Positions 1 to 52,128 of a DNA stretch of 52,128 nt are shown here, in pieces (positions within the stretch are counted from its first letter, which is position 1; each line of letters starts with the position of its first letter). The notes under the pieces are model-generated. The model did not search any database. It was not told the DNA's origin and saw only the letters and a list, made by a program, of their open reading frames with translations. The stretch comes from a virus. Its lineage: Duplodnaviria; Caudoviricetes. Where the stretch lies: the IMG/VR virus record IMGVR_UViG_3300034101_005442, positions 1-52,128 of that record. The stretch is one strand, 5' to 3'. Position numbers and translations under genes: made by a program.

Positions 1-187
1 GAATATATGCGCTAGTATTTCCTACCTTACTTTGAGTGGTACTAATTACTGCTCCATTATATGAGGTTAAAGTCATTGCTTGAGAACTACTATCAGTAAA
101 AGTAGTACTATTATTACTTCCATCAAAGTGTAAAAGTAAACTTGCTGGATAGGTTCGTTGTGTTGATGCTAATAGCGCATTATTCAT
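1..187 (-). CDS. LamG/concanavalin A-like virion protein, N-terminal part (runs off window)
   Basis: Not in the ORF track. Manual translation from ATG at 187 gives MNNALLASTQRTYPASLLLHFDGSNNSTTFTDSSSQAMTLTSYNGAVISTTQSKVGNTSAYI. LLLHFDG..STTFTDSS..ISTxQSK is the usual start of phage LamG-like domains. Starts directly after the stop of the 189..2549 gene. Confidence 0.75.
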   Translation of the reverse strand, partial: MNNALLASTQRTYPASLLLHFDGSNNSTTFTDSSSQAMTLTSYNGAVISTTQSKVGNTSAYI

Positions 188-188
188 A

Positions 189-2549
189 TCAGTTGCTCTT
201 ACTGCCTATATAGTGACCTTCTACAATTCCACTTCCTATCCCTCTTAATAGTACGATATGTCTGCCGCTTGGTAATGGAGAATCTGGTTGTCGGTACCAA
301 TCGTTAACTATGGTCCAAGTAACGCTAGTATTTCCGCTGGAAAAAATATTGAGCGTAGTTTCTCTTGATACAGAGTTACTTGATGGCCAACCAGTTCCTG
401 TTGTGAAAGTTGTTGCAACTCCGTTAAGTGTTAAAGTCTGGATTTGACGATCTTGACCACAATTAATAGCATTAGTTCCACTTATGGTTCCAAGATTAAA
501 TACTGAAGTATCATATAGACCAACACCAGATCCGTTCAATTGTAAACTATTAGTAAAATTACCACTATTAGCGGTTATTAATCCACTAACTTGTAATTCG
601 CTAGATGGAATAGCGGTTCCAATACCTATTCTATCATTATTTCTGTCAGTACACAAAAGAGTGCTTGAGCCATAACCATATAATGTCAATCCGTTTTCTG
701 CGTCTAATAAGAAACTAGTATTGGTGCTAGAGTCAAGAAAATAAATAGAGCCTAAACCGGCGGCAACATTAGTGACGGACTGATTAATATATAGAGTATC
801 TGTTGATAAACTGCCGCCGATTGATGGACCAGCATTAACGAACATGCAGTTAATTGTACCGGCTATGTTTGGGTCTACGTTTAAAGAGCCATCTATAGAG
901 AACGTGTCATATTGGGCATCAATATCTACAAAAGTTTGATCTGATCTAGCTATTATTAATCTTCCATTAGTCAAAAATGATGCTGATGGAGTTCCGCTAA
1001 GATTTGATAGTCCTATTCCTCCTATTGTAAGTGTTGGTCTATTATTTACCCCTGTGATAGATATCAAGTTTAAAACATTTTTATTATTCCCACTCAAATA
1101 TAAATTACTATTAGCATTAATTCCTATATTAGACCCATCACTAGTTAATATTCTATTATTTCCACTATTGGCTATATTTGGTAATAGTCCACTAACACCA
1201 CTATTAAAATTAGTAATGCTACTACTAGGAATTCCAGTGACTCCTATAGTTATACTCCCTGAACCATTAATTATACCAATACCACTAACAGTAGTTAAAG
1301 TATTAGCAACTAAACTTATTCCGCTACCAATTAGTAATTGTCCATTACTATATGTTGAAGTATTTGTTCCTCCTTTAGAAACAGATAGTACTCCAGTAAT
1401 TTGAGAGGTATTTATATTCGTCAATAGCGCTAATGTTCCGCTGGTATTTGGCAGATTTAATACTATATTATTTCCATCTGCTGTTGTGGTGCGTAATGTG
1501 GTATTAGCAGAAGCAAGGGTGGTTGCTGGAGTCACATCAAATATTAATCTACTAGCACTAACACCACCTCCATTATCAAAATAATGTACCACACCTATAC
1601 CACTATTACCAGCAAACAACAGTTGTTCATCGTAGCCTGGACTATTAGCTCCTTTGCCTATTAATAGTTCTCTAGTATCTATATAATTAGTACCACCATC
1701 ATTATAGGAAGTAGAAACACTATTTATACCTAAACCATTACTGGTTTTACCAAATAAAACAACAGCATCCGCCGACGAGCCCAGTTCTATTGGGGTATTT
1801 ATACCATTGCCAACTACCTTTAAACCATCAGCAAATGTTTTAACTCCGCTAATAGTTTGAGTTCCAATAGTTCTAACAATATTACTACTATCAAAATTAC
1901 CACTATGCCAAACTCCAGTACCATTAACTTGTAAAGATTGAGTAAAATTCCCGCTATTAGCTGTTACTAGTCCGCTAACTTGTAACTTACTGGTTGGAGA
2001 ACCAACTCCTATTCCAACATTACCACCACTAGTCATAATAAAATCATTTTGTCCAAAACGACCAGCAACTACTCGGTCATCACTAAAAACTTCAAATACT
2101 GGTAATCCAGCATCATTATTAACACTCATTAAACTTCCGCTAAGATTGTCTGTCACGGAAAATAGTGTTCCTTTGGTTCCGGCCACGTTTAGTATGGTCG
2201 CCCCACTAGTTGAACTATAAACATCCAATGGAATACTAGTAAAACTATTTTGATTAATATTAACCTTGCTAGCTAGTATCTGGGTAAAAGACCCAGAAGT
2301 TCCTATGTTGAGAGTTTTGGATGGAAGTGGTCTGATTTCACCGTTTTGTTCAAAAATTATATCAACATCATTAATACCATTACCAATATAAACGTCTCTA
2401 CTAGCATCTCCAATAATTAAATTTCCACTAGTGGTAGATAGTGCTAAATCATTAGTTGCTGTTAATTCAATCTTTGCTAACGAGGCTGCTCCAAGATCTT
2501 GATAAAAGTCTATTTTGCCACTAGCAGGAGTTATAATAATGTCGCTCAT
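189..2549 (-). CDS. Tail fibre / virion structural protein
   Basis: 786 aa, G/S/T/N-rich, with repeated GNVGIG..SPTSKLQVSG / RIGIGT..PSSELQVSG motifs and a GTQTISGVKTF motif typical of phage fibres; lies in the fibre cluster. Confidence 0.7.
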   Translation of the reverse strand: MSDIIITPASGKIDFYQDLGAASLAKIELTATNDLALSTTSGNLIIGDASRDVYIGNGINDVDIIFEQNGEIRPLPSKTLNIGTSGSFTQILASKVNINQNSFTSIPLDVYSSTSGATILNVAGTKGTLFSVTDNLSGSLMSVNNDAGLPVFEVFSDDRVVAGRFGQNDFIMTSGGNVGIGVGSPTSKLQVSGLVTANSGNFTQSLQVNGTGVWHSGNFDSSNIVRTIGTQTISGVKTFADGLKVVGNGINTPIELGSSADAVVLFGKTSNGLGINSVSTSYNDGGTNYIDTRELLIGKGANSPGYDEQLLFAGNSGIGVVHYFDNGGGVSASRLIFDVTPATTLASANTTLRTTTADGNNIVLNLPNTSGTLALLTNINTSQITGVLSVSKGGTNTSTYSNGQLLIGSGISLVANTLTTVSGIGIINGSGSITIGVTGIPSSSITNFNSGVSGLLPNIANSGNNRILTSDGSNIGINANSNLYLSGNNKNVLNLISITGVNNRPTLTIGGIGLSNLSGTPSASFLTNGRLIIARSDQTFVDIDAQYDTFSIDGSLNVDPNIAGTINCMFVNAGPSIGGSLSTDTLYINQSVTNVAAGLGSIYFLDSSTNTSFLLDAENGLTLYGYGSSTLLCTDRNNDRIGIGTAIPSSELQVSGLITANSGNFTNSLQLNGSGVGLYDTSVFNLGTISGTNAINCGQDRQIQTLTLNGVATTFTTGTGWPSSNSVSRETTLNIFSSGNTSVTWTIVNDWYRQPDSPLPSGRHIVLLRGIGSGIVEGHYIGSKSN

Positions 2550-2550
2550 A

Positions 2551-5085
2551 TTATCCGCCTAATATAGTTTTAAATTGTGTGAGTGATGATTTTACCCTAA
2601 CTGGTACTCTAGTATTTAGATAATTAATAACAGGATCAGCTTCTGAAAAACCGTTTGAGTTTTCTATACTAATGTCCAAATCTTTTTCCCACCATCCTAA
2701 CCTACTGTTATTAGCAGAATTAAGACATCCTATTCCTACGCTCAAATAATAGTCAAAAGGAAGTTTTGGAAGTGTAAGAGTTCTATTTTCCCAAACATTA
2801 GAACTGCTTGTAAATTGTACACTAATATCTCGGAAGCCAACTCCGGCTGTAACGTTAGCACTATCAAATGTTATTATACTTTCGCTATTATTATGATAAA
2901 GCCCATTGTTATAACCATCAGAATAATGTCTAGCATATATATAAGGATAATTAGTATTGCCACTTGCTGTTTTCACAGAACCTCTGATAAACACCCTACT
3001 ATTAGCAGGAACATATATGTCATTATTAAAACCCATCCATCCGCTTTCATCTCTATCTGGATATATTCTCCATGCTGTCTCATTAAGGTCATAAATTCTC
3101 AATGCTCTTCTATTCCAACTAATATTTTTACCATATTTAAAATTATAGCCATTACAAATAAACTGCTGAGTAAACGCTGACTTAGCGTCCAGGCGGCCTT
3201 GAGCACCGTCTGTTAAATTAACGTTATCAATATATAATCCAAGACCATTATAATTTGTCACATCCCAAGAGTTTCCAAGATAACAATTATTCATAACTGT
3301 CATATTGGTTCGTTCACCATAAGGCCAGGAAACAAAATAATCTATATAACAATTATCTATATAATTATTACCATTTTGATAGACCATAACAAATGGGCGA
3401 CTCAGCATAAATAACATATAGTTTTGTCTAAATTTTGCTGATGTTTCGTACCATTGATTGATAGAAAATCCAGCGTTGGGATTTCTAGTAGCAAAATTAT
3501 ATGCTACTTCTGTGGTAGTACCATACATTCCTTCTAAATATATTTGATCACCATATCTTGCTGCTATATTATTAAAAAATCCATGATCATTGCCATATCG
3601 AGCAAAAGCCCAACTATTAGTATTATAACTAACACAATTCCTAATATTTAAAAAATGATGATCCCACCAAAAACCACAATTGCGATTATTACGTTCTGTC
3701 GGATTTATAACAATGCCATCAAAGTAACTGGTATAACTTGTTCCTATTCCACTTGCTGTAGTATTTTGATAGCTAAAACTACCTCTTAGTCCTATCGCTC
3801 CATAATCAGCGCTATTAGTATTTGCTCCAACATTAATTAAACAATTAGTAATTCTCATTCTTCTAGTATGATTATTAGATAAGTTATTAGAATAGATAAA
3901 ACTTCGTTGGTCAGCACCATGCAGAGTACCTTCTGGAGCTTTTATCTTTGTGTCTCTATTCAGATTAACTACAATTCCACCAACTCCAGCTTTTACGTTT
4001 CTTTGCAATGTGGTAGTTGCAGGAGATGTAAATCCACCAGTCAGAGTTATAACTTTTGTTGTTGTATTAATAGCTGAAATAGTATAATCCATAATATTAT
4101 CCCAGCTAGTAGCATTACTATACTGTGGATCATTAACAGGAACCATGATCAAATCGCCAACACTAAAACCATTAGTATTATTAACAGTAATAGTATTAGT
4201 TCCTTGATTACTATTAGCAGTAACAATAGCAGCTATTCTAAGAACAATATCTCCTGATATATGACTTTTTTCTAACCCTGTTCTATATATAGTTTCTCCT
4301 ATTATGCTTCCTGAAGGAGTACCAGACAATGTTAATAAATTAGTAGCATAATTAATATCCGTTATAGTCAGAATATTTCTATTAGCTCCAGTACCAAAAA
4401 TAATCTTATAGCCAACTCTCATTACACTAGCATCAGAGACTGTTACAGTAGCTCCAGTTGTTGCAGATATAATTGTTGATGGACTAACAAAATGTCGAAA
4501 ATAAATAGTATTACCACTTACATCATGTATCCACATCCCCTCATCGCTTTTTAAGAACTGATAAGCCTTATTAGTATAATCATTTCTATAAACTGTTATC
4601 CAATCACCGGCTGCAAAATTACTAGCATCAACAACACTAAGAGAAGTATCATTATTATTAGCGTTACTCGCCAGGGTAGTTTTAGGGTTAGGATTAGTTC
4701 CTTCTATTTCACAAGTGACATATTGGTGGGCCTGTATTTGTAGTCGGTGTTGTTCAGCATTACTTCCCTTAAATTCTAACAAGCTGCCAGGATCCATTCT
4801 AAAAAATCCAGCACTATTTGTGTTTTCGGTAAACCATGTGGTATAAGAAGCGGTATTGTCAACATAAAGGATCCCATTCATCCTTAGTTTGCCGGTACTT
4901 GTTATTACTAATTTACCTCTAACAAAACTATCATCAAATCCATTTGTTACTCTGCGATCATCATTAATAGTAACAACATGGCCATAATTAACAATGAAAA
5001 TATCAGCATCAACAGGCACAGGATTTCCGCCCCATGTTGCTGTGCTATTAAAATTACCGCTTTGAGTACTAGTTCGTGTTGCCAT
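2551..5085 (-). CDS. Virion protein with G8-like N-terminus and probable parallel beta-helix (tailspike/depolymerase-like)
   Basis: 844 aa. N-terminal STQSGNFNSTATWGG..VP..D..V..GH.VT motif; Asn-rich stacked repeats (NNIAAR, YNFATR, DNCYID, NNCYLG) in the C-terminal half. Confidence 0.55.
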   Translation of the reverse strand: MATRTSTQSGNFNSTATWGGNPVPVDADIFIVNYGHVVTINDDRRVTNGFDDSFVRGKLVITSTGKLRMNGILYVDNTASYTTWFTENTNSAGFFRMDPGSLLEFKGSNAEQHRLQIQAHQYVTCEIEGTNPNPKTTLASNANNNDTSLSVVDASNFAAGDWITVYRNDYTNKAYQFLKSDEGMWIHDVSGNTIYFRHFVSPSTIISATTGATVTVSDASVMRVGYKIIFGTGANRNILTITDINYATNLLTLSGTPSGSIIGETIYRTGLEKSHISGDIVLRIAAIVTANSNQGTNTITVNNTNGFSVGDLIMVPVNDPQYSNATSWDNIMDYTISAINTTTKVITLTGGFTSPATTTLQRNVKAGVGGIVVNLNRDTKIKAPEGTLHGADQRSFIYSNNLSNNHTRRMRITNCLINVGANTNSADYGAIGLRGSFSYQNTTASGIGTSYTSYFDGIVINPTERNNRNCGFWWDHHFLNIRNCVSYNTNSWAFARYGNDHGFFNNIAARYGDQIYLEGMYGTTTEVAYNFATRNPNAGFSINQWYETSAKFRQNYMLFMLSRPFVMVYQNGNNYIDNCYIDYFVSWPYGERTNMTVMNNCYLGNSWDVTNYNGLGLYIDNVNLTDGAQGRLDAKSAFTQQFICNGYNFKYGKNISWNRRALRIYDLNETAWRIYPDRDESGWMGFNNDIYVPANSRVFIRGSVKTASGNTNYPYIYARHYSDGYNNGLYHNNSESIITFDSANVTAGVGFRDISVQFTSSSNVWENRTLTLPKLPFDYYLSVGIGCLNSANNSRLGWWEKDLDISIENSNGFSEADPVINYLNTRVPVRVKSSLTQFKTILGG

Positions 5086-5293
5086 TAATATGATCTAATA
5101 TTGGTGAAGTATTTGTATTAGGAAACATTTTGTTCTCAAATGAAGTTGTATTGAAAGCTATCTCAAAAGTTGTGGCACTTTCTGTCTCTACTAAAGTAGT
5201 CTGGTTGAGTTGCACAACATCGCTATCTGGATATCGGTCATTATTTACTGTTATATTTCCAGTAGTTTTATCTATATTAACATAAATTATCAT
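5069..5293 (-). CDS. Small hypothetical protein
   Basis: 74 aa; GAGG RBS upstream; overlaps the start of the next gene; preceded by the GTGTAY motif. Confidence 0.6.
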   Translation of the reverse strand: MIIYVNIDKTTGNITVNNDRYPDSDVVQLNQTTLVETESATTFEIAFNTTSFENKMFPNTNTSPILDHINGNTN

Positions 5294-5310
5294 AAATTAC
5301 CTCAATCTGA

Positions 5311-5318
5311 TATACACT
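5311..5318 (-). promoter_or_regulatory. Candidate late promoter motif AGTGTATA
   Basis: 20 nt upstream of the start at 5293; recurrent motif. Confidence 0.5.
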
Positions 5319-6411
5319 ATAAGTACTTCTTTCTCATCACATCATAATTAGCCTTAATTTCATTAGCACTTAAAATTCGATTATATATTTTAGTACTATA
5401 TAAATGACCAAAAACAGAATGGTTTCCACAATGATTAGTATTTCCCGCCAGATTAAAAACTAAAGTTGGATGAGAATAGCTCTGAGTACCACTGTTAGAA
5501 GCCACAAGAACCCCATTCACATACATTAGTAATGTTTGAGTACCTCCAACAATAATTTGCTGAAAAGTATAGTTATATAAAGTATTGATTATATTATTAT
5601 CATAAAACACACTAAGACTAGATGATCCAGCAATATTAAAGAATAGTCTTGAGGTAGTTGCTGTGACGGTATCGAACTGTGTTCTGAGTCCTGTGTAAAG
5701 TGGTCCGTTTGGTCCGTTAAAGCCTCCTTGCTTACTAAATAAACTATATCCAGCTGCTGCTCCACAACTACTATTAACTCCGTAATAACTACTAGCTTTA
5801 TACCACATATCAATAGTCATTAAGTCAGTAAAAGGAACACTATTCACAACATTTTCATAAGCATTGCTATTAGCCCCAGTATATAATAATGCTTTATTGT
5901 CTGAGGATACTCCAGCTCCCACATTAAAATGTCTATTATTACCACTAAGATCATACCATAAATTAGAATTTGGGGTTAATACTTCTTTAATACTTAAATA
6001 ATCAATATCAAAATCTGCTCCAACATTATCAGAAGATATGCTAAAATTACCAGTAGTATTACAAGTAAATGTTCTTGAATATGTTCCAACGGGTAGACTC
6101 ATTCCACCACTAAGACTAGGAGTTGTACTTGGTCCAAAACTAGCACTCGTTGTAAGTCTTCTTGCGCTAATAGTCCAAACCATTTTATATCTTTTTCCAG
6201 CAACAGCCGGAGCTATATTAGAAAAATTAATATAATTTCCCCCGATACTGCTAATTGTTTTAACTTGACCGTCTCCAGGTGTTAACACACTGGCCTCAGT
6301 TACTAGTTCTGGCCCGTAAGAAATTGTGCCAGGATAACTTTTCTCTGTTGTAGAATCTAAATATAATATTAGTCCATCTGTTACTATTTTTGGTCCGTGT
6401 ATTCTGGTCAT
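5317..6411 (-). CDS. LamG/concanavalin A-like domain virion protein
   Basis: PKIVTDGLILYLD N-terminus, WYDLSGN, MYVNGVL and KIYNRILSANEIKANY C-terminus. Confidence 0.8.
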   Translation of the reverse strand: MTRIHGPKIVTDGLILYLDSTTEKSYPGTISYGPELVTEASVLTPGDGQVKTISSIGGNYINFSNIAPAVAGKRYKMVWTISARRLTTSASFGPSTTPSLSGGMSLPVGTYSRTFTCNTTGNFSISSDNVGADFDIDYLSIKEVLTPNSNLWYDLSGNNRHFNVGAGVSSDNKALLYTGANSNAYENVVNSVPFTDLMTIDMWYKASSYYGVNSSCGAAAGYSLFSKQGGFNGPNGPLYTGLRTQFDTVTATTSRLFFNIAGSSSLSVFYDNNIINTLYNYTFQQIIVGGTQTLLMYVNGVLVASNSGTQSYSHPTLVFNLAGNTNHCGNHSVFGHLYSTKIYNRILSANEIKANYDVMRKKYL

Positions 6412-7118
6412 AATCCAAACCTATTTTTAAGAGCGTTATAATTATTTAATACTTCACTAGCTGAAAGAACTTTATTATATACTCTTACTATAGCAATATC
6501 TCCATTATAATAATATCCTCTGCTACCAGCATATCCTCCATAAACTCCTATACTCATACCTCCATTGTTTGTAGCAATAGTTCCTGTTTGAGAGTCACTA
6601 TTTTTTAATATTCCATTAACATATAATTTTCTACTTCCTGTTATGAAAGTACCAACAACTTGAAACCAACTAGATGTATTGATTCCAGCGGCAGCAGTAG
6701 TTGTTGTAATTAATTCATTAAATGTACCAAAATTTTGTCTCCAATATATAGTATTTGATTCTTGAAATAAACTATATTGACTATTAACAGTTCCTTTTTC
6801 AAACCAAAAACCGCTTTGTGTTGTTGCATTTGTTCTTATCCAAACTTCAACTGATGGTGTTTGAGTATCGAGTAGTGTGCTATTTGGTACTCTTATAAGT
6901 CTGTTATTTGTAGTTCCATTAAAACTAAAATATTTATTACTAACAGAACTATTAAGAACCGGCTGAAAAAGACCGGCTGTTCCAAGTTCTCCTATTATAT
7001 TACTAGTACTTATATCATAGCAAGAACTTCCACTACCAGGATAACATTTAATATTTGCAAAATCCATGCAAAATACTAATCCATCAGTAACTATTTTAGG
7101 AGAATAATCTATACTCAT
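6408..7118 (-). CDS. LamG/concanavalin A-like domain virion protein
   Basis: PKIVTDGLVFCMD, SVEVWIR, KLYVNG, GDIAIVRVYNKVLSASEV motifs; paralogue of 5317..6411. Confidence 0.85.
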   Translation of the reverse strand: MSIDYSPKIVTDGLVFCMDFANIKCYPGSGSSCYDISTSNIIGELGTAGLFQPVLNSSVSNKYFSFNGTTNNRLIRVPNSTLLDTQTPSVEVWIRTNATTQSGFWFEKGTVNSQYSLFQESNTIYWRQNFGTFNELITTTTAAAGINTSSWFQVVGTFITGSRKLYVNGILKNSDSQTGTIATNNGGMSIGVYGGYAGSRGYYYNGDIAIVRVYNKVLSASEVLNNYNALKNRFGL

Positions 7119-10100
7119 TAATTCTCCTTTTCAACAACTAGATGATCAACATCCTTGCGTACTCCAGTTAATGTCCAGCAGAATTGTAGTTCTCCTAAAC
7201 TTTTGGCTCGATCAACCTTTACAATAAATCGGTCATTCTGTAAATCAATCTTATCAATATAAATAGTTTTACCATGTTTAATATTAGTAATTTGAATATT
7301 TAAAGTATCGTCATCGTGGATAAGATCTTTTAAATAAGATGGTAGAGATACTGTGCCAACGCCTTTAATCACCGTTCCTCGTCCTGTTAATCTTACTCCG
7401 TGATACGGACTTTCTAGTGAACCATATTCTAAAGAATGATCTTTTTTAGAAGGATGATCAATTCGGAAACTCTTGGTACTAGCAGCAAAACTACCGTTAA
7501 CTTGAAGCTTATATGTTGGAGTTGTTGTGCCTATGCCAACATTACCATTATTAATAACTCTAACCGCTTCTGTAGCACCATTATTTCCAACTACTAATTT
7601 AATATGATCTGTCGTACCAACATTAGTGGTTGATTTAAGAGTTAAAGAAGATCCTACTAATGTGCCTCCAGCTATACCAGCTGTTGGTCGTAGCTCGTTT
7701 TGTAAGGTCAAAGCATTAATGTCCCAAACACCAACTTGTGTTGATCCAGAAACTGCTTGATAGGTACCTCCTCCGCCAATATGAAAGTAGTGTTGACCAG
7801 TAACATAGTCTGTTATAAATGGGGCACTAATTAGTAATCTATTTTGTCTATAAAATCCATCACTAGTAAATCCAGTGCCACCCAAACTAATTTCTGCACC
7901 ATAGCTTCCATTATATAAAGATAATAATGACCTTGCTGATGTTCCAGCAGAATTATTAAGTATCTGTATACCATTATTAGAATTTGATGCTGGATTAACA
8001 TTTAATGCGTATGATGGAGTAGCTGTTCCTATTCCAACATTTCCATTATTAATTATAGCAATTCTTGATATTGGGGTGGTTGAACCAGTAGGAGCAACCT
8101 CCAAAGATAAATAACCTCCACCAGAAGTATTTGCCGCAGTATTTGGTGCATTTCCACCAAGTATACGAGCCATAATGCCTCTATTTGTAGCATTACCTCT
8201 ATCTCTACTATCAAAATCTATACTAGCAGTGCCTCCCTGATGTCCTCCTGGCCTACTGACTAATAAGTTTATTAATGGATAATTGGGATTAGTACTAGTA
8301 TCTTCTGGACTAGTAATTCTCATACCAGAATGATGGATACCAAATGCATATCCTGCGGTAGAATTAATATTAGAGCTTGATCCAATAGTGGTATTAATGG
8401 TAAGAGAACTTTCGGGAGAAGTTGTTCTTATACCAACATTTCCAGCACTAGTTATTCTTAATCTTTCAGAAGCGTCAGTATCAGCAGATTGAGATGAATT
8501 AGTATAAAATCTTATTGTTCCGTCTGAAGAATAATAATAACTAGAGAGTGCTCCAACGCTATTATGTTTTGGCATTGACCCGCTCAAATAAACATTGTAT
8601 CCTCCAGCAAAACCACCACCACCATCCATTGTTGCAACTCTAGCGAATGCCAAATTATTCAGTCTAAATTCAGTATCTGAAGTAATATATGAAGTAGATC
8701 TTATTACTCCACTAACATGTAGCTTATGTGAAGGAGAGCTTATGCCTATTCCAACATTTCCGTTAGAAGATATTCTCATGTACTCAGACAATGAGGTTGT
8801 TCCACCACCAGCCCAAAATGTTAGAGCATGATTATTGCTAGTGTCTGTTCTATTACTAACTATCCTTGCCCCAGTATATTCTGTACTGGAACTTTTTGTA
8901 ACAAAATCAATGCCAACACCAGCACCAACTCCAACTCCATTAGATCCTGTTAATAATAGTTTTAATGGCCTAACACCACTAGCAAATCCAGCAGTAGTAT
9001 TAGTATATTCTATTGTTGTATTTAAATCATTTGTATCAGTTATATGAACTTTGCTTTGTGGAGTAACTGTTCCAATACCAACATTAGTACCATTATCAAA
9101 AATTAGACTATTACTTAGTCCACTACCACCAGTTCCAAACTTGCTTAAATAATTAGCAGTCCCTACAGGTAGTAATCCGCTTACGCTGCTATTGAAATCT
9201 GTAATATTAGAACTAGTGTGAGTATGACCGCTAATGCTTACCCCAGTACCATTAACAGTTAAATTATTAACGAAATTACCACCAAATGCTGAAATAGAAT
9301 TATCAAATGCTGCAATACTTGGTCCAAAATTATAAGTCTCACTACCTCCAAAATTTATACTTAGCCCTCCACTATCATTTATTACATTAAGTGTTCCTTG
9401 ATTATTAGTAAGATTAATACCATTAACGAAATTATGAATAGCATTAACTGTTCGATTATTATCTATATGTAAGTATTGAGAGTGATCGTCATCACCTAGT
9501 CCGAATAAATTTCCATGATCATTCTGAGTAACTCCAGCAATAGTACTAATTACGGATACTCGTATATCAAGAATACTAAGTAAAGTACATTTAGGAACAT
9601 TTGTATAATCGCTATCACCAGCAAATATTAGTCGATAAAGAGGTTTAACTTCACTTAATGGAAGATTAGTAAGATTAACATCGCTCCAAGAGTTATTACT
9701 CTCAGCCGATCCTTGATTGCTATCTACTCTTTGACCCATAATACTAATTATAGGATCATCAATCTGATTAGTTGCAAGAATCCATACTGCAAAGTATCTT
9801 GTGTGTCCACCGGTGCTAACGTAAGGAATTGTCCAAGTTCCACCAGTTAATAAGTTATATTGTGGCCCATTAACATCATATTTAACAGGATAGTTTGTGG
9901 CGGTATTCTTAACCCACTGACCAGTGCTTCCTTCATGATAATAAACGGGAATTTGAGCAATTGGACTCAACTCTTGACAGAAAGGATCAGAGCTAGAACT
10001 ATCAGTAATATTTATCTCAATATCTTCTTGATAAAGAGTACCATTACCAATTGATATGGTTGCATGACTATTACTACTTCCATTTCCACTAGTAGAGTAA

Positions 10101-10750
10101 TTACTAATACTCAAGCCATCAACATATTGTGCGCCAAAAGTATTATGAATCCATTTATGGGTGCTGGTGTCCATCACAATACCATGACGTTCTTCAGCAA
10201 AAAAAGTCATTTGTCCACTAGGGCCTACTCCGCTATTCCAAGCTACATATGCGATAGGAATATCACTACTAAAATCAAAACTTGTAGTTTTATTTGATAT
10301 TTGATTATTAATAGTATCAAAATGAATATAATTAATTTGAGTAAGATTAGGTATAGTTAAACTATCACCACTAGTTTTAACAACCTTGATACCTTTATTG
10401 TAATAACTATATGAACTTCCTGTGGGTTCTATTCTAAATACATTTCCGCTAACACTAATTCTGCTATCAGTTCTATTAACAAATCCTTGAGGCTGTTGAC
10501 TATCAGTATGAACCAGATTAGTAGAAGCTATTGTATAAATTCCACTAGTATTAGTTACTGATATATCATATCCAGCAACTATATTCTGATTAATCCCACT
10601 TAATTGAGTCCATGTTGAAGTTCCATCTCCAACCTTTAATATCTTATTGCTAAGATCATATCCTGGTTCACCACTAGCTAAAGTTGGGTTTTGTGAAATC
10701 CATTGTGAACTTGATCCTTTTCTAAACTGTATATTATTTTGTCTTGGCAT
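7118..10750 (-). CDS. Long tail fibre protein with Mtd/hyaluronidase-type N-terminal anchor and C-terminal chaperone-like domain
   Basis: 1210 aa. N-terminus IQFRKG..W..NPTLASGEPGYD..KVGDG..W..L; five NVGI repeats; C-terminal KSFRIDHP..L.YGSLESP motif common at fibre C-termini. Confidence 0.8.
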   Translation of the reverse strand: MPRQNNIQFRKGSSSQWISQNPTLASGEPGYDLSNKILKVGDGTSTWTQLSGINQNIVAGYDISVTNTSGIYTIASTNLVHTDSQQPQGFVNRTDSRISVSGNVFRIEPTGSSYSYYNKGIKVVKTSGDSLTIPNLTQINYIHFDTINNQISNKTTSFDFSSDIPIAYVAWNSGVGPSGQMTFFAEERHGIVMDTSTHKWIHNTFGAQYVDGLSISNYSTSGNGSSNSHATISIGNGTLYQEDIEINITDSSSSDPFCQELSPIAQIPVYYHEGSTGQWVKNTATNYPVKYDVNGPQYNLLTGGTWTIPYVSTGGHTRYFAVWILATNQIDDPIISIMGQRVDSNQGSAESNNSWSDVNLTNLPLSEVKPLYRLIFAGDSDYTNVPKCTLLSILDIRVSVISTIAGVTQNDHGNLFGLGDDDHSQYLHIDNNRTVNAIHNFVNGINLTNNQGTLNVINDSGGLSINFGGSETYNFGPSIAAFDNSISAFGGNFVNNLTVNGTGVSISGHTHTSSNITDFNSSVSGLLPVGTANYLSKFGTGGSGLSNSLIFDNGTNVGIGTVTPQSKVHITDTNDLNTTIEYTNTTAGFASGVRPLKLLLTGSNGVGVGAGVGIDFVTKSSSTEYTGARIVSNRTDTSNNHALTFWAGGGTTSLSEYMRISSNGNVGIGISSPSHKLHVSGVIRSTSYITSDTEFRLNNLAFARVATMDGGGGFAGGYNVYLSGSMPKHNSVGALSSYYYSSDGTIRFYTNSSQSADTDASERLRITSAGNVGIRTTSPESSLTINTTIGSSSNINSTAGYAFGIHHSGMRITSPEDTSTNPNYPLINLLVSRPGGHQGGTASIDFDSRDRGNATNRGIMARILGGNAPNTAANTSGGGYLSLEVAPTGSTTPISRIAIINNGNVGIGTATPSYALNVNPASNSNNGIQILNNSAGTSARSLLSLYNGSYGAEISLGGTGFTSDGFYRQNRLLISAPFITDYVTGQHYFHIGGGGTYQAVSGSTQVGVWDINALTLQNELRPTAGIAGGTLVGSSLTLKSTTNVGTTDHIKLVVGNNGATEAVRVINNGNVGIGTTTPTYKLQVNGSFAASTKSFRIDHPSKKDHSLEYGSLESPYHGVRLTGRGTVIKGVGTVSLPSYLKDLIHDDDTLNIQITNIKHGKTIYIDKIDLQNDRFIVKVDRAKSLGELQFCWTLTGVRKDVDHLVVEKEN

Positions 10751-10824
10751 ATTTTGACCATATTGTTGAATATCCTAATATCAATTCATATTGTATAATA
10801 TTAACTATATTAGATTTGTCCAGA

Positions 10825-13806
10825 TCACGGAGTTCCACCATCAATAATAAAGTTAAGTAAATATGTCGAATTATTTACACCACTAATTGATGTACTAGTG
10901 AATACATTATTAATTCCAGCAACTGTTGTTACTCCACTAATACCTGTTATTGTAATATTACCAGCAGAGAAATTACCACTAGAATCTCTTAGTACTAATG
11001 TACTAGCAGTATTTGTTGAAGCTCCCAAATCAGTTCTAACACCACTTAATGATCTATAATCTAGTGTTCTGGCCGTGCCTCCTGTTGAATCGTTGGCAAA
11101 AACAGCAAAACCACTAACAGAAGAAGCGGCGGTATTTTTGAGAGATATTCCACTATTAAATACTGGAGCATTCTCAAAAGTTTTAACTCCGCTTATGGTT
11201 TGAGCTCCTGTAATATAAACTCCATTAGTTACTGTGGCAGCATTACCTAATATACCAATATTCCAAGTATTTCCAGTAGCACCATCACCAGTAGTAGATG
11301 GAGCTCCAATACTATTGTAAGATATTGTTCTTGCTACTGAACCATTAAAAGTAAGACCTGTTGCGGCTCCATTACCAGTGCTACTAAATGTTAAAGCATT
11401 AGTAACACTACTAGCACTTCCAATTATATTTATAGTATAATTACCACTTAGTCTTCCACTAGCAATAGTACCAGTACTAATATTATCGGCATTTAGTGAT
11501 GTTATAAGACTACCATTACCAATAAATCCTGTTGCGTAAATATTATTTGCCGAAAAATTACTTTGAGCATCTCTAAGTACTATGGAACTTGCAACTGTTC
11601 CAGTAGAAACAGCATAACCATCATTTAGAGTTGTTCCGGTTGTTCCGCTCCATGTTGGAATATAACCAGATGTTCTACCAGCATATGCTATCATCTGACT
11701 ATTATTTGATACGTTATTCAAACTTAAGTCTGATTTGAAATCACTAATACTTCTAGATGCTAAACTCTGAACACTAAGCGTTGGATTGGTTCCAGTAAAT
11801 ACAGGAATACTTGTTGCAGATGCGCCGCTTGATGGGGCCTGATATCTTATTGTTTTCTTAAAATCAAATGTGCCCCCAGCAACACTACTATCAAAAACTA
11901 GATTATCTCCAACACCTTGCCAAGAGATAGTTGCAGTATTAGATCCTTCTTGGAATGTGAGAGTACCAGTACCATTAGATGAAGTATTAATACCAACATT
12001 AGTTGTTGATCCATTATTAAAGGTTTTAATACCACTAATAGTTTGCGTACCAGTAACCATAACAACAACATTAGTATCAACAGCAACAGTATCTTGTCCA
12101 ACACTGATACCATATCCTGCTCCGATATTTAATGTGGGACTACCACTTAAAGAAAGATTACTATTTCCATCTAAACCGCTACCTGGAAATATAGTAACTC
12201 CAATTGGCATTCTTCCACTTATTTGAGTTTGAATATTACCAGTAACATTGCTTAAATAGCTTAGTTCTGTTAGTGTTGGAGATCCTGTAGATACAATTTG
12301 TTTATTTCCATCAAATATTGCTATGGTGCTAGCTGTAGCACCAGTAACAAATATATTACTTCCACTAATATTGCCATTACTAACTAATGATCCTACCTTG
12401 ATGCGACCAAGAGTTCCAGCACCATAATCATTACCAGCAATGGTTCCTGTGGTTGAACTAAGGAAAGAAAATTCACTATTTTGAGCATCCCAGCCCATAA
12501 AGCCTGTGGCTGCTGCTCCGTTCCAGTATCTAAACTGAATACCTCTATCTAGACCGTCATTAACAATAGTTCCTGTTCCACCAAGAGTAATAACAGGATC
12601 TTCAACTTGCATAGTTGAAACATTAGCAGTTATTGTATCTCCTTGAACAATCAGATTTCCTCCAACAGTAACATCTCCTGTTGTTGTTAAGCCTGAAATA
12701 GTCACATTTGGATTTAATCCAATAGACGGATTACCTCCAACTCCATCTCCATTTGCTATTAGTATATTATTACCACTAGCTCCAATGGTTCTGGCCACAA
12801 CAGTATCTGTTCCTGATCGTGCTATAAAACCATTAGTATTTAGATTATGTAAAGCTAAAGCTTGTCCACTCAAAGCTAAGCTTAATGTTCCATTGCCTGT
12901 GGAATTATATGATAGCTGTAATCCAGTACTAGCAACAAATTCTGTGCTAACACAATCGCCAACACTATTACAAAAACCAGTTAAATCTGTAATATCTGAC
13001 CAACCATGTTTATGTCCTTGTAAACTAACTCCTGTTGGAGCTCCACTTGGTCCAACAGATAAACCGCTAGTAAAAATACCATTTCCATCAACAATAAATG
13101 GATTAGCTTGAAAAACAAGAGGACCATGAGCAAGTATAGCAGCTGCTAACGAAATATCTATATTTTGACCAACATAAAGATTACCCACACGAAGATCAGT
13201 ACCAGAAATACTGCTACTAACTATTGAGGTTAATCCTGTAAGACTTGCTGGTAGTGATATTCTTGGATTATCACTAATACCATCTGCATTTGTAATGTCA
13301 ATATTTGCGCCAGATGCTAATGATCTGGTAACAACACCACTAGAGTTTGTTCCAACAATAATTCCGCTAGTATTTAAATTACTTAGTGTTTGTAGTCTGT
13401 TGCTTAAACCGAAACTCCAGCCACTACCAGTTGGTGCAGTAGTTCCGTTCCCAGTAATCGGGGTGGCAGATAATGATATACCGTTACCACTAGTAACTAT
13501 ACTATTATGAATAGTATATGAATTAGTTGTTGAATTAAATTGTGTTGATATTCCACTTCCTACTCCGCTAGTATTAGAATATCCAGGAAGTATATTAGAT
13601 CCTCCAGCGTATGGTAAACTTCCCCACGCATTAACACCATCTCCTATTTTAAATCTTCCGGTATCAATTTCAAAACCAATTTCACCCTGAGATAAACTAG
13701 AGATATTTGCCCAAGTATTACCAGAAACAAGCAATCCTCCTATAGCAGGTCCAGCATACCCTGTTGAATAACCTCTTCTTACTTGAATTTTAGTATTAAC
13801 TGGCAT
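10825..13806 (-). CDS. Tail fibre protein with Mtd-type N-terminal anchor
   Basis: 993 aa. IQVRRG..GEIGFEIDTGRFKIGDG..W.SLPY, VGGNLIVQG..VEDP.I.L, DRGIQFRY, VLRDSSGNFSA and terminal IDGGTP motifs. Confidence 0.8.
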   Translation of the reverse strand: MPVNTKIQVRRGYSTGYAGPAIGGLLVSGNTWANISSLSQGEIGFEIDTGRFKIGDGVNAWGSLPYAGGSNILPGYSNTSGVGSGISTQFNSTTNSYTIHNSIVTSGNGISLSATPITGNGTTAPTGSGWSFGLSNRLQTLSNLNTSGIIVGTNSSGVVTRSLASGANIDITNADGISDNPRISLPASLTGLTSIVSSSISGTDLRVGNLYVGQNIDISLAAAILAHGPLVFQANPFIVDGNGIFTSGLSVGPSGAPTGVSLQGHKHGWSDITDLTGFCNSVGDCVSTEFVASTGLQLSYNSTGNGTLSLALSGQALALHNLNTNGFIARSGTDTVVARTIGASGNNILIANGDGVGGNPSIGLNPNVTISGLTTTGDVTVGGNLIVQGDTITANVSTMQVEDPVITLGGTGTIVNDGLDRGIQFRYWNGAAATGFMGWDAQNSEFSFLSSTTGTIAGNDYGAGTLGRIKVGSLVSNGNISGSNIFVTGATASTIAIFDGNKQIVSTGSPTLTELSYLSNVTGNIQTQISGRMPIGVTIFPGSGLDGNSNLSLSGSPTLNIGAGYGISVGQDTVAVDTNVVVMVTGTQTISGIKTFNNGSTTNVGINTSSNGTGTLTFQEGSNTATISWQGVGDNLVFDSSVAGGTFDFKKTIRYQAPSSGASATSIPVFTGTNPTLSVQSLASRSISDFKSDLSLNNVSNNSQMIAYAGRTSGYIPTWSGTTGTTLNDGYAVSTGTVASSIVLRDAQSNFSANNIYATGFIGNGSLITSLNADNISTGTIASGRLSGNYTINIIGSASSVTNALTFSSTGNGAATGLTFNGSVARTISYNSIGAPSTTGDGATGNTWNIGILGNAATVTNGVYITGAQTISGVKTFENAPVFNSGISLKNTAASSVSGFAVFANDSTGGTARTLDYRSLSGVRTDLGASTNTASTLVLRDSSGNFSAGNITITGISGVTTVAGINNVFTSTSISGVNNSTYLLNFIIDGGTP

Positions 13807-13850
13807 AACTATATCTCCATATTATTTTAATTTTGATATTATAAAACTAT

Positions 13851-13858
13851 TATACACT
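13851..13858 (-). promoter_or_regulatory. Candidate late promoter motif AGTGTATA
   Basis: 47 nt upstream of the start at 13806; intergenic. Confidence 0.6.
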
Positions 13859-13864
13859 ATAATT

Positions 13865-14221
13865 TCAATTAGATGCAGGATAACCGCAATCAAATGAATA
13901 TTGATCTAAATAACCACTAAGTCCAACATTATTATCTCCCCAAAGTAAACTATCAACATGCACTGTTGCATTATCACTAAGAAATTCGGTAATATAATCA
14001 CCCAAACCATCTATTCTAGTATAGTGTAAATTACCACTAATTTTACTCATAGGAATATTGTCTGGTAAGTCACTCCAAAGTATCTTTTCTGTATTAACAA
14101 TCTCTATATTAAAACTTTCTGATCTTTCTATTTCAATATTATTAATATTTTCGATAAAGCTAGTGCTTACGTCTAAATAATTAATAGTTGGTTCTAATAT
14201 TTCTAATATAAAATCGCTCAT
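13865..14221 (-). CDS. Hypothetical acidic structural protein
   Basis: Likely start MSDF at 14221, overlapping the upstream stop (ATGA); ends in FDCG, similar to fibre-associated IDGG/FDCG tails. Confidence 0.55.
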   Translation of the reverse strand: MSDFILEILEPTINYLDVSTSFIENINNIEIERSESFNIEIVNTEKILWSDLPDNIPMSKISGNLHYTRIDGLGDYITEFLSDNATVHVDSLLWGDNNVGLSGYLDQYSFDCGYPASN

Positions 14222-14637
14222 ATTGAGCAATCCAGTTCTGTTGATGTTTGACTATATCTCTTAACAACATTAATGGTTCCAAATAATAATCTAACAGTAT
14301 ATTTACCACCATCATTTGGCGATCCGCTACCATAAAAAGGCTCATTTGACTGTAATTCTAAGTCATATTTTGCTGTGGAAAAAAGAAAACTATTTGTTGT
14401 ATAAGATGGAATAAGTAGTGTTATTTTTCCTTCTTCATCATTAATAACAAATTTATACATATTATGGTTAACTTCTTCACTACTTAATACCTGGATCATA
14501 CCAGTATTTGTTTTCCATATTAATCTAGCACAATAATTGGTCAAATTGATTGGGATTCCGGCAGAATCTTTATATATTATACTCAACTTAAATGATGAGC
14601 CTTGTTCTATAGCAAAATCATATTTGCTTGCTGCCAT
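14218..14637 (-). CDS. Ig-like fibre/baseplate attachment protein (BppU N-terminal-like)
   Basis: YDFAIEQGSSF.L.I.YKD..G.PINLTNY.A, G.ITL.I, AKYDLEL, RLL.G.I.V pattern. Confidence 0.65.
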   Translation of the reverse strand: MAASKYDFAIEQGSSFKLSIIYKDSAGIPINLTNYCARLIWKTNTGMIQVLSSEEVNHNMYKFVINDEEGKITLLIPSYTTNSFLFSTAKYDLELQSNEPFYGSGSPNDGGKYTVRLLFGTINVVKRYSQTSTELDCSI

Positions 14638-14673
14638 AGTAATAGCACCTTTATGTTATAAGACACAATATTC

Positions 14674-14681
14674 AATACACC
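14674..14681 (-). promoter_or_regulatory. Candidate late promoter motif GGTGTATT
   Basis: Immediately downstream of the capsid terminator and 39 nt upstream of 14637. Confidence 0.6.
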
Positions 14682-14682
14682 T

Positions 14683-14714
14683 AAAAAAAAAGGCCAGCCG
14701 TTAGGCCAGCCTTT
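14683..14714 (-). terminator. Rho-independent terminator after the major capsid gene
   Basis: Minus strand reads AAAGGCTGGCC-TAAC-GGCTGGCCTTT, running into a T9 tract, about 25 nt after the capsid stop. Confidence 0.9.
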
Positions 14715-14739
14715 AATTTTCAGATGATTAATTATCTGA

Positions 14740-15750
14740 TCATAGAGATCCGAGGATAACTCTGCGATTATCAAGAACAGCGAAGCCCTGTTCTGCCCAT
14801 CCGTAGAAGCCAGCTCTCTTTTGACGATGTAGTGTTTCGTCTTCAAAAATTTGAACTTCTGCACGAACTGGCATAATGAAACTGTCTCTCTTGCGTAAAT
14901 CAAGACCAACAATAATTTCACTATCGCCTGATGGTAGTGTTGCTTGTAGAACATTGCTATAGAATAGCTGATATTCTTGTCCAACACCCAACTCGTCTCT
15001 ATCATGAAGATTAACACCAAAAACTCTATTAAGAGTTCCGTCAGCGGCTGTATAAATCTCACGACGAGTAAATTCGTCGATCTGATCGATGCCCCAGTTA
15101 CGGATATCTTCCATAGCCTCTGGTGAGACATAAAGATCTGTTAGGATACCACGATTGGTACTAGCACTATTACCGCCACCGTTTCTACGCATAACGGTCT
15201 TCATTAAACTTACTAATCTCTTAGTAAATTGATTTGGAGAAGCATCGCTATCGTATACAACGATATTGCGGTCAACACCAGCAGCAAGTAGTGTGTGCCA
15301 ACCGTCATCATTCATCTTCTTGACGAATGAACCTTCAAGAACTTCCATAGCACGACCAACAACATCCCAACGAGCATCACGAGCATATTTCAATAGATAG
15401 TCTATTGAAGATCCTATGTCATAGGTTGGAACCATGACATAATCACTCTCGACATGCTTTTCTGGAATGTAGCCGTGGTTTGGAATTGTATAGGCTACGA
15501 AGTCTTTTTCTGTTCCAGGAGCTAGGAAATCTAGTGGAAATTCAGGAGTAGCACCTTGCTGAAGCTGGATTGGCTCGAAGATGCCGTCTAGAATATCACC
15601 ACTAAGAAGACCTTTTCTCAATGGAAGCTCAAGTGCTTTTGCAAATTCTGCATTAGCGGCAAGAGCAACTTCTCTATTTTGCGAGCCAGAACGAACAAGA
15701 AGTTCTGTTAATTCTGGCGAAGGCTGAAATCTTTCTGTTTTAGCTGACAT
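14740..15750 (-). CDS. Major capsid protein (HK97 fold, inferred)
   Basis: 336 aa; canonical position after portal, protease and decoration genes; GGGAG RBS; followed by a strong terminator; C-terminal GFYGWAEQGFAVLD..V resembles capsid C-termini. Confidence 0.8.
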   Translation of the reverse strand: MSAKTERFQPSPELTELLVRSGSQNREVALAANAEFAKALELPLRKGLLSGDILDGIFEPIQLQQGATPEFPLDFLAPGTEKDFVAYTIPNHGYIPEKHVESDYVMVPTYDIGSSIDYLLKYARDARWDVVGRAMEVLEGSFVKKMNDDGWHTLLAAGVDRNIVVYDSDASPNQFTKRLVSLMKTVMRRNGGGNSASTNRGILTDLYVSPEAMEDIRNWGIDQIDEFTRREIYTAADGTLNRVFGVNLHDRDELGVGQEYQLFYSNVLQATLPSGDSEIIVGLDLRKRDSFIMPVRAEVQIFEDETLHRQKRAGFYGWAEQGFAVLDNRRVILGSL

Positions 15751-15764
15751 TTTTTTCTCCCTTA

Positions 15765-16223
15765 TCAGGTGATATTGATATCTACTTTGACATAACCATC
15801 AGAATCTTTGCCACCAAGGAATCGGCCAACTTTGGTGCTATCTGTACTTACAGTTGTTAACTTACCATTTGCATTATAATAAGCATCAGCACCGGCTGTT
15901 GGGGATACTCCTGTGGCGACTACGTTAGTACTAACTTGACCCTGACGTAGTAGAGTAACCTTACCACCAACCTGCACTTCATCGCGGTACCAATTGATGT
16001 GTTGTCTTGTTAGATCAAGATTAACAACATCGTTCAATAGAAGACCAGCTGGATTGGTTCCAGCAAGAACTCCGGTTGGATAACCTACAACAGCATTAGC
16101 ATCATCCATTGAAACACCAGATCCACTGGTTAGATGAACGACTACGCCGCCTCTTTCAGCAACTGTGTTCATGAAGTATGAAATGTCTGTGTAAGCTTCG
16201 ATACGATCTGGTTTAAGAGCCAT
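15765..16223 (-). CDS. Capsid decoration / cement protein
   Basis: 152 aa directly upstream of the capsid gene; GKVTLLRQGQV..PTAG..AY..GKLT..VGRFL..D.DGYVKV.IN pattern; GGGAG RBS. Confidence 0.65.
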   Translation of the reverse strand: MALKPDRIEAYTDISYFMNTVAERGGVVVHLTSGSGVSMDDANAVVGYPTGVLAGTNPAGLLLNDVVNLDLTRQHINWYRDEVQVGGKVTLLRQGQVSTNVVATGVSPTAGADAYYNANGKLTTVSTDSTKVGRFLGGKDSDGYVKVDINIT

Positions 16224-16237
16224 TTTATTCTCCCTTA

Positions 16238-17761
16238 TTAGAGTTTCTTACCTAATCTGCTTGAAACAAATTCTACTAATGCTGCTCTGGTGGTTTCGAC
16301 AGAATTGTCTACTTCTCCACCAACTCCAAGATTAACTTGTTCTTCAACTTCAACATTTTCTAAAGCTGCTTCTGTAACTAAATCAGAAGGCTTTGTCTCA
16401 GTGTTGTCTGAGCTTTCTACTTTATCTGCAACTTTTGATTTTTTCTTCATAACAGCAGCTAGTGATGTTACTGCTTCAAAAGCTTCATCATCTAAAGATT
16501 CTAGTTTATCTACTGTAGCTTGAGCTTCTTCAGTATCTAAACCATTCTCTATTAAAGTAGCCATTCTTTTCATCTTTTTCTCTTTTTTCATCATCTCTTC
16601 TTCTTTGCCTTTGTATCCGGCAATAACTTCCAAAGCAGCATCAAGTTCTGATTGTGCTTTTTTGTATTCTTCCATTTTTTTCTTCATAGCTTCGTCAGCT
16701 GTTTTAGCGGCTAGTTCTTTTTCTGAGTTTAGAACTTCTAGAGCTGCTGTTATTTCTGCTATCTTAGCTTCATGACTTTTTATTGTTTCGTTATTAGCCT
16801 TGATAACTTCCTCTAATGATAGAATAGTTTCAGAGGCTGTTTGAGCTGTTTTAACTTCCATAGCTTCGATCTTTGATTTGATATCAGCTACTTCTTTCAT
16901 TACTGGATCTATATCTAAACTCATAGTATTGTTCTCCATGCTATTGGTTAACTGTTTATCAGATACACCTGATATTGAAAAATCTTCATTTTTTTCGAGC
17001 AAAGTATTTTTAATTTGTGCAGAAGATGGTTTTTGAGTAAAGATTACGCTGTCTGGATTAGCTGGTTTGTTAACAAAACCTTTGCCAGAAAACGTAATAT
17101 TTCTTAGTACTCTGCCAATTTTATAATCTTGATGTTCTCCTAGTCCACCATAAGATCTTAAGTATTTTGTGAGGTAGGCGGTCTCATTATTTCTAGCTAA
17201 TATTTTGTATTCGCCACTATCTTTATTTAATAATCCATAATCAAATCCCTTAAATAAACATTCCATACTAACGTATTTTTGACCATTTTCTATTTCGGCA
17301 ATCAATTTATCCGATCTTTCTCTGAGTTCTGGACTAGAGAATGCTTTATAGATAACTGAACCTGTTAAAATATGATATTTATCTGGTAAATTTTCTAATG
17401 GGGTATTTTCATCAATCAAAATACCGTCTTCTGTGATGGGATAATTGGATACTATATGGCCAATTATTGTACTTTCATCATGTTCAAGATTGGTCGGTTT
17501 GTCTTCTGGAGTATTTTTAGCTAACCATATTTCTGTTTTATCAAAAATATCGTCATTTTTATTCCAACTAGAAGTAACTAAAATAGATTGAACATAATAA
17601 AGATCTTGATCATCTAATGAAGCAATGCTCTTTATATGCTTCATTGTATTAGTAATATTATTATCTGAGCATGGTTGTGCTAGAGCAGCATAAGATAGTG
17701 ATGCAGAAGATCTAATTAGGTTTTCTAGACCATCATCATATTCTTGCTGAAATATATGCAT
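16238..17761 (-). CDS. Prohead protease-scaffold fusion
   Basis: N-terminal domain with NKNDD.F, NLEHD (His), VSMEC (Ser) and FSGKGFVNKPANP; long acidic/Lys/Ala coiled-coil C-terminus; lies between portal and capsid genes. Confidence 0.7.
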   Translation of the reverse strand: MHIFQQEYDDGLENLIRSSASLSYAALAQPCSDNNITNTMKHIKSIASLDDQDLYYVQSILVTSSWNKNDDIFDKTEIWLAKNTPEDKPTNLEHDESTIIGHIVSNYPITEDGILIDENTPLENLPDKYHILTGSVIYKAFSSPELRERSDKLIAEIENGQKYVSMECLFKGFDYGLLNKDSGEYKILARNNETAYLTKYLRSYGGLGEHQDYKIGRVLRNITFSGKGFVNKPANPDSVIFTQKPSSAQIKNTLLEKNEDFSISGVSDKQLTNSMENNTMSLDIDPVMKEVADIKSKIEAMEVKTAQTASETILSLEEVIKANNETIKSHEAKIAEITAALEVLNSEKELAAKTADEAMKKKMEEYKKAQSELDAALEVIAGYKGKEEEMMKKEKKMKRMATLIENGLDTEEAQATVDKLESLDDEAFEAVTSLAAVMKKKSKVADKVESSDNTETKPSDLVTEAALENVEVEEQVNLGVGGEVDNSVETTRAALVEFVSSRLGKKL

Positions 17762-17772
17762 AAAATAACTCC

Positions 17773-19977
17773 TTAAGTAATATTACTGTACACCATAGAA
17801 TAATAAGATATTTTGGCCTGTTTTTGTTGATCACTTGAAAGAGGTTCTGATTGTTCAGCTGCTACTTGTTTTATCCAATTTTGATAATTATTGTATATGG
17901 ACGCATTTTCTGCTAAATCCATATCAGCTATATAATTATTGAAATTGTCTTTGGTAATAGATGCGTTTGGTTTTATAGATAAAAATAGTTTAGTCTTAAA
18001 TTTTTCTATTTCTTTACTTTCTTCAGAAGATAAACTTCTAAGATCTTTTTTCCCATAAAATTCTAATAATATTGGATTCATTATTTGATTAATTTCATCT
18101 TGGGCTTTAATTGCCCATAGCATAATAGATGCTCCAGTTTGTGGAGAAAATGTTTTTGTCTTTCTCGTTGTTTGGTCTTTTGAATTTTTTGGGCGACCTT
18201 GTTGGGGCTGTCCAGATAACGATTCTGGCGAATCGTTTGCCAACTTAGTTGGCTTTGGAGGCATTCCAGGAACTTGTGGCGTTTTAAGTTCTATTGCGTT
18301 TTTTTCTCCTCCCTTCTTTTTGTCCAGTTCTAAACCTATTTGGCTAGGACTCACTATTCCTGTTTGCAATGCTATCTTCTTTAATGACTTTTCAAACTCA
18401 GGATCAAACCATGGACCAGATTTTTGAACCATGCGACTACTATCTCTTTCTCTGCTTTCTCTATTTAATCTATTCTTTTCAATATCTGGATCAAAACCAA
18501 ATCTTGTTTGTAATAGTTCATCGCTTATGAGATTTCTATCTGCTAGTTGTACTAGTAAAGCTTTTTCAGTATCTTCATTACTAAGATCCATTCTATCAAA
18601 TTCTATTCTTGCTGGATATTTAAATCCCATAGCTTTTTGTACTAATGCTATTTCTTGTTCCCAGAATTCAACCAAAACATCTCTACCGTATTGTAATCTT
18701 TGTGTTAATGTTTTTAAACTGATAAAGTTATTAGTTGTTCCGGCAGCGCCGAACGTTCCGGTGAGTGTTGGAGGTATACCTAATCCGGCATAAACACTAT
18801 TTAAATGCGGAATATATTTTCCTTCTCCTAGAAAATTATGAACATTGGTATTGCTTTCTATAAGCTCAATGTCTGGACCCCAAATTAAATCCATTGTGCC
18901 ACCACCAACGTTATTGCCTAGGATACTAGCTAGTTTTGATGTTGCTGCTTTTGTTGGTGCAATTTTATGTTCTAAATTACCTAATTTAAATATTCTAATA
19001 TTACTAATTGCTCCGTCTAAAGCTGACATATCTGCTAATTTTAATTTTTCAATTACGGCAATATCGTCCATGATAGCATATATCATTGGATATGCCCAAC
19101 TCTGCCAATCATCTTTTTTATAATGAAATACTGCGATCTTGTTTGGGTCGAGTGGATATCCTTTTTTGATTTTAGCTGCTTCAATAATTTCTTGAGGAAG
19201 ACTTGCTACAACCATTTTTTCTGCATCTGTTTTTGGGTTATTTATAACCTTTCTAAGAGAAGGAGGAACTTGTAGTTCATACGTTTTATTTGTAACGAAT
19301 GAAGACAATGCTCCGGCAGTTACATCAACAAATACCGGATCTATAAAAGTATATTTCCAAGGTATTTCTCTTTTTTCAATATTCATATCGTCCATATCTG
19401 ACATAACAGTATCTGGAGATCCAAGACTTTTATATAGTTTTTCTGTAATTTTTACGCTAATTTTTGCTGTTCTTCTATCAATAACAATATTTCCGCTTTT
19501 ATATAGATTGTTTAAAAATCTTTCACTTCTATCCTTACCATTAATTTTTTTGAACCATCTTCTATAAAATCTTTCTATTCTTTTATTCCTATGAACTAAT
19601 CGTATACCTTGACTAGCGAAATCGCCCATGAGATCAATAACATTTTTTACTAAACCAACCCTTTGATAAATTTCTTCTGCTTTTTTAAGAATTAATTTTA
19701 TTTTTACTGGAGGAGCTTCTTCTGGTCTAAAATTATAGTAGTCTTGTTTTGTTAATCCTGGGCGACCTCCGGTTGGGCCGTCAAGATTAGAAAAATCCAT
19801 ACGATATCTACCAAATGACGCTGTAGATTTATCTATAAGAGTAAATTCATCTAGGGCTGCTGAATTCTTAAAAGCCTCCCTTTTACTTTCTAAATCATCT
19901 CCCCATGTTATATAAGCTTCCTCATGGGTGATTGGCGCATTTTGAATAATTTCGTCTTTTGTTTTTCTTTTAGCCAT
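17773..19977 (-). CDS. Portal protein
   Basis: 734 aa directly after the terminase gene; VKNVIDLM.DF, VYAGLGIPPTL.G, ISDE.L..FGFDPD.E..R and a low-complexity GRP-containing tail typical of portals. Confidence 0.75.
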   Translation of the reverse strand: MAKRKTKDEIIQNAPITHEEAYITWGDDLESKREAFKNSAALDEFTLIDKSTASFGRYRMDFSNLDGPTGGRPGLTKQDYYNFRPEEAPPVKIKLILKKAEEIYQRVGLVKNVIDLMGDFASQGIRLVHRNKRIERFYRRWFKKINGKDRSERFLNNLYKSGNIVIDRRTAKISVKITEKLYKSLGSPDTVMSDMDDMNIEKREIPWKYTFIDPVFVDVTAGALSSFVTNKTYELQVPPSLRKVINNPKTDAEKMVVASLPQEIIEAAKIKKGYPLDPNKIAVFHYKKDDWQSWAYPMIYAIMDDIAVIEKLKLADMSALDGAISNIRIFKLGNLEHKIAPTKAATSKLASILGNNVGGGTMDLIWGPDIELIESNTNVHNFLGEGKYIPHLNSVYAGLGIPPTLTGTFGAAGTTNNFISLKTLTQRLQYGRDVLVEFWEQEIALVQKAMGFKYPARIEFDRMDLSNEDTEKALLVQLADRNLISDELLQTRFGFDPDIEKNRLNRESRERDSSRMVQKSGPWFDPEFEKSLKKIALQTGIVSPSQIGLELDKKKGGEKNAIELKTPQVPGMPPKPTKLANDSPESLSGQPQQGRPKNSKDQTTRKTKTFSPQTGASIMLWAIKAQDEINQIMNPILLEFYGKKDLRSLSSEESKEIEKFKTKLFLSIKPNASITKDNFNNYIADMDLAENASIYNNYQNWIKQVAAEQSEPLSSDQQKQAKISYYSMVYSNIT
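17787..17794 (-). promoter_or_regulatory. Candidate late promoter motif GGTGTACA
   Basis: 28 nt upstream of the protease-scaffold start, inside the 3' end of the portal gene. Confidence 0.5.
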
Positions 19978-20025
19978 AATTAATGATTATATCTTAATAG
20001 GATTGTAATTTGATTATATTATAAT

Positions 20026-20033
20026 TATACACT
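20026..20033 (-). promoter_or_regulatory. Candidate late promoter motif AGTGTATA
   Basis: 51 nt upstream of the portal start; intergenic. Confidence 0.6.
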
Positions 20034-22064
20034 TTATCTATAAATTCCACTATATATATCGTCATTGGCTCCTCCTGTAAACCAATCTGGTCCTCTATAC
20101 ATACTTCCATTGCTTTTATAGGAATCTTTAGCATTTGCTCCAATAACATCATAGTCTATTGGTTTTAATGATCTGTTTAATTGTCTGGCTAGCATATTAG
20201 CTATTAATAGTGAACTATATCGGTCTTTTCTTAGTCGGCCTTTTTTACCTCCTGGTAATTTGGTTTCTGGAGTATCCCATCTGTCTCTAGCATTTGGTCC
20301 TGTGCTAGTTTGCGTCATAACAATAGTTGTTAATTCATTTTTAAGTTCTTCTATTTCTAAAATACATTCACTTAAACTGTCATATAATGGACTTAAGTCC
20401 TCTGTAATTATATCTTTTCCTTCTCTTTCCATTGCTAGTCCTAAAGTTAAATTATCAAAAGATGGAAATAATAAAACCTTGTCTTCAAAATCTTTTCTTA
20501 AACCATGATTTGCTTGACTTGTCCATTCCGCTTTTGCAAACTGAACTAATTCTAATACATGAAGACCTTGTTGATCGTCAGTGTCTTTACTTTTATCTAA
20601 ATCAATAATTGGCCATATTAATTGTTCGCCTTGTTCTATCTTTCCAGGATCATGTAAAGATTCTTCTATAGCAACTCCACCTCCTTGGGCATCCATTCCA
20701 ATTTTTATAGGATGAAAAGTTTTCATTAAATTTCTAATTTTTCTAGCACAAAATCCATAAAAATCATAATCATTAATCAAACCCTTTTTCAGTCTTTCTT
20801 TGAAATTAGTTCTATTCGTTGTCCAGCAATATACAATTTTATTATGCTCAGGATTTACTTCTAATATAACTATACTAAAATTATCTTGTTCACTAGCAGG
20901 GTCAATTCCATAAACATATTGTTTCTTTGGGTCTCCATGAATAGTAGCATCAAACATTAATGGCTTATCATTAATCATAATATTAGTATTAGAGACTACG
21001 CAGCTTTCTATTAAACTACGGCGAAAAAAGCCTTCGCTATCCTTAACAAAACATGCTGCATATTCCATATTATATATACCAGTATGAATAGTAGCTTTAG
21101 CTCTGCTCACCTGTTTATCATCCATGAATCCTTTTGGGATAAGCTCATATGGTATACGAATAATACTATAATCTTTCCAATTAAAATTACTGGGTACTTC
21201 TCCTTTGAAAATGTCAGTTAATTTTTGTTGATCTCCTCTGCTTTCTATAATAGCTTTATATCTTTTCCAATAGCTTGAAAAATGTTTAAAATCATAATCA
21301 GCAGTACCACTAATAATAGCCTGATTACCCATTTTAATATTTAATTCTTCAAGATCGTCATTCCATATACCGGCTTTTATCATAGCTTGCTTGCGAGCCT
21401 GTTCTTTAACATTTTGTATTGGGCTAGCGCTAACAGCAGCGAATCCTGACACAACAGTTTCGTATATGTCTGGAGAGATAGAAGCAAATTCGTCAGCAAT
21501 AATTATATGTGCTCTTAATCCTCTAATTTTACTACCATCACCCATTGGGATAGCTATGGTCCAACTGTCTCCTAATCTCATAGTACATCTATCAACATCT
21601 CGTCGCGGTCCATCATCATTACCACTAAAAATACTACGTAATATAGGACTACTTCTCCAAATAGTTTCCATATATTCGAATATAATTTTACTCTGTCTAA
21701 ATGCTGCGCCAACAACCACTATTTTGGTTCCAGGAAAAAATGCACATCTTAATACAGAATATAGAGCCAATAAAAAACTTTTACCCCAACCACGACTGGC
21801 CACATACATAGGAAAAGATCTTATCCAAAATTCTTGAATAATAGCTATTTGTATAGGATGAAGTTCTATATTAAATAGTAGTTTACATGTTGTTCCAATA
21901 TATTTTGGATTTCTTAAAAGTTTTATTAGATGAAGATCAGGATTTTCTATGTCATCTTGATCCCTATGTATCATAGGATTATCTATTATATTAAGACTAG
22001 ATAAATCTCCTAATCCTAACCAAGCATCATCAAAGTTTGTTAAGATATTTTGACTATTTGACAT
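20034..22064 (-). CDS. terL: Terminase large subunit
   Basis: Walker A ASRGWGKS, KIRGLRA, Walker B IIIADEF, nuclease motifs YGIDPAS, MDAQGGG and KDRYSS. Confidence 0.92.
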   Translation of the reverse strand: MSNSQNILTNFDDAWLGLGDLSSLNIIDNPMIHRDQDDIENPDLHLIKLLRNPKYIGTTCKLLFNIELHPIQIAIIQEFWIRSFPMYVASRGWGKSFLLALYSVLRCAFFPGTKIVVVGAAFRQSKIIFEYMETIWRSSPILRSIFSGNDDGPRRDVDRCTMRLGDSWTIAIPMGDGSKIRGLRAHIIIADEFASISPDIYETVVSGFAAVSASPIQNVKEQARKQAMIKAGIWNDDLEELNIKMGNQAIISGTADYDFKHFSSYWKRYKAIIESRGDQQKLTDIFKGEVPSNFNWKDYSIIRIPYELIPKGFMDDKQVSRAKATIHTGIYNMEYAACFVKDSEGFFRRSLIESCVVSNTNIMINDKPLMFDATIHGDPKKQYVYGIDPASEQDNFSIVILEVNPEHNKIVYCWTTNRTNFKERLKKGLINDYDFYGFCARKIRNLMKTFHPIKIGMDAQGGGVAIEESLHDPGKIEQGEQLIWPIIDLDKSKDTDDQQGLHVLELVQFAKAEWTSQANHGLRKDFEDKVLLFPSFDNLTLGLAMEREGKDIITEDLSPLYDSLSECILEIEELKNELTTIVMTQTSTGPNARDRWDTPETKLPGGKKGRLRKDRYSSLLIANMLARQLNRSLKPIDYDVIGANAKDSYKSNGSMYRGPDWFTGGANDDIYSGIYR

Positions 22065-22620
22065 TTTTTGCTTTAAGCCTGCGAGATGTTTTTATCGCTC
22101 TCTGAACTATCATTTTTGCAACAGTTTCAATAAAAGGTAGATTACGTTTGGTACTTTCTTCTTTTAACCATGCAAGAATAGTTGGCATATTTTGTTCACA
22201 CCACTCATTACCCTTTTCATTCATTTGTAATGCGTGTCGTTTGCAACTACATGTTGGGGTGGTTTTAATTCCCATAGTTGCTATCATGCCAGATAATATG
22301 GATCCTGGACCATCTGGATCAGATTCTAATGTTTTAGGGAAAAGAGATTGTAAAAATGTTTGAGGATCGTCTCCAAGCTTATTTAATAATATATTTTGTA
22401 AATCGTCCATTGTTAAAGTTATAATTCCCATATTATTATTTTCAAATAACATGATAGGCGATGGTATACCGTTAATCTGAGCATATGCGGTATTTGTTAT
22501 TGGTCTAATAATATATGTAATATCTAGTTCTGTATATGTAATTGGCTCTGGTTTCACCACAGTTCCATTAGAAGCTGTATATGGTGGTTGTTGAAGTGTA
22601 ATTTCTTTATTAAGTTTCAT
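22054..22620 (-). CDS. Hypothetical protein with Cys/His motif (TCSCKRH...WC)
   Basis: Likely start MKLN at 22620 with GGAG/AAGG upstream; overlaps both neighbours. Confidence 0.65.
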   Translation of the reverse strand: MKLNKEITLQQPPYTASNGTVVKPEPITYTELDITYIIRPITNTAYAQINGIPSPIMLFENNNMGIITLTMDDLQNILLNKLGDDPQTFLQSLFPKTLESDPDGPGSILSGMIATMGIKTTPTCSCKRHALQMNEKGNEWCEQNMPTILAWLKEESTKRNLPFIETVAKMIVQRAIKTSRRLKAKNVK

Positions 22621-23104
22621 CCTTTTTCTCCTTTTTTTTAACAATTTCTTCTATATAATAGATTTTTTTAAGTATGTACTCTGCCATTTTTTGAGCATTA
22701 GACGAATCGCCACAGAAATATACTATGATATTATGATTAATCTGCAACTCCAAAATATTTTTAATCAAAAAAGCTGGTGTTATTTTAATTTTATCCCACA
22801 TTTTTTTAGGAACACTACTTCCTATAGGATAAATCAACAAATCTTCTAAATCAAATTCCATTAATAAAAAAGCATATTTAATATTTTCTAATCTTGATAT
22901 AACATCTGCAAATCTGCTTTCTACAATATTATTAGCAAATTCACTAGCGCTTTTTTTTCTTTCTATACAAACTATGTTTTCTAATCCTTCTATACTATAA
23001 TCTCCCGTATCTAATTTTCTATTAGCAATAGCATGATGTGGAAAATCCCATGGTTGTTGTTCTCTAGTATCTACAATTATTACAAAATCATTATGATTTA
23101 CCAT
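22610..23104 (-). CDS. ERCC4/XPF-family nuclease
   Basis: IIVDTREQ, LDTGDYSI, IERK motifs (the D-x-RE / GDY / ERK signature). Confidence 0.88.
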   Translation of the reverse strand: MVNHNDFVIIVDTREQQPWDFPHHAIANRKLDTGDYSIEGLENIVCIERKKSASEFANNIVESRFADVISRLENIKYAFLLMEFDLEDLLIYPIGSSVPKKMWDKIKITPAFLIKNILELQINHNIIVYFCGDSSNAQKMAEYILKKIYYIEEIVKKKEKKDET

Positions 23105-23366
23105 GTTTTTTACTCGCTACTATTTTTAAAAATACAGATTCGTATATATCTTCTAATCCTTTAATTAGTTTATGATGATATGAACATAAAGTTATACCAT
23201 TATCAGTATTAAATCTTAAACCAATATTATGTGCCCATGTTTTTATATGATGAGCATTAAGTTTTCTTTTAAGAGTACAATTCGGCCATTGACATTTAAA
23301 ATTATCTCTTTTATATACTTCTTGTCTCCATCGTTTGTAACTAGGATCATTAAAATCTCTATTCAT
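23091..23366 (-). CDS. HNH endonuclease (packaging-associated type)
   Basis: WR..V..RD.F.CQ..C, AHHIK.W, LRF..NGITLC..HH; 91 aa, close to the terminase gene. Confidence 0.9.
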   Translation of the reverse strand: MNRDFNDPSYKRWRQEVYKRDNFKCQWPNCTLKRKLNAHHIKTWAHNIGLRFNTDNGITLCSYHHKLIKGLEDIYESVFLKIVASKKHGKS

Positions 23367-24351
23367 GTCTAGTATTCTCTATATCTGAAAAAACCATATC
23401 TTCTACAAGTTGCTCAAATGATATTTTGGGTTGCCATCCTAAAATATTCTTGGCTTTTGTTGAGTCTCCTCTGCAAAACTCAACCTCCATTGGTCGGTAA
23501 AGATTATGGTCAATTTCTATATGATTCAAATAATTTAAATTAACACATTTAAAAGCATGCTCAAGAAAAGATTCAACAGTGTGAGAGTATCCTGTGCTAA
23601 TAACAAAATCATCAGGATTACCATGAGACAGCATTAACCTCATAGCAAGCACATAATCCTTGGCATGACCCCAATCTCTTACAACTTTAATATTTCCTAA
23701 TTTTAATTTTTCAGTTGTTTTTTTGTTAACTAGTTGGCCTATATACTTAGTAATTTTTCTAGTAACAAAATTTTCTCCGCGTCGTGGACTTTCGTGATTA
23801 AATAAAATACCACTAGTAGCATATAGCCCATAAGCTTCTCTGTATATTTGTATCATCCTATGACTAGATAATTTAGAAACAGCATATGGACTTTGTGGTA
23901 AAAATCCAGTATTTTCGTTTTGGTATTTTTCTCCATCATCATTTAAAATATAATTAGATCCAAACATTTCGCTTGTACTAGCTTGATAAAATCTAGTTGT
24001 TGATGAAAACTTTCTAATATTTTCTAATATATTAATTACTCCAATTGTATTAATTTCAAATGTTGTTGTTGGTTGTTTGAAGCTTGTAGCAACATGACTT
24101 TGTGCTGCCAAATTGTAAAAATGATGTGGTCTGTGTTTAGTTATAATGTCAACACAATCTGAAGGATCAGTAATATCAAATTCTTGCAATATTAATTTTT
24201 TATTATCAAGTAAATGTTTAATCCTTTGGAAATTAGAGTTACTGCTTCTTCTATATAATCCTACAATATTATATCCACTATTTATTAATAGTTCAGCTAA
24301 ATAACTTCCGTCCTGTCCAGTTATTCCTGTTATGGCTGCTGTTTTAGTCAT
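23359..24351 (-). CDS. gmd: GDP-mannose 4,6-dehydratase
   Basis: ITGITGQDGSYLAE, YNLAAQSHV, FYQASTSEMFG, SPYAVSK, GILFNHESPRRG.FVTRKIT and RDWGHAKDYV, all hallmark Gmd motifs. Confidence 0.97.
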   Translation of the reverse strand: MTKTAAITGITGQDGSYLAELLINSGYNIVGLYRRSSNSNFQRIKHLLDNKKLILQEFDITDPSDCVDIITKHRPHHFYNLAAQSHVATSFKQPTTTFEINTIGVINILENIRKFSSTTRFYQASTSEMFGSNYILNDDGEKYQNENTGFLPQSPYAVSKLSSHRMIQIYREAYGLYATSGILFNHESPRRGENFVTRKITKYIGQLVNKKTTEKLKLGNIKVVRDWGHAKDYVLAMRLMLSHGNPDDFVISTGYSHTVESFLEHAFKCVNLNYLNHIEIDHNLYRPMEVEFCRGDSTKAKNILGWQPKISFEQLVEDMVFSDIENTRHE

Positions 24352-25160
24352 TGTATACTATCTGGTGTTAAAAATGGTTGATCTATAATACCATCTTGAT
24401 ATTGATGATATTCTTCTAATTTCTTTTTATTTTTTTCTGTTGCGATAGAGAGTATCTCCATTTCTCTACCTTCTTTTTCTCTGATGGTTTCGTCTTCTAA
24501 CATACGTATTAATCCTATCCAAGAACTTTTACCATCTTCTATTCTTTTTATTCTTTGCTCTCTGGTAGCTTTAAGGTCCTTGCTAATTTTTTGTTGTTCA
24601 TTTAATAATTTAGTATATTCATTTGTATAATTTGCTATGCTATTTCTTGCAAAACTTAATTGTGTCTCTAAGTTGGCTAATCTTGGTATATCTCTTTGAT
24701 CTTCTGGTTTTTCATATTCTTTGTCTACTAATTGTTGTAATTTATCAGTTTCGGCAATGTGTCTTTTTCTTTCTTTCATACTGCGATTAATAAGAATATC
24801 TATAGTGATAAATTGTTTAATCTGAAGTTCTTCTGCTGGTAAAACGTCTTCCCTAAACTGCTGGATTAGACCTATCCATGTATCTTCAAAATATGCTAAT
24901 TCTCCAGTATCACTATCAAATTGTCTAGTAATTTCGTGCCAAAAAGTTTTTGTATGTAATTTCCTTTTTAGTATCTCAAGGTCTTTAGCGTTCTCACTAG
25001 CTGTTATATTATTTTCTTTTATATATCTATTTATAGGATCAATATTTCTATTTAGATTTTCAGCTATTTCCTCAACAGATAGAACTATAATATTTTCTCT
25101 TATAAATTTTTCTTCTTCTAGACTTAGTTGTCCTCGTTTTTTGGGAATATTTCTTGACAT
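24348..25160 (-). CDS. Helical protein with N-terminal HTH-like segment and coiled coil; candidate terminase small subunit
   Basis: LS.EE..FI..N..LSVEEIAE.LNR N-terminus followed by a long coiled coil; upstream of terL in the same operon. The function is inference only. Confidence 0.45.
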   Translation of the reverse strand: MSRNIPKKRGQLSLEEEKFIRENIIVLSVEEIAENLNRNIDPINRYIKENNITASENAKDLEILKRKLHTKTFWHEITRQFDSDTGELAYFEDTWIGLIQQFREDVLPAEELQIKQFITIDILINRSMKERKRHIAETDKLQQLVDKEYEKPEDQRDIPRLANLETQLSFARNSIANYTNEYTKLLNEQQKISKDLKATREQRIKRIEDGKSSWIGLIRMLEDETIREKEGREMEILSIATEKNKKKLEEYHQYQDGIIDQPFLTPDSIQ

Positions 25161-25762
25161 TTATCCTCTCCTATTATTAGCTCTATATGACTTTGTAATT
25201 TTTTAAGTTGCTGTTTAGGAATTTTTTCTCCGTGCTTAAGTCTTAAATAGCTTTCTCTAAATTCTGGTTCTATATTTTCGTCTAATAATTTTATTATCTC
25301 ATTATTCTGCATTTTAGAGTCAAAATTTTTATTATTACTAATATCATACTCTATATACGATGGTTGCATAATATTCTTTTTGGCAATATTTCGAGTTGCC
25401 CATGTGGAATATAAATCACAATCATCTTTGTTTGCATATTTAGAACATTGATTTTTTGAGACTTTATAGTTAGGATCGTATAGTGGACATGATAAACAAG
25501 GAATATCTGGTCTTTGATAGTTATTTCTTTTGTAATTAAACAATCTGTTTCTTACATGCGTCCATAAGAAATTTTCTAATGGTCTTGTATTATCATATTT
25601 TTCTAAACCTTCCAAAGCAAAAATAGCCGCTTGCTGTTTCATATCTTCAATATCGTGATATCCAAAACGAAATTTATGGGCTAGTCTTTTGCCTATATTA
25701 TCTAATACTCTTAAAAAATCTTCTTCTGAAACTTTATTATCTATTTTTTTCTTTTTGCTCAT
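25124..25762 (-). CDS. Phage-encoded RNA polymerase sigma-70-family factor (candidate late sigma)
   Basis: Region-2-like DIEDMKQQAAIFALEGLEKYD..LENFLWTHVRNRLFNYKR, followed by a four-Cys insert. Confidence 0.75.
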   Translation of the reverse strand: MSKKKKIDNKVSEEDFLRVLDNIGKRLAHKFRFGYHDIEDMKQQAAIFALEGLEKYDNTRPLENFLWTHVRNRLFNYKRNNYQRPDIPCLSCPLYDPNYKVSKNQCSKYANKDDCDLYSTWATRNIAKKNIMQPSYIEYDISNNKNFDSKMQNNEIIKLLDENIEPEFRESYLRLKHGEKIPKQQLKKLQSHIELIIGEDKCQEIFPKNEDN

Positions 25763-25892
25763 TTAATAATTCTACTATGGGTTTGCCTTCTGGTAAAGTT
25801 AAATCTGCTGCAATAGCACGATCAGAAACATCACAACCAGATGCTTTGATATCCAAAACAGAATTAATAAGATTAATTTGTTCTTTTGTCAT
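25737..25892 (-). CDS. Small hypothetical protein
   Basis: ATG at 25892 (MTKEQ) with AAGGAG RBS; first gene of the leftward operon. Confidence 0.55.
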   Translation of the reverse strand: MTKEQINLINSVLDIKASGCDVSDRAIAADLTLPEGKPIVELLNEQKEKNR

Positions 25893-25915
25893 AAAAACTC
25901 CTTGCACGAAACTTG

Positions 25916-25940
25916 TCAACCTTTAGTATAATAAGGTTGA
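25916..25940. promoter_or_regulatory. Inverted repeat enclosing a TATAAT box in the divergent intergenic region (candidate operator)
   Basis: TCAACCTT-tagtataat-AAGGTTGA, perfect 8-bp arms, between divergent starts at 25892 and 25980. Confidence 0.45.
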
Positions 25941-25979
25941 TACGTTTTTAGTCAATATATAGACAAAAGGAACAGATTT

Positions 25980-26216
25980 ATGGCTAATTATAAAAAATGG
26001 TCAAATGTAGAATTAGATTTTATTCAAAGTAATCATGGTATACTATGTGATGAGGCTTTAGCGTCAAAGCTAAGTCAAATGACAGGACAAAATATAAGCA
26101 CCGCTATGGTTCGTCGCCAAAGACGCAAACTTTCTCTGAAAAAGAGCAGAGGCCGTCCAAAGAAGATAATTTCAACCAACACTGTGCCAGTATCAAATGA
26201 TGTGGTAGAAGCATGA
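25980..26216 (+). CDS. Small DNA-binding protein (Myb/HTH-like with AT-hook-like RGRPKK)
   Basis: KWS..E..FI..LA.KL..S..VRR.R.KL.L.KSRGRPKK; AAGGAA RBS. Confidence 0.65.
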   Translation: MANYKKWSNVELDFIQSNHGILCDEALASKLSQMTGQNISTAMVRRQRRKLSLKKSRGRPKKIISTNTVPVSNDVVEA

Positions 26217-26524
26217 AGTATATATTATTGTTCTTATTAATGCTGTGTTGTTGTGGGGCTAATTGGTGCCAACATAAAAATGTTCAACAATATCCTGTTA
26301 TTCCTCAGCAAACTATTGTTTATAGTGGACATCCAACATATTATAATTATTATGGCTATTATTATAGTCCAGTATTAACTCAAAATGTTAGAATGGTTCC
26401 TGTTATAGAAAATAGAGTGGAATATAGGCCAATTAGTGTTTATTATGGATCTCAGATTGTTTATCCTATTGATAGATACGATATTTATTATCCTTATAGT
26501 TTCAATAATTGGATAAATTATTAA
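26213..26524 (+). CDS. Tyr-rich protein with N-terminal signal peptide
   Basis: MKYILLFLLMLCCCGA signal-like start; Tyr/Pro/Val-rich body; ATGA overlap with the upstream gene. Confidence 0.6.
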   Translation: MKYILLFLLMLCCCGANWCQHKNVQQYPVIPQQTIVYSGHPTYYNYYGYYYSPVLTQNVRMVPVIENRVEYRPISVYYGSQIVYPIDRYDIYYPYSFNNWINY

Positions 26525-26553
26525 AAAAATAATCTATTATAATTATATAAATT

Positions 26554-26586
26554 AAGCGATTGCTCTTTTGGGTAATCGCTTTTTTT
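26554..26586 (+). terminator. Rho-independent terminator between convergent genes
   Basis: AAGCGATTGCTC-TTTT-GGGTAATCGCTT followed by a T run. Confidence 0.8.
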
Positions 26587-26603
26587 ATTTCTTTTATATG
26601 CTA

Positions 26604-29141
26604 TCAGTATCGTACTGTTATATTAGGAAAATATAAAATTTTATTTGTACCTTCGTGTAGATCATGAGGAAAAGATCCATTAGATAATGTTGGTATACTA
26701 TTATCTTTAATCCATTGTGTAACTTGTTCTACTATATTACCTGATCTCTGTACATTACCTTCTGTTAAATAACTTGCTATGGCACCACATACCTGAGGAC
26801 TAGCCATACTTGTTCCGCTTAATTTTGACATACCGAATCTATTGTCCTTTGGATGATTACAAAAAAAAGAGTTACCACCAAATGACTGGGCATTATAAAA
26901 AGCAGATGATAAGATTTGACTACCAGGAGCATATATATCTATTCTTTTTCCTGAATTACTAAAAGAAGATTTAATCTCAGGACAACATTCATAAGACATA
27001 GAACCAACAGTAATAACTCCACTAGCTGATCCTGGACTACTTCCTTGAAATGGAAAAAAATTATAGATATTATCTCCCCATGGCTGTCCAGGATATAGAT
27101 TTATATAATTAGTTCCTGGAAGGAAACCTGCAAATGTTGTACTGTCTTCATATGGGATCGATGGATTTTCTTTTTGTAGATTACATAAATTTGCTTCTAT
27201 GGTGAAATTATAATTATCAGAAGTAGGAATTCGTATATCATAGAAACTATTACCAGCAGCTGCAACAACCACAACATCTGCTTCTATCATGTCCTCTATT
27301 AATGAATCCATCACTATGTCTCTGGCAGGAGCCTGGTAAACATAAGTAGGAAAAAATAATCCCCATGTTGGTTCTCCAGGAATTGATATTTTATAAAAAA
27401 TAATTCCCCAATTATCTAAAAATTCTTCGCTAAATCCACCTCCATTTGTTATATAAACTTGTGGTGGAGAAGTAAACCATCCATAAGATGGATCAGCCAT
27501 AGAAGGATCTTGTACCCACAATGGTATAATACTAGAAACTTTTCCTCCATCTACTGTTGTTCTAGCTGCTGGCCCTGATATTCCAGAATGAGGTCCATAT
27601 GAATATCTAAATGATATATTAGGGATAGAATTATATTGTCCTCCTAATAAAGTATATTTAAAACTAGTTGAATTAATGTTAGTCTTTTTTGTAGCTATAA
27701 CATATAGACCATTAACAATCCTAGAATAGTCATCAGGTCCATTAAGAGAGCCAATACCACAATAATTATCATATTCTCCATTATCATTTGAAATGGTCCA
27801 TAATGCATCTTTAACACAATCTCCTCCACTTAATATAATAAACGGAGGATCATTAAATATTTTAAAGATGTCTCTCGCAATCCCAGGAGCACTATTTAGT
27901 ATTTGTATGGATTTAATAAAATTAGAACCAATTATTGCTGTTGCTGTTGCTGTTGTTCCAGAAACAGGGTCATCAAAAGTTATAGTTGGTGGCTGATCAT
28001 ATCCACTACCCCATTCTGTTATTTTGATACTATCTATATTGCCATTAGAGTTAACCGTACAGATACCAGATGCTGTTACTCCTGCCAAAGGCTGAGAAAA
28101 TATAATATTTGGTGGACTATTTTGACTATATCCAGACCCTATATCAGTAACTGTTATCTCCTTTACTGTTCCGCTAGCCATTATTACTAAGGCCTCATCT
28201 CCACCACCACCATTATATGATATATCTGGATTATTAGTATAACCAGATCCAGAATTAACAATATTAAACGATTGAATTTGACCATTTTGGTTTATTACAG
28301 CCTCTGCTACGGCTTGTTCTGTTTCTCTTGGAGCAACATATTCTATTCCGCTGCCTATAATTTTAGTAATATATCTGATATCGTAAAGAGGATAACTAAC
28401 ACCATAGCTATGATTAGTAATTGTTGGTCTAGAATTTCCTTTTGATAAATGCCAATTTGTTATAGCTGATAGATATTGATAGCCAAGTGGGCCTGTATAA
28501 GGAGAAATATTATATATTTTACTGTTTTTCGCCCAACCTAATGTTGTTCCACATGCTGTTCCAGCAACATGTAATCCGTGAGGATTATTGTCTCTTTGAG
28601 ATACTGATTCTAAAATAGCTTCATATGGATATGATGATGGTTCATTAACATATGCATTCCAGTTTACCAACTCTACTCTAGAATTGCCATTCATGTCTAA
28701 TAATTCTGGATGTATATCTACTTCATCAAAACTCATACCTGGTTTTCCTGTAATTATTCCATCCACAATAACAACATCAACACCACTACCATCAGGAATA
28801 TTTTCTATATTTGCTTGTTGAGATAGTGCTTGTATTTTAATATTGTCTGTATTTGATTGTGATTGAAATAATATTTTTGATGGTAATAGACTTTCAGAAG
28901 TAAATACGGCTGGTTTTAAAATAGTTGGTGCTGTAATTTTTATATCGCTAACTCTATTATCATTTTTTAATAGAGAAGCCTCTTCATCGGTTAATTCTGA
29001 AAATAAACATCTTGAATATTTAATATCTTCAATATTACATTCTCTGTTAGGAACATACTCTAATGATGAAATTCCTATAAGTTCAGATTGAAATTGTTCT
29101 TTGTCAGAAATATTTTTTAAAACTATAGTATATTTTTTCAT
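26604..29141 (-). CDS. Subtilisin-family (S8) serine protease with inserted virion-type repeats
   Basis: Triad motifs [28 protein letters not shown]; oxyanion AAAGN; insert of G.I.SI.I..GSGY..P.I.F repeats. Confidence 0.9.
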
Positions 29142-31252
29142 GATTCACCCCACCCTTGTATATTAATTGGAATAACTGATCTTAATATACCCCAATTTTG
29201 ATCTGTGCTAATTGGAGCGTCTGAGCTTCTTTCATAAGAAAGCATAGGTACTGATGTGGATGTTGGCGTAGGAGTAGCTGTTGGTGTTAACGTGACCGTA
29301 GCTGTTGGCGTTAAAGTGACCGTAGCTGTTGGTGTTAACGTGACCGTAGCTGTTGGCGTTAAAGTGACCGTAGCTGTTGGTGTTAAAGTGACCGTAGCTG
29401 TTGGTGTTAACGTGACCGTAGCTGTTGGCGTTAAAGTGACCGTAGCTGTTGGTGTTAACGTGACCGTAGCTGTTTGCATAGGAGTGGGGGTTGGGGTAGG
29501 TGTCGGAGTAGGACTACTTGTTGACTGAGAACAATTACTATTTAATGATATGTATCCTGAAATAGGATCATCTATACTATATCCTGGAATAGCTTGATCT
29601 GAAAGAATTTTCCATATTCCAAAAATACTATCCGAATAATAAGAATCTAAATAATTTATATTAATTTTCCATAAACTATTATTAGAGTCATAATATAAAT
29701 ATGCATATTTTATAGCATCTATCCATACGTATGATCCGTTGTATCTAAAAGTAAAAGTATCAGGAATTCCATCGGAATTAACAATATTACAACCATAAAA
29801 AACAGCAGGATAATCTGGTGGAGGAGGTGGCGGGGTTGAAGGAGTTGGATATGGTGTTGCTGGTGGGCCCATTTGAGGAGCAACACATTCTGCAAAATTA
29901 TCTAGATTGTATGATGTTAGTTGATATCCTCCTCCTAATTGATTCATTACTGTATTAATATCTAGTCTATGCTGATGTATTTTATTTGGTCCTAAATCTA
30001 ATCCTATTAGGATTGGCTCATTGTTTATCACAAGAAACATAGGACTACCAGAATCATATAATCTTAAACCATAATTAAATTCTTGTAATTCATTATCATA
30101 GTTTGGTATATCTCTATAGATTAAATAAAACCATACATTCCACCAAAATCCTAGATGTTTTATTCCAACACTTTTATCTTGATTTAAATAAATTATAAAT
30201 ATTTTATTTATAATATGTCCATATGGTAATCCTGGAGCTAACCATTCTAATTGCATTCTCTCAAAAGCATTATCTGGTAAAACTTTAGCAAAACTTATTG
30301 AATCTGGAACATCACTATCTAATAATGCTATAGCATAATCAGTATGACTATTACCAGAAATGGGCTCAACTTCAATAATATTAATTATGTTTCTTGTTAT
30401 TGTTTCATTATTTTTTGTAATAAATCTAATATCACTACCTATTGGAGGATAAAAATCATAATGTTTACAGAATATAACATGTCTCGGACTAATAAGAGTA
30501 CCAGCTGTATGATTACTGGTGGTTGTTAAATATCCTCCAGGTAATCTTAATGTAGGATGCATATTCCATGGAGAACAACATGTTAGATCTACATCATAAG
30601 CCCAACAATTAGGATTTCTAACAAAATTTTTGGTTCTTTCTGAATCATCATCAAGTCCACTATTAATATTATTTTGATAAAAATCTAAAAATAAATCAAG
30701 ACCATATAATCCATTCTCTTGAATACCATCAAAATATCTAGATTTGCTATCCTTATTTATTGCCAGTTTTCTGATCTGATCAGAAACATATGTATTTAAT
30801 AGTGGCTTGCAATTAAAGAAATTGTAATTATCCTTATCTTCTATTACTGTTATATAATGGTTGTTTGGATAACTAGTTCCTGATTTTAGATTGGAGCTAA
30901 AATGAGTATTTCCATTAATAGCAAAAGTAGTAGATATATTTTGATCACATAGATCGTATCTAGAATTTTGAGGATATCCTGGCTCAAATAAATTTTGTAA
31001 TATATTATACTTAAATTCTCTTATGGACGTAGCAGTAAGGTCCGTACTAATAGATCTTCTACTATTATCAATAGTAAAAGTACTATTATAGATATTTTTA
31101 GCATTATCGTTAAATAATGTTTTATTATATCTTATATTTACTTTATTTAATGGTATAATACCTGTGCTACTAATATTATCAAATCTATTGTAATATGCGT
31201 TATAATTTTGATGATTATTTTGTATTTGATTATTAATATTAAAAATAGACAT
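29138..31252 (-). CDS. Modular protein: shared N-terminal domain A, trypsin-like (S1) protease, domain D, Thr/Pro repeat
   Basis: [15 protein letters not shown] (His), TDYAIALLD (Asp), YDSGSPMF (Ser); N-terminus paralogous to 31884, 35127 and 37659. Confidence 0.8.
29274..29474. repeat. 24-bp tandem repeat, 8 copies plus a partial, encoding TATVTLTP
   Basis: Unit GTAGCTGTTGG(T/C)GTTAA(C/A)GTGACC; only synonymous variants. Confidence 0.95.
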
Positions 31253-31267
31253 GATTATTTCCTGAAA

Positions 31268-31909
31268 TTAATTAAGGTATCTTTCAAAATTAAAATTATT
31301 ATATGAAATACTATACCCAACAGGAATTTTAACATTATGTTCAAAGTTTTTATTTATAATAATACTGTTTGAGTTAGGCCATAAAGAAACAAAAAACTGA
31401 CAGTATGGATCAATATAAATGTAATAGTCAATTTTATAGTCTGATATATGAGACGGTAATACGTTATTATCGTGCCATTCAGTATAGGCATCAATATTAT
31501 TTATATATATAACAACATCTATATCTTTATGGTTGGTTACTCCATCAACAATGACTGATCCTGTGAGTCCTATATCTTTGAACCAAGAATAATCTTTTAG
31601 TAAAGGAACTAGTGTAGTATTGATAGTATCCCAAATTTTAGGAATGATAATTGTTGTTTGTTTTTTATATTTATCTATAACTTCTTTAATAAAATTTATA
31701 TCATATCTTCTATTAAAGCATTTTTTTAAAAAATTATCGTCTTCCTGTGCATGCTCATGTATATTTTTAGGACAACTATTATTACAAAATAAATGAGAAG
31801 CCTTAACAATATGCCCAAGTCTTAGTGATTGATATTTACATATTGCTGGACTGTTATTTCCACATCTAAACTGACAATCAAAATTAAACTTGGAGGATTG
31901 TTGCGTCAT
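31268..31909 (-). CDS. Nucleotidyltransferase-fold protein with N-terminal Cys/His cluster
   Basis: GLTGSV....HKDIDVVI (GS..DxD) and KIDYYI (third Asp), the Pol-beta superfamily signature; start uncertain (31909 or 31924). Confidence 0.55.
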   Translation of the reverse strand: MTQQSSKFNFDCQFRCGNNSPAICKYQSLRLGHIVKASHLFCNNSCPKNIHEHAQEDDNFLKKCFNRRYDINFIKEVIDKYKKQTTIIIPKIWDTINTTLVPLLKDYSWFKDIGLTGSVIVDGVTNHKDIDVVIYINNIDAYTEWHDNNVLPSHISDYKIDYYIYIDPYCQFFVSLWPNSNSIIINKNFEHNVKIPVGYSISYNNFNFERYLN

Positions 31910-33404
31910 ATATCTTTCCTCCAAATGAGTTGTTTACTCCGGAGTATGTCCATTCAATCTCATATTGAGTACCATTACAATTAATGGTTGTAGTATTTGT
32001 TGATTCTAACATTTCAGCTGTTATATTGCAAGCTTGTACTAAGTCAAACCAAATTTGAGTTTCTATTACTGGTCCTGGACCGTGAAAAGTGAATGAACCA
32101 TCAGCTATATAGTCACAAAAACAACATACACTATTATTTGGTACACTAGGAGTTGGTGTTGGGGTAGTTGTTAAAGTTGGTGTGGGAGTAGCTGTTGATG
32201 TGATAGTTGGTGTTGGAGTGGCCGTTGATGTGATAGTTGGTGTAGGTGTGGGTGTGGCCGTTGTTGTTATTGTTGGAGTTATAGTAGGAGTTGGTGTTGG
32301 TGACGATGTGACCGGTGGAGTATCACAAGGACCAGGATCAGATCCTGGACAATCAACATATCCTATAACTTTGCTTTTTACTGGACCAGGAGCAAGACAT
32401 GTTGAGAATATTACTACTGGTTCATTTGTTTCTAATGTTTCAGCAACCAAAACAATAAAGGTTACGCCATTATGACAATATCTGCTTTGACATACTAATT
32501 CTACTCTTGCTCCATCTAAGGTGGATGGATCGTCTACAACAAAATCAAAAGTATCAGATCTTTCTCCTAATAAAGGAACAAATCCAGGAACAGGAATTCT
32601 TGTGTGTCCAGTAGGATCGTTAACTTGTCCATTATTTAAAGAAATGTTTCTATTAGCTTGTAATATTGAAGAATCCGGAAATACTAGTATTGGTCTAAAT
32701 AAGGTAGCATCACAAACATGTCCTCCTCCACAAGTGGCTGTGAATACTCCAATATCTGGAATTTCTATTTGTTTAGGAGTTTCTAAATACCATGCGTATC
32801 CTTTAATTAGTGGCTTTAGCGTAGCATATAATATGGTTGGCGAGCATGATGGTTCCGATGGCTGAGGAATACATAATGGAGGACTAACACAAGCACAAGA
32901 TGCTGGATCAAAAGTTTGTCCTGATGGACAAATAACAGATTGGCATGATGGAGGAGTAAATCCACACAAGAATGGATTATTAATATTATCTTCTACGATA
33001 CTTATGGATTGATATCTAGGATATGATGTGTCTACCGTTTGATCAACACTGTAGTGTTTGGATCCCATATTAAATACGGTAGATAGTTTTTGATCACAAA
33101 AAGTATAGGTATAATTCTTGGGATAGCCAGCATTAAATTTATCTTGTAATATATTGTATTTAAAATCTCTAACAGATTGAGGCGTCCAATCTATAGTGAT
33201 AGAATTAGAATTATTGTTTGGTTTTTCATTATTAATATAGGTTGATAAATTATTATCTTGATCGATTAATGTATTATTGTATCTAATATTAGAATTATTA
33301 AGAGGAATAATTCCTGTATCTTGTACTGTTTCAAAACGATTATAATAGGCTAAATCATTTTGTTTATTTGATAATAATCCGCTATTGATGATATATTTTG
33401 ACAT
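31884..33404 (-). CDS. Modular protein: domain A, Cys-rich domain, Pro/Thr linker
   Basis: Domain A (IRYNNTL.D..SIT..WTPQS.R.F.YNIL..F..GYP..CDQK.STVF), CGGGHVC..CHNG, PT repeats. Confidence 0.75.
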   Translation of the reverse strand: MSKYIINSGLLSNKQNDLAYYNRFETVQDTGIIPLNNSNIRYNNTLIDQDNNLSTYINNEKPNNNSNSITIDWTPQSVRDFKYNILQDKFNAGYPKNYTYTFCDQKLSTVFNMGSKHYSVDQTVDTSYPRYQSISIVEDNINNPFLCGFTPPSCQSVICPSGQTFDPASCACVSPPLCIPQPSEPSCSPTILYATLKPLIKGYAWYLETPKQIEIPDIGVFTATCGGGHVCDATLFRPILVFPDSSILQANRNISLNNGQVNDPTGHTRIPVPGFVPLLGERSDTFDFVVDDPSTLDGARVELVCQSRYCHNGVTFIVLVAETLETNEPVVIFSTCLAPGPVKSKVIGYVDCPGSDPGPCDTPPVTSSPTPTPTITPTITTTATPTPTPTITSTATPTPTITSTATPTPTLTTTPTPTPSVPNNSVCCFCDYIADGSFTFHGPGPVIETQIWFDLVQACNITAEMLESTNTTTINCNGTQYEIEWTYSGVNNSFGGKIYDATILQV

Positions 33405-33442
33405 AATTTTGTACCATTATTAATATGATTATAATATATAAT

Positions 33443-33450
33443 TATACACC
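33443..33450 (-). promoter_or_regulatory. Candidate late promoter motif GGTGTATA
   Basis: 41 nt upstream of 33404; intergenic. Confidence 0.6.
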
Positions 33451-33468
33451 ATATCAGCATACTATGTT

Positions 33469-35109
33469 TTATGGCACAATTGTAAAATCAATAATATTTC
33501 CTAATGTATAACAACATTCTATTGGGGGTGAACTACTGGACGGAGTAGGAGTGCAAGTAGGAGTATAAGTAGGAGTAGGAGTAGGAGAAGCACCAATACT
33601 TTTAGATGGAGTTGGGGTTAGGGCTGTAGTGCTAGTTGGAGTTGCGGTCGGAGTACGAGTTGGAGTACGAGTTGGAGTAGCAGATGCATTTGGATTGGGA
33701 GTTGGTAAATTTGGTATTAAATTATCACACATACTGCCGCCAGCACTAAATAAATATGAATCATAATAATTGTATCCATCAAGTATTACAATAAAGTTAT
33801 CTGATGCTTCAAATATATAAGGAACAGCTGAAGTTCCATTAAGTCTATTTTTGGATCCTAATAATTCTACCCAGCCGCTAACATAATCTGTTCCGGGAAT
33901 AGTAATAAAATTAGTTAATTGAGTACTATTTAATAGTGTGCCATTAACTTTAATGCTAGATAACGCATTCTGTTTAATGCCAATGAGAGCATAATACTTT
34001 GGATTATCTGTTTCTACAAGCTGACCAATCTCATTATATTGGGCACTCGTATAAGGCAATGGAGGAAGCGCTATAACATATCTTTTTGATAAATTATTAA
34101 ATGGAAAAACAGCATTCATCGACGGATCACCAATTCTATTGGTACCTATGCCTCTTTTACATTGATATACAAATATTGGATATGTTGCTGTAATCATAGT
34201 TGGACTGGTTACGGATAATTTTTCATAAGTTTGATATTTTCCTAAAGTTATTGATGTACCATTTATAGAAATAGTATTATTATTGTCTACAGATAAAATC
34301 TTAAAAGCATCTCCGGTACGAACAACTAGGTCATATCCTAATATATCAGATACTTTCTCAAGATTATATCCTATAATATTATTATAGTTTTGAGTTAATG
34401 GTAAAATAAAAGTTTTATCAAAATATTCATATCCATATATTTGACAAATTTGAGAATTACACGCACCTACCCAATTATAACAGAAACTATCTGTAAAAAC
34501 AGCTATCTTTTCTGTGCTCTCTATTTTAAATACTGGTCCCGGCAATAACTTTCCATTATTATCCCTTTCTCCTGAATTTCTATGTTTTAGCGTTTGTAAA
34601 TTTTGTAATGTGTATGTTTTTTTTACATTATTATTTAAATTAGTAATTGTAATAATATTATTGTTCGAAGTACTAACTATATTAATGTTCGAAGCTGCAT
34701 AATAGCCTTGTGAAAAGAATGGACATATATAATGTAATCTAGATAATTGCTCTATTGGTAATAGTCCTGTTCCATTACAAGCATGGACACGACGGAATAA
34801 ATAGTGGCATGTGATAGTTTTATCTGCTACTATTTTTATTCCTTTATTATCTGGTATCAATAATTCAGAATTAGAGATACTAAGTTGTTTCTGGCTAGGA
34901 AAGTTATAAGATGCTAAATTATTAGAATCTATAGTTACTGTATATGTTTCTCCAAGATATTGAATGGATACCACTGTTCCTGGTTCTCCAAGAAAGTATA
35001 AATAATCTGGATTAACTCCTCCAACAGTGTCTGGAATAACAAAATAAAACTCTTTACTTAAACAAGTGTCTGGCTGTGATTGAGTTTGTATATTATTTGA
35101 AACTTCCAT
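33469..35109 (-). CDS. IgGFc-binding-domain-like protein with Pro/Thr linker
   Basis: KGIKIVADK.I, GTGLLPIEQL..Y, I.AT.PI.VYQ..GDPSM..V.P, DGY..YDSY.F.AG match the IgGFc_binding pattern as I recall it. Confidence 0.7.
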   Translation of the reverse strand: MEVSNNIQTQSQPDTCLSKEFYFVIPDTVGGVNPDYLYFLGEPGTVVSIQYLGETYTVTIDSNNLASYNFPSQKQLSISNSELLIPDNKGIKIVADKTITCHYLFRRVHACNGTGLLPIEQLSRLHYICPFFSQGYYAASNINIVSTSNNNIITITNLNNNVKKTYTLQNLQTLKHRNSGERDNNGKLLPGPVFKIESTEKIAVFTDSFCYNWVGACNSQICQIYGYEYFDKTFILPLTQNYNNIIGYNLEKVSDILGYDLVVRTGDAFKILSVDNNNTISINGTSITLGKYQTYEKLSVTSPTMITATYPIFVYQCKRGIGTNRIGDPSMNAVFPFNNLSKRYVIALPPLPYTSAQYNEIGQLVETDNPKYYALIGIKQNALSSIKVNGTLLNSTQLTNFITIPGTDYVSGWVELLGSKNRLNGTSAVPYIFEASDNFIVILDGYNYYDSYLFSAGGSMCDNLIPNLPTPNPNASATPTRTPTRTPTATPTSTTALTPTPSKSIGASPTPTPTYTPTCTPTPSSSSPPIECCYTLGNIIDFTIVP

Positions 35110-35126
35110 AAATTAACTTTCTTATT

Positions 35127-35861
35127 TTAAGATACATATTCGCATGAGTATAATCTAACAATAGCTTTGGATACCTCATCACTAAAAAATGGTATTTCTA
35201 TATCACTTTGTAGACTGTTAATAGACTGAACATTAATCCAATCAGATAGTGGTGTAGACATATCGTCAAAAAATTTAATTTGTAAGACTAAGCATACTGT
35301 TGGAATACTAGAAACTATAACACGAACTTTACTTATAGAGTTTTCAACAAAATAAGTAAAATTAAAAGTTAAATCACATTCATCTGGTGGACCAACACGC
35401 GGCTTAGGAGGTTTGATGTTACAATCTAATTTATGATCAGATTCATTAACTCTGGCAAATTGATGATTTATAGGATAGGATAATGAACTATCAGAAAATC
35501 TTGTCCAATGAGTATTACCAGCTTGAAATACTATAGAAATTTTTTGATCACATAAATTATATGAATTAACAATTGGATAATTTTCATCAAAATTATTTGT
35601 AAGTATATTATATGTAAATTCTCTAATTGATTGTGGAGTCCAAGTTAAAGTAATTGATCTAGCATCATTATTTGATGTGAGATTACCAACTTTATGAACA
35701 ACACTATTAAAATTTTGATCAAATAAGGTATTATGATATCTAATATTTGGATTATTTTCTGAAATAATCCCAGTATTTGAAACATTATCAGACTTATTAA
35801 AATAGGCTAATGAATTTTGACTATTTATGGAAAGACCACTATTTATAATATAATTTGACAT
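35127..35861 (-). CDS. Modular protein: domain A fused to domain E
   Basis: N-terminus paralogous to 31884; C-terminus CLVLQIKFFD..SDWI..SK..RLYSC paralogous to the N-terminus of 36077..37633. Confidence 0.75.
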   Translation of the reverse strand: MSNYIINSGLSINSQNSLAYFNKSDNVSNTGIISENNPNIRYHNTLFDQNFNSVVHKVGNLTSNNDARSITLTWTPQSIREFTYNILTNNFDENYPIVNSYNLCDQKISIVFQAGNTHWTRFSDSSLSYPINHQFARVNESDHKLDCNIKPPKPRVGPPDECDLTFNFTYFVENSISKVRVIVSSIPTVCLVLQIKFFDDMSTPLSDWINVQSINSLQSDIEIPFFSDEVSKAIVRLYSCEYVS

Positions 35862-35898
35862 GCTTTTACTCTTATTAACTAAGATAAATATAGTAATC

Positions 35899-35906
35899 TA
35901 TACACC
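35899..35906 (-). promoter_or_regulatory. Candidate late promoter motif GGTGTATA
   Basis: 40 nt upstream of 35861; intergenic. Confidence 0.6.
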
Positions 35907-35983
35907 GTATTAGTACTACTTTCTAGTGTAAAGTAACACGATACTAGGGGAGGAGTAGAACAATATCCCATAATTTTTTACTA

Positions 35984-36064
35984 TCATGGAATAATAATTA
36001 TTGTTTGAGTTAATGAATAACAACAATCGTCTTCATTGCTTTGAATTTTTATATTATTTTGCAT
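35984..36064 (-). pseudogene. 26-aa ORF, possible remnant of a paralogue of 33469..35109
   Basis: MQNNIKIQSNEDDCCYSLTQTIIIIP resembles both the start (SNNIQTQS) and the end (ECCYTLGNIIDFTIVP) of the 546-aa protein; ends in TGA TAG TAA. Confidence 0.4.
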
Positions 36065-36076
36065 ATTTAAAATCTA

Positions 36077-37633
36077 TTAACATGGGAATAATACGACATA
36101 AACAGTGTCTCTTCTCGGAGTAAAAGTAGATATTCCAAAACTTCCTAAGGTTGGTCCAGGATACCAATACAAATCAGTATATTTCCAGTAACCTTCGTAC
36201 TGAATTTCGTATCTTAAATTGTATGATAACTTATTAAATATAAATGATTGTGCTACCCATTGTCTTACATCTGAAGATGTGCTATCGTTAAAGTTTCTAA
36301 TTTTGATTAATGCATTGTATGCTAGATTACTTGTTAGATAACTAATACCATCTATAGTTGGAGTGGCGTAAAGATCATATGAGTTCCTCATATATAATTC
36401 AAACCTATTATATTGTAATGTTTTAGGATTCGAAGGCATGCCAAAGACTGGAAAGTGAAAAGGCGTGTTATAATAATTCACATTCTTAGAATCACATAAG
36501 GTATCTATATCAATAGGCACAGATTTTTTATAGCTTGTATAATTCCTGGTTGGCAATTGTGATATGTGAACAAATGGAGTAAACAAATAATTACAATAAA
36601 TGGGTGGAGGAGCTGATGGGGTGAGAGTTGGAGTTACTGTTGGAGTTGGAGTTCGAGTTGGAGTTCGAGTTGGGGTCGGAGTTCGAGTCGGAGTTCGAGT
36701 TGGGGTTTGAGTTCGAGTTGGAGTTCGAGTTGGGGTTACTGTTGATGTGATAGTTGGTGTTGGAGTAACTGTTGGAGTTATAGTTAGAGTTGGGGTTATA
36801 CTTGGAGTAATACTAATTGTGGGAGTAACAGAAGCTGTTGGCGTTGGAGAAGCTCCTGGAGATTTTGTTACTGTTGGTGTTGGCGTAGCGGTTGGAGTTG
36901 CTGTTGATGTTGGCGTAGCGGTTGGAGTTGCTGTTGATGTTGGCGTAGCGGTTGGAGTTGCTGTTGATGTTGGAGTAGCGGTTGGAGTTGCTGTTGATGT
37001 TGGAGTAGCGGCTGGGGTTGATGTTGATGTTGCAGTTAATGTTGGGGTAACTGTTGAAGTAACCGTAATAGTTGGCGTGGGCGTTGGAGTATGAGTGATA
37101 GTTTGCGTTGGAGTTGGTGTTGGAGAAGGAACAATACATCTGATACTACACAAATGCACAGACAGATCGCAAGTATTTAAATCATGGTCCACAGTTAATT
37201 TAATCTTTCTGGGAATCATTATGGGATTGAATGGAGTATCTAATTCATCAATATCGGCGGGTCTTACGTGGGCATTTGTGATGCTAAATGGTGTTGATCC
37301 GCAAGCATTTACAATAGCATCTGAATCATATTCTGTAATAATGTCACACGGAACATCGTCTAATGGCGGATCAGGATCTGGTACGGCACAACATGAATAA
37401 AGTCTAAATTCTATTTTTGATGTTTCATTGTCAAAAGATAATTCTGTTTCTGTTTCTAAATTAAATATATATTCAGTATCTATCCAATCAGTTATAACAT
37501 TATTTGATAAATCATAAAATTTAGTTTGCAAAACTAAGCACTTAAGTAAATCAGAGATAGTTAATTTTAAGAAGAGCGTATTGTTTTCAATACGATGATC
37601 TAGGATATATGATATTGTACATTGTGTAGCCAT
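36077..37633 (-). CDS. Modular protein: domain E, very long Pro/Thr linker, C-terminal domain
   Basis: 518 aa with about 175 aa of PT repeats. Confidence 0.8.
   Translation of the reverse strand: MATQCTISYILDHRIENNTLFLKLTISDLLKCLVLQTKFYDLSNNVITDWIDTEYIFNLETETELSFDNETSKIEFRLYSCCAVPDPDPPLDDVPCDIITEYDSDAIVNACGSTPFSITNAHVRPADIDELDTPFNPIMIPRKIKLTVDHDLNTCDLSVHLCSIRCIVPSPTPTPTQTITHTPTPTPTITVTSTVTPTLTATSTSTPAATPTSTATPTATPTSTATPTATPTSTATPTATPTSTATPTATPTPTVTKSPGASPTPTASVTPTISITPSITPTLTITPTVTPTPTITSTVTPTRTPTRTQTPTRTPTRTPTPTRTPTRTPTPTVTPTLTPSAPPPIYCNYLFTPFVHISQLPTRNYTSYKKSVPIDIDTLCDSKNVNYYNTPFHFPVFGMPSNPKTLQYNRFELYMRNSYDLYATPTIDGISYLTSNLAYNALIKIRNFNDSTSSDVRQWVAQSFIFNKLSYNLRYEIQYEGYWKYTDLYWYPGPTLGSFGISTFTPRRDTVYVVLFPC
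36647..36735. repeat. 12-bp tandem repeat encoding TRTP
   Basis: GGAGTTCGAGTT-type units inside the 36077..37633 gene. Confidence 0.8.
36878..37027. repeat. 30-bp tandem repeat, about 5 copies, encoding STATPTATPT
   Basis: TGTTGG(C/A)GTAGCGGTTGGAGTTGCTGTTGA units. Confidence 0.9.
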
Positions 37634-37658
37634 TTTATTTCTTAATCTTCTTTATATT

Positions 37659-38426
37659 TTATGAAACATATGAAAAATTATTGCAACAATTTACTATCCT
37701 AATAAATTCCGTATTTGACATTTCTCCATTAATAATTACATTTTCCCAAAACGTCCAATCATTATAAGAGTGTCTCCATCGTATGGGAACACGATATCTT
37801 ATATGAATATATGAATTATTTTTAATTCCTAAAGTAGGATATAAGAATATCTCAAAATAGTCATCGTTTACATGGTAAGAAAATGTTCCAAGAACAACTT
37901 GAGAATTTGTGCTACTTAATAATTGTGCTCCTTGTGAAGCTGACCAATTTAAAACATATTCTCCAGTATAGTCTATAGGAATACATTCTACACAATCATT
38001 ATTGTTTGATGCTTCTACCACAGATAGTGGATTTTGCATAGGAAAGGATGTTGTGTTATTAATAGTACTATTAGTCCAAGATGTATTTCCATTAATAAAA
38101 ACTGTTGATACCTTCTGATTACATAATGGATATACTATAGTATTAGGATATCCAGAATTAAATTTACCTGTGTTTATATTAAATTTAAATTCTCTAATAG
38201 CTCTTGGTGAATGATCGATAGTAATGTTATTAATATTATTATTTAATTTATTCTGTTGCTCATCTATAATAAAAGTGCCAGAATCTTTAATAATATTATG
38301 GCCATACTTAATATTATTTTGATTTATATGAGCTTCATCTTTTTTTACTGATTGGAATTTATTAAAACTAGGAGAGCTTTGTATATTTTGTGGCTTATCT
38401 ATAATACTATTATGATAAATATACAT
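37659..38426 (-). CDS. Domain A protein with a short C-terminal domain
   Basis: NIKYG..ITID..P.AIREFKFNI..F.SGYP..Y.LCNQKVSTVF.NGNT matches domain A. Confidence 0.75.
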   Translation of the reverse strand: MYIYHNSIIDKPQNIQSSPSFNKFQSVKKDEAHINQNNIKYGHNIIKDSGTFIIDEQQNKLNNNINNITIDHSPRAIREFKFNINTGKFNSGYPNTIVYPLCNQKVSTVFINGNTSWTNSTINNTTSFPMQNPLSVVEASNNNDCVECIPIDYTGEYVLNWSASQGAQLLSSTNSQVVLGTFSYHVNDDYFEIFLYPTLGIKNNSYIHIRYRVPIRWRHSYNDWTFWENVIINGEMSNTEFIRIVNCCNNFSYVS

Positions 38427-38441
38427 AGATACTCCGAAAAT

Positions 38442-39695
38442 TTATTCTGGATTGTTTGTTGTTGATGTTGTATTAGCTATACTAATTGTACCAGCTTCTC
38501 TTGATCCTGGAGACATTTCTTCATAACCAATATCTTTTAAACAACCTATAGATAGATTAGTAATAATTTTACCAACACCAAAATTTTTAGTCATAATTTC
38601 ATTTATTATTCCGTTATACGATTCTCTAGCATAGACTGCATATCCTAGTTCTGGACTTCCTGTTCCTCTAATCTCTTCTGGAGTATAATTATTTTCCAAA
38701 AAATTATATAAATTTTTACCAGAACCTGTTTTTTCTACTGGTACATATTTTCTTAGTGCTGTATATAGATTACTAGCTTTATTATTTGCTATATTATTAT
38801 AGCCTTTGACTGCTTCTGGAAATTTGGTATTTGTTAATACTGGTAGGGCTGGTATATTAAAGCCACCAATATTATTACTTATGAGAACATGTGTTTTACT
38901 TAATAAACCTATACCTAAAACATATCCAAGTTCGTGTGTGAAAATATTAGTCCAATCATTTTGTGTTAAAAAAGAAACACTATGGTACTGAATATTTGTT
39001 TGTAAATTAAATTCAGTCATAAAAAACTTATTAATTGGCGTTGTTGAGTATGACACGCCCTTATGAGTACTACTATTAACTATATTATTATATGGTACTG
39101 TGGATGTTTTTGGATTAGGAGCAGATTGATCAAATGTTGAATAATTCATTAGTCTGCATCCAAGATATCCAGGATTATCACTAATAAATTTTGCTGGATA
39201 TTTCAACAAAGAGTTCCATCTATTAGCAGCAGCGATTAAAGCATTTCTTCTTGTTGTATCAGTAATAAGACTAAAAGTTGAAGTATTAAATAGTGGAATT
39301 CTATCTATTACTGTTAGTGTTGCTGAATTACTATAAAGCAGTGTTTCAAATAAATTAACGTTAAGTCCATAATTTCTAGTTTGATATCTAATTACGCAAC
39401 GATATTCTCTATTATTTTTATTTAATGCTGCATTAATAGTGAAAGTATCTGAATAAACACTAAATCTATTTGCTCCACCCCATGTGCTCGATATTGCTGT
39501 ATTTTTGGTAATAATTCTATTTGCAGATTGCCAGGATCCTCCTGGAATTTTTACTTCCCAATTATATGTTATTCTATTGTCATATACTGATGGTCCTATA
39601 TTCGGATCTCCATCCTGACTTACTATAACAGTGAAAGAAACTGAAGTTCCGTCTCTTTTGGTTATGGATGTTGGATGTGTTAATATTGTTGCCAT
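38442..39695 (-). CDS. Ig-like domain plus degenerate leishmanolysin-like metalloprotease (probable pseudo-enzyme)
   Basis: Ig pattern P.S.T..G.SV.F.V..Y.W..YRC..SATL.V; HELGYVLGIG in place of HExxH; EIMT Met-turn. Confidence 0.7.
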   Translation of the reverse strand: MATILTHPTSITKRDGTSVSFTVIVSQDGDPNIGPSVYDNRITYNWEVKIPGGSWQSANRIITKNTAISSTWGGANRFSVYSDTFTINAALNKNNREYRCVIRYQTRNYGLNVNLFETLLYSNSATLTVIDRIPLFNTSTFSLITDTTRRNALIAAANRWNSLLKYPAKFISDNPGYLGCRLMNYSTFDQSAPNPKTSTVPYNNIVNSSTHKGVSYSTTPINKFFMTEFNLQTNIQYHSVSFLTQNDWTNIFTHELGYVLGIGLLSKTHVLISNNIGGFNIPALPVLTNTKFPEAVKGYNNIANNKASNLYTALRKYVPVEKTGSGKNLYNFLENNYTPEEIRGTGSPELGYAVYARESYNGIINEIMTKNFGVGKIITNLSIGCLKDIGYEEMSPGSREAGTISIANTTSTTNNPE

Positions 39696-39721
39696 AGTTT
39701 AATTACCCCTAGTTTTTGTAA

Positions 39722-40018
39722 TTATGGTATCTCAGTAATAGTAATAGGATTAGTATAAGAATATGGACTTGTTAATGTTGGAGTTGGCACAGGAGGTGGA
39801 CATTCGTGAATGGGTCCGTTATTATCTAGCGAGAAATTAATTAGATCTTTGTTTGTATTTCGTGATCCGTATCTAATACTATCGTTTATTTTGTTTATGC
39901 CTCCTCTATTTGCTTCTGTTTTTTTAGAAGGAACAGGATATCCACAAGTCCAAAATCGTGAAGGATTACTAGGATTACTAGTGGTTATACCATAAGAATA
40001 TGTTGGTCTATATATCAT
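39722..40018 (-). CDS. Hypothetical protein, paralogue of 47970..48296
   Basis: Shared Y.PTYS, E.N.GGI..I..I..G.R..N and ITI(T/S)E motifs. Confidence 0.65.
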   Translation of the reverse strand: MIYRPTYSYGITTSNPSNPSRFWTCGYPVPSKKTEANRGGINKINDSIRYGSRNTNKDLINFSLDNNGPIHECPPPVPTPTLTSPYSYTNPITITEIP

Positions 40019-40419
40019 GGTCTTGCTACTCCTGGTACTGGTCTGGTTGATGGTACTGTTGGATTTTTAGATGGACATAATACTCCAACAACTACTTTAA
40101 TTGGACCTTTTGCTCCATCTATAGCTTTTCTTCCTTCACTTCCTGGTTTAAGTATATTATCTATAGCTTTTTTATAAACAGGAGCAGCTTGTTCAGGTGG
40201 AATGCCATTTGGGAATTTTCTTTCAAGGTCTTTTATTAATTTATCCAAGGCCGTACTTTCATAAAGCACCTTATCTCCTTGCATAACTCTTATAACTCTG
40301 TCTTTATCTTTTCCTCCTGTAGGAGGATCTTTACAATTATTGTAGTCATTTTCATTTTGTCCAGCAGCATTTTCTATAACATTATTTGGAATATCATTAC
40401 AATTATCAGGTATTGGCAT
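40015..40419 (-). CDS. Hypothetical protein, paralogue of 48293..48685
   Basis: Shared DY..C, R.I.V...DK..Y, IKV.....C..K and terminal PG..RP. Confidence 0.7.
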   Translation of the reverse strand: MPIPDNCNDIPNNVIENAAGQNENDYNNCKDPPTGGKDKDRVIRVMQGDKVLYESTALDKLIKDLERKFPNGIPPEQAAPVYKKAIDNILKPGSEGRKAIDGAKGPIKVVVGVLCPSKNPTVPSTRPVPGVARP

Positions 40420-40424
40420 ATTGA

Positions 40425-41192
40425 TTACTCCTTAATAAATGTATTTAAATATAGTTTATATGCTATTCCAACATCAAAATTATCTACTCCTAATGCTCTA
40501 TTATTTGCTCTGGAATAATTTACTCCAAAAGCTAATTCGTCAGGATAAGTAAAATTACTTAAATATTTATCTTGTTGATCTAGCTGATTAAGAACATTTT
40601 TATCTATATCGTTTCGGTCATAATAAATTCTATTATTATTGCAATAATAAATATTAGTTGGTGGATACTCTGTGGAACTTAGTTCCCATTGATCCAAAGG
40701 ATCTGGCTCATTAGAACAAGAAGGAAGTAAACGGATACGTCCACTAACTGGGCCATCTTGAACATATCCTGGTAATGCAGAAGCGTCTGAATACCAATAC
40801 CATTGTCCTAATAATGTGTCATAGTCTCCTGTAAATCCTGGGGGAAATAAAGATTCGTAGGAGATATTGAAATCCGGAACATATTCAATAATAAAATTGC
40901 TTGCATATAAAGTTGTATATTGGTTAGGTGAACTATTTGGAATTAGTTGTCTAATAGACCATTGTACCGACATTGTTTGTTCGTTATCGAAACTCAATAA
41001 CTCCAACCAAGCAGTATTTTCTACATCTCTCCAAATTGTTGTTTTAATATTTGGTAAAGTTATTGGGTCGTTGAATTGAAGTAGTGGAGTAAATGTAAAA
41101 TTAGTATTATCTCCATTAATATCTAAAAAATTACATCCATATAATACAGGTGGTGGGCCTGAGAATGGACTTTGCGGTTTAAAAATAGCCAT
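40425..41192 (-). CDS. Two-domain protein: domain D (shared with 29138..31252) and domain C (shared with 48701..48976)
   Basis: YGCN..G..FTF..SD..PGY..D.P.SG.I.L..CS; then N..YY.R..QL..K..SNF.YP..FG.NY.R. Confidence 0.75.
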   Translation of the reverse strand: MAIFKPQSPFSGPPPVLYGCNFLDINGDNTNFTFTPLLQFNDPITLPNIKTTIWRDVENTAWLELLSFDNEQTMSVQWSIRQLIPNSSPNQYTTLYASNFIIEYVPDFNISYESLFPPGFTGDYDTLLGQWYWYSDASALPGYVQDGPVSGRIRLLPSCSNEPDPLDQWELSSTEYPPTNIYYCNNNRIYYDRNDIDKNVLNQLDQQDKYLSNFTYPDELAFGVNYSRANNRALGVDNFDVGIAYKLYLNTFIKE

Positions 41193-41226
41193 AATAAAAT
41201 TTCCCTTTAAGGTGTGTCTTTATATC

Positions 41227-41234
41227 TATACACT
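41227..41234 (-). promoter_or_regulatory. Candidate late promoter motif AGTGTATA
   Basis: 37 nt upstream of 41192; intergenic. Confidence 0.6.
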
Positions 41235-41258
41235 AGCGTTTAAGAATCTGTATAATTC

Positions 41259-41585
41259 TTAATTATTTGGCTGTTTCCATGGATTTGCTATGTGTATATT
41301 AGATTGAGATACTAATAAGTTACCAAATTTATCTTCAGAAAGAGTATTATTATCATTTGAGGAACGAGATAAATTACTTGATAAGATTTTACTTTCATTC
41401 AAAATTCTGTCATTACTAAAATGTAATGGAGAATATTTGGATTTAATTTTAAAATTATCAATAGTTGGTAAAGCTAAATTAAAATTATAACTATATTTAT
41501 TGTTTACTGTTATATTATTATCAAAAGATACTATTGGAGTGTCATACTGAGTGCTATTTTGATTACTGATATTATATATTGGCAT
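41259..41585 (-). CDS. Hypothetical Asn/Ser-rich protein
   Basis: 108 aa with GAGGA RBS; fills the gap in the operon. Confidence 0.6.
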   Translation of the reverse strand: MPIYNISNQNSTQYDTPIVSFDNNITVNNKYSYNFNLALPTIDNFKIKSKYSPLHFSNDRILNESKILSSNLSRSSNDNNTLSEDKFGNLLVSQSNIHIANPWKQPNN

Positions 41586-41606
41586 TAGATTTTCCTCTTC
41601 GGTGAT

Positions 41607-44600
41607 TTAACATTCTTCACAATAATCAATACATTCTCCTTCACAGCAATACTTAGCTGTTTCAGGATCTATATAAAGTTCTGGTTGAGATAGGTCTGAT
41701 GGAAGATAATAACATTTACGGTTAAGCCAAGACCAGTATGGGCCACTGTAGCCAAAAGCTTCCAAAGTATTTAATGGAGGACAACACACAGGCTCTAGCC
41801 ACACGCCAGCAGCAGTCTCACTTGCTGACTCTTCAGTCCTACAACCATTTTCAAAGAAAGTTCCGTCTGGACAACATCCTGCTTCTTTTCCTCCTTCTGG
41901 ATAATATGTATATCCTTGTTCGCAACCGCATTGTCCTGGCGGGGTAATGAAGTTAGGTCCACCAGAATCAAATACTGTGTATCCATCAGGACATGTTTGA
42001 CAAGGACTTGAAGCTGCTATTCCCCATCCTGTTTCTGGTGGAGGATTTGCACATGATTCGCAAGGATGACAACAATCACAACTTGGCCATCCCTGTGGCA
42101 TCGTTAGTCTGACTCCATCTGGAGAATAGCCCCTTTGCCAATATGCTCTGTCTCCTTCTACTCCTCCGCAAGCATCATATGTTGCGTTCCATTCACAAAA
42201 ATCAAAACCCTCAGCACATTCTTTTCTTTCTGTCAAAGCTGGTCCATTCATAAACTGATCGAGTTGAGCTTTTAGAAGAGCTAATGAAGCGGCTAACCCT
42301 GCTAACTGAGCTTGTATACCTTGTGCTTCACCTCTTAGTGGTTCTACTTCTGCAACTAGTTTTTGTATTTCTTTATCTAGCATACGCGAGTTCCAATCAG
42401 CTTGATCTCTTAGTTCTTTATTATTAAGCCAAGCCTGATAATCTTCATAAATATTGTCTAAATTTTGGAGATTTTCATCAAATGGATGTTTCTCTAACCA
42501 TTCATCCCAAGATAATATAATTTTGTTTCCATCTTCATCATAAGTTGGAAATACAATTACAACTCTAGGACCATCGTATCCATCATCATGCTTGTCAATA
42601 TGATTTACCCAACCATAATCAGGAGGAAAAGCTCCAGGAATTTGAGGATGTTCGCCTTCAATACGCTGCATTGCCTCTGTAGCTTGTTTCATTGTATTTA
42701 ATAGTGTATCTTTTTCTGCATTTTTACCAAAAATCTGACCATCAAGAGATAATATGGCTGGAAGTAAGCCGGATAACAATCTATAAAGTCTGGCCATTGT
42801 TAGTACAATTGTAGCAATTGCTATGGCTAGATCTAATGCCTGTTGTCTTGACACTAACACATTCCAACATCCACATTCAAACGTAAATAAATCGTTCATA
42901 TTATATCCGCCGCGGATATAGAAAGGATTCTCACAAGGATACTCTAGAAGATTAGGGCTTAATGGTAATGTAAAATCATTTTTTATATTTCTAGCCTCAG
43001 GATCCCACCAACCTTGAGGAGGATTAATAGCAACACAAGCTTCAAAATCGTTATTATCAGAACTAGATAATGAAGATGATATTATTATTGGTGTTGGATA
43101 AACAAAACGGTTTAAGTATGATGTTGATACATATGAACTTAAATCGACTCTGGATCCCATAGCATCAACAAAATATATCTGATCAGAATTAGAATTAATA
43201 AGATTAATATAATGTTGTCCAAACTGAGATACAAAACCAAATCCTGAAGGAGCAAAACCAAATGCTGCAGAAATTCCCCCTTGAAGAATAACATCTGAGA
43301 CATAATCTGTTTGAGCATTATAGTTTGAATTTGTAAATATACCACTAGCACTAGAATTATAATAATGAGTTAGATTACGAAAAATATTAGGACAATTTAT
43401 TCTATCATTTGATAACGAAAAGGGTACTGATGTTAAGGATCCATCATCTGCTAAACTAACAATCTCATTACCTTGCGAGAAATTAGATGGTTTACTAATA
43501 TTAAATCCGATATTTCCACTTGTTGATGCTGTGCTAGAAAAACTAAAGCTATCCTCTGTTTGTTGGATATTTATTGATCCTTCGGATAATACTTTTGCGA
43601 ATGTTATTGTAACATCTGGAGATATTATAACATTAATATTTTCACCTGTGGGCACCATTCTGAAATTATCATAAACTGTTTCTGTTCCTAAAATTGAACA
43701 ATTTGTATTTCTTCTAAAGTTTGTTGCTATGCCTGAATCGTAGTATGAAACCCAATCATTTAACGATCCTGACTGACATCCTGTTATATAAAATTTGTCT
43801 TTGAACAAACCACTATTGGTAACAAGATGTCCAACGTTCCATGATCCTGTTGGAACACAACTATTTTCACTCCATGTATATGATAATTCTCTGTCTGTAG
43901 AATATTCTTGACAGCTTTCTTCTGTTCCGTCAAAAATTGCTCCGTCAGAAATATAGCAACAACCTGATCCTAAAAATAATGAATCTCCATATAATCCGAT
44001 ACTACTAAATCCAACAGAAGCAGCTGAAACATATTGACCTTCAAATATTCCATCAAATTCATACTCATTTTCTAATAATTGTCCTGGTCCATCTTGAATT
44101 GCTGGTGCTGGTCCTGTTCTTTTTGGGGCAAATGCAACTCCATTAAAACGAAAAGCGTATGAAGTTACAATATCTTCGTTACTTATGCGTGGATTTGGGG
44201 CTATTGTTATAACAGTGCTTGAGCCAATTTCAGAATTAATACTTCTGAAAGATAAAATAGTTGGAGGAGACGGAGGAAGTTGATTATCTAGTGATAAGGT
44301 TCCTGTGGTTGTTGTTGATCCAAGAATAATAGTATCTGACAAAGAAATTATTTGACCAGGAACAACCTGTTGAGATGAAACTTGTCCTTGGTCATTTATA
44401 AATAATGCTTTATCAAATCCTAGTTTTGATGGAACACTAAAATTAAAAGAAGATAGTTGGCTATTTGATGATAGGAATTTATCCTTTATGCTATCTTTGG
44501 AATAAGCAACTATGGGTTGTAAATTAGTATTAAAATAATTATTTAAGTTTATGGTATTATTTTGTATAGATACATTATTTCCAGATATAATTGATCCATT

Positions 44601-45164
44601 AGATGCTAGTAATGCATCAACTGCAACAGATTCGCTAAAAGGTACACATGTGTTACAAAAAATATTACAACTATTACATGCTTCGGTAAAGCTATTGAAA
44701 AATTTTTGTGATGATGAATTAATTTTAGTATTATTTAATAATATATCATTATACCATATTACTACTGGATTTGTTGAATCGGTAGTATCACAGTTATTAT
44801 TTTGTAAAAATTGTATAAGTTGTTGTTCTTCGGGATACAAAGATACACAATCTCTTATGGAATTTAGATTAGGATCCTGAGAAGACGATATAACACAAAA
44901 TTGAGTTTTTCCAGTATCATCTGTTTCCAATGAAATATTTTCACATGGTATTATTTGTTGTATTCTGTTTTGATTAGCTGCCCACCATTCGCTAGAAATG
45001 TTATGATTGATTTTTTCTGGAGCTACAGGAATACCTAATGAAACATTTTCTCCATTACAACTGATAGTTGCTGGAATAGATTTATATACTATCCAATAAC
45101 ATGGATTTTCATTATTCTTGATTTTAGAAAATGGATTATTAAAATTTGTATTAAATACTGCCAT
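41607..45164 (-). CDS. Large Cys-rich modular protein with a hydrophobic helix and coiled coil
   Basis: 1185 aa; ALDLAIAIATIVLTMARLYRLLSGLLPAIL segment, coiled coil LDKEIQKL..LKAQLDQ, Cys-dense C-terminal ~200 aa. Confidence 0.75.
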   Translation of the reverse strand: MAVFNTNFNNPFSKIKNNENPCYWIVYKSIPATISCNGENVSLGIPVAPEKINHNISSEWWAANQNRIQQIIPCENISLETDDTGKTQFCVISSSQDPNLNSIRDCVSLYPEEQQLIQFLQNNNCDTTDSTNPVVIWYNDILLNNTKINSSSQKFFNSFTEACNSCNIFCNTCVPFSESVAVDALLASNGSIISGNNVSIQNNTINLNNYFNTNLQPIVAYSKDSIKDKFLSSNSQLSSFNFSVPSKLGFDKALFINDQGQVSSQQVVPGQIISLSDTIILGSTTTTGTLSLDNQLPPSPPTILSFRSINSEIGSSTVITIAPNPRISNEDIVTSYAFRFNGVAFAPKRTGPAPAIQDGPGQLLENEYEFDGIFEGQYVSAASVGFSSIGLYGDSLFLGSGCCYISDGAIFDGTEESCQEYSTDRELSYTWSENSCVPTGSWNVGHLVTNSGLFKDKFYITGCQSGSLNDWVSYYDSGIATNFRRNTNCSILGTETVYDNFRMVPTGENINVIISPDVTITFAKVLSEGSINIQQTEDSFSFSSTASTSGNIGFNISKPSNFSQGNEIVSLADDGSLTSVPFSLSNDRINCPNIFRNLTHYYNSSASGIFTNSNYNAQTDYVSDVILQGGISAAFGFAPSGFGFVSQFGQHYINLINSNSDQIYFVDAMGSRVDLSSYVSTSYLNRFVYPTPIIISSSLSSSDNNDFEACVAINPPQGWWDPEARNIKNDFTLPLSPNLLEYPCENPFYIRGGYNMNDLFTFECGCWNVLVSRQQALDLAIAIATIVLTMARLYRLLSGLLPAILSLDGQIFGKNAEKDTLLNTMKQATEAMQRIEGEHPQIPGAFPPDYGWVNHIDKHDDGYDGPRVVIVFPTYDEDGNKIILSWDEWLEKHPFDENLQNLDNIYEDYQAWLNNKELRDQADWNSRMLDKEIQKLVAEVEPLRGEAQGIQAQLAGLAASLALLKAQLDQFMNGPALTERKECAEGFDFCEWNATYDACGGVEGDRAYWQRGYSPDGVRLTMPQGWPSCDCCHPCESCANPPPETGWGIAASSPCQTCPDGYTVFDSGGPNFITPPGQCGCEQGYTYYPEGGKEAGCCPDGTFFENGCRTEESASETAAGVWLEPVCCPPLNTLEAFGYSGPYWSWLNRKCYYLPSDLSQPELYIDPETAKYCCEGECIDYCEEC

Positions 45165-45180
45165 TAGTCTAGCTTCTTTC

Positions 45181-46278
45181 TTAGGGTACGTTAAATATTG
45201 TTGGATTAATATTATAAGAACGAGTTGGTGTTGGCGTTGATAATGATCTTGTTTTTGTTGGCGTTGGTGTTGATGTGGATACTGATTTTGTCTTGGTGGG
45301 AGTAGGAGTTACAGATGGTGCTCGTGTTTTTGTTGGAGTTGGTGTTGGAGCTCTTGTGGAGGTTACACTAGGAGTTGGAGTAGGATTACAACAATTTTCA
45401 GCAGCTTTTTTAGCTTGAGTACAATTTATTACTGTTGCTGATGTTATTCTCATACTAGTATAAGGATTGCCCATACCAGGATTAAAAGGAATACTGTTAC
45501 TAATTGGAACTCTGAGAATCCATGAAACTTGAGTACTATTATTAGCGTATGAATCCTTAAAAGTATATTCAATATAATCTTGTCCATTAATAGTAACACA
45601 TTTTCCACCAACTAAGATTATAGCATGTTTAGTTTTTAATAGATTAGTACAATTTTCTTTTATTTTTGGTCTTACCCATTTTGGTGGCATAGTATAAATA
45701 TACGGAGGAGAACCAGTTATTGTTCCGTCTTGTACACTCTTAAGCCAATCTTCAAAGTTTGGTGGAAAAACAGCAGTATCCAAATCGCTCATTATGGGGC
45801 CAGTAGAGCATAAACTATCAACTAAATTTTTTTGATTTCTGTATGATGTTGAATTAACTTTATAGTTTATAGTAACATAACATTGACGAGGATCACAAGG
45901 ATCACTATATGTTTTTCCTGGACATTTAACGGGAACTTTAAGTCCGGATCGTCCTGAATTTGCAAAAAACGCAAAAGTTTTAAATGCATTTGTTGCTCTG
46001 TTGATAAAATCAGTTTTTTCTGTACTAGATCCTTTTCCGTATTTACAATCTGCTAATGTATTAATATATGTTATTCCATTAGCGGGCATTGGCATACTAT
46101 TGATCTTTGTTTGATTACACGCTATAATAGCATTATAATCTATATTAATAGCACAAGAAGCTGCTAATGATTGCAATAACGTATTGGTCATGCAAGTTAA
46201 TTGATCAACACCTTCCTTTTTTTGGTTAATATCTAATGGTATCTGATGTAAACAGTTTTTAATATTATTACATGGCAT
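45181..46278 (-). CDS. Papain-like (C1) cysteine protease with Pro/Thr tail
   Basis: DQLTCMTN (candidate catalytic Cys), GPIM, HAIILVGG (His) and YTFKDSY (compare papain HAV.xVG..KNSW). Confidence 0.6.
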   Translation of the reverse strand: MPCNNIKNCLHQIPLDINQKKEGVDQLTCMTNTLLQSLAASCAINIDYNAIIACNQTKINSMPMPANGITYINTLADCKYGKGSSTEKTDFINRATNAFKTFAFFANSGRSGLKVPVKCPGKTYSDPCDPRQCYVTINYKVNSTSYRNQKNLVDSLCSTGPIMSDLDTAVFPPNFEDWLKSVQDGTITGSPPYIYTMPPKWVRPKIKENCTNLLKTKHAIILVGGKCVTINGQDYIEYTFKDSYANNSTQVSWILRVPISNSIPFNPGMGNPYTSMRITSATVINCTQAKKAAENCCNPTPTPSVTSTRAPTPTPTKTRAPSVTPTPTKTKSVSTSTPTPTKTRSLSTPTPTRSYNINPTIFNVP

Positions 46279-46279
46279 A

Positions 46280-46531
46280 TTATTTGATAATCTCCGATGT
46301 TGCTAGAATATCAAATCCTGGTTGTGCTCCATTAGGAGCTACTGTTTCATGTCTGGTTTCTCCTAAATAAATAACACTACCAGACAATCCAACCATATAG
46401 ATTCCTTCAATACTATCAATAATCTTGGGCGGTTTAATGCGAATATATTTTCGTTCTGTTGCTATTAGTTTCCATGAATCTGGTAATGAATCGCTTTCAG
46501 AGTATTCATCTTTTGAAATATTGTATATCAT
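46280..46531 (-). CDS. Small hypothetical protein
   Basis: 83 aa; preceded by the GTGTAY motif; abuts the next gene. Confidence 0.6.
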   Translation of the reverse strand: MIYNISKDEYSESDSLPDSWKLIATERKYIRIKPPKIIDSIEGIYMVGLSGSVIYLGETRHETVAPNGAQPGFDILATSEIIK

Positions 46532-46571
46532 ATAAATATATGGCCTAATTGAGCATATTATCTTACCTAAT

Positions 46572-46579
46572 AGTACACC
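46572..46579 (-). promoter_or_regulatory. Candidate late promoter motif GGTGTACT
   Basis: 43 nt upstream of 46531. Confidence 0.55.
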
Positions 46580-47967
46580 TATGATTTCTTTTTGTTTTTT
46601 GATTTTGATATGTGATCACAGGTATACATATTATGCTTAGTATTTTGTATTACAAATCCATTTTCAGGATATCTATAAGTTGTTGTTAATGGACTTTCTG
46701 ATGCTCCAGGAATTATTTCTTCATATCCAAAATGGGTTAACATTTTAATACTTAATGGAGTAATAACTTGTTGTATGTCTGGATCAAAATATGGAACCAT
46801 AAGATCATTACCTATTCCTGGTAATATCTGACTTTTAGGACACATTCCGTCGGCAGGAATATCAGAACATGCTCCAGGTCTCCATGGATATTTACATTCA
46901 CAAGGTTTACTATATTGTATAGGGAAAGAATACCACGACCAGTGTGCTCCAATTACTGTTTGTAATGGAACTGGTCTTAATGAATATGCTGGATCATAGG
47001 ATATTCTACCAGCTGACTCATAGATACTACCCATTCCAGGATAATAATCAGTATTTAAAGAACTAGCGTCATACCATTCATATGCTCCAATTTTAATATA
47101 AGGTTCTGTATTTACTGTATTAGTATCAGTATACTCAGGATCCCAATAGAATCCTATTCCTAAACCATGACCTAGCTCATGTAGCATCACTCCTTCCCAT
47201 TCGGCTTGTGTATAATCATTTTGATAATGAGTATTAATATATAAGTCTATGGATGTTGTATTCCATCTTAAATAAGGAGCAGACGAACTTAATTGTTTAT
47301 GAGCTGATATTCCACAAGCAGCAATTGCTCCATGTAAATCTGTTCCTTGTAAATTATCAATATAAATTGCATTAATTGTGATACCTTTCCAGTTTGATCC
47401 TAACTCAGATCGTATGCTAGCAATTACGCTATTATTCATTCGTAGGAATTTTGACCATCTATTACATGCGTTGACAAGAGGAGTTAAATATGGTGCTGGA
47501 ACTCCTGTTCCTATAGGTACTCCGTTTTTATTTAGTCTGGGTACTGATGAAAAAGAATCAGTATCAAATAGTTTCACATTATTTTCTACTAGCCATGTTA
47601 CTTCAGAAGAGGTAGAAGTCCAATTATAAACATATGATATTCCTGTAGATTGTTCAGTATAGTATGTTGTTAATTCCAATCGACATCTAAATTTTCTTCC
47701 ACTTTTGGCTAGTGTTGATTTGCTGGTAATGAAAGTATCTGTTAAAGAAGCTCTTTTACCCGCATAATCTTTAGGATTTAAATTTCTAGTATCTTTAGTT
47801 ATGTCTCTAACAATTGTCCATGATGATGATCCTGGAAGTTGTCGTTCCCATAGGTATCGAGCTGTCCAAGTTGTTCCTAGAATTCGTCCTGTGATCGTAG
47901 AAACAAATGTTGCTTTAATACCTTCTTTAAGAGTTACAGATGATGGTAAAACAGTATTATTTATCAT
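46579..47967 (-). CDS. Ig-like domain plus leishmanolysin-like (metzincin) zinc metalloprotease
   Basis: HELGHGLGIG (HExxH), downstream GAHW (third ligand), DLMVPY Met-turn, IT.LSI..L..GY. Confidence 0.8.
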   Translation of the reverse strand: MINNTVLPSSVTLKEGIKATFVSTITGRILGTTWTARYLWERQLPGSSSWTIVRDITKDTRNLNPKDYAGKRASLTDTFITSKSTLAKSGRKFRCRLELTTYYTEQSTGISYVYNWTSTSSEVTWLVENNVKLFDTDSFSSVPRLNKNGVPIGTGVPAPYLTPLVNACNRWSKFLRMNNSVIASIRSELGSNWKGITINAIYIDNLQGTDLHGAIAACGISAHKQLSSSAPYLRWNTTSIDLYINTHYQNDYTQAEWEGVMLHELGHGLGIGFYWDPEYTDTNTVNTEPYIKIGAYEWYDASSLNTDYYPGMGSIYESAGRISYDPAYSLRPVPLQTVIGAHWSWYSFPIQYSKPCECKYPWRPGACSDIPADGMCPKSQILPGIGNDLMVPYFDPDIQQVITPLSIKMLTHFGYEEIIPGASESPLTTTYRYPENGFVIQNTKHNMYTCDHISKSKNKKKS

Positions 47968-47969
47968 GG

Positions 47970-48296
47970 TTAATCTTTCAGATATGATGTTAAACCTGAT
48001 ACTATTGGTTGGAAATCATTTGGATCTAAAGTTTCTGATATTGTTATTATGGATCTTGGATTATCATATACTGGCTGAAGTGATGCAGATGATAGGGCTG
48101 GTATGAGAGTATTTGGTAGTCTATATCCATTTTCAATCTCATTAATAATAGAGTCTATTCCTCCACTATTATTTTCTATAATATTAGTATTTGATGGTCT
48201 TGAATATACTGTTTGTTTAGACGAGATAATGGTCTGATTATTAGAATATGTTGGGGCGTACTTTGTGGAATTAATATTATTGGCGTTATGGATCAT
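47970..48296 (-). CDS. Hypothetical protein, paralogue of 39722..40018
   Basis: Motifs shared with the paralogue; ATGA overlap with the upstream gene. Confidence 0.65.
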   Translation of the reverse strand: MIHNANNINSTKYAPTYSNNQTIISSKQTVYSRPSNTNIIENNSGGIDSIINEIENGYRLPNTLIPALSSASLQPVYDNPRSIITISETLDPNDFQPIVSGLTSYLKD

Positions 48297-48685
48297 GGTC
48301 TAAATATTCCTGGTTTAGATTGTAGATTAGGATCGTCATATTTATTTTGACATACTGTTGAGATATAAACTTTTATATTAATATCATCGTTTTTCAGTGT
48401 CATAAAATACTTAGATCCTAAATTATCTGAGCGAATTAACTTATTGGTATAATCTAAAAGAATACTTATGAATGACTCGTCATTAGTGTCTATGGGCTCA
48501 GGACTATATTCGATATCAAACTTTTTTAAGCTATCATCTATTTTGGTACTATAAAAGAGTTTATCATTAACAAATACGAATATGTATCTTCCAACAGAAT
48601 CAACAAGATTTGTTGTGCAGGATAAATAGTCTGAATTCATGACTGTGGCTGGATCTTCTAAGTTATTAATAGATATTTCTGACAT
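48293..48685 (-). CDS. Hypothetical protein, paralogue of 40015..40419
   Basis: Motifs shared with the paralogue; AGGA RBS. Confidence 0.7.
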   Translation of the reverse strand: MSEISINNLEDPATVMNSDYLSCTTNLVDSVGRYIFVFVNDKLFYSTKIDDSLKKFDIEYSPEPIDTNDESFISILLDYTNKLIRSDNLGSKYFMTLKNDDINIKVYISTVCQNKYDDPNLQSKPGIFRP

Positions 48686-48700
48686 TAATAATTCCTGTGA

Positions 48701-48976
48701 TTATTCAGAAGCGGCGTCTTCTGATATTTGATTAATTATGGGAAATGATGGATTATCAGAATTAAAAGCTTGATTGTATAAGAAATATGTGGTGTTGGCC
48801 GAATAATTTTCATTTCTTAACTTTTGATTATCTAGTCTGTCATAATTGATGCCAAATTTAATATCATTAGGATAATGAAAGTTTGAGAAATTTTTACTAT
48901 CTTCTGAAAGTTGGCTAGGTAAATTTTGGCCAAATCTATTGTAGTAAACTTTATTGTTATATGTAAAATATATCAT
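48701..48976 (-). CDS. Domain C protein, first gene of the leftward island
   Basis: Start re-called to ATG at 48976 (MIYFTYNNKVYY) from the AAGGAA RBS, the upstream GTGTAT motif and where homology to 40425..41192 begins. Confidence 0.7.
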   Translation of the reverse strand: MIYFTYNNKVYYNRFGQNLPSQLSEDSKNFSNFHYPNDIKFGINYDRLDNQKLRNENYSANTTYFLYNQAFNSDNPSFPIINQISEDAASE

Positions 48977-49002
48977 TGTTATATGGTTCCTTAATATCAT
49001 AG

Positions 49003-49010
49003 TATACACA
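49003..49010 (-). promoter_or_regulatory. Candidate late promoter motif TGTGTATA
   Basis: 29 nt upstream of the re-called start at 48976. Confidence 0.55.
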
Positions 49011-49232
49011 ATTATAAATGAAAATGTGTTGCTGTTAGGCTCTTGTCTCTTGGGAATAGAAACACAAGATCTAGAAACATGATAAATAATGGGGTAAATA
49101 GGGGAGTTTAGGTGATACATTTTGATTTATTGAGTGCTTATTGTGTTTGGATGTCCTTGGGGTTTTGAGAAAAATCTGGAAATGATCGATAAAAACAGAA
49201 AAACCCCCTCTTATGTTTTACGGTTATTCTAC

Positions 49233-49410
49233 CCCGCAAATTTGACGTAAAGCCTTACGAGATAATGACTTACAACGAGGGAGCATAGCAAATGGTGTGC
49301 CAAAGAATAATATATTTTATGGTATGGTATTTGCTCATGAAAAAAATCTCAAAAAAAACATTTGTACACTATTGACGCCTAAAGAATCTTTGGTATAATG
49401 TCGATATAAG
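49233..49410 (+). repeat. Regulatory cassette copy 1 (left-truncated)
   Basis: One 11-7-11 palindrome (49246-49274); sigma-54 sites at 49287-49302 (minus strand, TGGCACACCATTTGCT) and 49320-49335 (plus); TTGACG 49372 / TATAAT 49394; TAAA-N16-GTCGATAT. Confidence 0.85.
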
Positions 49411-49445
49411 AAGTAAGAGAGAAAAAGAAAAAAAAGGAAAAGAAC

Positions 49446-49613
49446 ATGACATACTTCATTCAGATTTTCGATGCTTGGGATTGTGAGTTGGATTTCATCG
49501 GCCCGTTCAACACTGAGAACGAAGCACATGAGGCCGGTTGGAGCAAGTGGGAAGGTGACGATAACGCCTATGGTAGCCGAATCATCAAAAGGCTTCCCGC
49601 TTCGACTCACTGA
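49446..49613 (+). CDS. 55-aa acidic protein (not in ORF track), paralogue of 50214..50378
   Basis: MTYFIQIFDAWDCELDFIGPFNTENEAHEAGWSKWEGDDNAYGSRIIKRLPASTH; AAGGAA RBS; downstream of the cassette promoter. Confidence 0.85.
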   Translation: MTYFIQIFDAWDCELDFIGPFNTENEAHEAGWSKWEGDDNAYGSRIIKRLPASTH

Positions 49614-49624
49614 AAAATATTCTC

Positions 49625-49660
49625 TAAGGGCTTGACGAACGATTGCCGATAACGTACACT
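49625..49660 (+). promoter_or_regulatory. Overlapping sigma-70 and sigma-28-like promoter
   Basis: TTGACG(49632)-N17-TACACT(49655), with TAAG(49625)-N16-GCCGATAA(49645). Confidence 0.7.
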
Positions 49661-49690
49661 AGAATCATCACAAGGAAAAAGGAAAGAATC

Positions 49691-49933
49691 ATGAGCAACG
49701 ATTTTATCTACGACATGAGCGAAATCAACGAAGAGAACATGTTCAAGGCTTGGGAAGAAATGGTAGCCGAAGATGGTAGCATCTGGGAAACGGGATACGA
49801 TGATGATACCGATTACATTCCGGGCCTTGACGATGGCGAAGGATACGACCCGATCATGGGCGATGGCGAAGGATTCGATGAAACGGACGATGGATGGCTG
49901 GACGATTTCCAGGGCGAAGAGGATTTTGCCTAG
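49691..49933 (+). CDS. 80-aa extremely acidic protein (candidate DNA mimic)
   Basis: Start re-called to ATG 49691 after AAGGAA; 29 D/E against 1 K and 0 R; internal DGEG(Y/F)D repeat. Confidence 0.8.
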   Translation: MSNDFIYDMSEINEENMFKAWEEMVAEDGSIWETGYDDDTDYIPGLDDGEGYDPIMGDGEGFDETDDGWLDDFQGEEDFA

Positions 49934-49942
49934 GGGATACAT

Positions 49943-50183
49943 CCCCCACTAGGGGGAAAGGCTTGACGTAAACCCTTGCTACATAAGCACTTACGTCAAA
50001 TTTTCGGCCGAAAAATCGTCGTAAACCCTTATGCCACAACGACTTACATCAAATGCCCACAGCAAATGCTATGCCGAAAATAATATATTCTATGGTATGA
50101 TATTTGCTGAACATAACCTTACGATATTGTAAGGAAACTTTTTTGTTGACGATTCAAGATACCATGGTATAATGTCGATATAA
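49943..50183 (+). repeat. Regulatory cassette copy 2 (complete)
   Basis: CCCCCACTAGGGGG; palindromes at 49967 and 50020; TTTTCGGCCGAAAA; sigma-54 sites 50061-50076 (minus) and 50093-50108 (plus); CCTTAC-N6-GTAAGG 50117-50134; TTGACG 50146 / TATAAT 50168; TCAA-N16-GTCGATAT. Confidence 0.9.
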
Positions 50184-50213
50184 AGAGAAAAGGAAAAGAA
50201 AAAGGAAAATAAA

Positions 50214-50378
50214 ATGACATACTTTGCTCAAATCGTAGACGCTTGGGATTGTGAACTAGACTTCCTTGGCCCATTCTATACTGAGGAACAGGCGACCGCC
50301 GCCGCTTTCGACAAGTGGGACGGTGAGGATGGATGTAGGGTAAATATCATCAAAAGACTTCCGGCTTTTTCTCACTGA
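50214..50378 (+). CDS. 54-aa acidic protein (not in ORF track), paralogue of 49446..49613
   Basis: MTYFAQIVDAWDCELDFLGPFYTEEQATAAAFDKWDGEDGCRVNIIKRLPAFSH; many synonymous differences from the paralogue show it is coding. Confidence 0.85.
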   Translation: MTYFAQIVDAWDCELDFLGPFYTEEQATAAAFDKWDGEDGCRVNIIKRLPAFSH

Positions 50379-50398
50379 AAAAATATTTTCTAGTGGGG

Positions 50399-50426
50399 TT
50401 GACGTAGGATTGCCGATAAGTATACT
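50399..50426 (+). promoter_or_regulatory. Sigma-70 promoter with embedded GCCGATAA
   Basis: TTGACG(50399)-N16-TATACT(50421); GCCGATAA at 50412; homologous to the 49625 promoter, but the sigma-28 -35 element is poor. Confidence 0.65.
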
Positions 50427-50443
50427 AGGGAAAAGGAAAAGAA

Positions 50444-50638
50444 ATGACACTGAATACAGAAATCTCGACGAGTTATGATGGTAAGCGGTATACGGGCTTG
50501 GTTGTGGAAATCAAGATGGTACAGAATCGTGAGTTGATCACGATCATGATTGAAGATGATTCGCGGAATGATGGCATAGGGTATCGTAGCCTTTATGCCG
50601 ATAAGATGAGCGAAACATCCGAAAACCTTTTCGCATAA
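50444..50638 (+). CDS. 64-aa small beta-barrel-like (SH3/Sm-like) protein, paralogue of 51209..51406
   Basis: Shared Y..G..(Y/F)TG..V.....L.TI...GYRS.Y.DK; AAGGAA RBS. The fold is inference. Confidence 0.75.
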   Translation: MTLNTEISTSYDGKRYTGLVVEIKMVQNRELITIMIEDDSRNDGIGYRSLYADKMSETSENLFA

Positions 50639-50646
50639 GGAAAAAA

Positions 50647-50967
50647 ATGAATAGTTTTGCAAGATTAAATCGTATTGGAATGGAATCGAATGCTACTAAA
50701 AATAAGGTAAGATACTTGCGTGAAAAATATAATCTTGGATATGATATGCAACCCAAGGAAAAAACAATGTCCGTTTCCGAAATGATTTGCAAACTAGAAT
50801 CCCATGGATTGATCGTGCAGCGGTTGGAGCACGATAATGGTACGCTACACGTTGACGGCTATCATCCTCCCCATTGTAAGGGGCTGCCCGATTGGCTGTA
50901 TGATTGCCCCGGTTGGGGGGTATCGTCATGCGGGGCTTCTAGGGTTTTCATGTTCAAGGTGGGCTAA
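50647..50967 (+). CDS. Hypothetical protein (possible second start at MSVSEM, 50767)
   Basis: AAGGAAAA RBS precedes both ATG 50647 and the in-frame ATG 50767. Confidence 0.6.
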   Translation: MNSFARLNRIGMESNATKNKVRYLREKYNLGYDMQPKEKTMSVSEMICKLESHGLIVQRLEHDNGTLHVDGYHPPHCKGLPDWLYDCPGWGVSSCGASRVFMFKVG

Positions 50968-51188
50968 CCCCCCACTAGGGGTACACACTCGACGTAAACC
51001 CTTGCTGTATAAGCACTTACGTCAAATTTTCGGCCGCAAAATCGTCGTAAACCCTTATGGCATAACGACTTACGACGAATCGACATAGCAAACGATATGC
51101 CAAAGAATAATATATTCTCTGAAAAAAATAAAAAAAATAAAAGATTTTGCTTGCAACCTAAAGATGAGCCTGTATAATGCCGATATAG
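50968..51188 (+). repeat. Regulatory cassette copy 3 (plus-strand sigma-54 arm replaced by A-tracts)
   Basis: Palindromes at 50993 and 51046; sigma-54 site 51087-51102 (minus, TGGCATATCGTTTGCT); TTGCAA 51151 / TATAAT 51173; TAAA(51159)-N16-GCCGATAT(51179). Confidence 0.9.
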
Positions 51189-51208
51189 AAAGAACAGGAG
51201 AAAGAAAA

Positions 51209-51406
51209 ATGGAAATGAAAATCGGAAACGTTGCCAAGGTCGAATATGCTACGGGTGAGAAGTTTACGGGTGAAATCGTAAAGGTTCGCACCATGTCCGA
51301 CAATCGTATTCTGTTCACGATCCACGATGAAACCGTAGGGTATCGTTCGATGTATACCGACAAGTGTGTGTCTCTGGAAACGCTGGAACTACAGCCCCTT
51401 GATTGA
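51209..51406 (+). CDS. 65-aa small beta-barrel-like protein, paralogue of 50444..50638
   Basis: Start re-called to ATG 51209 after AGGAG; FTGEIV..LFTI..GYRSMYTDK. Confidence 0.8.
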   Translation: MEMKIGNVAKVEYATGEKFTGEIVKVRTMSDNRILFTIHDETVGYRSMYTDKCVSLETLELQPLD

Positions 51407-51411
51407 GGGGG

Positions 51412-51440
51412 TTGTGCCTATAAAAAAAGTTTGCTACACT
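51412..51440 (+). promoter_or_regulatory. Sigma-70-like promoter
   Basis: TTGTGC-N17-TACACT upstream of ATG 51473. Confidence 0.5.
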
Positions 51441-51472
51441 ACATCATCATCCCAACCCATAGGAAAACAACA

Positions 51473-51799
51473 ATGACCACTAGCCCTATCCTTCGTGAGT
51501 TTCGCCGCGGCATCATCAACTGGTTTGAGGGTATCGCAATCCCTCACCAGCCTAGCGTTGCCGATGGTGTGTATACGCCGATTCGCAGCGAAAAGGTGAT
51601 GAAGTTCAATCGTAAGGCTCTCCGCCAAATCGGAAAGGCTAAGGCTGAAAAGGTTGATCCCCGCTATAGTGGGGGTGATGATCGTATGATCGTAAAGGTT
51701 GGAAAGCCCGGCTCGGCTGAACGTAAGGCAGCATTAGCAGAACAGTATGCCGCTATTCTCGCCTGCGGAGAGGAAGTATCCCCCTTTTCGGAGGGGTAA
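51473..51799 (+). CDS. 108-aa basic hypothetical protein
   Basis: Start re-called to ATG 51473 after AGGAAAA; ends just before cassette copy 4. Confidence 0.75.
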   Translation: MTTSPILREFRRGIINWFEGIAIPHQPSVADGVYTPIRSEKVMKFNRKALRQIGKAKAEKVDPRYSGGDDRMIVKVGKPGSAERKAALAEQYAAILACGEEVSPFSEG

Positions 51800-51808
51800 G
51801 GGTATATA

Positions 51809-52050
51809 CCCCCATTAGTGGCACACACTTGACGTAAACCCTTGCTGCATAAGCACTTACGTCAAATTTTCGGCCGCAAAATCGTCGTAAACCCTTACTG
51901 TATAAGCACTTACGTCGAATGACTATAGCAAACGATATGCCGAAGAATAACTTATTCTATGGTATAATATTTGCTCTAGGAAACCTTACGATATTGTAAG
52001 TTTTTTTTTGCTTGCAATCTAAAGAATGGTCTGTATAATGTCGATAGATA
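51809..52050 (+). repeat. Regulatory cassette copy 4 (complete)
   Basis: Palindromes at 51833 and 51886; sigma-54 sites 51927-51942 (minus) and 51960-51975 (plus); CCTTACGATATTGTAAG at 51984; TTGCAA 52012 / TATAAT 52034; TAAA-N16-GTCGATAG. Confidence 0.9.
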
Positions 52051-52072
52051 AGAAAGAAAGAGAGAAAGAGAA

Positions 52073-52128
52073 ATGAACAGCCTCGATAAGATTCTGGCAT
52101 CTATGCGGTCTGGCAAGTATGGTAGCGT
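52073..52128 (+). CDS. Hypothetical protein, 5' end (runs off window)
   Basis: MNSLDKILASMRSGKYGS..., following cassette copy 4 and a purine-only leader. Confidence 0.65.
   Translation, partial: MNSLDKILASMRSGKYGS

Follow-up and report, generated by a model that had tools for sequence, protein, structure and literature searches.

Composite cassettes with sigma-70, sigma-54-type and sigma-28-like promoter motifs among small cargo genes of an uncultivated phage

Closest described systems

The PeSL (promoter-early stem-loop) cassettes of T4-type phages are described as elements that shuffle genes (PMC4122927). The array analysed in this work occupies positions 49,200-52,128 of the window, which is the whole stretch of 52,128 nucleotides that was analysed, an entire record representing about 34% of one genome. 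Like PeSL, it consists of small composite units of terminator and early promoter repeated among small variable ORFan genes, common to several phages and located where genes have been inserted, lost or exchanged. In distinction to PeSL, the units are three to five times longer and carry extra conserved modules, namely a sigma-28-like pair, palindromes with GTAAG/CTTAC half-sites and sigma-54-type sites that can point either way. Nor is the phage T4-like, its TerL being at most 26% identical to its best matches, which are Bacillus siphophage terminases.

The host-takeover regions of SPO1 and T5 contain clusters of strong early promoters. The array has in common with them many close strong sigma-70 promoters, short genes of unknown function and a position flanking the late or structural block on one side; to our knowledge these clusters carry neither sigma-54 nor sigma-28 elements. 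The array region is high in GC, on the plus strand and early, and probably represents the start of the host-takeover type early region of a large, uncultivated lytic phage. For such a phage it would be unusual that sigma-54-type and sigma-28-type signals accompany a strong promoter of the ordinary kind.

In the dual sigma-54/sigma-70 promoter with GlrR sites, as in the array, both promoter types serve one gene, and activator sites and a bend region lie upstream. In relatives, 36 of the 37 cases having the leftward sigma-54 motif show the palindrome TGTC-N10-GACA, the GlrR consensus, at a distance of 24-26 nt from it; this palindrome is absent from the window itself. The two systems differ in that the promoters here are non-overlapping and arranged in tandem at a distance of 75-120 bp, a single TGTC-N10-GACA is centred near -61 in place of three sites more than 100 bp upstream, and the cassettes belong to a phage and have protein-coding cargo. 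For flagellar sigma-28 promoters PMC2859248 gives the consensus TAAAGTTT-n11-GCCGATAA. Both halves are present in the array; the spacer is 1-2 nt longer than in this E. coli consensus, a sigma-70 promoter is interleaved with most of the copies, and the reader could be a phage sigma.

Organisation of the array

Four repeated units alternating with small ORFs, as the earlier note had it, were recognised by reading, by alignment and by script. They end at the start codons 49446, 50214, 51209 and 52073, with one or two small ORFs in each gap, and align with a mean column identity of 75%. Complete units measure 241-280 bp, longer than the 180-240 bp first given. The proposed fixed order holds: hairpin, palindromes, minus-strand GG-N10-GC, plus-strand GG-N10-GC, -35 and -10 boxes, and purine-rich leader.

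Unit 1 has a single GTAAG/CTTAC palindrome (PAL-C; 49242-49278, no strand), followed by sigma-54-type -24/-12 sites pointing leftward (TGGCAC-N5-TTGCT, 49287-49302, minus strand) and rightward (TGGTAT-N5-TTGCT, 49320-49335, plus strand). The sigma-70 promoter TTGACG-16-TATAAT with TG extension (49372-49399) is overlapped by the sigma-28-like pair TAAA-N16-GTCGATA (49380-49406); these, and all promoters, HP hairpins and cargo ORFs below, are on the plus strand. The cargo is an ORF of 55 aa (49446-49613), paralogue of 50214-50378, and an acidic one of 80 aa (49691-49933), neither with a family match. Between them lies a small internal promoter, TTGACG-17-TACACT (49632-49660), whose spacer holds GCCGATAA with CTAAG 16 nt upstream of it.

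Unit 2 begins after the stop codon with a C5/G5 hairpin (49943-49956, plus strand) and continues with a PAL-C pair (49963-49999 and 50016-50052) with CGGCCG centre, the two jointly forming a 90-bp imperfect palindrome (49963-50052). Then come the leftward CGGCAT-N5-TTGCT (50061-50076, minus strand), the rightward sigma-54-type site (50093-50108), the HP module, which is a conserved hairpin CCTTACG..TGTAAGG with a T-run (50117-50144), the sigma-70 promoter TTGACG-16-TATAAT with TG extension (50146-50173) and the sigma-28-like pair (50154-50180). Its ORFs have 54 aa (50214-50378), 64 aa (50444-50638) and 106 aa (50647-50967), and a second small promoter, TTGACG-16-TATACT with GCCGATAA in its spacer (50399-50426), follows the first of them. 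These two small promoters inside gene blocks come in addition to those in the earlier note.

Unit 3 (C6/G4 hairpin 50968-50981, within 50968-51078; PAL-C pair 50989-51025 and 51042-51078) has a leftward sigma-54-type site (51087-51102, minus strand) and no rightward motif, the sigma-70 promoter TTGCAA-16-TATAAT (51151-51178), the pair TAAA-N16-GCCGATA (51159-51185) and ORFs of 65 aa (51209-51406) and 108 aa (51473-51799). Unit 4 comprises a GGGTATATACCC hairpin (51800-51811, within 51800-51918), a PAL-C pair (51829-51865 and 51882-51918), the leftward CGGCAT-N5-TTGCT (51927-51942, minus strand), a rightward site (51960-51975), the HP hairpin with T-run (51984-52011), TTGCAA-16-TATAAT (52012-52039) and the sigma-28-like pair (52020-52046); only the start of its cargo ORF (52073-52128) is present, truncated at the record end.

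Several spacings had been claimed for all units. The G/C-rich hairpin after the previous stop and the two palindromes 53 bp apart (left arms 49965/50018, 50991/51044 and 51831/51884) were found in units 2-4, and unit 1 has a C5 run only and one palindrome. The minus-strand GG-N10-GC keeps a constant offset in all four, starting 43 bp after our anchor for the last palindrome (the 41 bp of the note refers to another anchor), and the plus-strand one is present in copies 1, 2 and 4 as said (49320, 50093, 51960). All four copies have TTGACG or TTGCAA, 16 nt and TATAAT overlapped by T(A/C)AA-N16-G(T/C)CGATA; the four sigma-70 sites score 10-11 of 12 with the 16-nt spacer, two having the TG extension.

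Our preferred explanation, which we hold to be probable, is that of composite mosaic cassettes in which sigma-70, sigma-54-type and sigma-28-type promoters drive early cargo, with gene swapping. The build of the units, the selection acting on motifs and spacing in the family, the use of each motif by itself and the exchange of cargo are observations; the binder of each element and the timing we infer as follows. The G/C hairpin and the palindromes with their GTAAG/CTTAC half-sites would end or insulate the transcript arriving from the left, and transcription would begin anew from the composite promoter, covering one or two small ORFan genes. The near-consensus sigma-70 promoter would give immediate transcription by host RNA polymerase. 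The one or two sigma-54-type sites located 75-120 bp upstream, whether rightward, leftward or in both orientations, would serve as binding sites and promoters of the host sigma-54 holoenzyme, with the palindromes where enhancer sites would sit. The T(A/C)AAG-N15/16-GNCGATA(A/T) element interleaved with the sigma-70 hexamers would be read by a sigma-28-type holoenzyme, either host FliA/SigD or a phage sigma, and every promoter type would feed one GA-rich leader. The cassettes would also offer shared homology for cargo swaps between phages.

Sigma-28-like and sigma-54-type motifs in related phages

The same modules were found in IMG/VR, with a 17-mer from the -10 region as query, in at least 119 stretches, of which many have 2-4 copies at intervals of about 1 kb. 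Most loci were located through a motif drawn from the cassette itself, and a separate set of 34 loci was found independently of the 17-mer. Both motifs far exceed shuffled controls, each with a single spacing class, and -24/-12 and TAAAG...GNCGATA are conserved in relatives far above the flanking bases. In silico the multi-sigma reading is thus largely supported, because of motif selection, stand-alone use and the spacing that the sigma-28-like pair keeps for itself.

In the window GTATAATGYCGATA occurs four times against 0.04 expected. Across relatives T(A/C)AAG-N15/16-GNCGATA(A/T) has 128 sites with N15 and 167 with N16, against 0-3 at other spacers and none in shuffles; the independent loci gave 48 against 0-1. 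The -10 half is near-invariant as CGATA(A/T). The AAG offset is constant in 72 of 84 promoters with GNCGATA after the -10, but in only 31 of 58 where GNCGATA is inside the sigma-70 spacer, a displacement of about 21 bp with respect to the hexamers. The spacing within the pair is retained although the position of the sigma-70 hexamers changes. Sites lacking a sigma-70 pair of at least 9 of 12 number 83 of 352, and among these TAAAGTTT-N12-GCCGATAA precedes one conserved gene in five phages.

Instead of host FliA, a sigma encoded by the phage could be the reader of the pair. It is possible, although we would not expect it, that the host sigma reads only the sigma-70 promoter and that the pair belongs to a phage sigma-70-family factor, a "middle" mode keeping the early region on after host sigma-70 shut-off; in T4 early and middle promoters likewise stand in tandem. 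A divergent sigma gene is indeed present on the minus strand of the window (25124-25762; Sigma70_r2, 23.2 bits; PHROG sigma factor); all 10 related records have one too, and in two of them (G001 and G006) it adjoins the array. The longer spacer fits such a reader, as do the stand-alone copies on the early-strand side, which precede genes away from the array. However, both halves match the FliA consensus, with TAAAGTTT in many copies, no likeness of the phage sigma to FliA was found beyond region 2, and no copies were found before the structural genes of the window, the usual target of a phage sigma.

Five TGGYAY-N5-TTGCW sites are present in the window against 0.28 expected, a number reached in 0 of 100 shuffles, and seven looser -24/-12 matches all fall within 49287-51975, with none in 1-49000. 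The claimed match to the RpoN consensus is good for the family motif, which agrees with the sigma-54 consensus given in PMC12316311; the window sites are weaker than the family consensus, since two of the four leftward sites start with CGG and not TGG and the rightward ones read TGGTAT and not TGGCAC. The strict motif occurs in 80 of 116 non-redundant cassettes, starting 73-74 or 119-120 nt (rightward) or 101-102 nt (leftward) upstream of the -10. Over 1.42 Mb the strict motif has 233 distinct sites, and a spacer scan gave 235 distinct N5 sites against 1-7 for other lengths from N2 to N9 and 1-9 in 20 shuffles, distinct sites not being independent events because cassettes share descent. At the 34 independent loci N5 gave 41 sites against 1-3. 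These comparisons argue for strong selection on the motif across relatives. In the complete relative G006 the high-GC array holds 11 of 14 sites.

Ten stand-alone promoters have -24/-12 only, in the form TGGCAC-N7-GC preceded by three copies of one 12-mer and an A-tract, and the usual leader starts 12-14 nt past the GC, at the expected +1. When the repeats alone were used as anchor, NGG[CT]A[CT]-N7-GC was found 62-93 nt downstream in 32 of 34 (background 0.065 per 170 nt), with GG and GC invariant and their neighbours variable.

A sigma-54 promoter requires an activator, and without one the holoenzyme stays bound as a closed complex. Neither a sigma-54 gene nor an enhancer-binding protein was found in 10 related phage records; weak AAA+ matches in G008 and G009 were rejected as RuvB-like (Pfam RuvB for the former ORF, close likeness for the latter). 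The idea of a promoter for three holoenzymes is therefore borne out as to the conservation of each motif and its occurrence alone before genes, and is weakened by the missing activator and by the phage sigma that could read the sigma-28-like element. The holoenzyme might bind without promoter use, as a roadblock or insulator separating the cassettes, by damping the overlapping or adjacent sigma-70 promoter or, as in the sponge of the note, by drawing sigma-54 off host genes. The missing activator would suit this, as would the leftward sites, which in the window are directed at the 3' end of the gene before them, where there is no ORF for them to drive, and in relatives commonly adjoin a terminator hairpin; paired leftward and rightward sites would moreover be too close for joint occupancy. 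We nevertheless consider it unlikely, as complete enhancer-type promoters replace the sigma-70 promoter before genes in relatives, where the -24/-12 motif would for this reason drive mRNAs.

Palindromes and cargo exchange

The palindromes lie at about -84 and -137 relative to the rightward sigma-54-type site, and enhancer sites usually lie at such distances. They are also found in cassettes that lack any -24/-12 motif, in 106 of 168 without the rightward site and in 94 of 155 without the leftward one; no compensatory changes were found in them. As minus-strand RNA those of the window fold at -48.7, -42.2 and -37.0 kcal/mol, against -30.6, -30.5 and -28.8 on the plus strand.

That -24/-12-like and GNCGATA motifs are operators of phage regulators or RNA signals (processing, stability, termination), resembling the consensus by chance, is very improbable: paired motifs do form an inverted repeat, palindromes do overlap inferred sigma-54 starts (HP, whose 5' arm holds the +1 of unit 2 at about 50119, and CTGCCATTTTGGCAG in L042) and the minus-strand folding is good, but the agreement with the whole sigma-54 consensus, the strict N5 spacing, the invariance of GG and GC, the unpaired copies in 61 of 80, the leader distance fitting a sigma-54 start, the lack of an Rfam match and the absence of a family-wide strand bias (for 31 of 76 the better fold is that of the leftward site's strand) all stand against it. 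GNCGATA would not be in the RNA of the main class, being upstream of the conserved leader.

The cassettes had also been proposed as sites of cargo swapping, and cargo genes are indeed shuffled between phages at them: the same genes occur in other orders, behind other cassettes, in other phages. Recombination at the cassettes would account for this mosaicism. The close relative L006, with 92% identity in the neighbouring structural protein, has yet other modules and cargo. The 106-aa ORF has 93.6% DNA identity to a gene elsewhere in the L029 array, and the 108-aa ORF is the most widely shared cargo gene. A homologue of the ORF starting at 52073 is the third ORF listed past the first cassette (start 2909) in the re-oriented array of G006.

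Setting and anatomy of the cassette array

The window (52,128 bases, IMG/VR) has an estimated completeness of 34%, and its 30 ORFs of at least 150 amino acids all lie on the minus strand, spanning 189-47,967. This minus-strand block encodes the large terminase (TerL, 20034-22064), tail-fibre-like and other structural proteins, a GDP-mannose 4,6-dehydratase (23359-24351, minus strand, E 5e-112), an ERCC4-type nuclease (22610-23104, minus strand) and a divergent sigma-70-family factor of 212 amino acids (25124-25762, minus strand), which matches a PHROG sigma factor and scores 23.2 bits with Sigma70_r2, just under the cut-off. No PHROG matches were found for the major structural ORFs of the window. 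Past 49,000 every plausible gene is small and on the plus strand, and the GC content, 0.26-0.42 up to that position, jumps from about 0.29-0.38 to 0.41-0.44 at the array of cassettes, which runs off the right end of the window. Given the large minus-strand ORFs, the rise in GC and the small plus-strand genes, the array is located where the structural block and an early-type region diverge. No Pfam or PHROG family was found for the cargo proteins of the array.

Some proteins of the structural block have features of their own. The 365 amino acid protein at 45181-46278 (minus strand) closes with a long, Pro/Thr-rich linker of TPTPTK-like repeats and its 462 amino acid neighbour at 46579-47967 (minus strand) has a HELGH zinc-protease-like motif, neither belonging to a Pfam family. 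Laminin_G_3 (concanavalin-like) domains are present in two adjacent proteins (5317-7118, minus strand) and an IgGFc_binding domain in a 546 amino acid protein (33469-35109, minus strand); these are probably tail or receptor-binding parts.

The array is composed of four units, which precede the plus-strand start codons at 49446, 50214, 51209 and 52073. Reading, alignment and motif location all bear out the fixed order of elements described in an earlier note, and the anatomy of the cassettes is confirmed. Units 2-4 open with a G/C hairpin straight after the preceding stop codon and carry pairs of palindromes whose left arms lie exactly 53 bp apart; unit 1 has a single palindrome, so that the two palindromes per unit of that description apply to units 2-4 only. 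Each palindrome has a 19-nt core flanked by TTGACGTAA or TCGTCGTAA arms, and the pair together with a central CGGCCG forms a 90-bp imperfect palindrome. On the minus strand every unit has a GG-N10-GC site, always 43 bp from the last-palindrome anchor, and units 1, 2 and 4 have one on the plus strand as well. Next comes, in units 2 and 4, the hairpin CCTTACGATATTGTAAGG with a T-run, and in units 1 and 3 an A-rich stretch instead. All four units then have TTGACG or TTGCAA, 16 nt and TATAAT, overlapped by T(A/C)AA-N16-G(T/C)CGATA, and end at the 3' side with a purine-rich leader. The complete units measure 241-280 bp, not the 180-240 bp first estimated.

The hexamers of the window units conform to the sigma-70 pattern of TTGACA and TATAAT 16-18 nt apart: the four sites score 10-11 out of 12 with a 16-nt spacer, and two have a TG extension. 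To the four promoters of the earlier inventory, which stand, two small ones that it missed have to be added (49632-49660 and 50399-50426, scoring 9-10 out of 12); these are inside gene blocks and have GCCGATAA within the sigma-70 spacer. A -10-like TATAAG after the promoter might be a sigma-70 pause signal with a Q-type binding site in the spacer, as in lambda. The leader, (A)TAAGAAGTAAGAGAGAAAG..., is conserved after every promoter class in the window and in its relatives; conservation whatever promoter type precedes suggests that it has a role itself, either in translation or in binding a protein.

Predicted sigma-54-type and sigma-28-type promoters in the phage family

The 462 amino acid structural gene of the window has one close relative (92% identity), at locus L006, which has the same layout with different modules and cargo and whose plus-strand site is a perfect TGGCACGATATTTGCT. 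The wider family was probed in IMG/VR with a 17-mer that covers the -10 region and GTCGATATAA. The family is large: the 17-mer occurs in at least 119 stretches, many of which contain 2-4 copies spaced about 1 kb from one another; the contigs reach 238 kb, and complete genomes of 153-238 kb are among them. No other viral contig was matched by a 21-mer taken from the palindrome region, and among 50,697 phage records no DNA match was found that would indicate a cultured phage related to the array. The relative G006 (complete, 161 kb), whose structural genes have approximately 40-70% amino acid identity to those of the window, has the same kind of high-GC array, of about 9 kb and with eight such promoters; its GC content is 0.43-0.45 against 0.30-0.38 elsewhere (noted for the first 10 kb and last 5 kb of G006). 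In another relative, G001 (238 kb), the cassettes are found at 112.8-117.6 kb, just past the switch of gene strand from minus to plus.

With the sigma-54 consensus as given in PMC12316311, the window contains five strict matches of the TGGCAC-N5-TTGCW type against 0.28 expected, and seven looser matches, all within the array. The seven sites of the window are weaker matches (TGGTAT, and two with CGG); they have the -24 GG and the -12 GC exactly 10 nt apart and are, by sequence, of the same motif class as the putative sigma-54-type sites of the family. Of 116 non-redundant cassettes, 80 have a strict motif within 260 nt upstream, pointing right only in 29, left only in 32 and both ways in 19. 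Offsets are fixed, right-pointing motifs starting 73-74 or 119-120 nt and left-pointing ones 101-102 nt upstream of the -10, and the left-pointing sites face the 3' end of the preceding gene. In 1.11 Mb of family loci the 5-nt spacer occurs at 235 distinct sites, against 1-7 sites for each spacer of 2-4 and 6-9 nt, 11 for the swapped order of the half-sites and 1-9 in 20 block shuffles. Thirty-four loci found through a different anchor and lacking the 17-mer gave 41 sites at the 5-nt spacer versus 1-3. In G006, 11 of 14 sigma-54-type sites are in the array.

The strongest evidence for sigma-54-type promoters, which are predicted here from their motifs, comes from stand-alone promoters in the relatives. 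Ten distinct ones have TTGGCAC-N5-TTGC and no sigma-70 hexamers, and 12-14 nt after the GC they begin the ATAAGAAAGAGAG leader, the same as that of the sigma-70 promoters. Sigma-54 promoters have their transcription start some 12 nt past the GC, and the leader is thus at the expected start. Upstream of the ten are three copies of a single 12-mer together with an A-tract; L121 has a different repeat, also three-fold. An IMG/VR search with two of the 12-mer repeats alone, as an independent anchor, retrieved 55 stretches with 34 distinct complete instances, in 32 of which NGG[CT]A[CT]-N7-GC lies 62-93 nt downstream of the repeats (background 0.065 per 170 nt); in this set the GG and GC pairs do not vary, TGGCAC as a whole is nearly invariant and the two bases before GC vary (TT, GT, TC, AT). 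Promoters of this type, with three 12-mer repeats, A-tract, TGGCAC-N7-GC and GA-rich leader, are found in L025, L058, L062, L064, L076, L088, L103, L108, L115 and L121 and in at least 20 loci among L235-L277; the three-repeat motif is absent from the window. Repeats, A-tract and -24/-12 elements together make up the usual architecture of sigma-54 promoters that depend on an enhancer, and we conclude that the phage family is predicted to use promoters of the sigma-54 type.

The gene after these stand-alone promoters encodes about 45-49 amino acids; in L076 and G006 a homologue of the window gene at 51473-51799 follows. In L042 (four copies), L010 and L012 a hairpin CTGCCATTTTGGCAG, repeated within about 2 kb, is found 5-6 nt past sigma-54-type motifs; these hairpins could be small RNA genes or operators.

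The second signal resembles a flagellar promoter. According to PMC2859248, the sigma-28 (FliA/SigD) consensus is TAAAGTTT-n11-GCCGATAA; both halves are matched in all four window units, with a spacer of n12-n13 which is 1-2 bases longer. In the family loci T[AC]AAG-Nk-G[ACT]CGATA[AT] has 128 sites at k=15 and 167 at k=16, against 0-3 at each other k from 10 to 20 and none in shuffles, counts which partly follow from the motif used to find the loci; in the 34 loci without the 17-mer there are 48 pairs versus 0-1 at other spacings. The earlier expectation that homologous cassettes conserve GG-N10-GC and T(A/C)AA...GNCGATA held up, both being kept at specific spacings when compared with shuffles, and the motif counts in the window are far above chance.

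Two classes of promoter combine the pair with sigma-70 hexamers. In class 1, as in the four window units, GNCGATA directly follows TATAAT; in class 2, as in the two small promoters of the window, it is just past the -35, inside the sigma-70 spacer. Between classes the hexamers shift by about 21 bp relative to the pair, and the upstream AAG stays at its offset in 72 of the 84 non-redundant promoters of class 1 and in 31 of the 58 of class 2. No sigma-70 pair scoring at least 9 out of 12 accompanies 83 of the 352 distinct pairs. Among these are pairs whose halves are perfect while the G+C-rich spacer varies, and which precede one and the same gene in five phages. The stand-alone form, TAAAGTTT-N12-G[CT]CGATAA with no sigma-70 hexamers, precedes a conserved gene beginning MIQWIG in L241, L249, L253, L266 and G006 (L225), and also in L045, L073 and L256. 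On this pattern the sigma-28-type pair behaves as a unit independent of the sigma-70 promoter. None was found upstream of the structural genes of the window.

As reader of the pair the earlier note had put forward the host sigma factor. Homologues of the phage sigma factor are present in all 10 related records, adjoining the array in G001 and G006, and the pair may accordingly be read either by host FliA/SigD or by this phage factor. The phage factor has no PDB relative by sequence.

Cargo genes and their shuffling

The cargo genes recur in other phages in different orders and with other neighbours. The 106 amino acid gene (50647-50967) is 93.6% identical in L029, where it comes after a cassette like unit 3 rather than before it, and the 108 amino acid gene (51473-51799) is found in at least 25 loci with 71-81% DNA identity. 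Gene pairs of the window are paralogous, and in L006 a cassette is fused directly to a relative of the second gene of the window. Matches between phages stop near the edges of genes and cassettes. A count of cassettes and a comparison of their cargo across IMG/VR, as the earlier note had suggested, yielded at least 119 stretches with such cassettes and a cargo order that differs between phages.

The behaviour of the promoter-early stem-loop (PeSL) cassettes of T4-like phages is described in PMC4122927, and the shuffling of cargo at the cassettes of the window and its family matches it. The likeness extends to the combination of a stem-loop with an early sigma-70 promoter and to its repetition among small, variable genes. 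It differs in setting: PeSLs are located in hyperplastic regions of T4-like genomes, whereas the window phage is not T4-like (TerL at most 26% identical to terminases of Bacillus siphophages, no DNA match of the array in the 50,697 records, no PHROG match for the major structural ORFs). The cassettes are composite early promoter-terminator cassettes. The idea of multi-sigma portable cassettes moving genes is in this way sustained for the signals of three holoenzymes and, comparatively, for cargo shuffling, and qualified for the host-sigma reading of the sigma-28-like pair, to which a phage sigma is the alternative. The comparisons, which take the matter as far as sequence by itself allows, support the view that the cassettes bear signals for three holoenzyme types and transfer genes; which proteins bind and when, where the sigma-54 activator comes from and what reads the sigma-28-like pair we infer.

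Activators and candidate enhancer sites

Sigma-54 depends on an activator driven by ATP and is linked to host signals of nitrogen status, envelope stress and flagella; the activator sites usually lie 80-150 bp upstream, and a bend or an IHF site is often found between them and the promoter. Sigma-54 DNA-binding or activator domains (PF00158, PF14532, PF02954, PF04552) were absent from 10 related records, 7 of them estimated complete, so that the activator would have to come from the host or be of a novel kind. Weak matches to Sigma54_activat/Sigma54_activ_2 were seen in ORFs of 296-301 amino acids in G007, G008 and G009 (L278, L279 and L224); as activators those of G008 and G009 were rejected, the former being RuvB by Pfam (RuvB_N, E 5e-44) and the latter closely resembling it.

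The enhancer candidates are of three kinds: the three-fold repeat, the GTAAG/CTTAC palindromes and TGTC-N10-GACA. In the window the palindromes are centred at about -84 and -137 from the right-pointing site. Across the family they are enriched in cassettes with the motif, being present in 46/54 and 58/67 of these versus 106/168 and 94/155 without it (odds ratio 3.4-4.2), and are thus common in its absence too. TGTC-N10-GACA, written out TTGTCAA-N6-TTGACA, occurs in relatives (e.g. L007, L011, L035 and L039) and not in the window. It is strongly associated with the left-pointing motif (31/37 cassettes versus 36/185), lying 24-26 nt from it in 36 of 37 motif-bearing cases, and in none of 222 cassettes does it occur together with the CCTTACG hairpin. 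In PMC3045617 this is the GlrR/QseF site, with three sites more than 100 bp upstream, because of which the likeness is a lead and not an identification.

How the palindromes would act was considered at the level of RNA and of protein. In three regions of the window (49934-50050, 50960-51076 and 51800-51916) the minus-strand RNA folds at -48.7, -42.2 and -37.0 kcal/mol and the plus strand at -30.6, -30.5 and -28.8 kcal/mol, and the minus-strand palindrome RNA would begin at the inferred +1 of the left-pointing site. A structured non-coding RNA from that site was not supported in the family, where the fold is better in only 31 of 76 sites, and no Rfam match was found at E up to 1. The GTAAG...CTTAC elements (262 distinct sites in 239 upstream regions) are conserved in sequence, and the presumed stem has frequent mismatches with no consistent G-U bias on either strand. 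RNA hairpins held by covariation were not supported, as half-sites are conserved without compensatory changes. The CCTTACG..TGTAAGG hairpin, which has the CTTAC half-site in common with the palindromes, shows sequence conservation too. The lack of compensatory changes and of strand bias across the family favours recognition by a protein, which might use the palindromes as enhancer or operator, over RNA structure.

As far as is known, lytic phages begin infection from sigma-70 promoters, or else with polymerases or sigma factors of their own. A limited literature search turned up no paper on sigma-54 or sigma-28 promoters in early regions of lytic phages, which does not prove their absence. A possible reading, to which we give somewhat less than even credence, is that a lytic phage family would tie its early genes to three kinds of holoenzyme, its own sigma-54 enhancers capturing host enhancer-binding proteins or an activator of novel type, as the lack of an AAA+ activator gene in the phage records points to; no earlier description of enhancer-dependent sigma-54 transcription in a lytic phage would then precede it, and the left-pointing sites would serve for activator-timed antisense control of the preceding early gene. 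If the sites work, early phage expression would read host physiology, e.g. motility via sigma-54 and sigma-28, and a phage without an activator gene would need to borrow or replace one. The cassettes are also sequence handles for locating early regions of the family, identifying the host and testing the movement of genes by promoter cassettes.

Assignment of the host by TerL, dehydratase or tRNA failed: TerL is at most 26% identical to terminases of Bacillus siphophages, the GDP-mannose dehydratase matches genes spread over many phyla at only 43-49% identity and no tRNA genes were found. In L076 an HU/IHF-family protein is encoded at 2851-3150 (plus strand; Bac_DNA_binding, E 4e-28), about 800 bp downstream of a sigma-54-only promoter; such a gene was present in one of five records searched. 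At a score of 0.90 this protein resembles IHF-alpha clusters, mostly of Pseudomonadota, a likeness that may serve as a lead to the host.

Follow-up and report, generated by a model that had tools for sequence, protein, structure and literature searches.

The early region of an uncultured lake phage raises the question of why seven 16-mers resembling the -24/-12 element of sigma-54 (RpoN) promoters are crowded among its small early genes. Transcription by the sigma-54 polymerase is usually regarded as belonging to the host and as requiring a dedicated ATP-driven activator. The window analyzed here, meaning the whole stretch of 52,128 nucleotides, is a 52-kb fragment of a ~150-kb genome, and the sites lie at its right end. 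With moderate confidence, based on sequence comparison, we interpret the seven 16-mers as docking sites for the host sigma-54 holoenzyme that are built into a repeated early boundary cassette. The output of these predicted sites could be a conditional promoter, a parked polymerase, or a decoy.

The phage family is present in ~109 viral contigs. At least a part of the early region of the window occurs in 24 public runs; these come from 21 studies and carry, with few exceptions, the label lake water or freshwater metagenome, and no RNA run is among those listed. There was no DNA match between GenBank phages and window positions 49200-52128, and an exact 20-mer from the cassette had no match in viral contigs. 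The phage encodes a DnaE-type polymerase, and no T4-type hallmark was found in the proteins scanned. None of the small early genes in 49446..52128, the last of which is cut by the record end, has a Pfam match; Rfam at gathering scores gave no matches, and the tRNA scan gave no genes.

Sites and cassettes in the window

All seven 16-mers of the original prediction lie where it placed them (Table 1), each carries the GG and TTTGCT that were claimed to be invariant, and the GG-N10-GC spacing is kept in every one. A degenerate pattern covering the seven has exactly 7 matches in the 52128 bases, against 0.05 expected by chance, and none of 100 shuffles reaches this number. A looser scan of the whole window (TGGCAC-N5-TTGCT, up to 2 mismatches) yielded 18 matches versus 9.0 expected; GG or GC is disrupted in every one of the 11 matches outside 49287-51975, which confines the good sites to the last 3 kb. 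Taking TTTGCT for a MotA box or a phage sigma-factor site would not account for the GG one turn upstream, and this reading was dropped.

All seven sites are intergenic. As proposed, there are three divergent minus/plus pairs, with spacers of 17, 16, and 17 nt; the remaining minus site, at 51087, stands alone, and in the alignment of the copies the place of a plus partner is taken by an A-rich stretch. The plus sites all belong to the weaker TGGTAT variant, and a predicted sigma-70 promoter separates each of them from an ATG 97-110 nt further on, while no gene stands in front of the four minus sites.

Table 1. Features of the early region of the window. Cassettes were delimited by four-copy alignment, repeat families, and a promoter scan; sigma-70 promoters are predicted.
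Feature	Position	Strand	Details
Cassette A	49150..49448	+	Switch from minus-strand late to plus-strand early genes; one palindrome unit 49242-49278; site pair; sigma-70 promoter 49372-49399; purine-rich leader; ATG 49446
Site A-minus	49287..49302	-	Exact TGGCAC-N5-TTGCT match; palindrome unit 13 nt further left
Site A-plus	49320..49335	+	TGGTAT variant; 36 nt upstream of sigma-70 -35 hexamer; ATG 110 nt on
Cassette B	49934..50216	+	C5/G5 stem-loop 49943-49956; twin palindromes 49963-49999 and 50017-50052, flanking a GGCC-centred A/T palindrome; site pair; CCTTAC-N6-GTAAGG 50117-50134; sigma-70 promoter 50146-50173; ATG 50214
Site B-minus	50061..50076	-	CGGCAT variant; palindrome core 13 nt away
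Site B-plus	50093..50108	+	TGGTAT variant; 37 nt before -35 hexamer; 9 nt before CTTAC core of small inverted repeat
Cassette C	50960..51212	+	C6/G4 stem-loop 50968-50981; twin palindromes 50988-51025 and 51042-51078; minus site only; sigma-70 promoter 51151-51178; ATG 51209
Site C-minus	51087..51102	-	TGGCAT variant; solo, no plus arm
Cassette D	51800..52076	+	Stem-loop 51809-51821; twin palindromes 51828-51865 and 51882-51918; site pair; small inverted repeat 51984-52000; sigma-70 promoter 52012-52039; ATG 52073
Site D-minus	51927..51942	-	CGGCAT variant
Site D-plus	51960..51975	+	TGGTAT variant; 36 nt before -35 hexamer; 9 nt before CTTAC core of small inverted repeat
Small early genes	49446-49613, 49691-49933, 50214-50378, 50444-50638, 50647-50967, 51209-51406, 51473-51799, 52073-end	+	

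The sites and their pairing stood as first described, but the surrounding context had been missed. All window sites fall within four copies of a ~250-nt cassette placed between the small early genes, in which an end-of-gene stem-loop is followed by twin palindromes, one or both sigma-54-type sites, a strong predicted sigma-70 promoter, a purine-rich leader common to the copies, and a small gene. Each copy has its own predicted sigma-70 promoter with 10-11 of 12 matches to the consensus, and the leftward sites face the twin palindromes, not genes. The palindromes are located ~60-140 nt upstream of the window plus sites. The distance from minus site to palindrome core is 13 nt for all four window sites and 12-14 nt for 48 of 169 sites in the family, whereas the sequence of the spacers varies; similarly, the plus site lies 8-10 nt from the small inverted repeat in 17 of 147 family sites.

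Two assignments for these neighboring elements were rejected. A terminator role of the small inverted repeat is not supported (3 terminator-like sites versus 2.7 expected). The twin palindromes were also dismissed as hairpins of a minus-strand RNA that the leftward sites would produce, since their half-site forms GTAAAC and GTAAGT combine independently (143, 98, 57, and 42 occurrences of the four combinations, near the expectation from their separate frequencies).

Conservation of the motif in related phages

Sites of this type, in the form TGGCAY-N5-TTGCW, are also present in the corresponding early region of 77 related phage loci, and the family keeps them in the first few kilobases of early DNA. 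The spacing was assessed in 67 non-redundant related sources (1.11 Mb), where TGGCAY-Nx-TTGCW occurs 203 times at x=5 and only 1, 1, 4, 2, 1, and 0 times at x=2, 3, 4, 6, 7, and 8, respectively; the reversed control gave no occurrences. In the logo of 299 unique sites, GG is preceded by T in 81% and followed by C in 81%, then by Y and R, while T stands before TTGC in 80% and after GC in 66%. Judging from this logo, the free positions of the family sites follow the sigma-54 consensus used for comparison, TGGCAC-N5-TTGCW. The match to the -24/-12 consensus originally reported for the window thus extends from all seven sites to the N5 spacing and flanking preferences of the family. The commonest family 16-mers are TGGCACGATATTTGCT (26) and TGGCATGATATTTGCT (20).

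GG and TTGC are kept, and the five bases between them vary freely, also among close relatives; the counterpart of site D-minus in the close relative L096 has 4 differing bases out of 16, all outside GG and TTTGC. This pattern bears on the idea that the sites have no function of their own and are passengers of a cassette spreading by recombination or gene conversion among the early genes. The cassettes are indeed mosaic, with sites, small inverted repeat, and palindromes in many combinations, the similarity to L096 ends directly after the leader, and the gene order differs between the window and L011. However, hitch-hiking would conserve whole stretches and not two fixed blocks around free middle bases, and we regard mere passengers as very unlikely.

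Another reading takes the motif as the site of a different protein, such as a phage early protein on TGSCA-like half-sites one turn apart, with a coincidental likeness to sigma-54. In a subgroup of seven relatives (L041, L058, L060, L068, L078, L080, L084), the sites alternate with TGCCA-N3-4-TGGCA palindromes, which contain the word TGGCA as well; other palindromes resembling protein sites surround the sites, and no sigma-54 machinery was found in the phage. Such a protein would have to account for a consensus match that reaches the free positions and the strict N5 spacing, and for relatives in which the motif is correctly spaced relative to three enhancer-like boxes and a shared leader. No candidate was found either: the conserved early protein of 108 aa matches no Pfam family, and the low confidence of its structural model (pLDDT 66.7, pTM 0.28) makes it unsuitable for a fold search. 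We consider a different protein unlikely, if worth weighing.

The number and orientation of the sites vary across the family. At least one site is present in 63 of the 67 sources and at least three in 40; the other four relatives have cassettes with no site, so the sites are dispensable. In the complete relative G001, all 7 strict sites fall inside 4 kb of 153 kb, while the complete relatives G002-G004 have 0-1 strict sites. Altogether, 171 sites point leftward versus 124 rightward. Only 9 of 173 family minus sites have a minus-strand gene within 500 nt, and a full sigma-70 promoter intervenes for 96 of the 130 plus sites that have a gene within this distance. In L019, L020, and L028, the sites form arrays of the kind minus(8)plus(3)minus(16)plus, in which simultaneous occupation of every site is impossible.

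Protein site versus RNA stem

The inverted pairs might instead form stem-loops in plus-strand early transcripts and serve as an RNase III site, stability element, or terminator. The plus strand of the three window pairs folds at -19.1, -12.8, and -16.1 kcal/mol (z-scores of -5.4, -2.8, and -4.7), in each case better than the minus strand, and the A-rich then T-rich spacers give extra base pairs. In addition, 53 unique pairs from the family contain 110 mismatches that are G-U-compatible on the plus strand versus 58 on the other. This asymmetry was rejected as a mark of an RNA stem because the partnerless sites share the strand-specific base preferences behind it to an equal degree (at position 7, G in 66% of plus solo sites and A in 63% of minus solo sites).

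The two arms do not covary. The covariation score of 20 inverted pairs (0.124) is lower than the mean after shuffling (0.162) and is equalled or exceeded in 492 of 500 shuffles, and both-sided changes were seen in 2 of 16 pairs; among the 53 unique pairs, the middle positions are mostly mismatched. A complementary partner within 80 nt is absent for 148 of 313 unique sites (212 of 310 in controls), and the partnerless family sites have the same logo as the paired ones; copy C of the window has a single arm. Moreover, no U-run follows the plus arm, and a stem would leave the strict GG-N10-GC geometry unexplained. The stem-loop reading is thus highly improbable, and the initial preference for a protein site over an RNA stem is borne out: the data fit sites that are read as double-stranded DNA by a protein, with an inverted arrangement that would not reflect an RNA stem.

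Activation, output, and known systems compared

Some relatives hold a complete promoter of the enhancer-dependent type, as judged from its layout. In ten aligned cassettes from relatives, an invariant TGGCAC-N5-TTGCTCT element is preceded, at a distance of about 95-175 nt, by three palindromic boxes of the GCAAAATG type, which are invariant as well. The element is followed by a conserved leader and, 25-33 nt later, by the ATG of genes that differ from one cassette to another. By a hand count on the printed sequences, the start predicted 12 nt after the GC falls within about 2 nt of the predicted start of the sigma-70 cassettes, in the same shared leader. The borrowing of a host enhancer protein, which had been suggested for this phage, agrees with such promoters. 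The window, which covers part of the genome, contains neither these boxes nor this type of cassette.

The alternative source of an activator, a phage-encoded Sigma54_activat protein, was not found in the window. It was also absent from five complete relatives, where weak PF00158 hits in three were all RuvB and were rejected as candidates; Sigma54_DBD was found in none of the five. On the host side, the 108-aa protein is carried by seven MAG contigs, whose labels are Burkholderiaceae, Gammaproteobacteria, Planctomycetota, Methylococcaceae, 'bacterium', Flavobacteriaceae, and Planktophila. With six different lineages among these labels, no host can be named; one of them, the actinobacterium Planktophila, is not known to have sigma-54. 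A scan for the enhancer box in five of those MAG genomes gave 1-3 matches each, with one mismatch, an uninformative result.

If the seven sites are sigma-54 docking sites, the holoenzyme would bind each of them as a closed complex that stays silent unless an activator acts. Because the phage has no recognizable AAA+ activator, this would be a host enhancer-binding protein or another factor on the neighboring palindromes. A firing rightward site would add a conditional transcript into the small gene, starting upstream of the constitutive sigma-70 early promoter. At the leftward sites, the -12 end of the polymerase would be set 13 nt from the twin palindromes. Since these sites have no gene, they most likely cooperate with a palindrome binder, in a regulatory or architectural complex or in making a short antisense transcript. 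Several observations count against the docking interpretation: the conflicting host labels, the leftward excess, the few minus-strand genes, the sigma-70 promoter between plus site and gene, the lack of a phage activator, the crowded arrays, the site-free relatives, the weaker plus variant, and the lack of enhancer boxes in the window. The good folding of the plus-strand RNA of the window pairs is a further one.

It is also conceivable that the holoenzyme binds and never fires, the sites being a sponge that draws sigma-54 from host promoters while the phage DNA is amplified, or parked complexes that act as insulators between neighboring transcription units. The orientation of the sites is untied to genes, as the counts above indicate, the window and five complete relatives are without an activator gene, and the sites are dense and overlapping; most E. 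coli sigma-54 sites appear transcriptionally inactive, as described in PMC4591121. A sponge, however, does not need fixed distances of 12-14 nt to palindromes or 9 nt to a small inverted repeat. In addition, the complete promoter of the relatives stands before genes, some relatives have few strict sites or none, and intragenic sigma-54 binding in E. coli is described as leaving overlapping genes unaffected (PMC4591121). We rate binding that never leads to transcription as rather unlikely.

The docking interpretation can be compared with several known systems. Bacterial enhancer-dependent sigma-54 (-24/-12) promoters include divergent pairs around one enhancer, such as zraP/zraSR. The phage sites share their TGGCAC-N5-TTGCW element and strict spacing, to which the relatives add three upstream palindromic boxes and a start in a defined leader. 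In contrast, the paired window sites are 16-17 bp apart with no enhancer between them, the leftward ones are geneless, a sigma-70 promoter separates each rightward site from its gene, and there is no activator gene. Vibrio qrr small-RNA promoters combine LuxO boxes with sigma-54 in multi-copy units. The TTGCA-N3-TGCAA-like boxes of the relatives resemble the LuxO-type box, and multi-copy units occur in both; unlike in Vibrio, a small RNA from the phage units would be hypothetical, and LuxO-like boxes are not in the window.

The only phage precedent found in the literature searched is Pseudomonas phage YuA, a virulent phage with no RNA polymerase of its own, for which a sigma-54-like promoter, P015, is described beside sigma-70-like ones (PMC10914365, citing Ceyssens et al. 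2008). The lake phage likewise combines sigma-54-type sites with predicted sigma-70 promoters. One sigma-54-like promoter region is named for YuA in that source, whereas the lake phage has at least 7 sites within 3 kb; half of these are in antisense orientation, and they lie in repeated cassettes and are conserved across a large lake-phage family. In E. coli, TGGTAT- and GGCAT-type sites are among those bound in vivo, and good consensus sites are described far from or antisense to genes, where the holoenzyme need not fire (PMC4591121). The phage sites resemble these inactive, intragenic, or antisense sites, but they are intergenic, clustered, placed at fixed distances to palindromes, and conserved in a phage family.

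The cassettes are also reminiscent of promoter-early stem-loop (PeSL) elements in T4-type phages (PMC2839356), which are likewise short repeated cassettes among small early genes and places where gene units are shuffled. Both contain a stem-loop with a G/C tract, A/T-rich DNA, and a sigma-70 promoter close to the consensus, the latter being predicted in the lake phage. The four window copies would qualify as PeSL-type by their predicted promoters, stem-loops, and shuffling at units. PeSLs as described in that paper have no sigma-54 sites and no twin palindromes.

Sites that point away from genes and keep a fixed distance to palindromes do not fit a textbook promoter. Their occurrence throughout the family suggests that these phages sense a host signal via a host activator or make other use of parked polymerase. 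The unit of site and palindromes is a short, defined DNA open to direct testing. A more doubtful extension, which we hold only as speculation, is that in the unit of a leftward sigma-54 site and twin palindromes 13 nt from its -12 element, a palindrome-binding protein right next to the parked polymerase would switch it on with no conventional AAA+ enhancer-binding protein, or lock it. If true, this unit would represent a novel type of control element in phages, through which infection is coupled to early expression, or to the shutdown of the sigma-54 regulon of the host, across a large lake-phage family.

Sites and cassettes in the window

All seven predicted 16-mers were recovered, and the pattern that covers them has 7 matches in the 52128 bases of the window against 0.05 expected; the seven-site observation is real. 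Minus and plus sites diverge over an A/T-rich spacer, as predicted, in three pairs (spacers of 17, 16 and 17 bases), and the alignment of the cassette copies shows the minus site at 51087 without a plus arm. A scan of the whole window, allowing up to two mismatches to TGGCAC-N5-TTGCT, returned 18 matches versus 9.0 expected, and the GG or the GC is broken in all 11 matches outside 49287-51975. In addition, copy D carries a lone -24-like TGGCAC word, not a full site, in the G-arm of its end-of-gene stem-loop, without TTGC one turn downstream.

The virus record behind the window is a fragment (34% complete according to CheckV), and related records that run to about 150 kb carry the rating 'complete'. 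DNA of this phage is present in 24 listed public runs. The minus strand holds all large genes, including those for tail fibre, structural proteins and the large terminase, and the gene of a small protein that weakly matches sigma-70 region 2. Beyond about 49440 the genes are small, lie on the plus strand and have no Pfam match; the four copies of a cassette of about 250 nt separate them. The cassette comprises, in order, (i) a C5/G5 stem-loop where the gene ends, (ii) twin 37-nt palindromes flanking a GGCC-centred A/T palindrome, (iii) the sigma-54-type site or pair, (iv) a small inverted repeat, CCTTAC-N6-GTAAGG, in two of the four copies, (v) a near-consensus predicted sigma-70 promoter (10-11 of 12 matches), and (vi) a purine-rich leader followed by ATG. 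The -35 hexamer lies 36-37 nt past the end of the plus sites and the ATG 97-110 nt downstream of them, while leftward of each minus site there are 13 nt to the palindrome core (4 of 4).

Whole cassette D is shared with a close relative, L096, whose protein is 94% identical: gene and cassette align at 88% column identity, and the similarity ends right past the leader, where a different gene begins. The gene order of L011, another related locus, is also unlike that of the window. Gene shuffling has its junctions at the cassettes. Among the small early genes there are two paralogous pairs, and gene units were therefore duplicated together with their cassettes. Both the design and the shuffling resemble the promoter-early stem-loop cassettes of T4-type phages, in which, in the available part of that account, sigma-54 sites are not described (PMC2839356).

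The sigma-like protein of 212 aa falls just under the Pfam cut-off (23.2 bits vs 24) and has a PHROG sigma factor match (E 1.9e-06). In the complete relative G001, sigma-70 region 4 is found in a protein of 186 aa, and the two could represent a phage sigma factor split in two and serving late genes. Three further proteins are encoded among the late genes of the window: a GDP-mannose 4,6-dehydratase-like enzyme (named from a PHROG match and the Pfam match of a relative's homologue), a protein of 845 aa that combines a subtilisin-like end with virion-protein repeats, and a protein of 462 aa bearing a HELGH zinc-protease motif.

Features of the window and of related viral loci (L0xx), with coordinates
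Feature	Position (strand)	Remarks
Large genes	189 to 49120 (-)	
Three late-region proteins	23359-24351, 26604-29141, 46579-47967 (-)	
212-aa protein	25124-25762 (-)	weak sigma-70 region 2 match
Cassette A	49150-49448	sites 49287-, 49320+
Cassette B	49934-50216	sites 50061-, 50093+
Cassette C	50960-51212	site 51087-
Cassette D	51800-52076	sites 51927-, 51960+
Paralogous early genes	49446-49613, 50214-50378	repeat family D3
Paralogous early genes	50444-50638, 51209-51406	repeat family D10
108-aa protein	51473-51799	query for relatives
Lone TGGCAC word	51819-51824	copy D
Shared gene and cassette	51440-52128	L096 1-760
Complete enhancer-type sigma-54 cassette	L011 9031-9366	also L008, L012, L017, L018, L063, L071, L073
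CTGCCA-N3-4-TGGCAG arrays	L078 8300-8470, 9560-9720	also L041, L058, L060, L068, L080, L084
Leftward site, then terminator	L058 ~3090-3134, L068 ~7690-7726 (-)	leftmost cassette

The motif in relatives and the nature of the inverted pairs

The conserved 108-aa protein gave 109 confirmed matches, from which 77 distinct viral loci were obtained. Together with the window, these loci contain 409 occurrences of the loose motif form (199 distinct 16-mers, 202 plus and 207 minus), clustered in the 7-13 kb stretch where the early cassettes of the loci sit. The spacing of the motif is strict: in 67 non-redundant sources there are 203 matches to TGGCAY-N5-TTGCW, between 0 and 4 to the motif at any other spacing, and none to the reversed control. 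At least one site was found in 63 of the 67 sources, at least three in 40 and none in 4. All 7 strict sites of G001 fall inside 4 kb of its 153 kb; the other complete relatives have 0 (G003), 1 (G002), 1 (G004) and 5 (G005, two in the early region). The free positions of the family motif agree with the sigma-54 consensus, and the commonest family forms match the textbook consensus better than the window's own sites do.

The inverted pairs might instead form an RNA stem in a plus-strand transcript. The plus-strand RNA of the three window pairs would fold well (-19.1, -12.8 and -16.1 kcal/mol), better than the minus strand, and among 53 unique pairs G-U-compatible mismatches number 110 on the plus strand versus 58 on the minus strand. 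Plus and minus sites prefer different bases, which produces this bias; since partnerless sites show the same differences, the bias is no argument for a stem. Compensatory covariation between the arms, the would-be sign of a hairpin, is absent: for 20 inverted pairs with spacers of 15-18 nt the score was 0.124, below 492 of 500 shuffles. In these pairs 83.8% of cells pair, against 86.0% with partners shuffled among sequences, so that the shared motif alone accounts for the pairing of the arms. Middle positions are largely mismatched in the 53 pairs. A search for a complementary 16-mer no more than 80 nt away finds none for 148 of 313 unique sites (212 of 310 controls), and the logo of these partnerless sites is unchanged. 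As originally predicted, the sites fit a protein site better than an RNA stem; the former reading is well supported and the latter is not.

Candidate reader and rightward sites

Among candidate readers of these sites, sigma-54 is the likeliest. The search for an activator called for by the original prediction found no Sigma54_activat protein in the window, and weak matches in three of the five complete relatives were identified as RuvB. The sigma-54 DNA-binding domain was found in none of the five. A constitutive activator that does not depend on DNA binding has been used in other work (PMC3844500). The G001 genome has genes for replication and nucleotide enzymes and for two small sigma-70-like proteins, and none for an RNA polymerase. 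The 108-aa phage protein is also encoded on seven MAG contigs, whose labels name six different lineages. A sigma-54-like promoter region, P015, is described for Pseudomonas phage YuA in the part of the article available, which cites earlier promoter-trap work (PMC10914365).

A plus-strand gene lies within 500 nt for 130 of 148 unique plus sites, with a predicted sigma-70 promoter in between in 96 of the 130. Other plus sites form a class of their own, in which an ATG follows 25-33 nt downstream and there is no sigma-70 promoter. Ten cassettes of this class can be aligned: the TGGCAC-N5-TTGCTCT is invariant, as are three palindromic boxes of GCAAAATG type about 95-175 nt upstream of it, and a conserved leader leads on to unrelated genes. 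The complete cassettes run in the order three boxes, small GC stem, A-rich stretch, TGGCAC-N5-TTGCTCT, shared leader and ATG, and precede different small genes. Counted by hand on the sequences, the start expected 12 nt after the GC is at most about 2 nt from the one that the -10 hexamer predicts in the sigma-70 cassettes, and both fall within one shared leader. The arrangement in these cassettes is the strongest pointer to genuine sigma-54 use by the family. Of 87 loci, 21 carry the exact 13-mer of the box; the window, up to its end, does not.

Leftward sites and palindromes

Leftward orientation is the commoner (171 vs 124 in the 67 non-redundant sources), and a minus-strand gene lies within 500 nt of only 9 of 173 minus sites. 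In the main group, a palindrome unit begins 12-14 nt past 48 of 169 minus sites and 8-9 nt past 12, and none lies within 60 nt of 82. Because their two half-site forms combine independently, the palindromes resemble protein sites rather than RNA hairpins. In one subgroup nearly all sites are leftward, and TGCCA-N3-4-TGGCA palindromes, beginning 1-5 nt past the site, replace the twin palindromes; arrays of the longer CTGCCA-N3-4-TGGCAG form interleave with up to three tandem leftward sites. At the leftmost cassette of some relatives, among them L058 and L068, a leftward site is followed 8-9 nt downstream by a proper terminator (C5-loop-G5-T6, same strand), and a transcript from it would be very short.

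The available part of a survey of E. coli maps 135 sigma-54 sites, many of them intragenic, antisense or inactive and some of TGGTAT- or GGCAT-type, and reports no roadblock effect on overlapping genes (PMC4591121). In the literature covered, largely that outside subscription journals, we came across no account of phage sigma-54 sites that stand back to back or face palindromes. Leftward sites serving as plain decoys would have no need for a kept spacing to the palindromes, and as plain promoters they would need something to transcribe. We therefore favour an interplay in which holoenzyme parked at a leftward site would act together with a protein bound to the adjoining palindromes.

Follow-up and report, generated by a model that had tools for sequence, protein, structure and literature searches.

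The stoperators of cluster A mycobacteriophages are repressor operator arrays spread through the phage genome. They are single asymmetric sites of ~13 bp, found in temperate phages with a known repressor, and such arrays are thought to block or control transcription. Enhancers of sigma-54 promoters consist of two sites for an activator that lie 70-150 bp upstream of the -24/-12 elements, two phased dyads at such distances being their usual layout.

The promoter-early stem-loop (PeSL) is a repeated composite cassette of T4-type phages (PMC2839356, PMC4122927). It occupies the gap between the stop codon of one gene and the start codon of the following one, where inverted repeats built on a G-run/C-run core precede AT-rich DNA, a sigma-70 promoter close to consensus and a leader with a ribosome-binding site. 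Such cassettes accumulate in a hyperplastic region rich in small ORFan genes, and the length and similarity of their repeats suffice for gene shuffling. The stem-loops vary in sequence between phage pairs and have been shown to terminate transcription.

Large lake phages from an uncultured group carry a conserved paired DNA element in the gaps between their small early operons, which we describe here. All the PeSL features of layout, composition, placement and repeat similarity recur at this locus, and in modules 2-4 the inverted repeat and a sigma-70-type promoter fill the stop-to-start gap. However, the inverted-repeat part is here a pair of 29-bp dyads whose spacing is fixed at 53 bp, the arm sequence is conserved across very distant phages without selection for pairing, and the cassettes add further palindromes and sigma-54- and sigma-28-promoter-like motifs. 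The phage is not T4-like, its terminase being 26% identical to the best GenBank phage match, a siphovirus. Since the ORFan-rich, fast-turnover region is present but the phage is not of T4 type, the cassettes work like PeSL without being members of that family. With stoperators the locus shares many copies of one conserved site in short intergenic gaps along one direction of transcription; it differs in having 29-bp pseudo-dyads in phased pairs with a putative binder, confined to the early region of phages without a detected integrase (PF00589).

Seven dyad sites in four modules

The analysed stretch, hereafter the window, comprises 52,128 bp and corresponds to an IMG/VR virus record with an estimated completeness of 34%. 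A sequence-only reading had proposed seven 11-7-11 palindromes with variable 7-nt spacers, paired copies being 53 bp apart. Its degenerate pattern, with up to two mismatches allowed, returned exactly seven matches, all on the plus strand at the proposed positions and all with 0 mismatches (Table 1), as against 0 matches in 100 dinucleotide-preserving shuffles. A half-site position weight matrix (PWM) scan of the 52-kb window recovered the same seven sites and nothing else. The seven spacer sequences agree with those listed in that reading, and the 53-bp distance, start to start, is exact for all three pairs. Further sites probably lie past the window end, because the record is estimated to be only 34% complete.

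Table 1. Coordinates of dyad sites, linkers, genes and promoter-like elements in the window
Feature	Position	Strand	Details
Single dyad site, module 1	49246..49274	+	pattern and PWM
Dyad site A, module 2	49967..49995	+	starts 33 nt past stop codon of gene 49691-49933
Linker, module 2, 24 nt	49996..50019	.	perfect palindrome TTTTCGGCCGAAAA at doublet centre
Dyad site B, module 2	50020..50048	+	53 bp from site A
Dyad site A, module 3	50993..51021	+	25 nt past stop codon of gene 50647-50967
Linker, module 3, 24 nt	51022..51045	.	contains TTTTCGGCCGCAAAA
Dyad site B, module 3	51046..51074	+	pattern and PWM
Dyad site A, module 4	51833..51861	+	33 nt past stop codon of gene 51473-51799
Linker, module 4, 24 nt	51862..51885	.	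contains TTTTCGGCCGCAAAA
Dyad site B, module 4	51886..51914	+	pattern and PWM
Early small-gene array served by the modules	49446..52128	+	ORF list: 49446-49613, 49691-49933, 50214-50378, 50444-50638, 50647-50967, 51209-51406, 51473-51799, 52074 running off end
Sigma-70-type promoter, module 1	49372..49399	+	TTGACG, 16 nt, TATAAT, with TG
Equivalent sigma-70-type promoters, other modules	50146-50173, 51151-51178, 52012-52039	+	consensus scan
Sigma-54-like element, GG-N10-GC	49287..49302	-	11/13 consensus; 12 nt past dyad, pointing into dyad
Equivalent sigma-54-like element	51087-51102	-	10/13
Weaker sigma-54-like copies	50061-50076, 51927-51942	-	consensus scan
Sigma-54-like element	49320..49335	+	10/13; readable also as extended -10
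Equivalent sigma-54-like elements	50093-50108, 51960-51975	+	none in module 3
Terminator-like hairpin CCTTACGATATTGTAAGG then T-run	50117..50144	+	arms reuse CTTACG/GTAAG words
Similar hairpin with T-run	51984-52009	+	similar to 50117..50144

Each site is 29 bp long, or 37 bp with its flanks, as the dyad symmetry reaches 4 nt further on each side (TTGA/TCAA at a pair's first site, TCGT/ACGA at the second). A single half-site, repeated imperfectly, makes up the arms; its consensus is TYGW-CGTAAGTCSTT, and a variant, CGTAAACCCTT, also occurs. When spacers of 4-10 nt were tested, only 7 nt was found, at 7/7 window sites and at 34/34 sites of the relative G002. The edges of the spacer are symmetrically constrained, its first base never being C and its last never G in 38 doublets, and each of the four half-sites of a doublet has a preference of its own: GTCGTT occupies the fourth in 23 of these 38 doublets, compared with 3-10 at the other three.

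The three window pairs are joined by 24-nt linkers centred on CGGCCG. Among neighbouring sites closer than 120 bp, the spacing is 53 bp in 150 of 217 pairs and 52-54 bp in 177, which upholds the proposed phasing at about five helical turns; it stays rigid while linker sequences range between AT-flanked and entirely GC-rich forms. Many linkers have at their centre a perfect palindrome without a loop (CGGCCG, GGCCGGCC), which fits duplex DNA, not a hairpin. The single dyad of module 1 is the counterpart of a pair's second site, with half a linker kept upstream (CCCCGCAAATTTGA), and lies in the divergent gap between the minus-strand late genes and the first plus-strand early promoter.

Conservation and placement in the early region

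The element was found in at least 151 IMG/VR loci. Five near-complete relatives (G001-G005; 150-223 kb, 93-100% complete) carry 6-19 pattern matches each, G002 having 34 sites by PWM, and the motif is kept in phages whose terminases are 80, 75, 57, 51 and 29% identical to that of the window. In all five, the sites are confined to the small-gene early region: the 34 sites of G002 fall within 117.2-138.4 kb of its 223 kb, and those of the other four cluster in 10-25 kb. In the window, the distance from an operon's last stop codon to the start of the site is 25-33 nt; in the relatives it is 0-42 nt. Because they are placed at the boundaries of small early operons, the suggestion that they delimit gene blocks holds.

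The early region is hyperplastic. Homologues of the eight early genes of the window number 3/8 in G002 and 1/8 in G003, although structural genes are ~72% DNA-identical; the best locus match found for strain-level comparison was 85% over 208 nt. The most widespread early gene (51473-51799) is missing from 3/5 relatives. None of the window early ORFs had a significant Pfam match (best E 0.11, all under the curated cut-offs) or a PHROG match.

Modules 2-4 share the order stop codon, doublet, promoter (10-11 of 12 consensus positions), leader and ATG. The window sigma-70-type promoters each lie 76-97 nt past the last dyad, and across loci such a promoter (at least 9.7 of 12) occurs 17-132 nt downstream of 36 of the 46 sites that are last of their group. 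With its repeated doublet, further palindromes, promoter and leader, the early region resembles T4-type PeSL cassettes.

Conservation of sequence, not of base pairing

Across 537 unique sites, the words CGTAA, TT, AA and TTACG hardly vary. The two arms are nevertheless no more complementary to each other than expected of independent half-sites, and at arm positions 5-6 complementarity is below expectation (0.31 and 0.37 observed versus 0.46-0.53 expected); positions 5-8 pair in only 31-59% of sites. There was no perfect palindrome among the 537. Shuffling halves among 76 sites predicted 10.9 sites with at least 10/11 arm matches, and none was observed. The arms are conserved in sequence and show no selection for base pairing, and this absence of pairing selection is as much an observed property of the doublets as their anatomy, conservation and strict geometry.

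A putative protein-bound doublet

Sequence conservation, rigid geometry and the lack of pairing selection give the sites the appearance of protein-binding DNA, in line with the earlier suggestion. Most likely, the element serves as a control or insulator site bound by a protein, and not as a recombination or IHF site. We infer protein binding and a regulatory outcome from these properties, and tentatively favour, at somewhat less than an even chance, an operator or insulator doublet for a putative dimeric DNA-binding protein, set inside PeSL-resembling cassettes.

Each 29-bp site would be a pseudo-dyad recognised on double-stranded DNA by a dimeric sequence-specific protein, encoded by phage or host. 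Two sites at a distance of exactly five helical turns, with a GC-core linker between them, would place two dimers, possibly forming a tetramer, on one face of the DNA. One doublet follows immediately behind the final gene of each early operon, ahead of the next early promoter, and when bound it might act as a boundary or control element that stops or insulates read-through from the upstream operon, and/or that switches the downstream early promoters, for example by shutting early genes off. Homologous exchange of ORFan genes between the repeated cassettes would be a likely side effect.

The module 1 site argues for a protein-bound doublet, as it lies in a divergent promoter gap without an upstream gene to terminate. 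Against this, a position right after stop codons is equally expected of a terminator, the distance from dyad to sigma-70-type promoter is variable (17-132 nt) with unconvincing periodicity, and no candidate binder was found among the window early proteins or the scanned G002 ORFs. The Pfam scan of G002 covered 190 ORFs, leaving out the structural block and nine ORFs spanning locus borders, and returned no helix-turn-helix regulator, sigma factor or recombinase.

Stem-loops in the transcript

The sites could instead be plain transcript stem-loops of PeSL type, serving as (bidirectional) terminators or as 3'-end stabilising or processing hairpins with no dedicated binder. We consider this unlikely, but it deserves serious weight. 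Besides the location just past stop codons, a linker of the AT type provides a T-run after site A on the plus strand and after site B on the minus strand; in the window pairs, the first site is followed by TTTT on the plus strand, 4 nt past the core, and the second by T4-5 on the minus strand. On the plus strand, RNA of the doublets has folding energies of -21.5 to -21.9 kcal/mol (z -2.1 to -3.1 versus shuffles); on the minus strand they are -27.5 to -42.7 kcal/mol (z -1.8 to -7.3). The PeSL layout is similar, and its stem-loops terminate transcription (PMC2839356). In bacteria, 6 of 60 loci have a look-alike single dyad 2-15 nt past a tRNA or tmRNA gene, and 8 of 20 Planctomycetota loci have one between two convergent ORFs, the stems often being extended by the flanks and accompanied by T-runs; these dyads at gene or tRNA 3' ends behave like ordinary terminators.

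The phage doublets fit such a role less well. Excess complementarity is absent, as described above, and in many relatives the linkers are GC-rich and lack a T-run. A consensus terminator scan flagged 0/7 sites, although it did flag another hairpin with a T-run downstream in module 2. Identity of the arms, a fixed 7-nt loop and a fixed 53-bp spacing, retained down to 29% terminase identity, are not expected of terminators, and PeSL stem-loops differ between phage pairs (PMC4122927). Moreover, the sites are missing from the other 90% of the G002 genome, where terminators are also needed, and the module 1 site has no upstream plus-strand gene at all. Within 48800-52128, no Rfam 15 covariance model matched at an E-value of 1 or below; on 20 bacterial dyad loci the models matched only tRNA and rRNA, plus one weak sub-threshold match over a tRNA gene, and none fell on the dyads.

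Sigma-54 enhancers and alternative sigma factors

The sequence-only reading had also placed the sites next to sigma-54-like motifs, and such elements do occur beside the window dyads. The scan used the consensus TGGCAC-N5-TTGC, with 13 positions scored. A -24/-12-like element lies downstream of the sites in three of the four window modules, at 10/13. It is conceivable, but rather improbable, that the doublets are upstream activating sequences through which a host sigma-54 activator drives these downstream promoters. Matches to the consensus are concentrated beside doublets: all four at 11/13 or better in the 223-kb G002 genome fall in its early region, and plus-strand matches counted as perfect (12 of 13) number two there and two more in G003. 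In eight modules from three phages a plus-strand element lies 63-68, 71 or 73-74 nt after the second dyad (the window copies start 73-74 nt past the start of the preceding dyad), and in a ninth 53 nt after a lone dyad. The resulting dyad centres, at about -75/-128 or -85/-138 in some modules, resemble the enhancer layout of two phased dyads.

Unlike known enhancers, however, the doublets come with no detected activator gene: Sigma54_activat (PF00158) was not found in the five relatives, one of which gave a weak generic AAA match. Sigma-54-like elements accompany only about one third of modules and are essentially missing from G004, G005 and G001, which retain doublets. The commonest copy belongs to the minus strand and points into the dyad from 12 or 7 nt away, which is not enhancer geometry, while the plus-strand copies of the window can equally be read as extended -10 promoters. 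The fixed distances may be explained by common descent of a repeated cassette, and the bacterial look-alike dyads lie between convergent genes, not upstream of promoters.

In a broader version, to which we give a slightly slimmer chance still, the early cassettes would couple the phage to host alternative sigma factors, combining sigma-70, overlapping sigma-28 (FliA)-type and sigma-54-type elements, with the doublet as enhancer for a host activator. The cassettes do carry sigma-28-like motifs, the FliA-type promoter (TAAA-N16-GYCGATA) would overlap the sigma-70 promoter, and the pairing of sigma-54 with sigma-28 is typical of flagellar gene hierarchies; early expression would then be tied to motile host cells. 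As a variant, the minus-strand sigma-54-like element 12 nt from the second dyad could drive a ~45-nt transcript, which could consist of that dyad as a G.U-paired hairpin with a U-tail and a variable 7-nt loop. The cassettes would in that case encode a family of tiny antisense hairpin RNAs.

Recombination, IHF and repeat elements

That the sites are tyrosine-recombinase cores, used by a host Xer-type or an unseen phage enzyme to move or shuffle the delimited cassettes, is very unlikely. Like dif, pdif and att cores, they have inverted arms of ~11 bp around a central region of 6-8 bp, and this geometry holds at all seven window sites; the hyperplastic gene content and the existence of public contigs that join different modules of the early region are also compatible with shuffling. 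Yet Phage_integrase (PF00589) had 0 matches in the window, as the sequence-only reading had stated for recombinases, and in 0/5 relatives, the same search finding it in 14/14 known genomes; nor did the 190 scanned G002 ORFs include a recombinase. The sites form same-orientation doublets 53 bp apart instead of single cassette-flanking sites, and the breakpoints do not appear to concentrate in the spacer. Of 15 contig joints, just two touch a 7-nt spacer, both ambiguously (in one, 49 letters fit either side; the other switches strand within a palindrome). The remaining joints are located in arms, linker, promoter or leader, a pattern that repeats or homologous exchange would produce. The one insertion mapped against a relative, between the homologues of genes 49691 and 52074, ends on its right at the gene start, and the closest site is ~160 nt away. 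The 150-nt cassettes are 78-88% identical, enough for homologous exchange. The proposal of recombination sites is unsupported.

The other earlier proposal, of IHF/HU-type sites bending the DNA, is scarcely credible despite the five-turn phasing and the AT-rich DNA between doublets and promoters: the IHF consensus WATCAANNNNTTR has 0 matches in 49200-52128 (5 elsewhere in the window versus 8.6 expected by chance), the conserved words CGTAA and TTACG differ from it, IHF sites are far less specific than a 29-bp dyad with 22 conserved positions, and Bac_DNA_binding (PF00216) was found in 0/5 relatives.

A REP element with a RAYT transposase was also considered and rejected: the dyad flanks 0/6 Y1_Tnp loci in four dyad-carrying bacterial genomes, and no Y1_Tnp gene occurs among the 190 scanned G002 ORFs. 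As a separate observation, one bacterial dyad is located 1.3 kb from a Y1_Tnp gene fragment.

Results

Seven dyads form part of a repeated cassette

The sequence-only reading had described seven dyad sites, 11-7-11 pseudo-palindromes near one end of the window. All seven were recovered at their positions, all on the + strand, and the degenerate pattern proposed for them matched seven times in the window versus zero times in 100 dinucleotide-preserving shuffles. A half-site weight matrix derived from relatives found the same seven dyads and nothing more in 52 kb. When spacers of 4 to 10 nt were tried, the matrix detected dyads at a spacer of 7 only, and three pairs (doublets of dyads A and B) lie 53 bp apart, start to start. 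The 24-nt linkers of the window doublets contain TTTTCGGCCGAAAA or TTTTCGGCCGCAAAA. Dyad symmetry reaches four further bases outward per side, and one half-site, TYGW-CGTAAGTCSTT, underlies both arms, with CGTAAACCCTT as its variant in left arms of the window dyads.

The record has an estimated completeness of 34%. Positions 1-49120 contain − strand genes only, including those for terminase and tail-fibre-like proteins, at a G+C content of 26-42% (mostly ~32%, and 29% over the final 1 kb of these late genes). Five of the − strand proteins have a C-terminal stretch in common that matches phrog_15511, and they probably constitute one family of fibre tips or receptor-binding tips that can be exchanged; another late protein carries a zinc-protease-like motif. 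At 49.2 kb gene direction turns to + and G+C increases to 41-44%, a sharp switch at ~49100. The early region of G002, one of five near-complete relatives (G001-G005), shows a like rise (41.6% versus ~33%). No significant Pfam match (best E 0.11, below curated cut-offs) and no PHROG match was obtained for the + strand array of small genes.

In this array the dyad sites are part of a cassette repeated as modules 1-4, with dyad A starting 25-33 nt 3′ of the upstream stop codon. The arms of the T-run hairpins in modules 2 and 4, CCTTAC/GTAAGG, use the outer dyad words again; together with an upstream TGGTATAAT-type box, such a hairpin could delimit a transcript of ~35-40 nt. Two pairs of paralogous tiny genes in the array suggest cassette duplication.

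Cassette parts, in 5′ to 3′ order, and other features of the window
Feature	Positions	Remarks
1. Stop codon of upstream gene		
2. Short C5/G5 hairpin		
3. Dyad A, linker, dyad B	Starts 49246; 49967, 50020; 50993, 51046; 51833, 51886	Module 1: second dyad only, in the divergent gap adjoining the late genes
4. AGCAAA-N5-TGCCA element		
5. AT-rich DNA		
6. TGGTAT-N5-TTTGCT element		
7. Small hairpin with T-run	50117-50144; 51984-52009	Modules 2 and 4 only; directly 5′ of the −35 box
8. Sigma-70-type promoter	49372-49399; 50146-50173; 51151-51178; 52012-52039	10-11 of 12 consensus positions
9. Purine-rich leader, then start codon		
Sigma-54-like inverted pair	49287-49335; 50061-50108; 51087-51102; 51927-51975	Also G002 118312-118345 and fetched locus L159 4503-4537
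Sigma-28-like motif	49380-49406; 51159-51185; 52020-52046	
GCCGATAA	49632-49660; 50399-50426	
Paralogous early genes, first pair	49446-49613; 50214-50378	54-55 aa; DNA identity 72%
Paralogous early genes, second pair	50444-50638; 51209-51406	64-65 aa; common GYRS(L/M)Y(A/T)DK
Five phrog_15511-matching proteins	26604-46278	− strand; 365-704 aa
Zinc-protease-like protein	46579-47967	462 aa; HELGHGLG

The doublet is conserved among lake phages

An exact-pattern scan of IMG/VR revealed at least 151 dyad loci. In the five relatives (93-100% complete, 150-223 kb), whose terminases are 29, 80, 75, 57 and 51% identical to that of the window, 6, 9, 19, 9 and 9 dyad matches, respectively, were counted at up to 3 mismatches, confined in each genome to a cluster of 10-25 kb. 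In G002, which has ~72% DNA identity to the window across structural genes, the weight matrix found 34 dyads, all within 117.2-138.4 kb of 223 kb, with at least 13 pairs at exactly 53 bp. All fetched loci together gave a pool of 537 unique dyads, and among the 217 neighbour distances below 120 bp, 150 were 53 bp and 177 were 52-54 bp. Across relatives the linker is constant in length and variable in sequence: at one extreme is CGGCCG with AT flanks, at the other are runs like GGGCGGGCCGC or GGCCGGCC.

Doublets of the relatives lie 0-42 nt 3′ of stop codons, and a sigma-70-type promoter is found 17-132 nt past the last dyad in 36 of 46 cases. Helical periodicity of the dyad-to-promoter distances was unconvincing: the resultant at 10.5 bp was 0.17, peaks fell at 9.5 and 11.5 bp, and the modules are not independent of one another. 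Since crude orientation votes from ORFs and promoters (123 doublets) were too noisy, only genomes with clear gene direction were used for orientation. A blastn search of GenBank phages with 49200-52128 returned no match, and the best GenBank phage terminase hit had only 26% identity. These results confirm the observation and widen it well past what the window sequence alone can show: the element is a conserved, phased pseudo-dyad doublet at early-operon boundaries among large uncultured phages of lakes that form one clade.

Duplex recognition and hairpin formation

We tentatively favour the doublet as a putative operator or insulator to which a protein binds on duplex DNA, set within cassettes that resemble the promoter-early stem-loop (PeSL) cassettes of T4-type phages. 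Across the 537 sites, agreement between mirrored arm positions did not exceed the level for independent half-sites, and at positions 5 and 6 it fell below that level (0.31 and 0.37 observed versus 0.46-0.53 expected). None of the 537 dyads is a perfect palindrome, and at the 76 doublet sites from genomes of known gene direction, no site matched at 10 or more of 11 arm positions, versus 10.9 predicted by shuffling halves. Arm complementarity is without selection. Recognition of double-stranded DNA by dimers fits with the invariant words CGTAA, TT, AA and TTACG, with the fixed 7-nt spacer and with the symmetric exclusion of C and G beside it; the fixed five-turn pairing over an unconserved linker fits with two dimers on one face of the DNA, and the linker centres, palindromic without a loop, fit with duplex recognition.

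A terminator or stabiliser hairpin acting by structure only ranks second and is rather unlikely. The placement of sites 3′ of stop codons is terminator-like, the linker is flanked by T-runs in the window, and doublet RNA folds better than shuffles, with energies (kcal/mol) of ~−21.6 for the + strand and −27.5 to −42.7 for the − strand, where A.C mismatches of the + strand become G.U pairs; however, a consensus terminator scan flagged 0 of the 7 sites. All 15 non-Watson-Crick transition pairs of the window are A.C on the + strand, that is, G.U on the −. A strand-specific hairpin was nevertheless rejected: the A.C bias is 66:25 in the window, G002 and G003, but is reversed in G004 and G001, and amounts to 115:105 overall. 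Also rejected was an anticodon-loop-like character of the − strand loops, as the U in position 2 and the purine in position 6 that all 7 sites of the window share are not kept by the clade at large. The probability not taken up by the readings weighed here and below belongs to other functions.

Sigma-54-like and sigma-28-like motifs

That the doublet serves as a sigma-54 enhancer appears doubtful. The sigma-54 promoter context noted from the sequence is borne out in so far as matches to the −24/−12 consensus (TGGCAC-N5-TTGC) are concentrated beside doublets, in the window as in G002 and G003 (four perfect, 12/13), with + strand copies beginning 63-74 nt past the second dyad. It does not extend to most modules or to the distant relatives, from which the elements are missing; moreover, the most frequent copy lies on the − strand at 12 or 7 nt from the dyad, into which it is directed, and a search of the five relatives found no activator gene. 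The elements form inverted pairs, whose members diverge in the window and face each other in G002 and G003, and are thus also 35-49-bp palindromes; they may be promoters or binding sites of some other kind.

TAAA-N16-GYCGATA is a sigma-28 (FliA)-like consensus. It has three matches in the window versus 0.28 expected, and they overlap the cassette sigma-70 promoter in three of the four modules. In the internal promoters, as in many of those of relatives, the spacer contains GCCGATAA and TAAAG(A/T)TT lies upstream. Judged from such motifs, two sigma factors may recognise the early promoters; if the sigma-54/sigma-28 reading is true, this would be a rare instance of phage early genes wired to host alternative sigma factors. 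A literature word search for phage sigma-54/sigma-28 early promoters gave nothing relevant.

Recombination and IHF models

It is very improbable that the dyads are recombinase sites bounding mobile cassettes, one of the two roles first suggested for them. A Phage_integrase search of the window had no match, in agreement with the original remark that it encodes no recombinase; the five relatives likewise had none, and Pfam analysis of the 190 G002 ORFs scanned identified RecA, RuvB and endonuclease VII and no site-specific recombinase. The 24 public runs that contain the region include no RNA; all are DNA, most of them with a lake-water label, and contigs from four DNA runs break and rejoin within the repeated cassettes, linking different cassettes. 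Junctions had been expected inside the 7-nt spacer, but only 2 of 15 contig joints touch it, both ambiguous. A joint from 51848 to 51009 (‘goes back 840’) resembles a circle or tandem junction, but it was not counted as evidence because 49 letters fit both sides and it comes from a metagenome assembly graph.

G002 has homologues of three of the eight window early genes. A 2.1-kb block of the window lies between two genes that are adjacent in G002, and its edges are a doublet and a gene start rather than two sites. The cassette joining and ORFan turnover seen here follow the pattern that PMC2839356 and PMC4122927 describe for T4-type phages, in which ORFans are shuffled by homologous exchange between conserved terminator-promoter PeSL cassettes.

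The other suggested role, as IHF-like sites, is the least credible of all, with no consensus match in the region and no HU/IHF gene in the five relatives.

Discussion

In large uncultured lake phages, 10-25 kb is given over to arrays of very small early genes that change rapidly and probably serve host takeover or counter-defence. These arrays are punctuated by an unusually rigid cis-element, with identical 22 conserved bases, 7-nt spacer and 53-bp pairing. That it is kept down to 29% terminase identity points to a conserved, putative DNA-binding factor that would govern early transcription or insulate neighbouring operons. Early regions of this clade can be recognised in metagenomes by the element as a simple sequence tag, and the doublet could become a portable boundary or operator part if its binder is found.

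As a candidate binder, a 108-aa early protein was rejected, being absent in three of the five relatives, and the proteins common to G001 and G002 (31 of 544 ORFs) include no regulator. Two conserved proteins had no PDB relative and only weak Pfam hints. G002 also encodes a split DnaE-type polymerase, RecA and other genes interrupted by intein/LAGLIDADG sequences, a volactin-like actin, a SET-domain protein and an Mtd_N tropism-determinant domain. Its DUF1501 protein (339 bits) is a weak clue to a Planctomycetota host, DUF1501 being typical of that phylum.

Rfam contains no family for the dyad element, and six 11-mers retrieved only unrelated eukaryotic primers or sequences from the searched literature. 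Scanning prokaryote genomes, one for each species, gave at least 127 look-alike loci in many phyla. Among those listed, many are on short MAG contigs with phage-style doublets, evidently phage, and those in real chromosomes are single dyads. Six of 60 loci lie 2-15 nt 3′ of tRNA or tmRNA genes; others are past ORFs or in convergent gaps (convergent in 8 of 20 Planctomycetota loci). The stems are frequently flank-extended and followed by T-runs. Where single perfect palindromes stand in real chromosomes, they may be ordinary terminators and, because genomes abound in hairpins, partly chance matches. In an unselected sample of 401 Planctomycetota genomes, 58 have the bare skeleton and 17 the reversed control, a modest enrichment from which no conclusion is drawn.

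A link to REP/RAYT elements was not supported, as the look-alike repeats have no flanking Y1 transposase genes. Dispersed 24-copy repeats of the dyad skeleton are present in two MAGs, one of Lachnospiraceae, where the skeleton sits at the tip of a ~110-nt hairpin, and one of Phycisphaerae. In a Verrucomicrobiae chromosome (G015:C1), an insertion sequence with six identical copies carries the skeleton ~80 nt 5′ of its DDE transposase gene.
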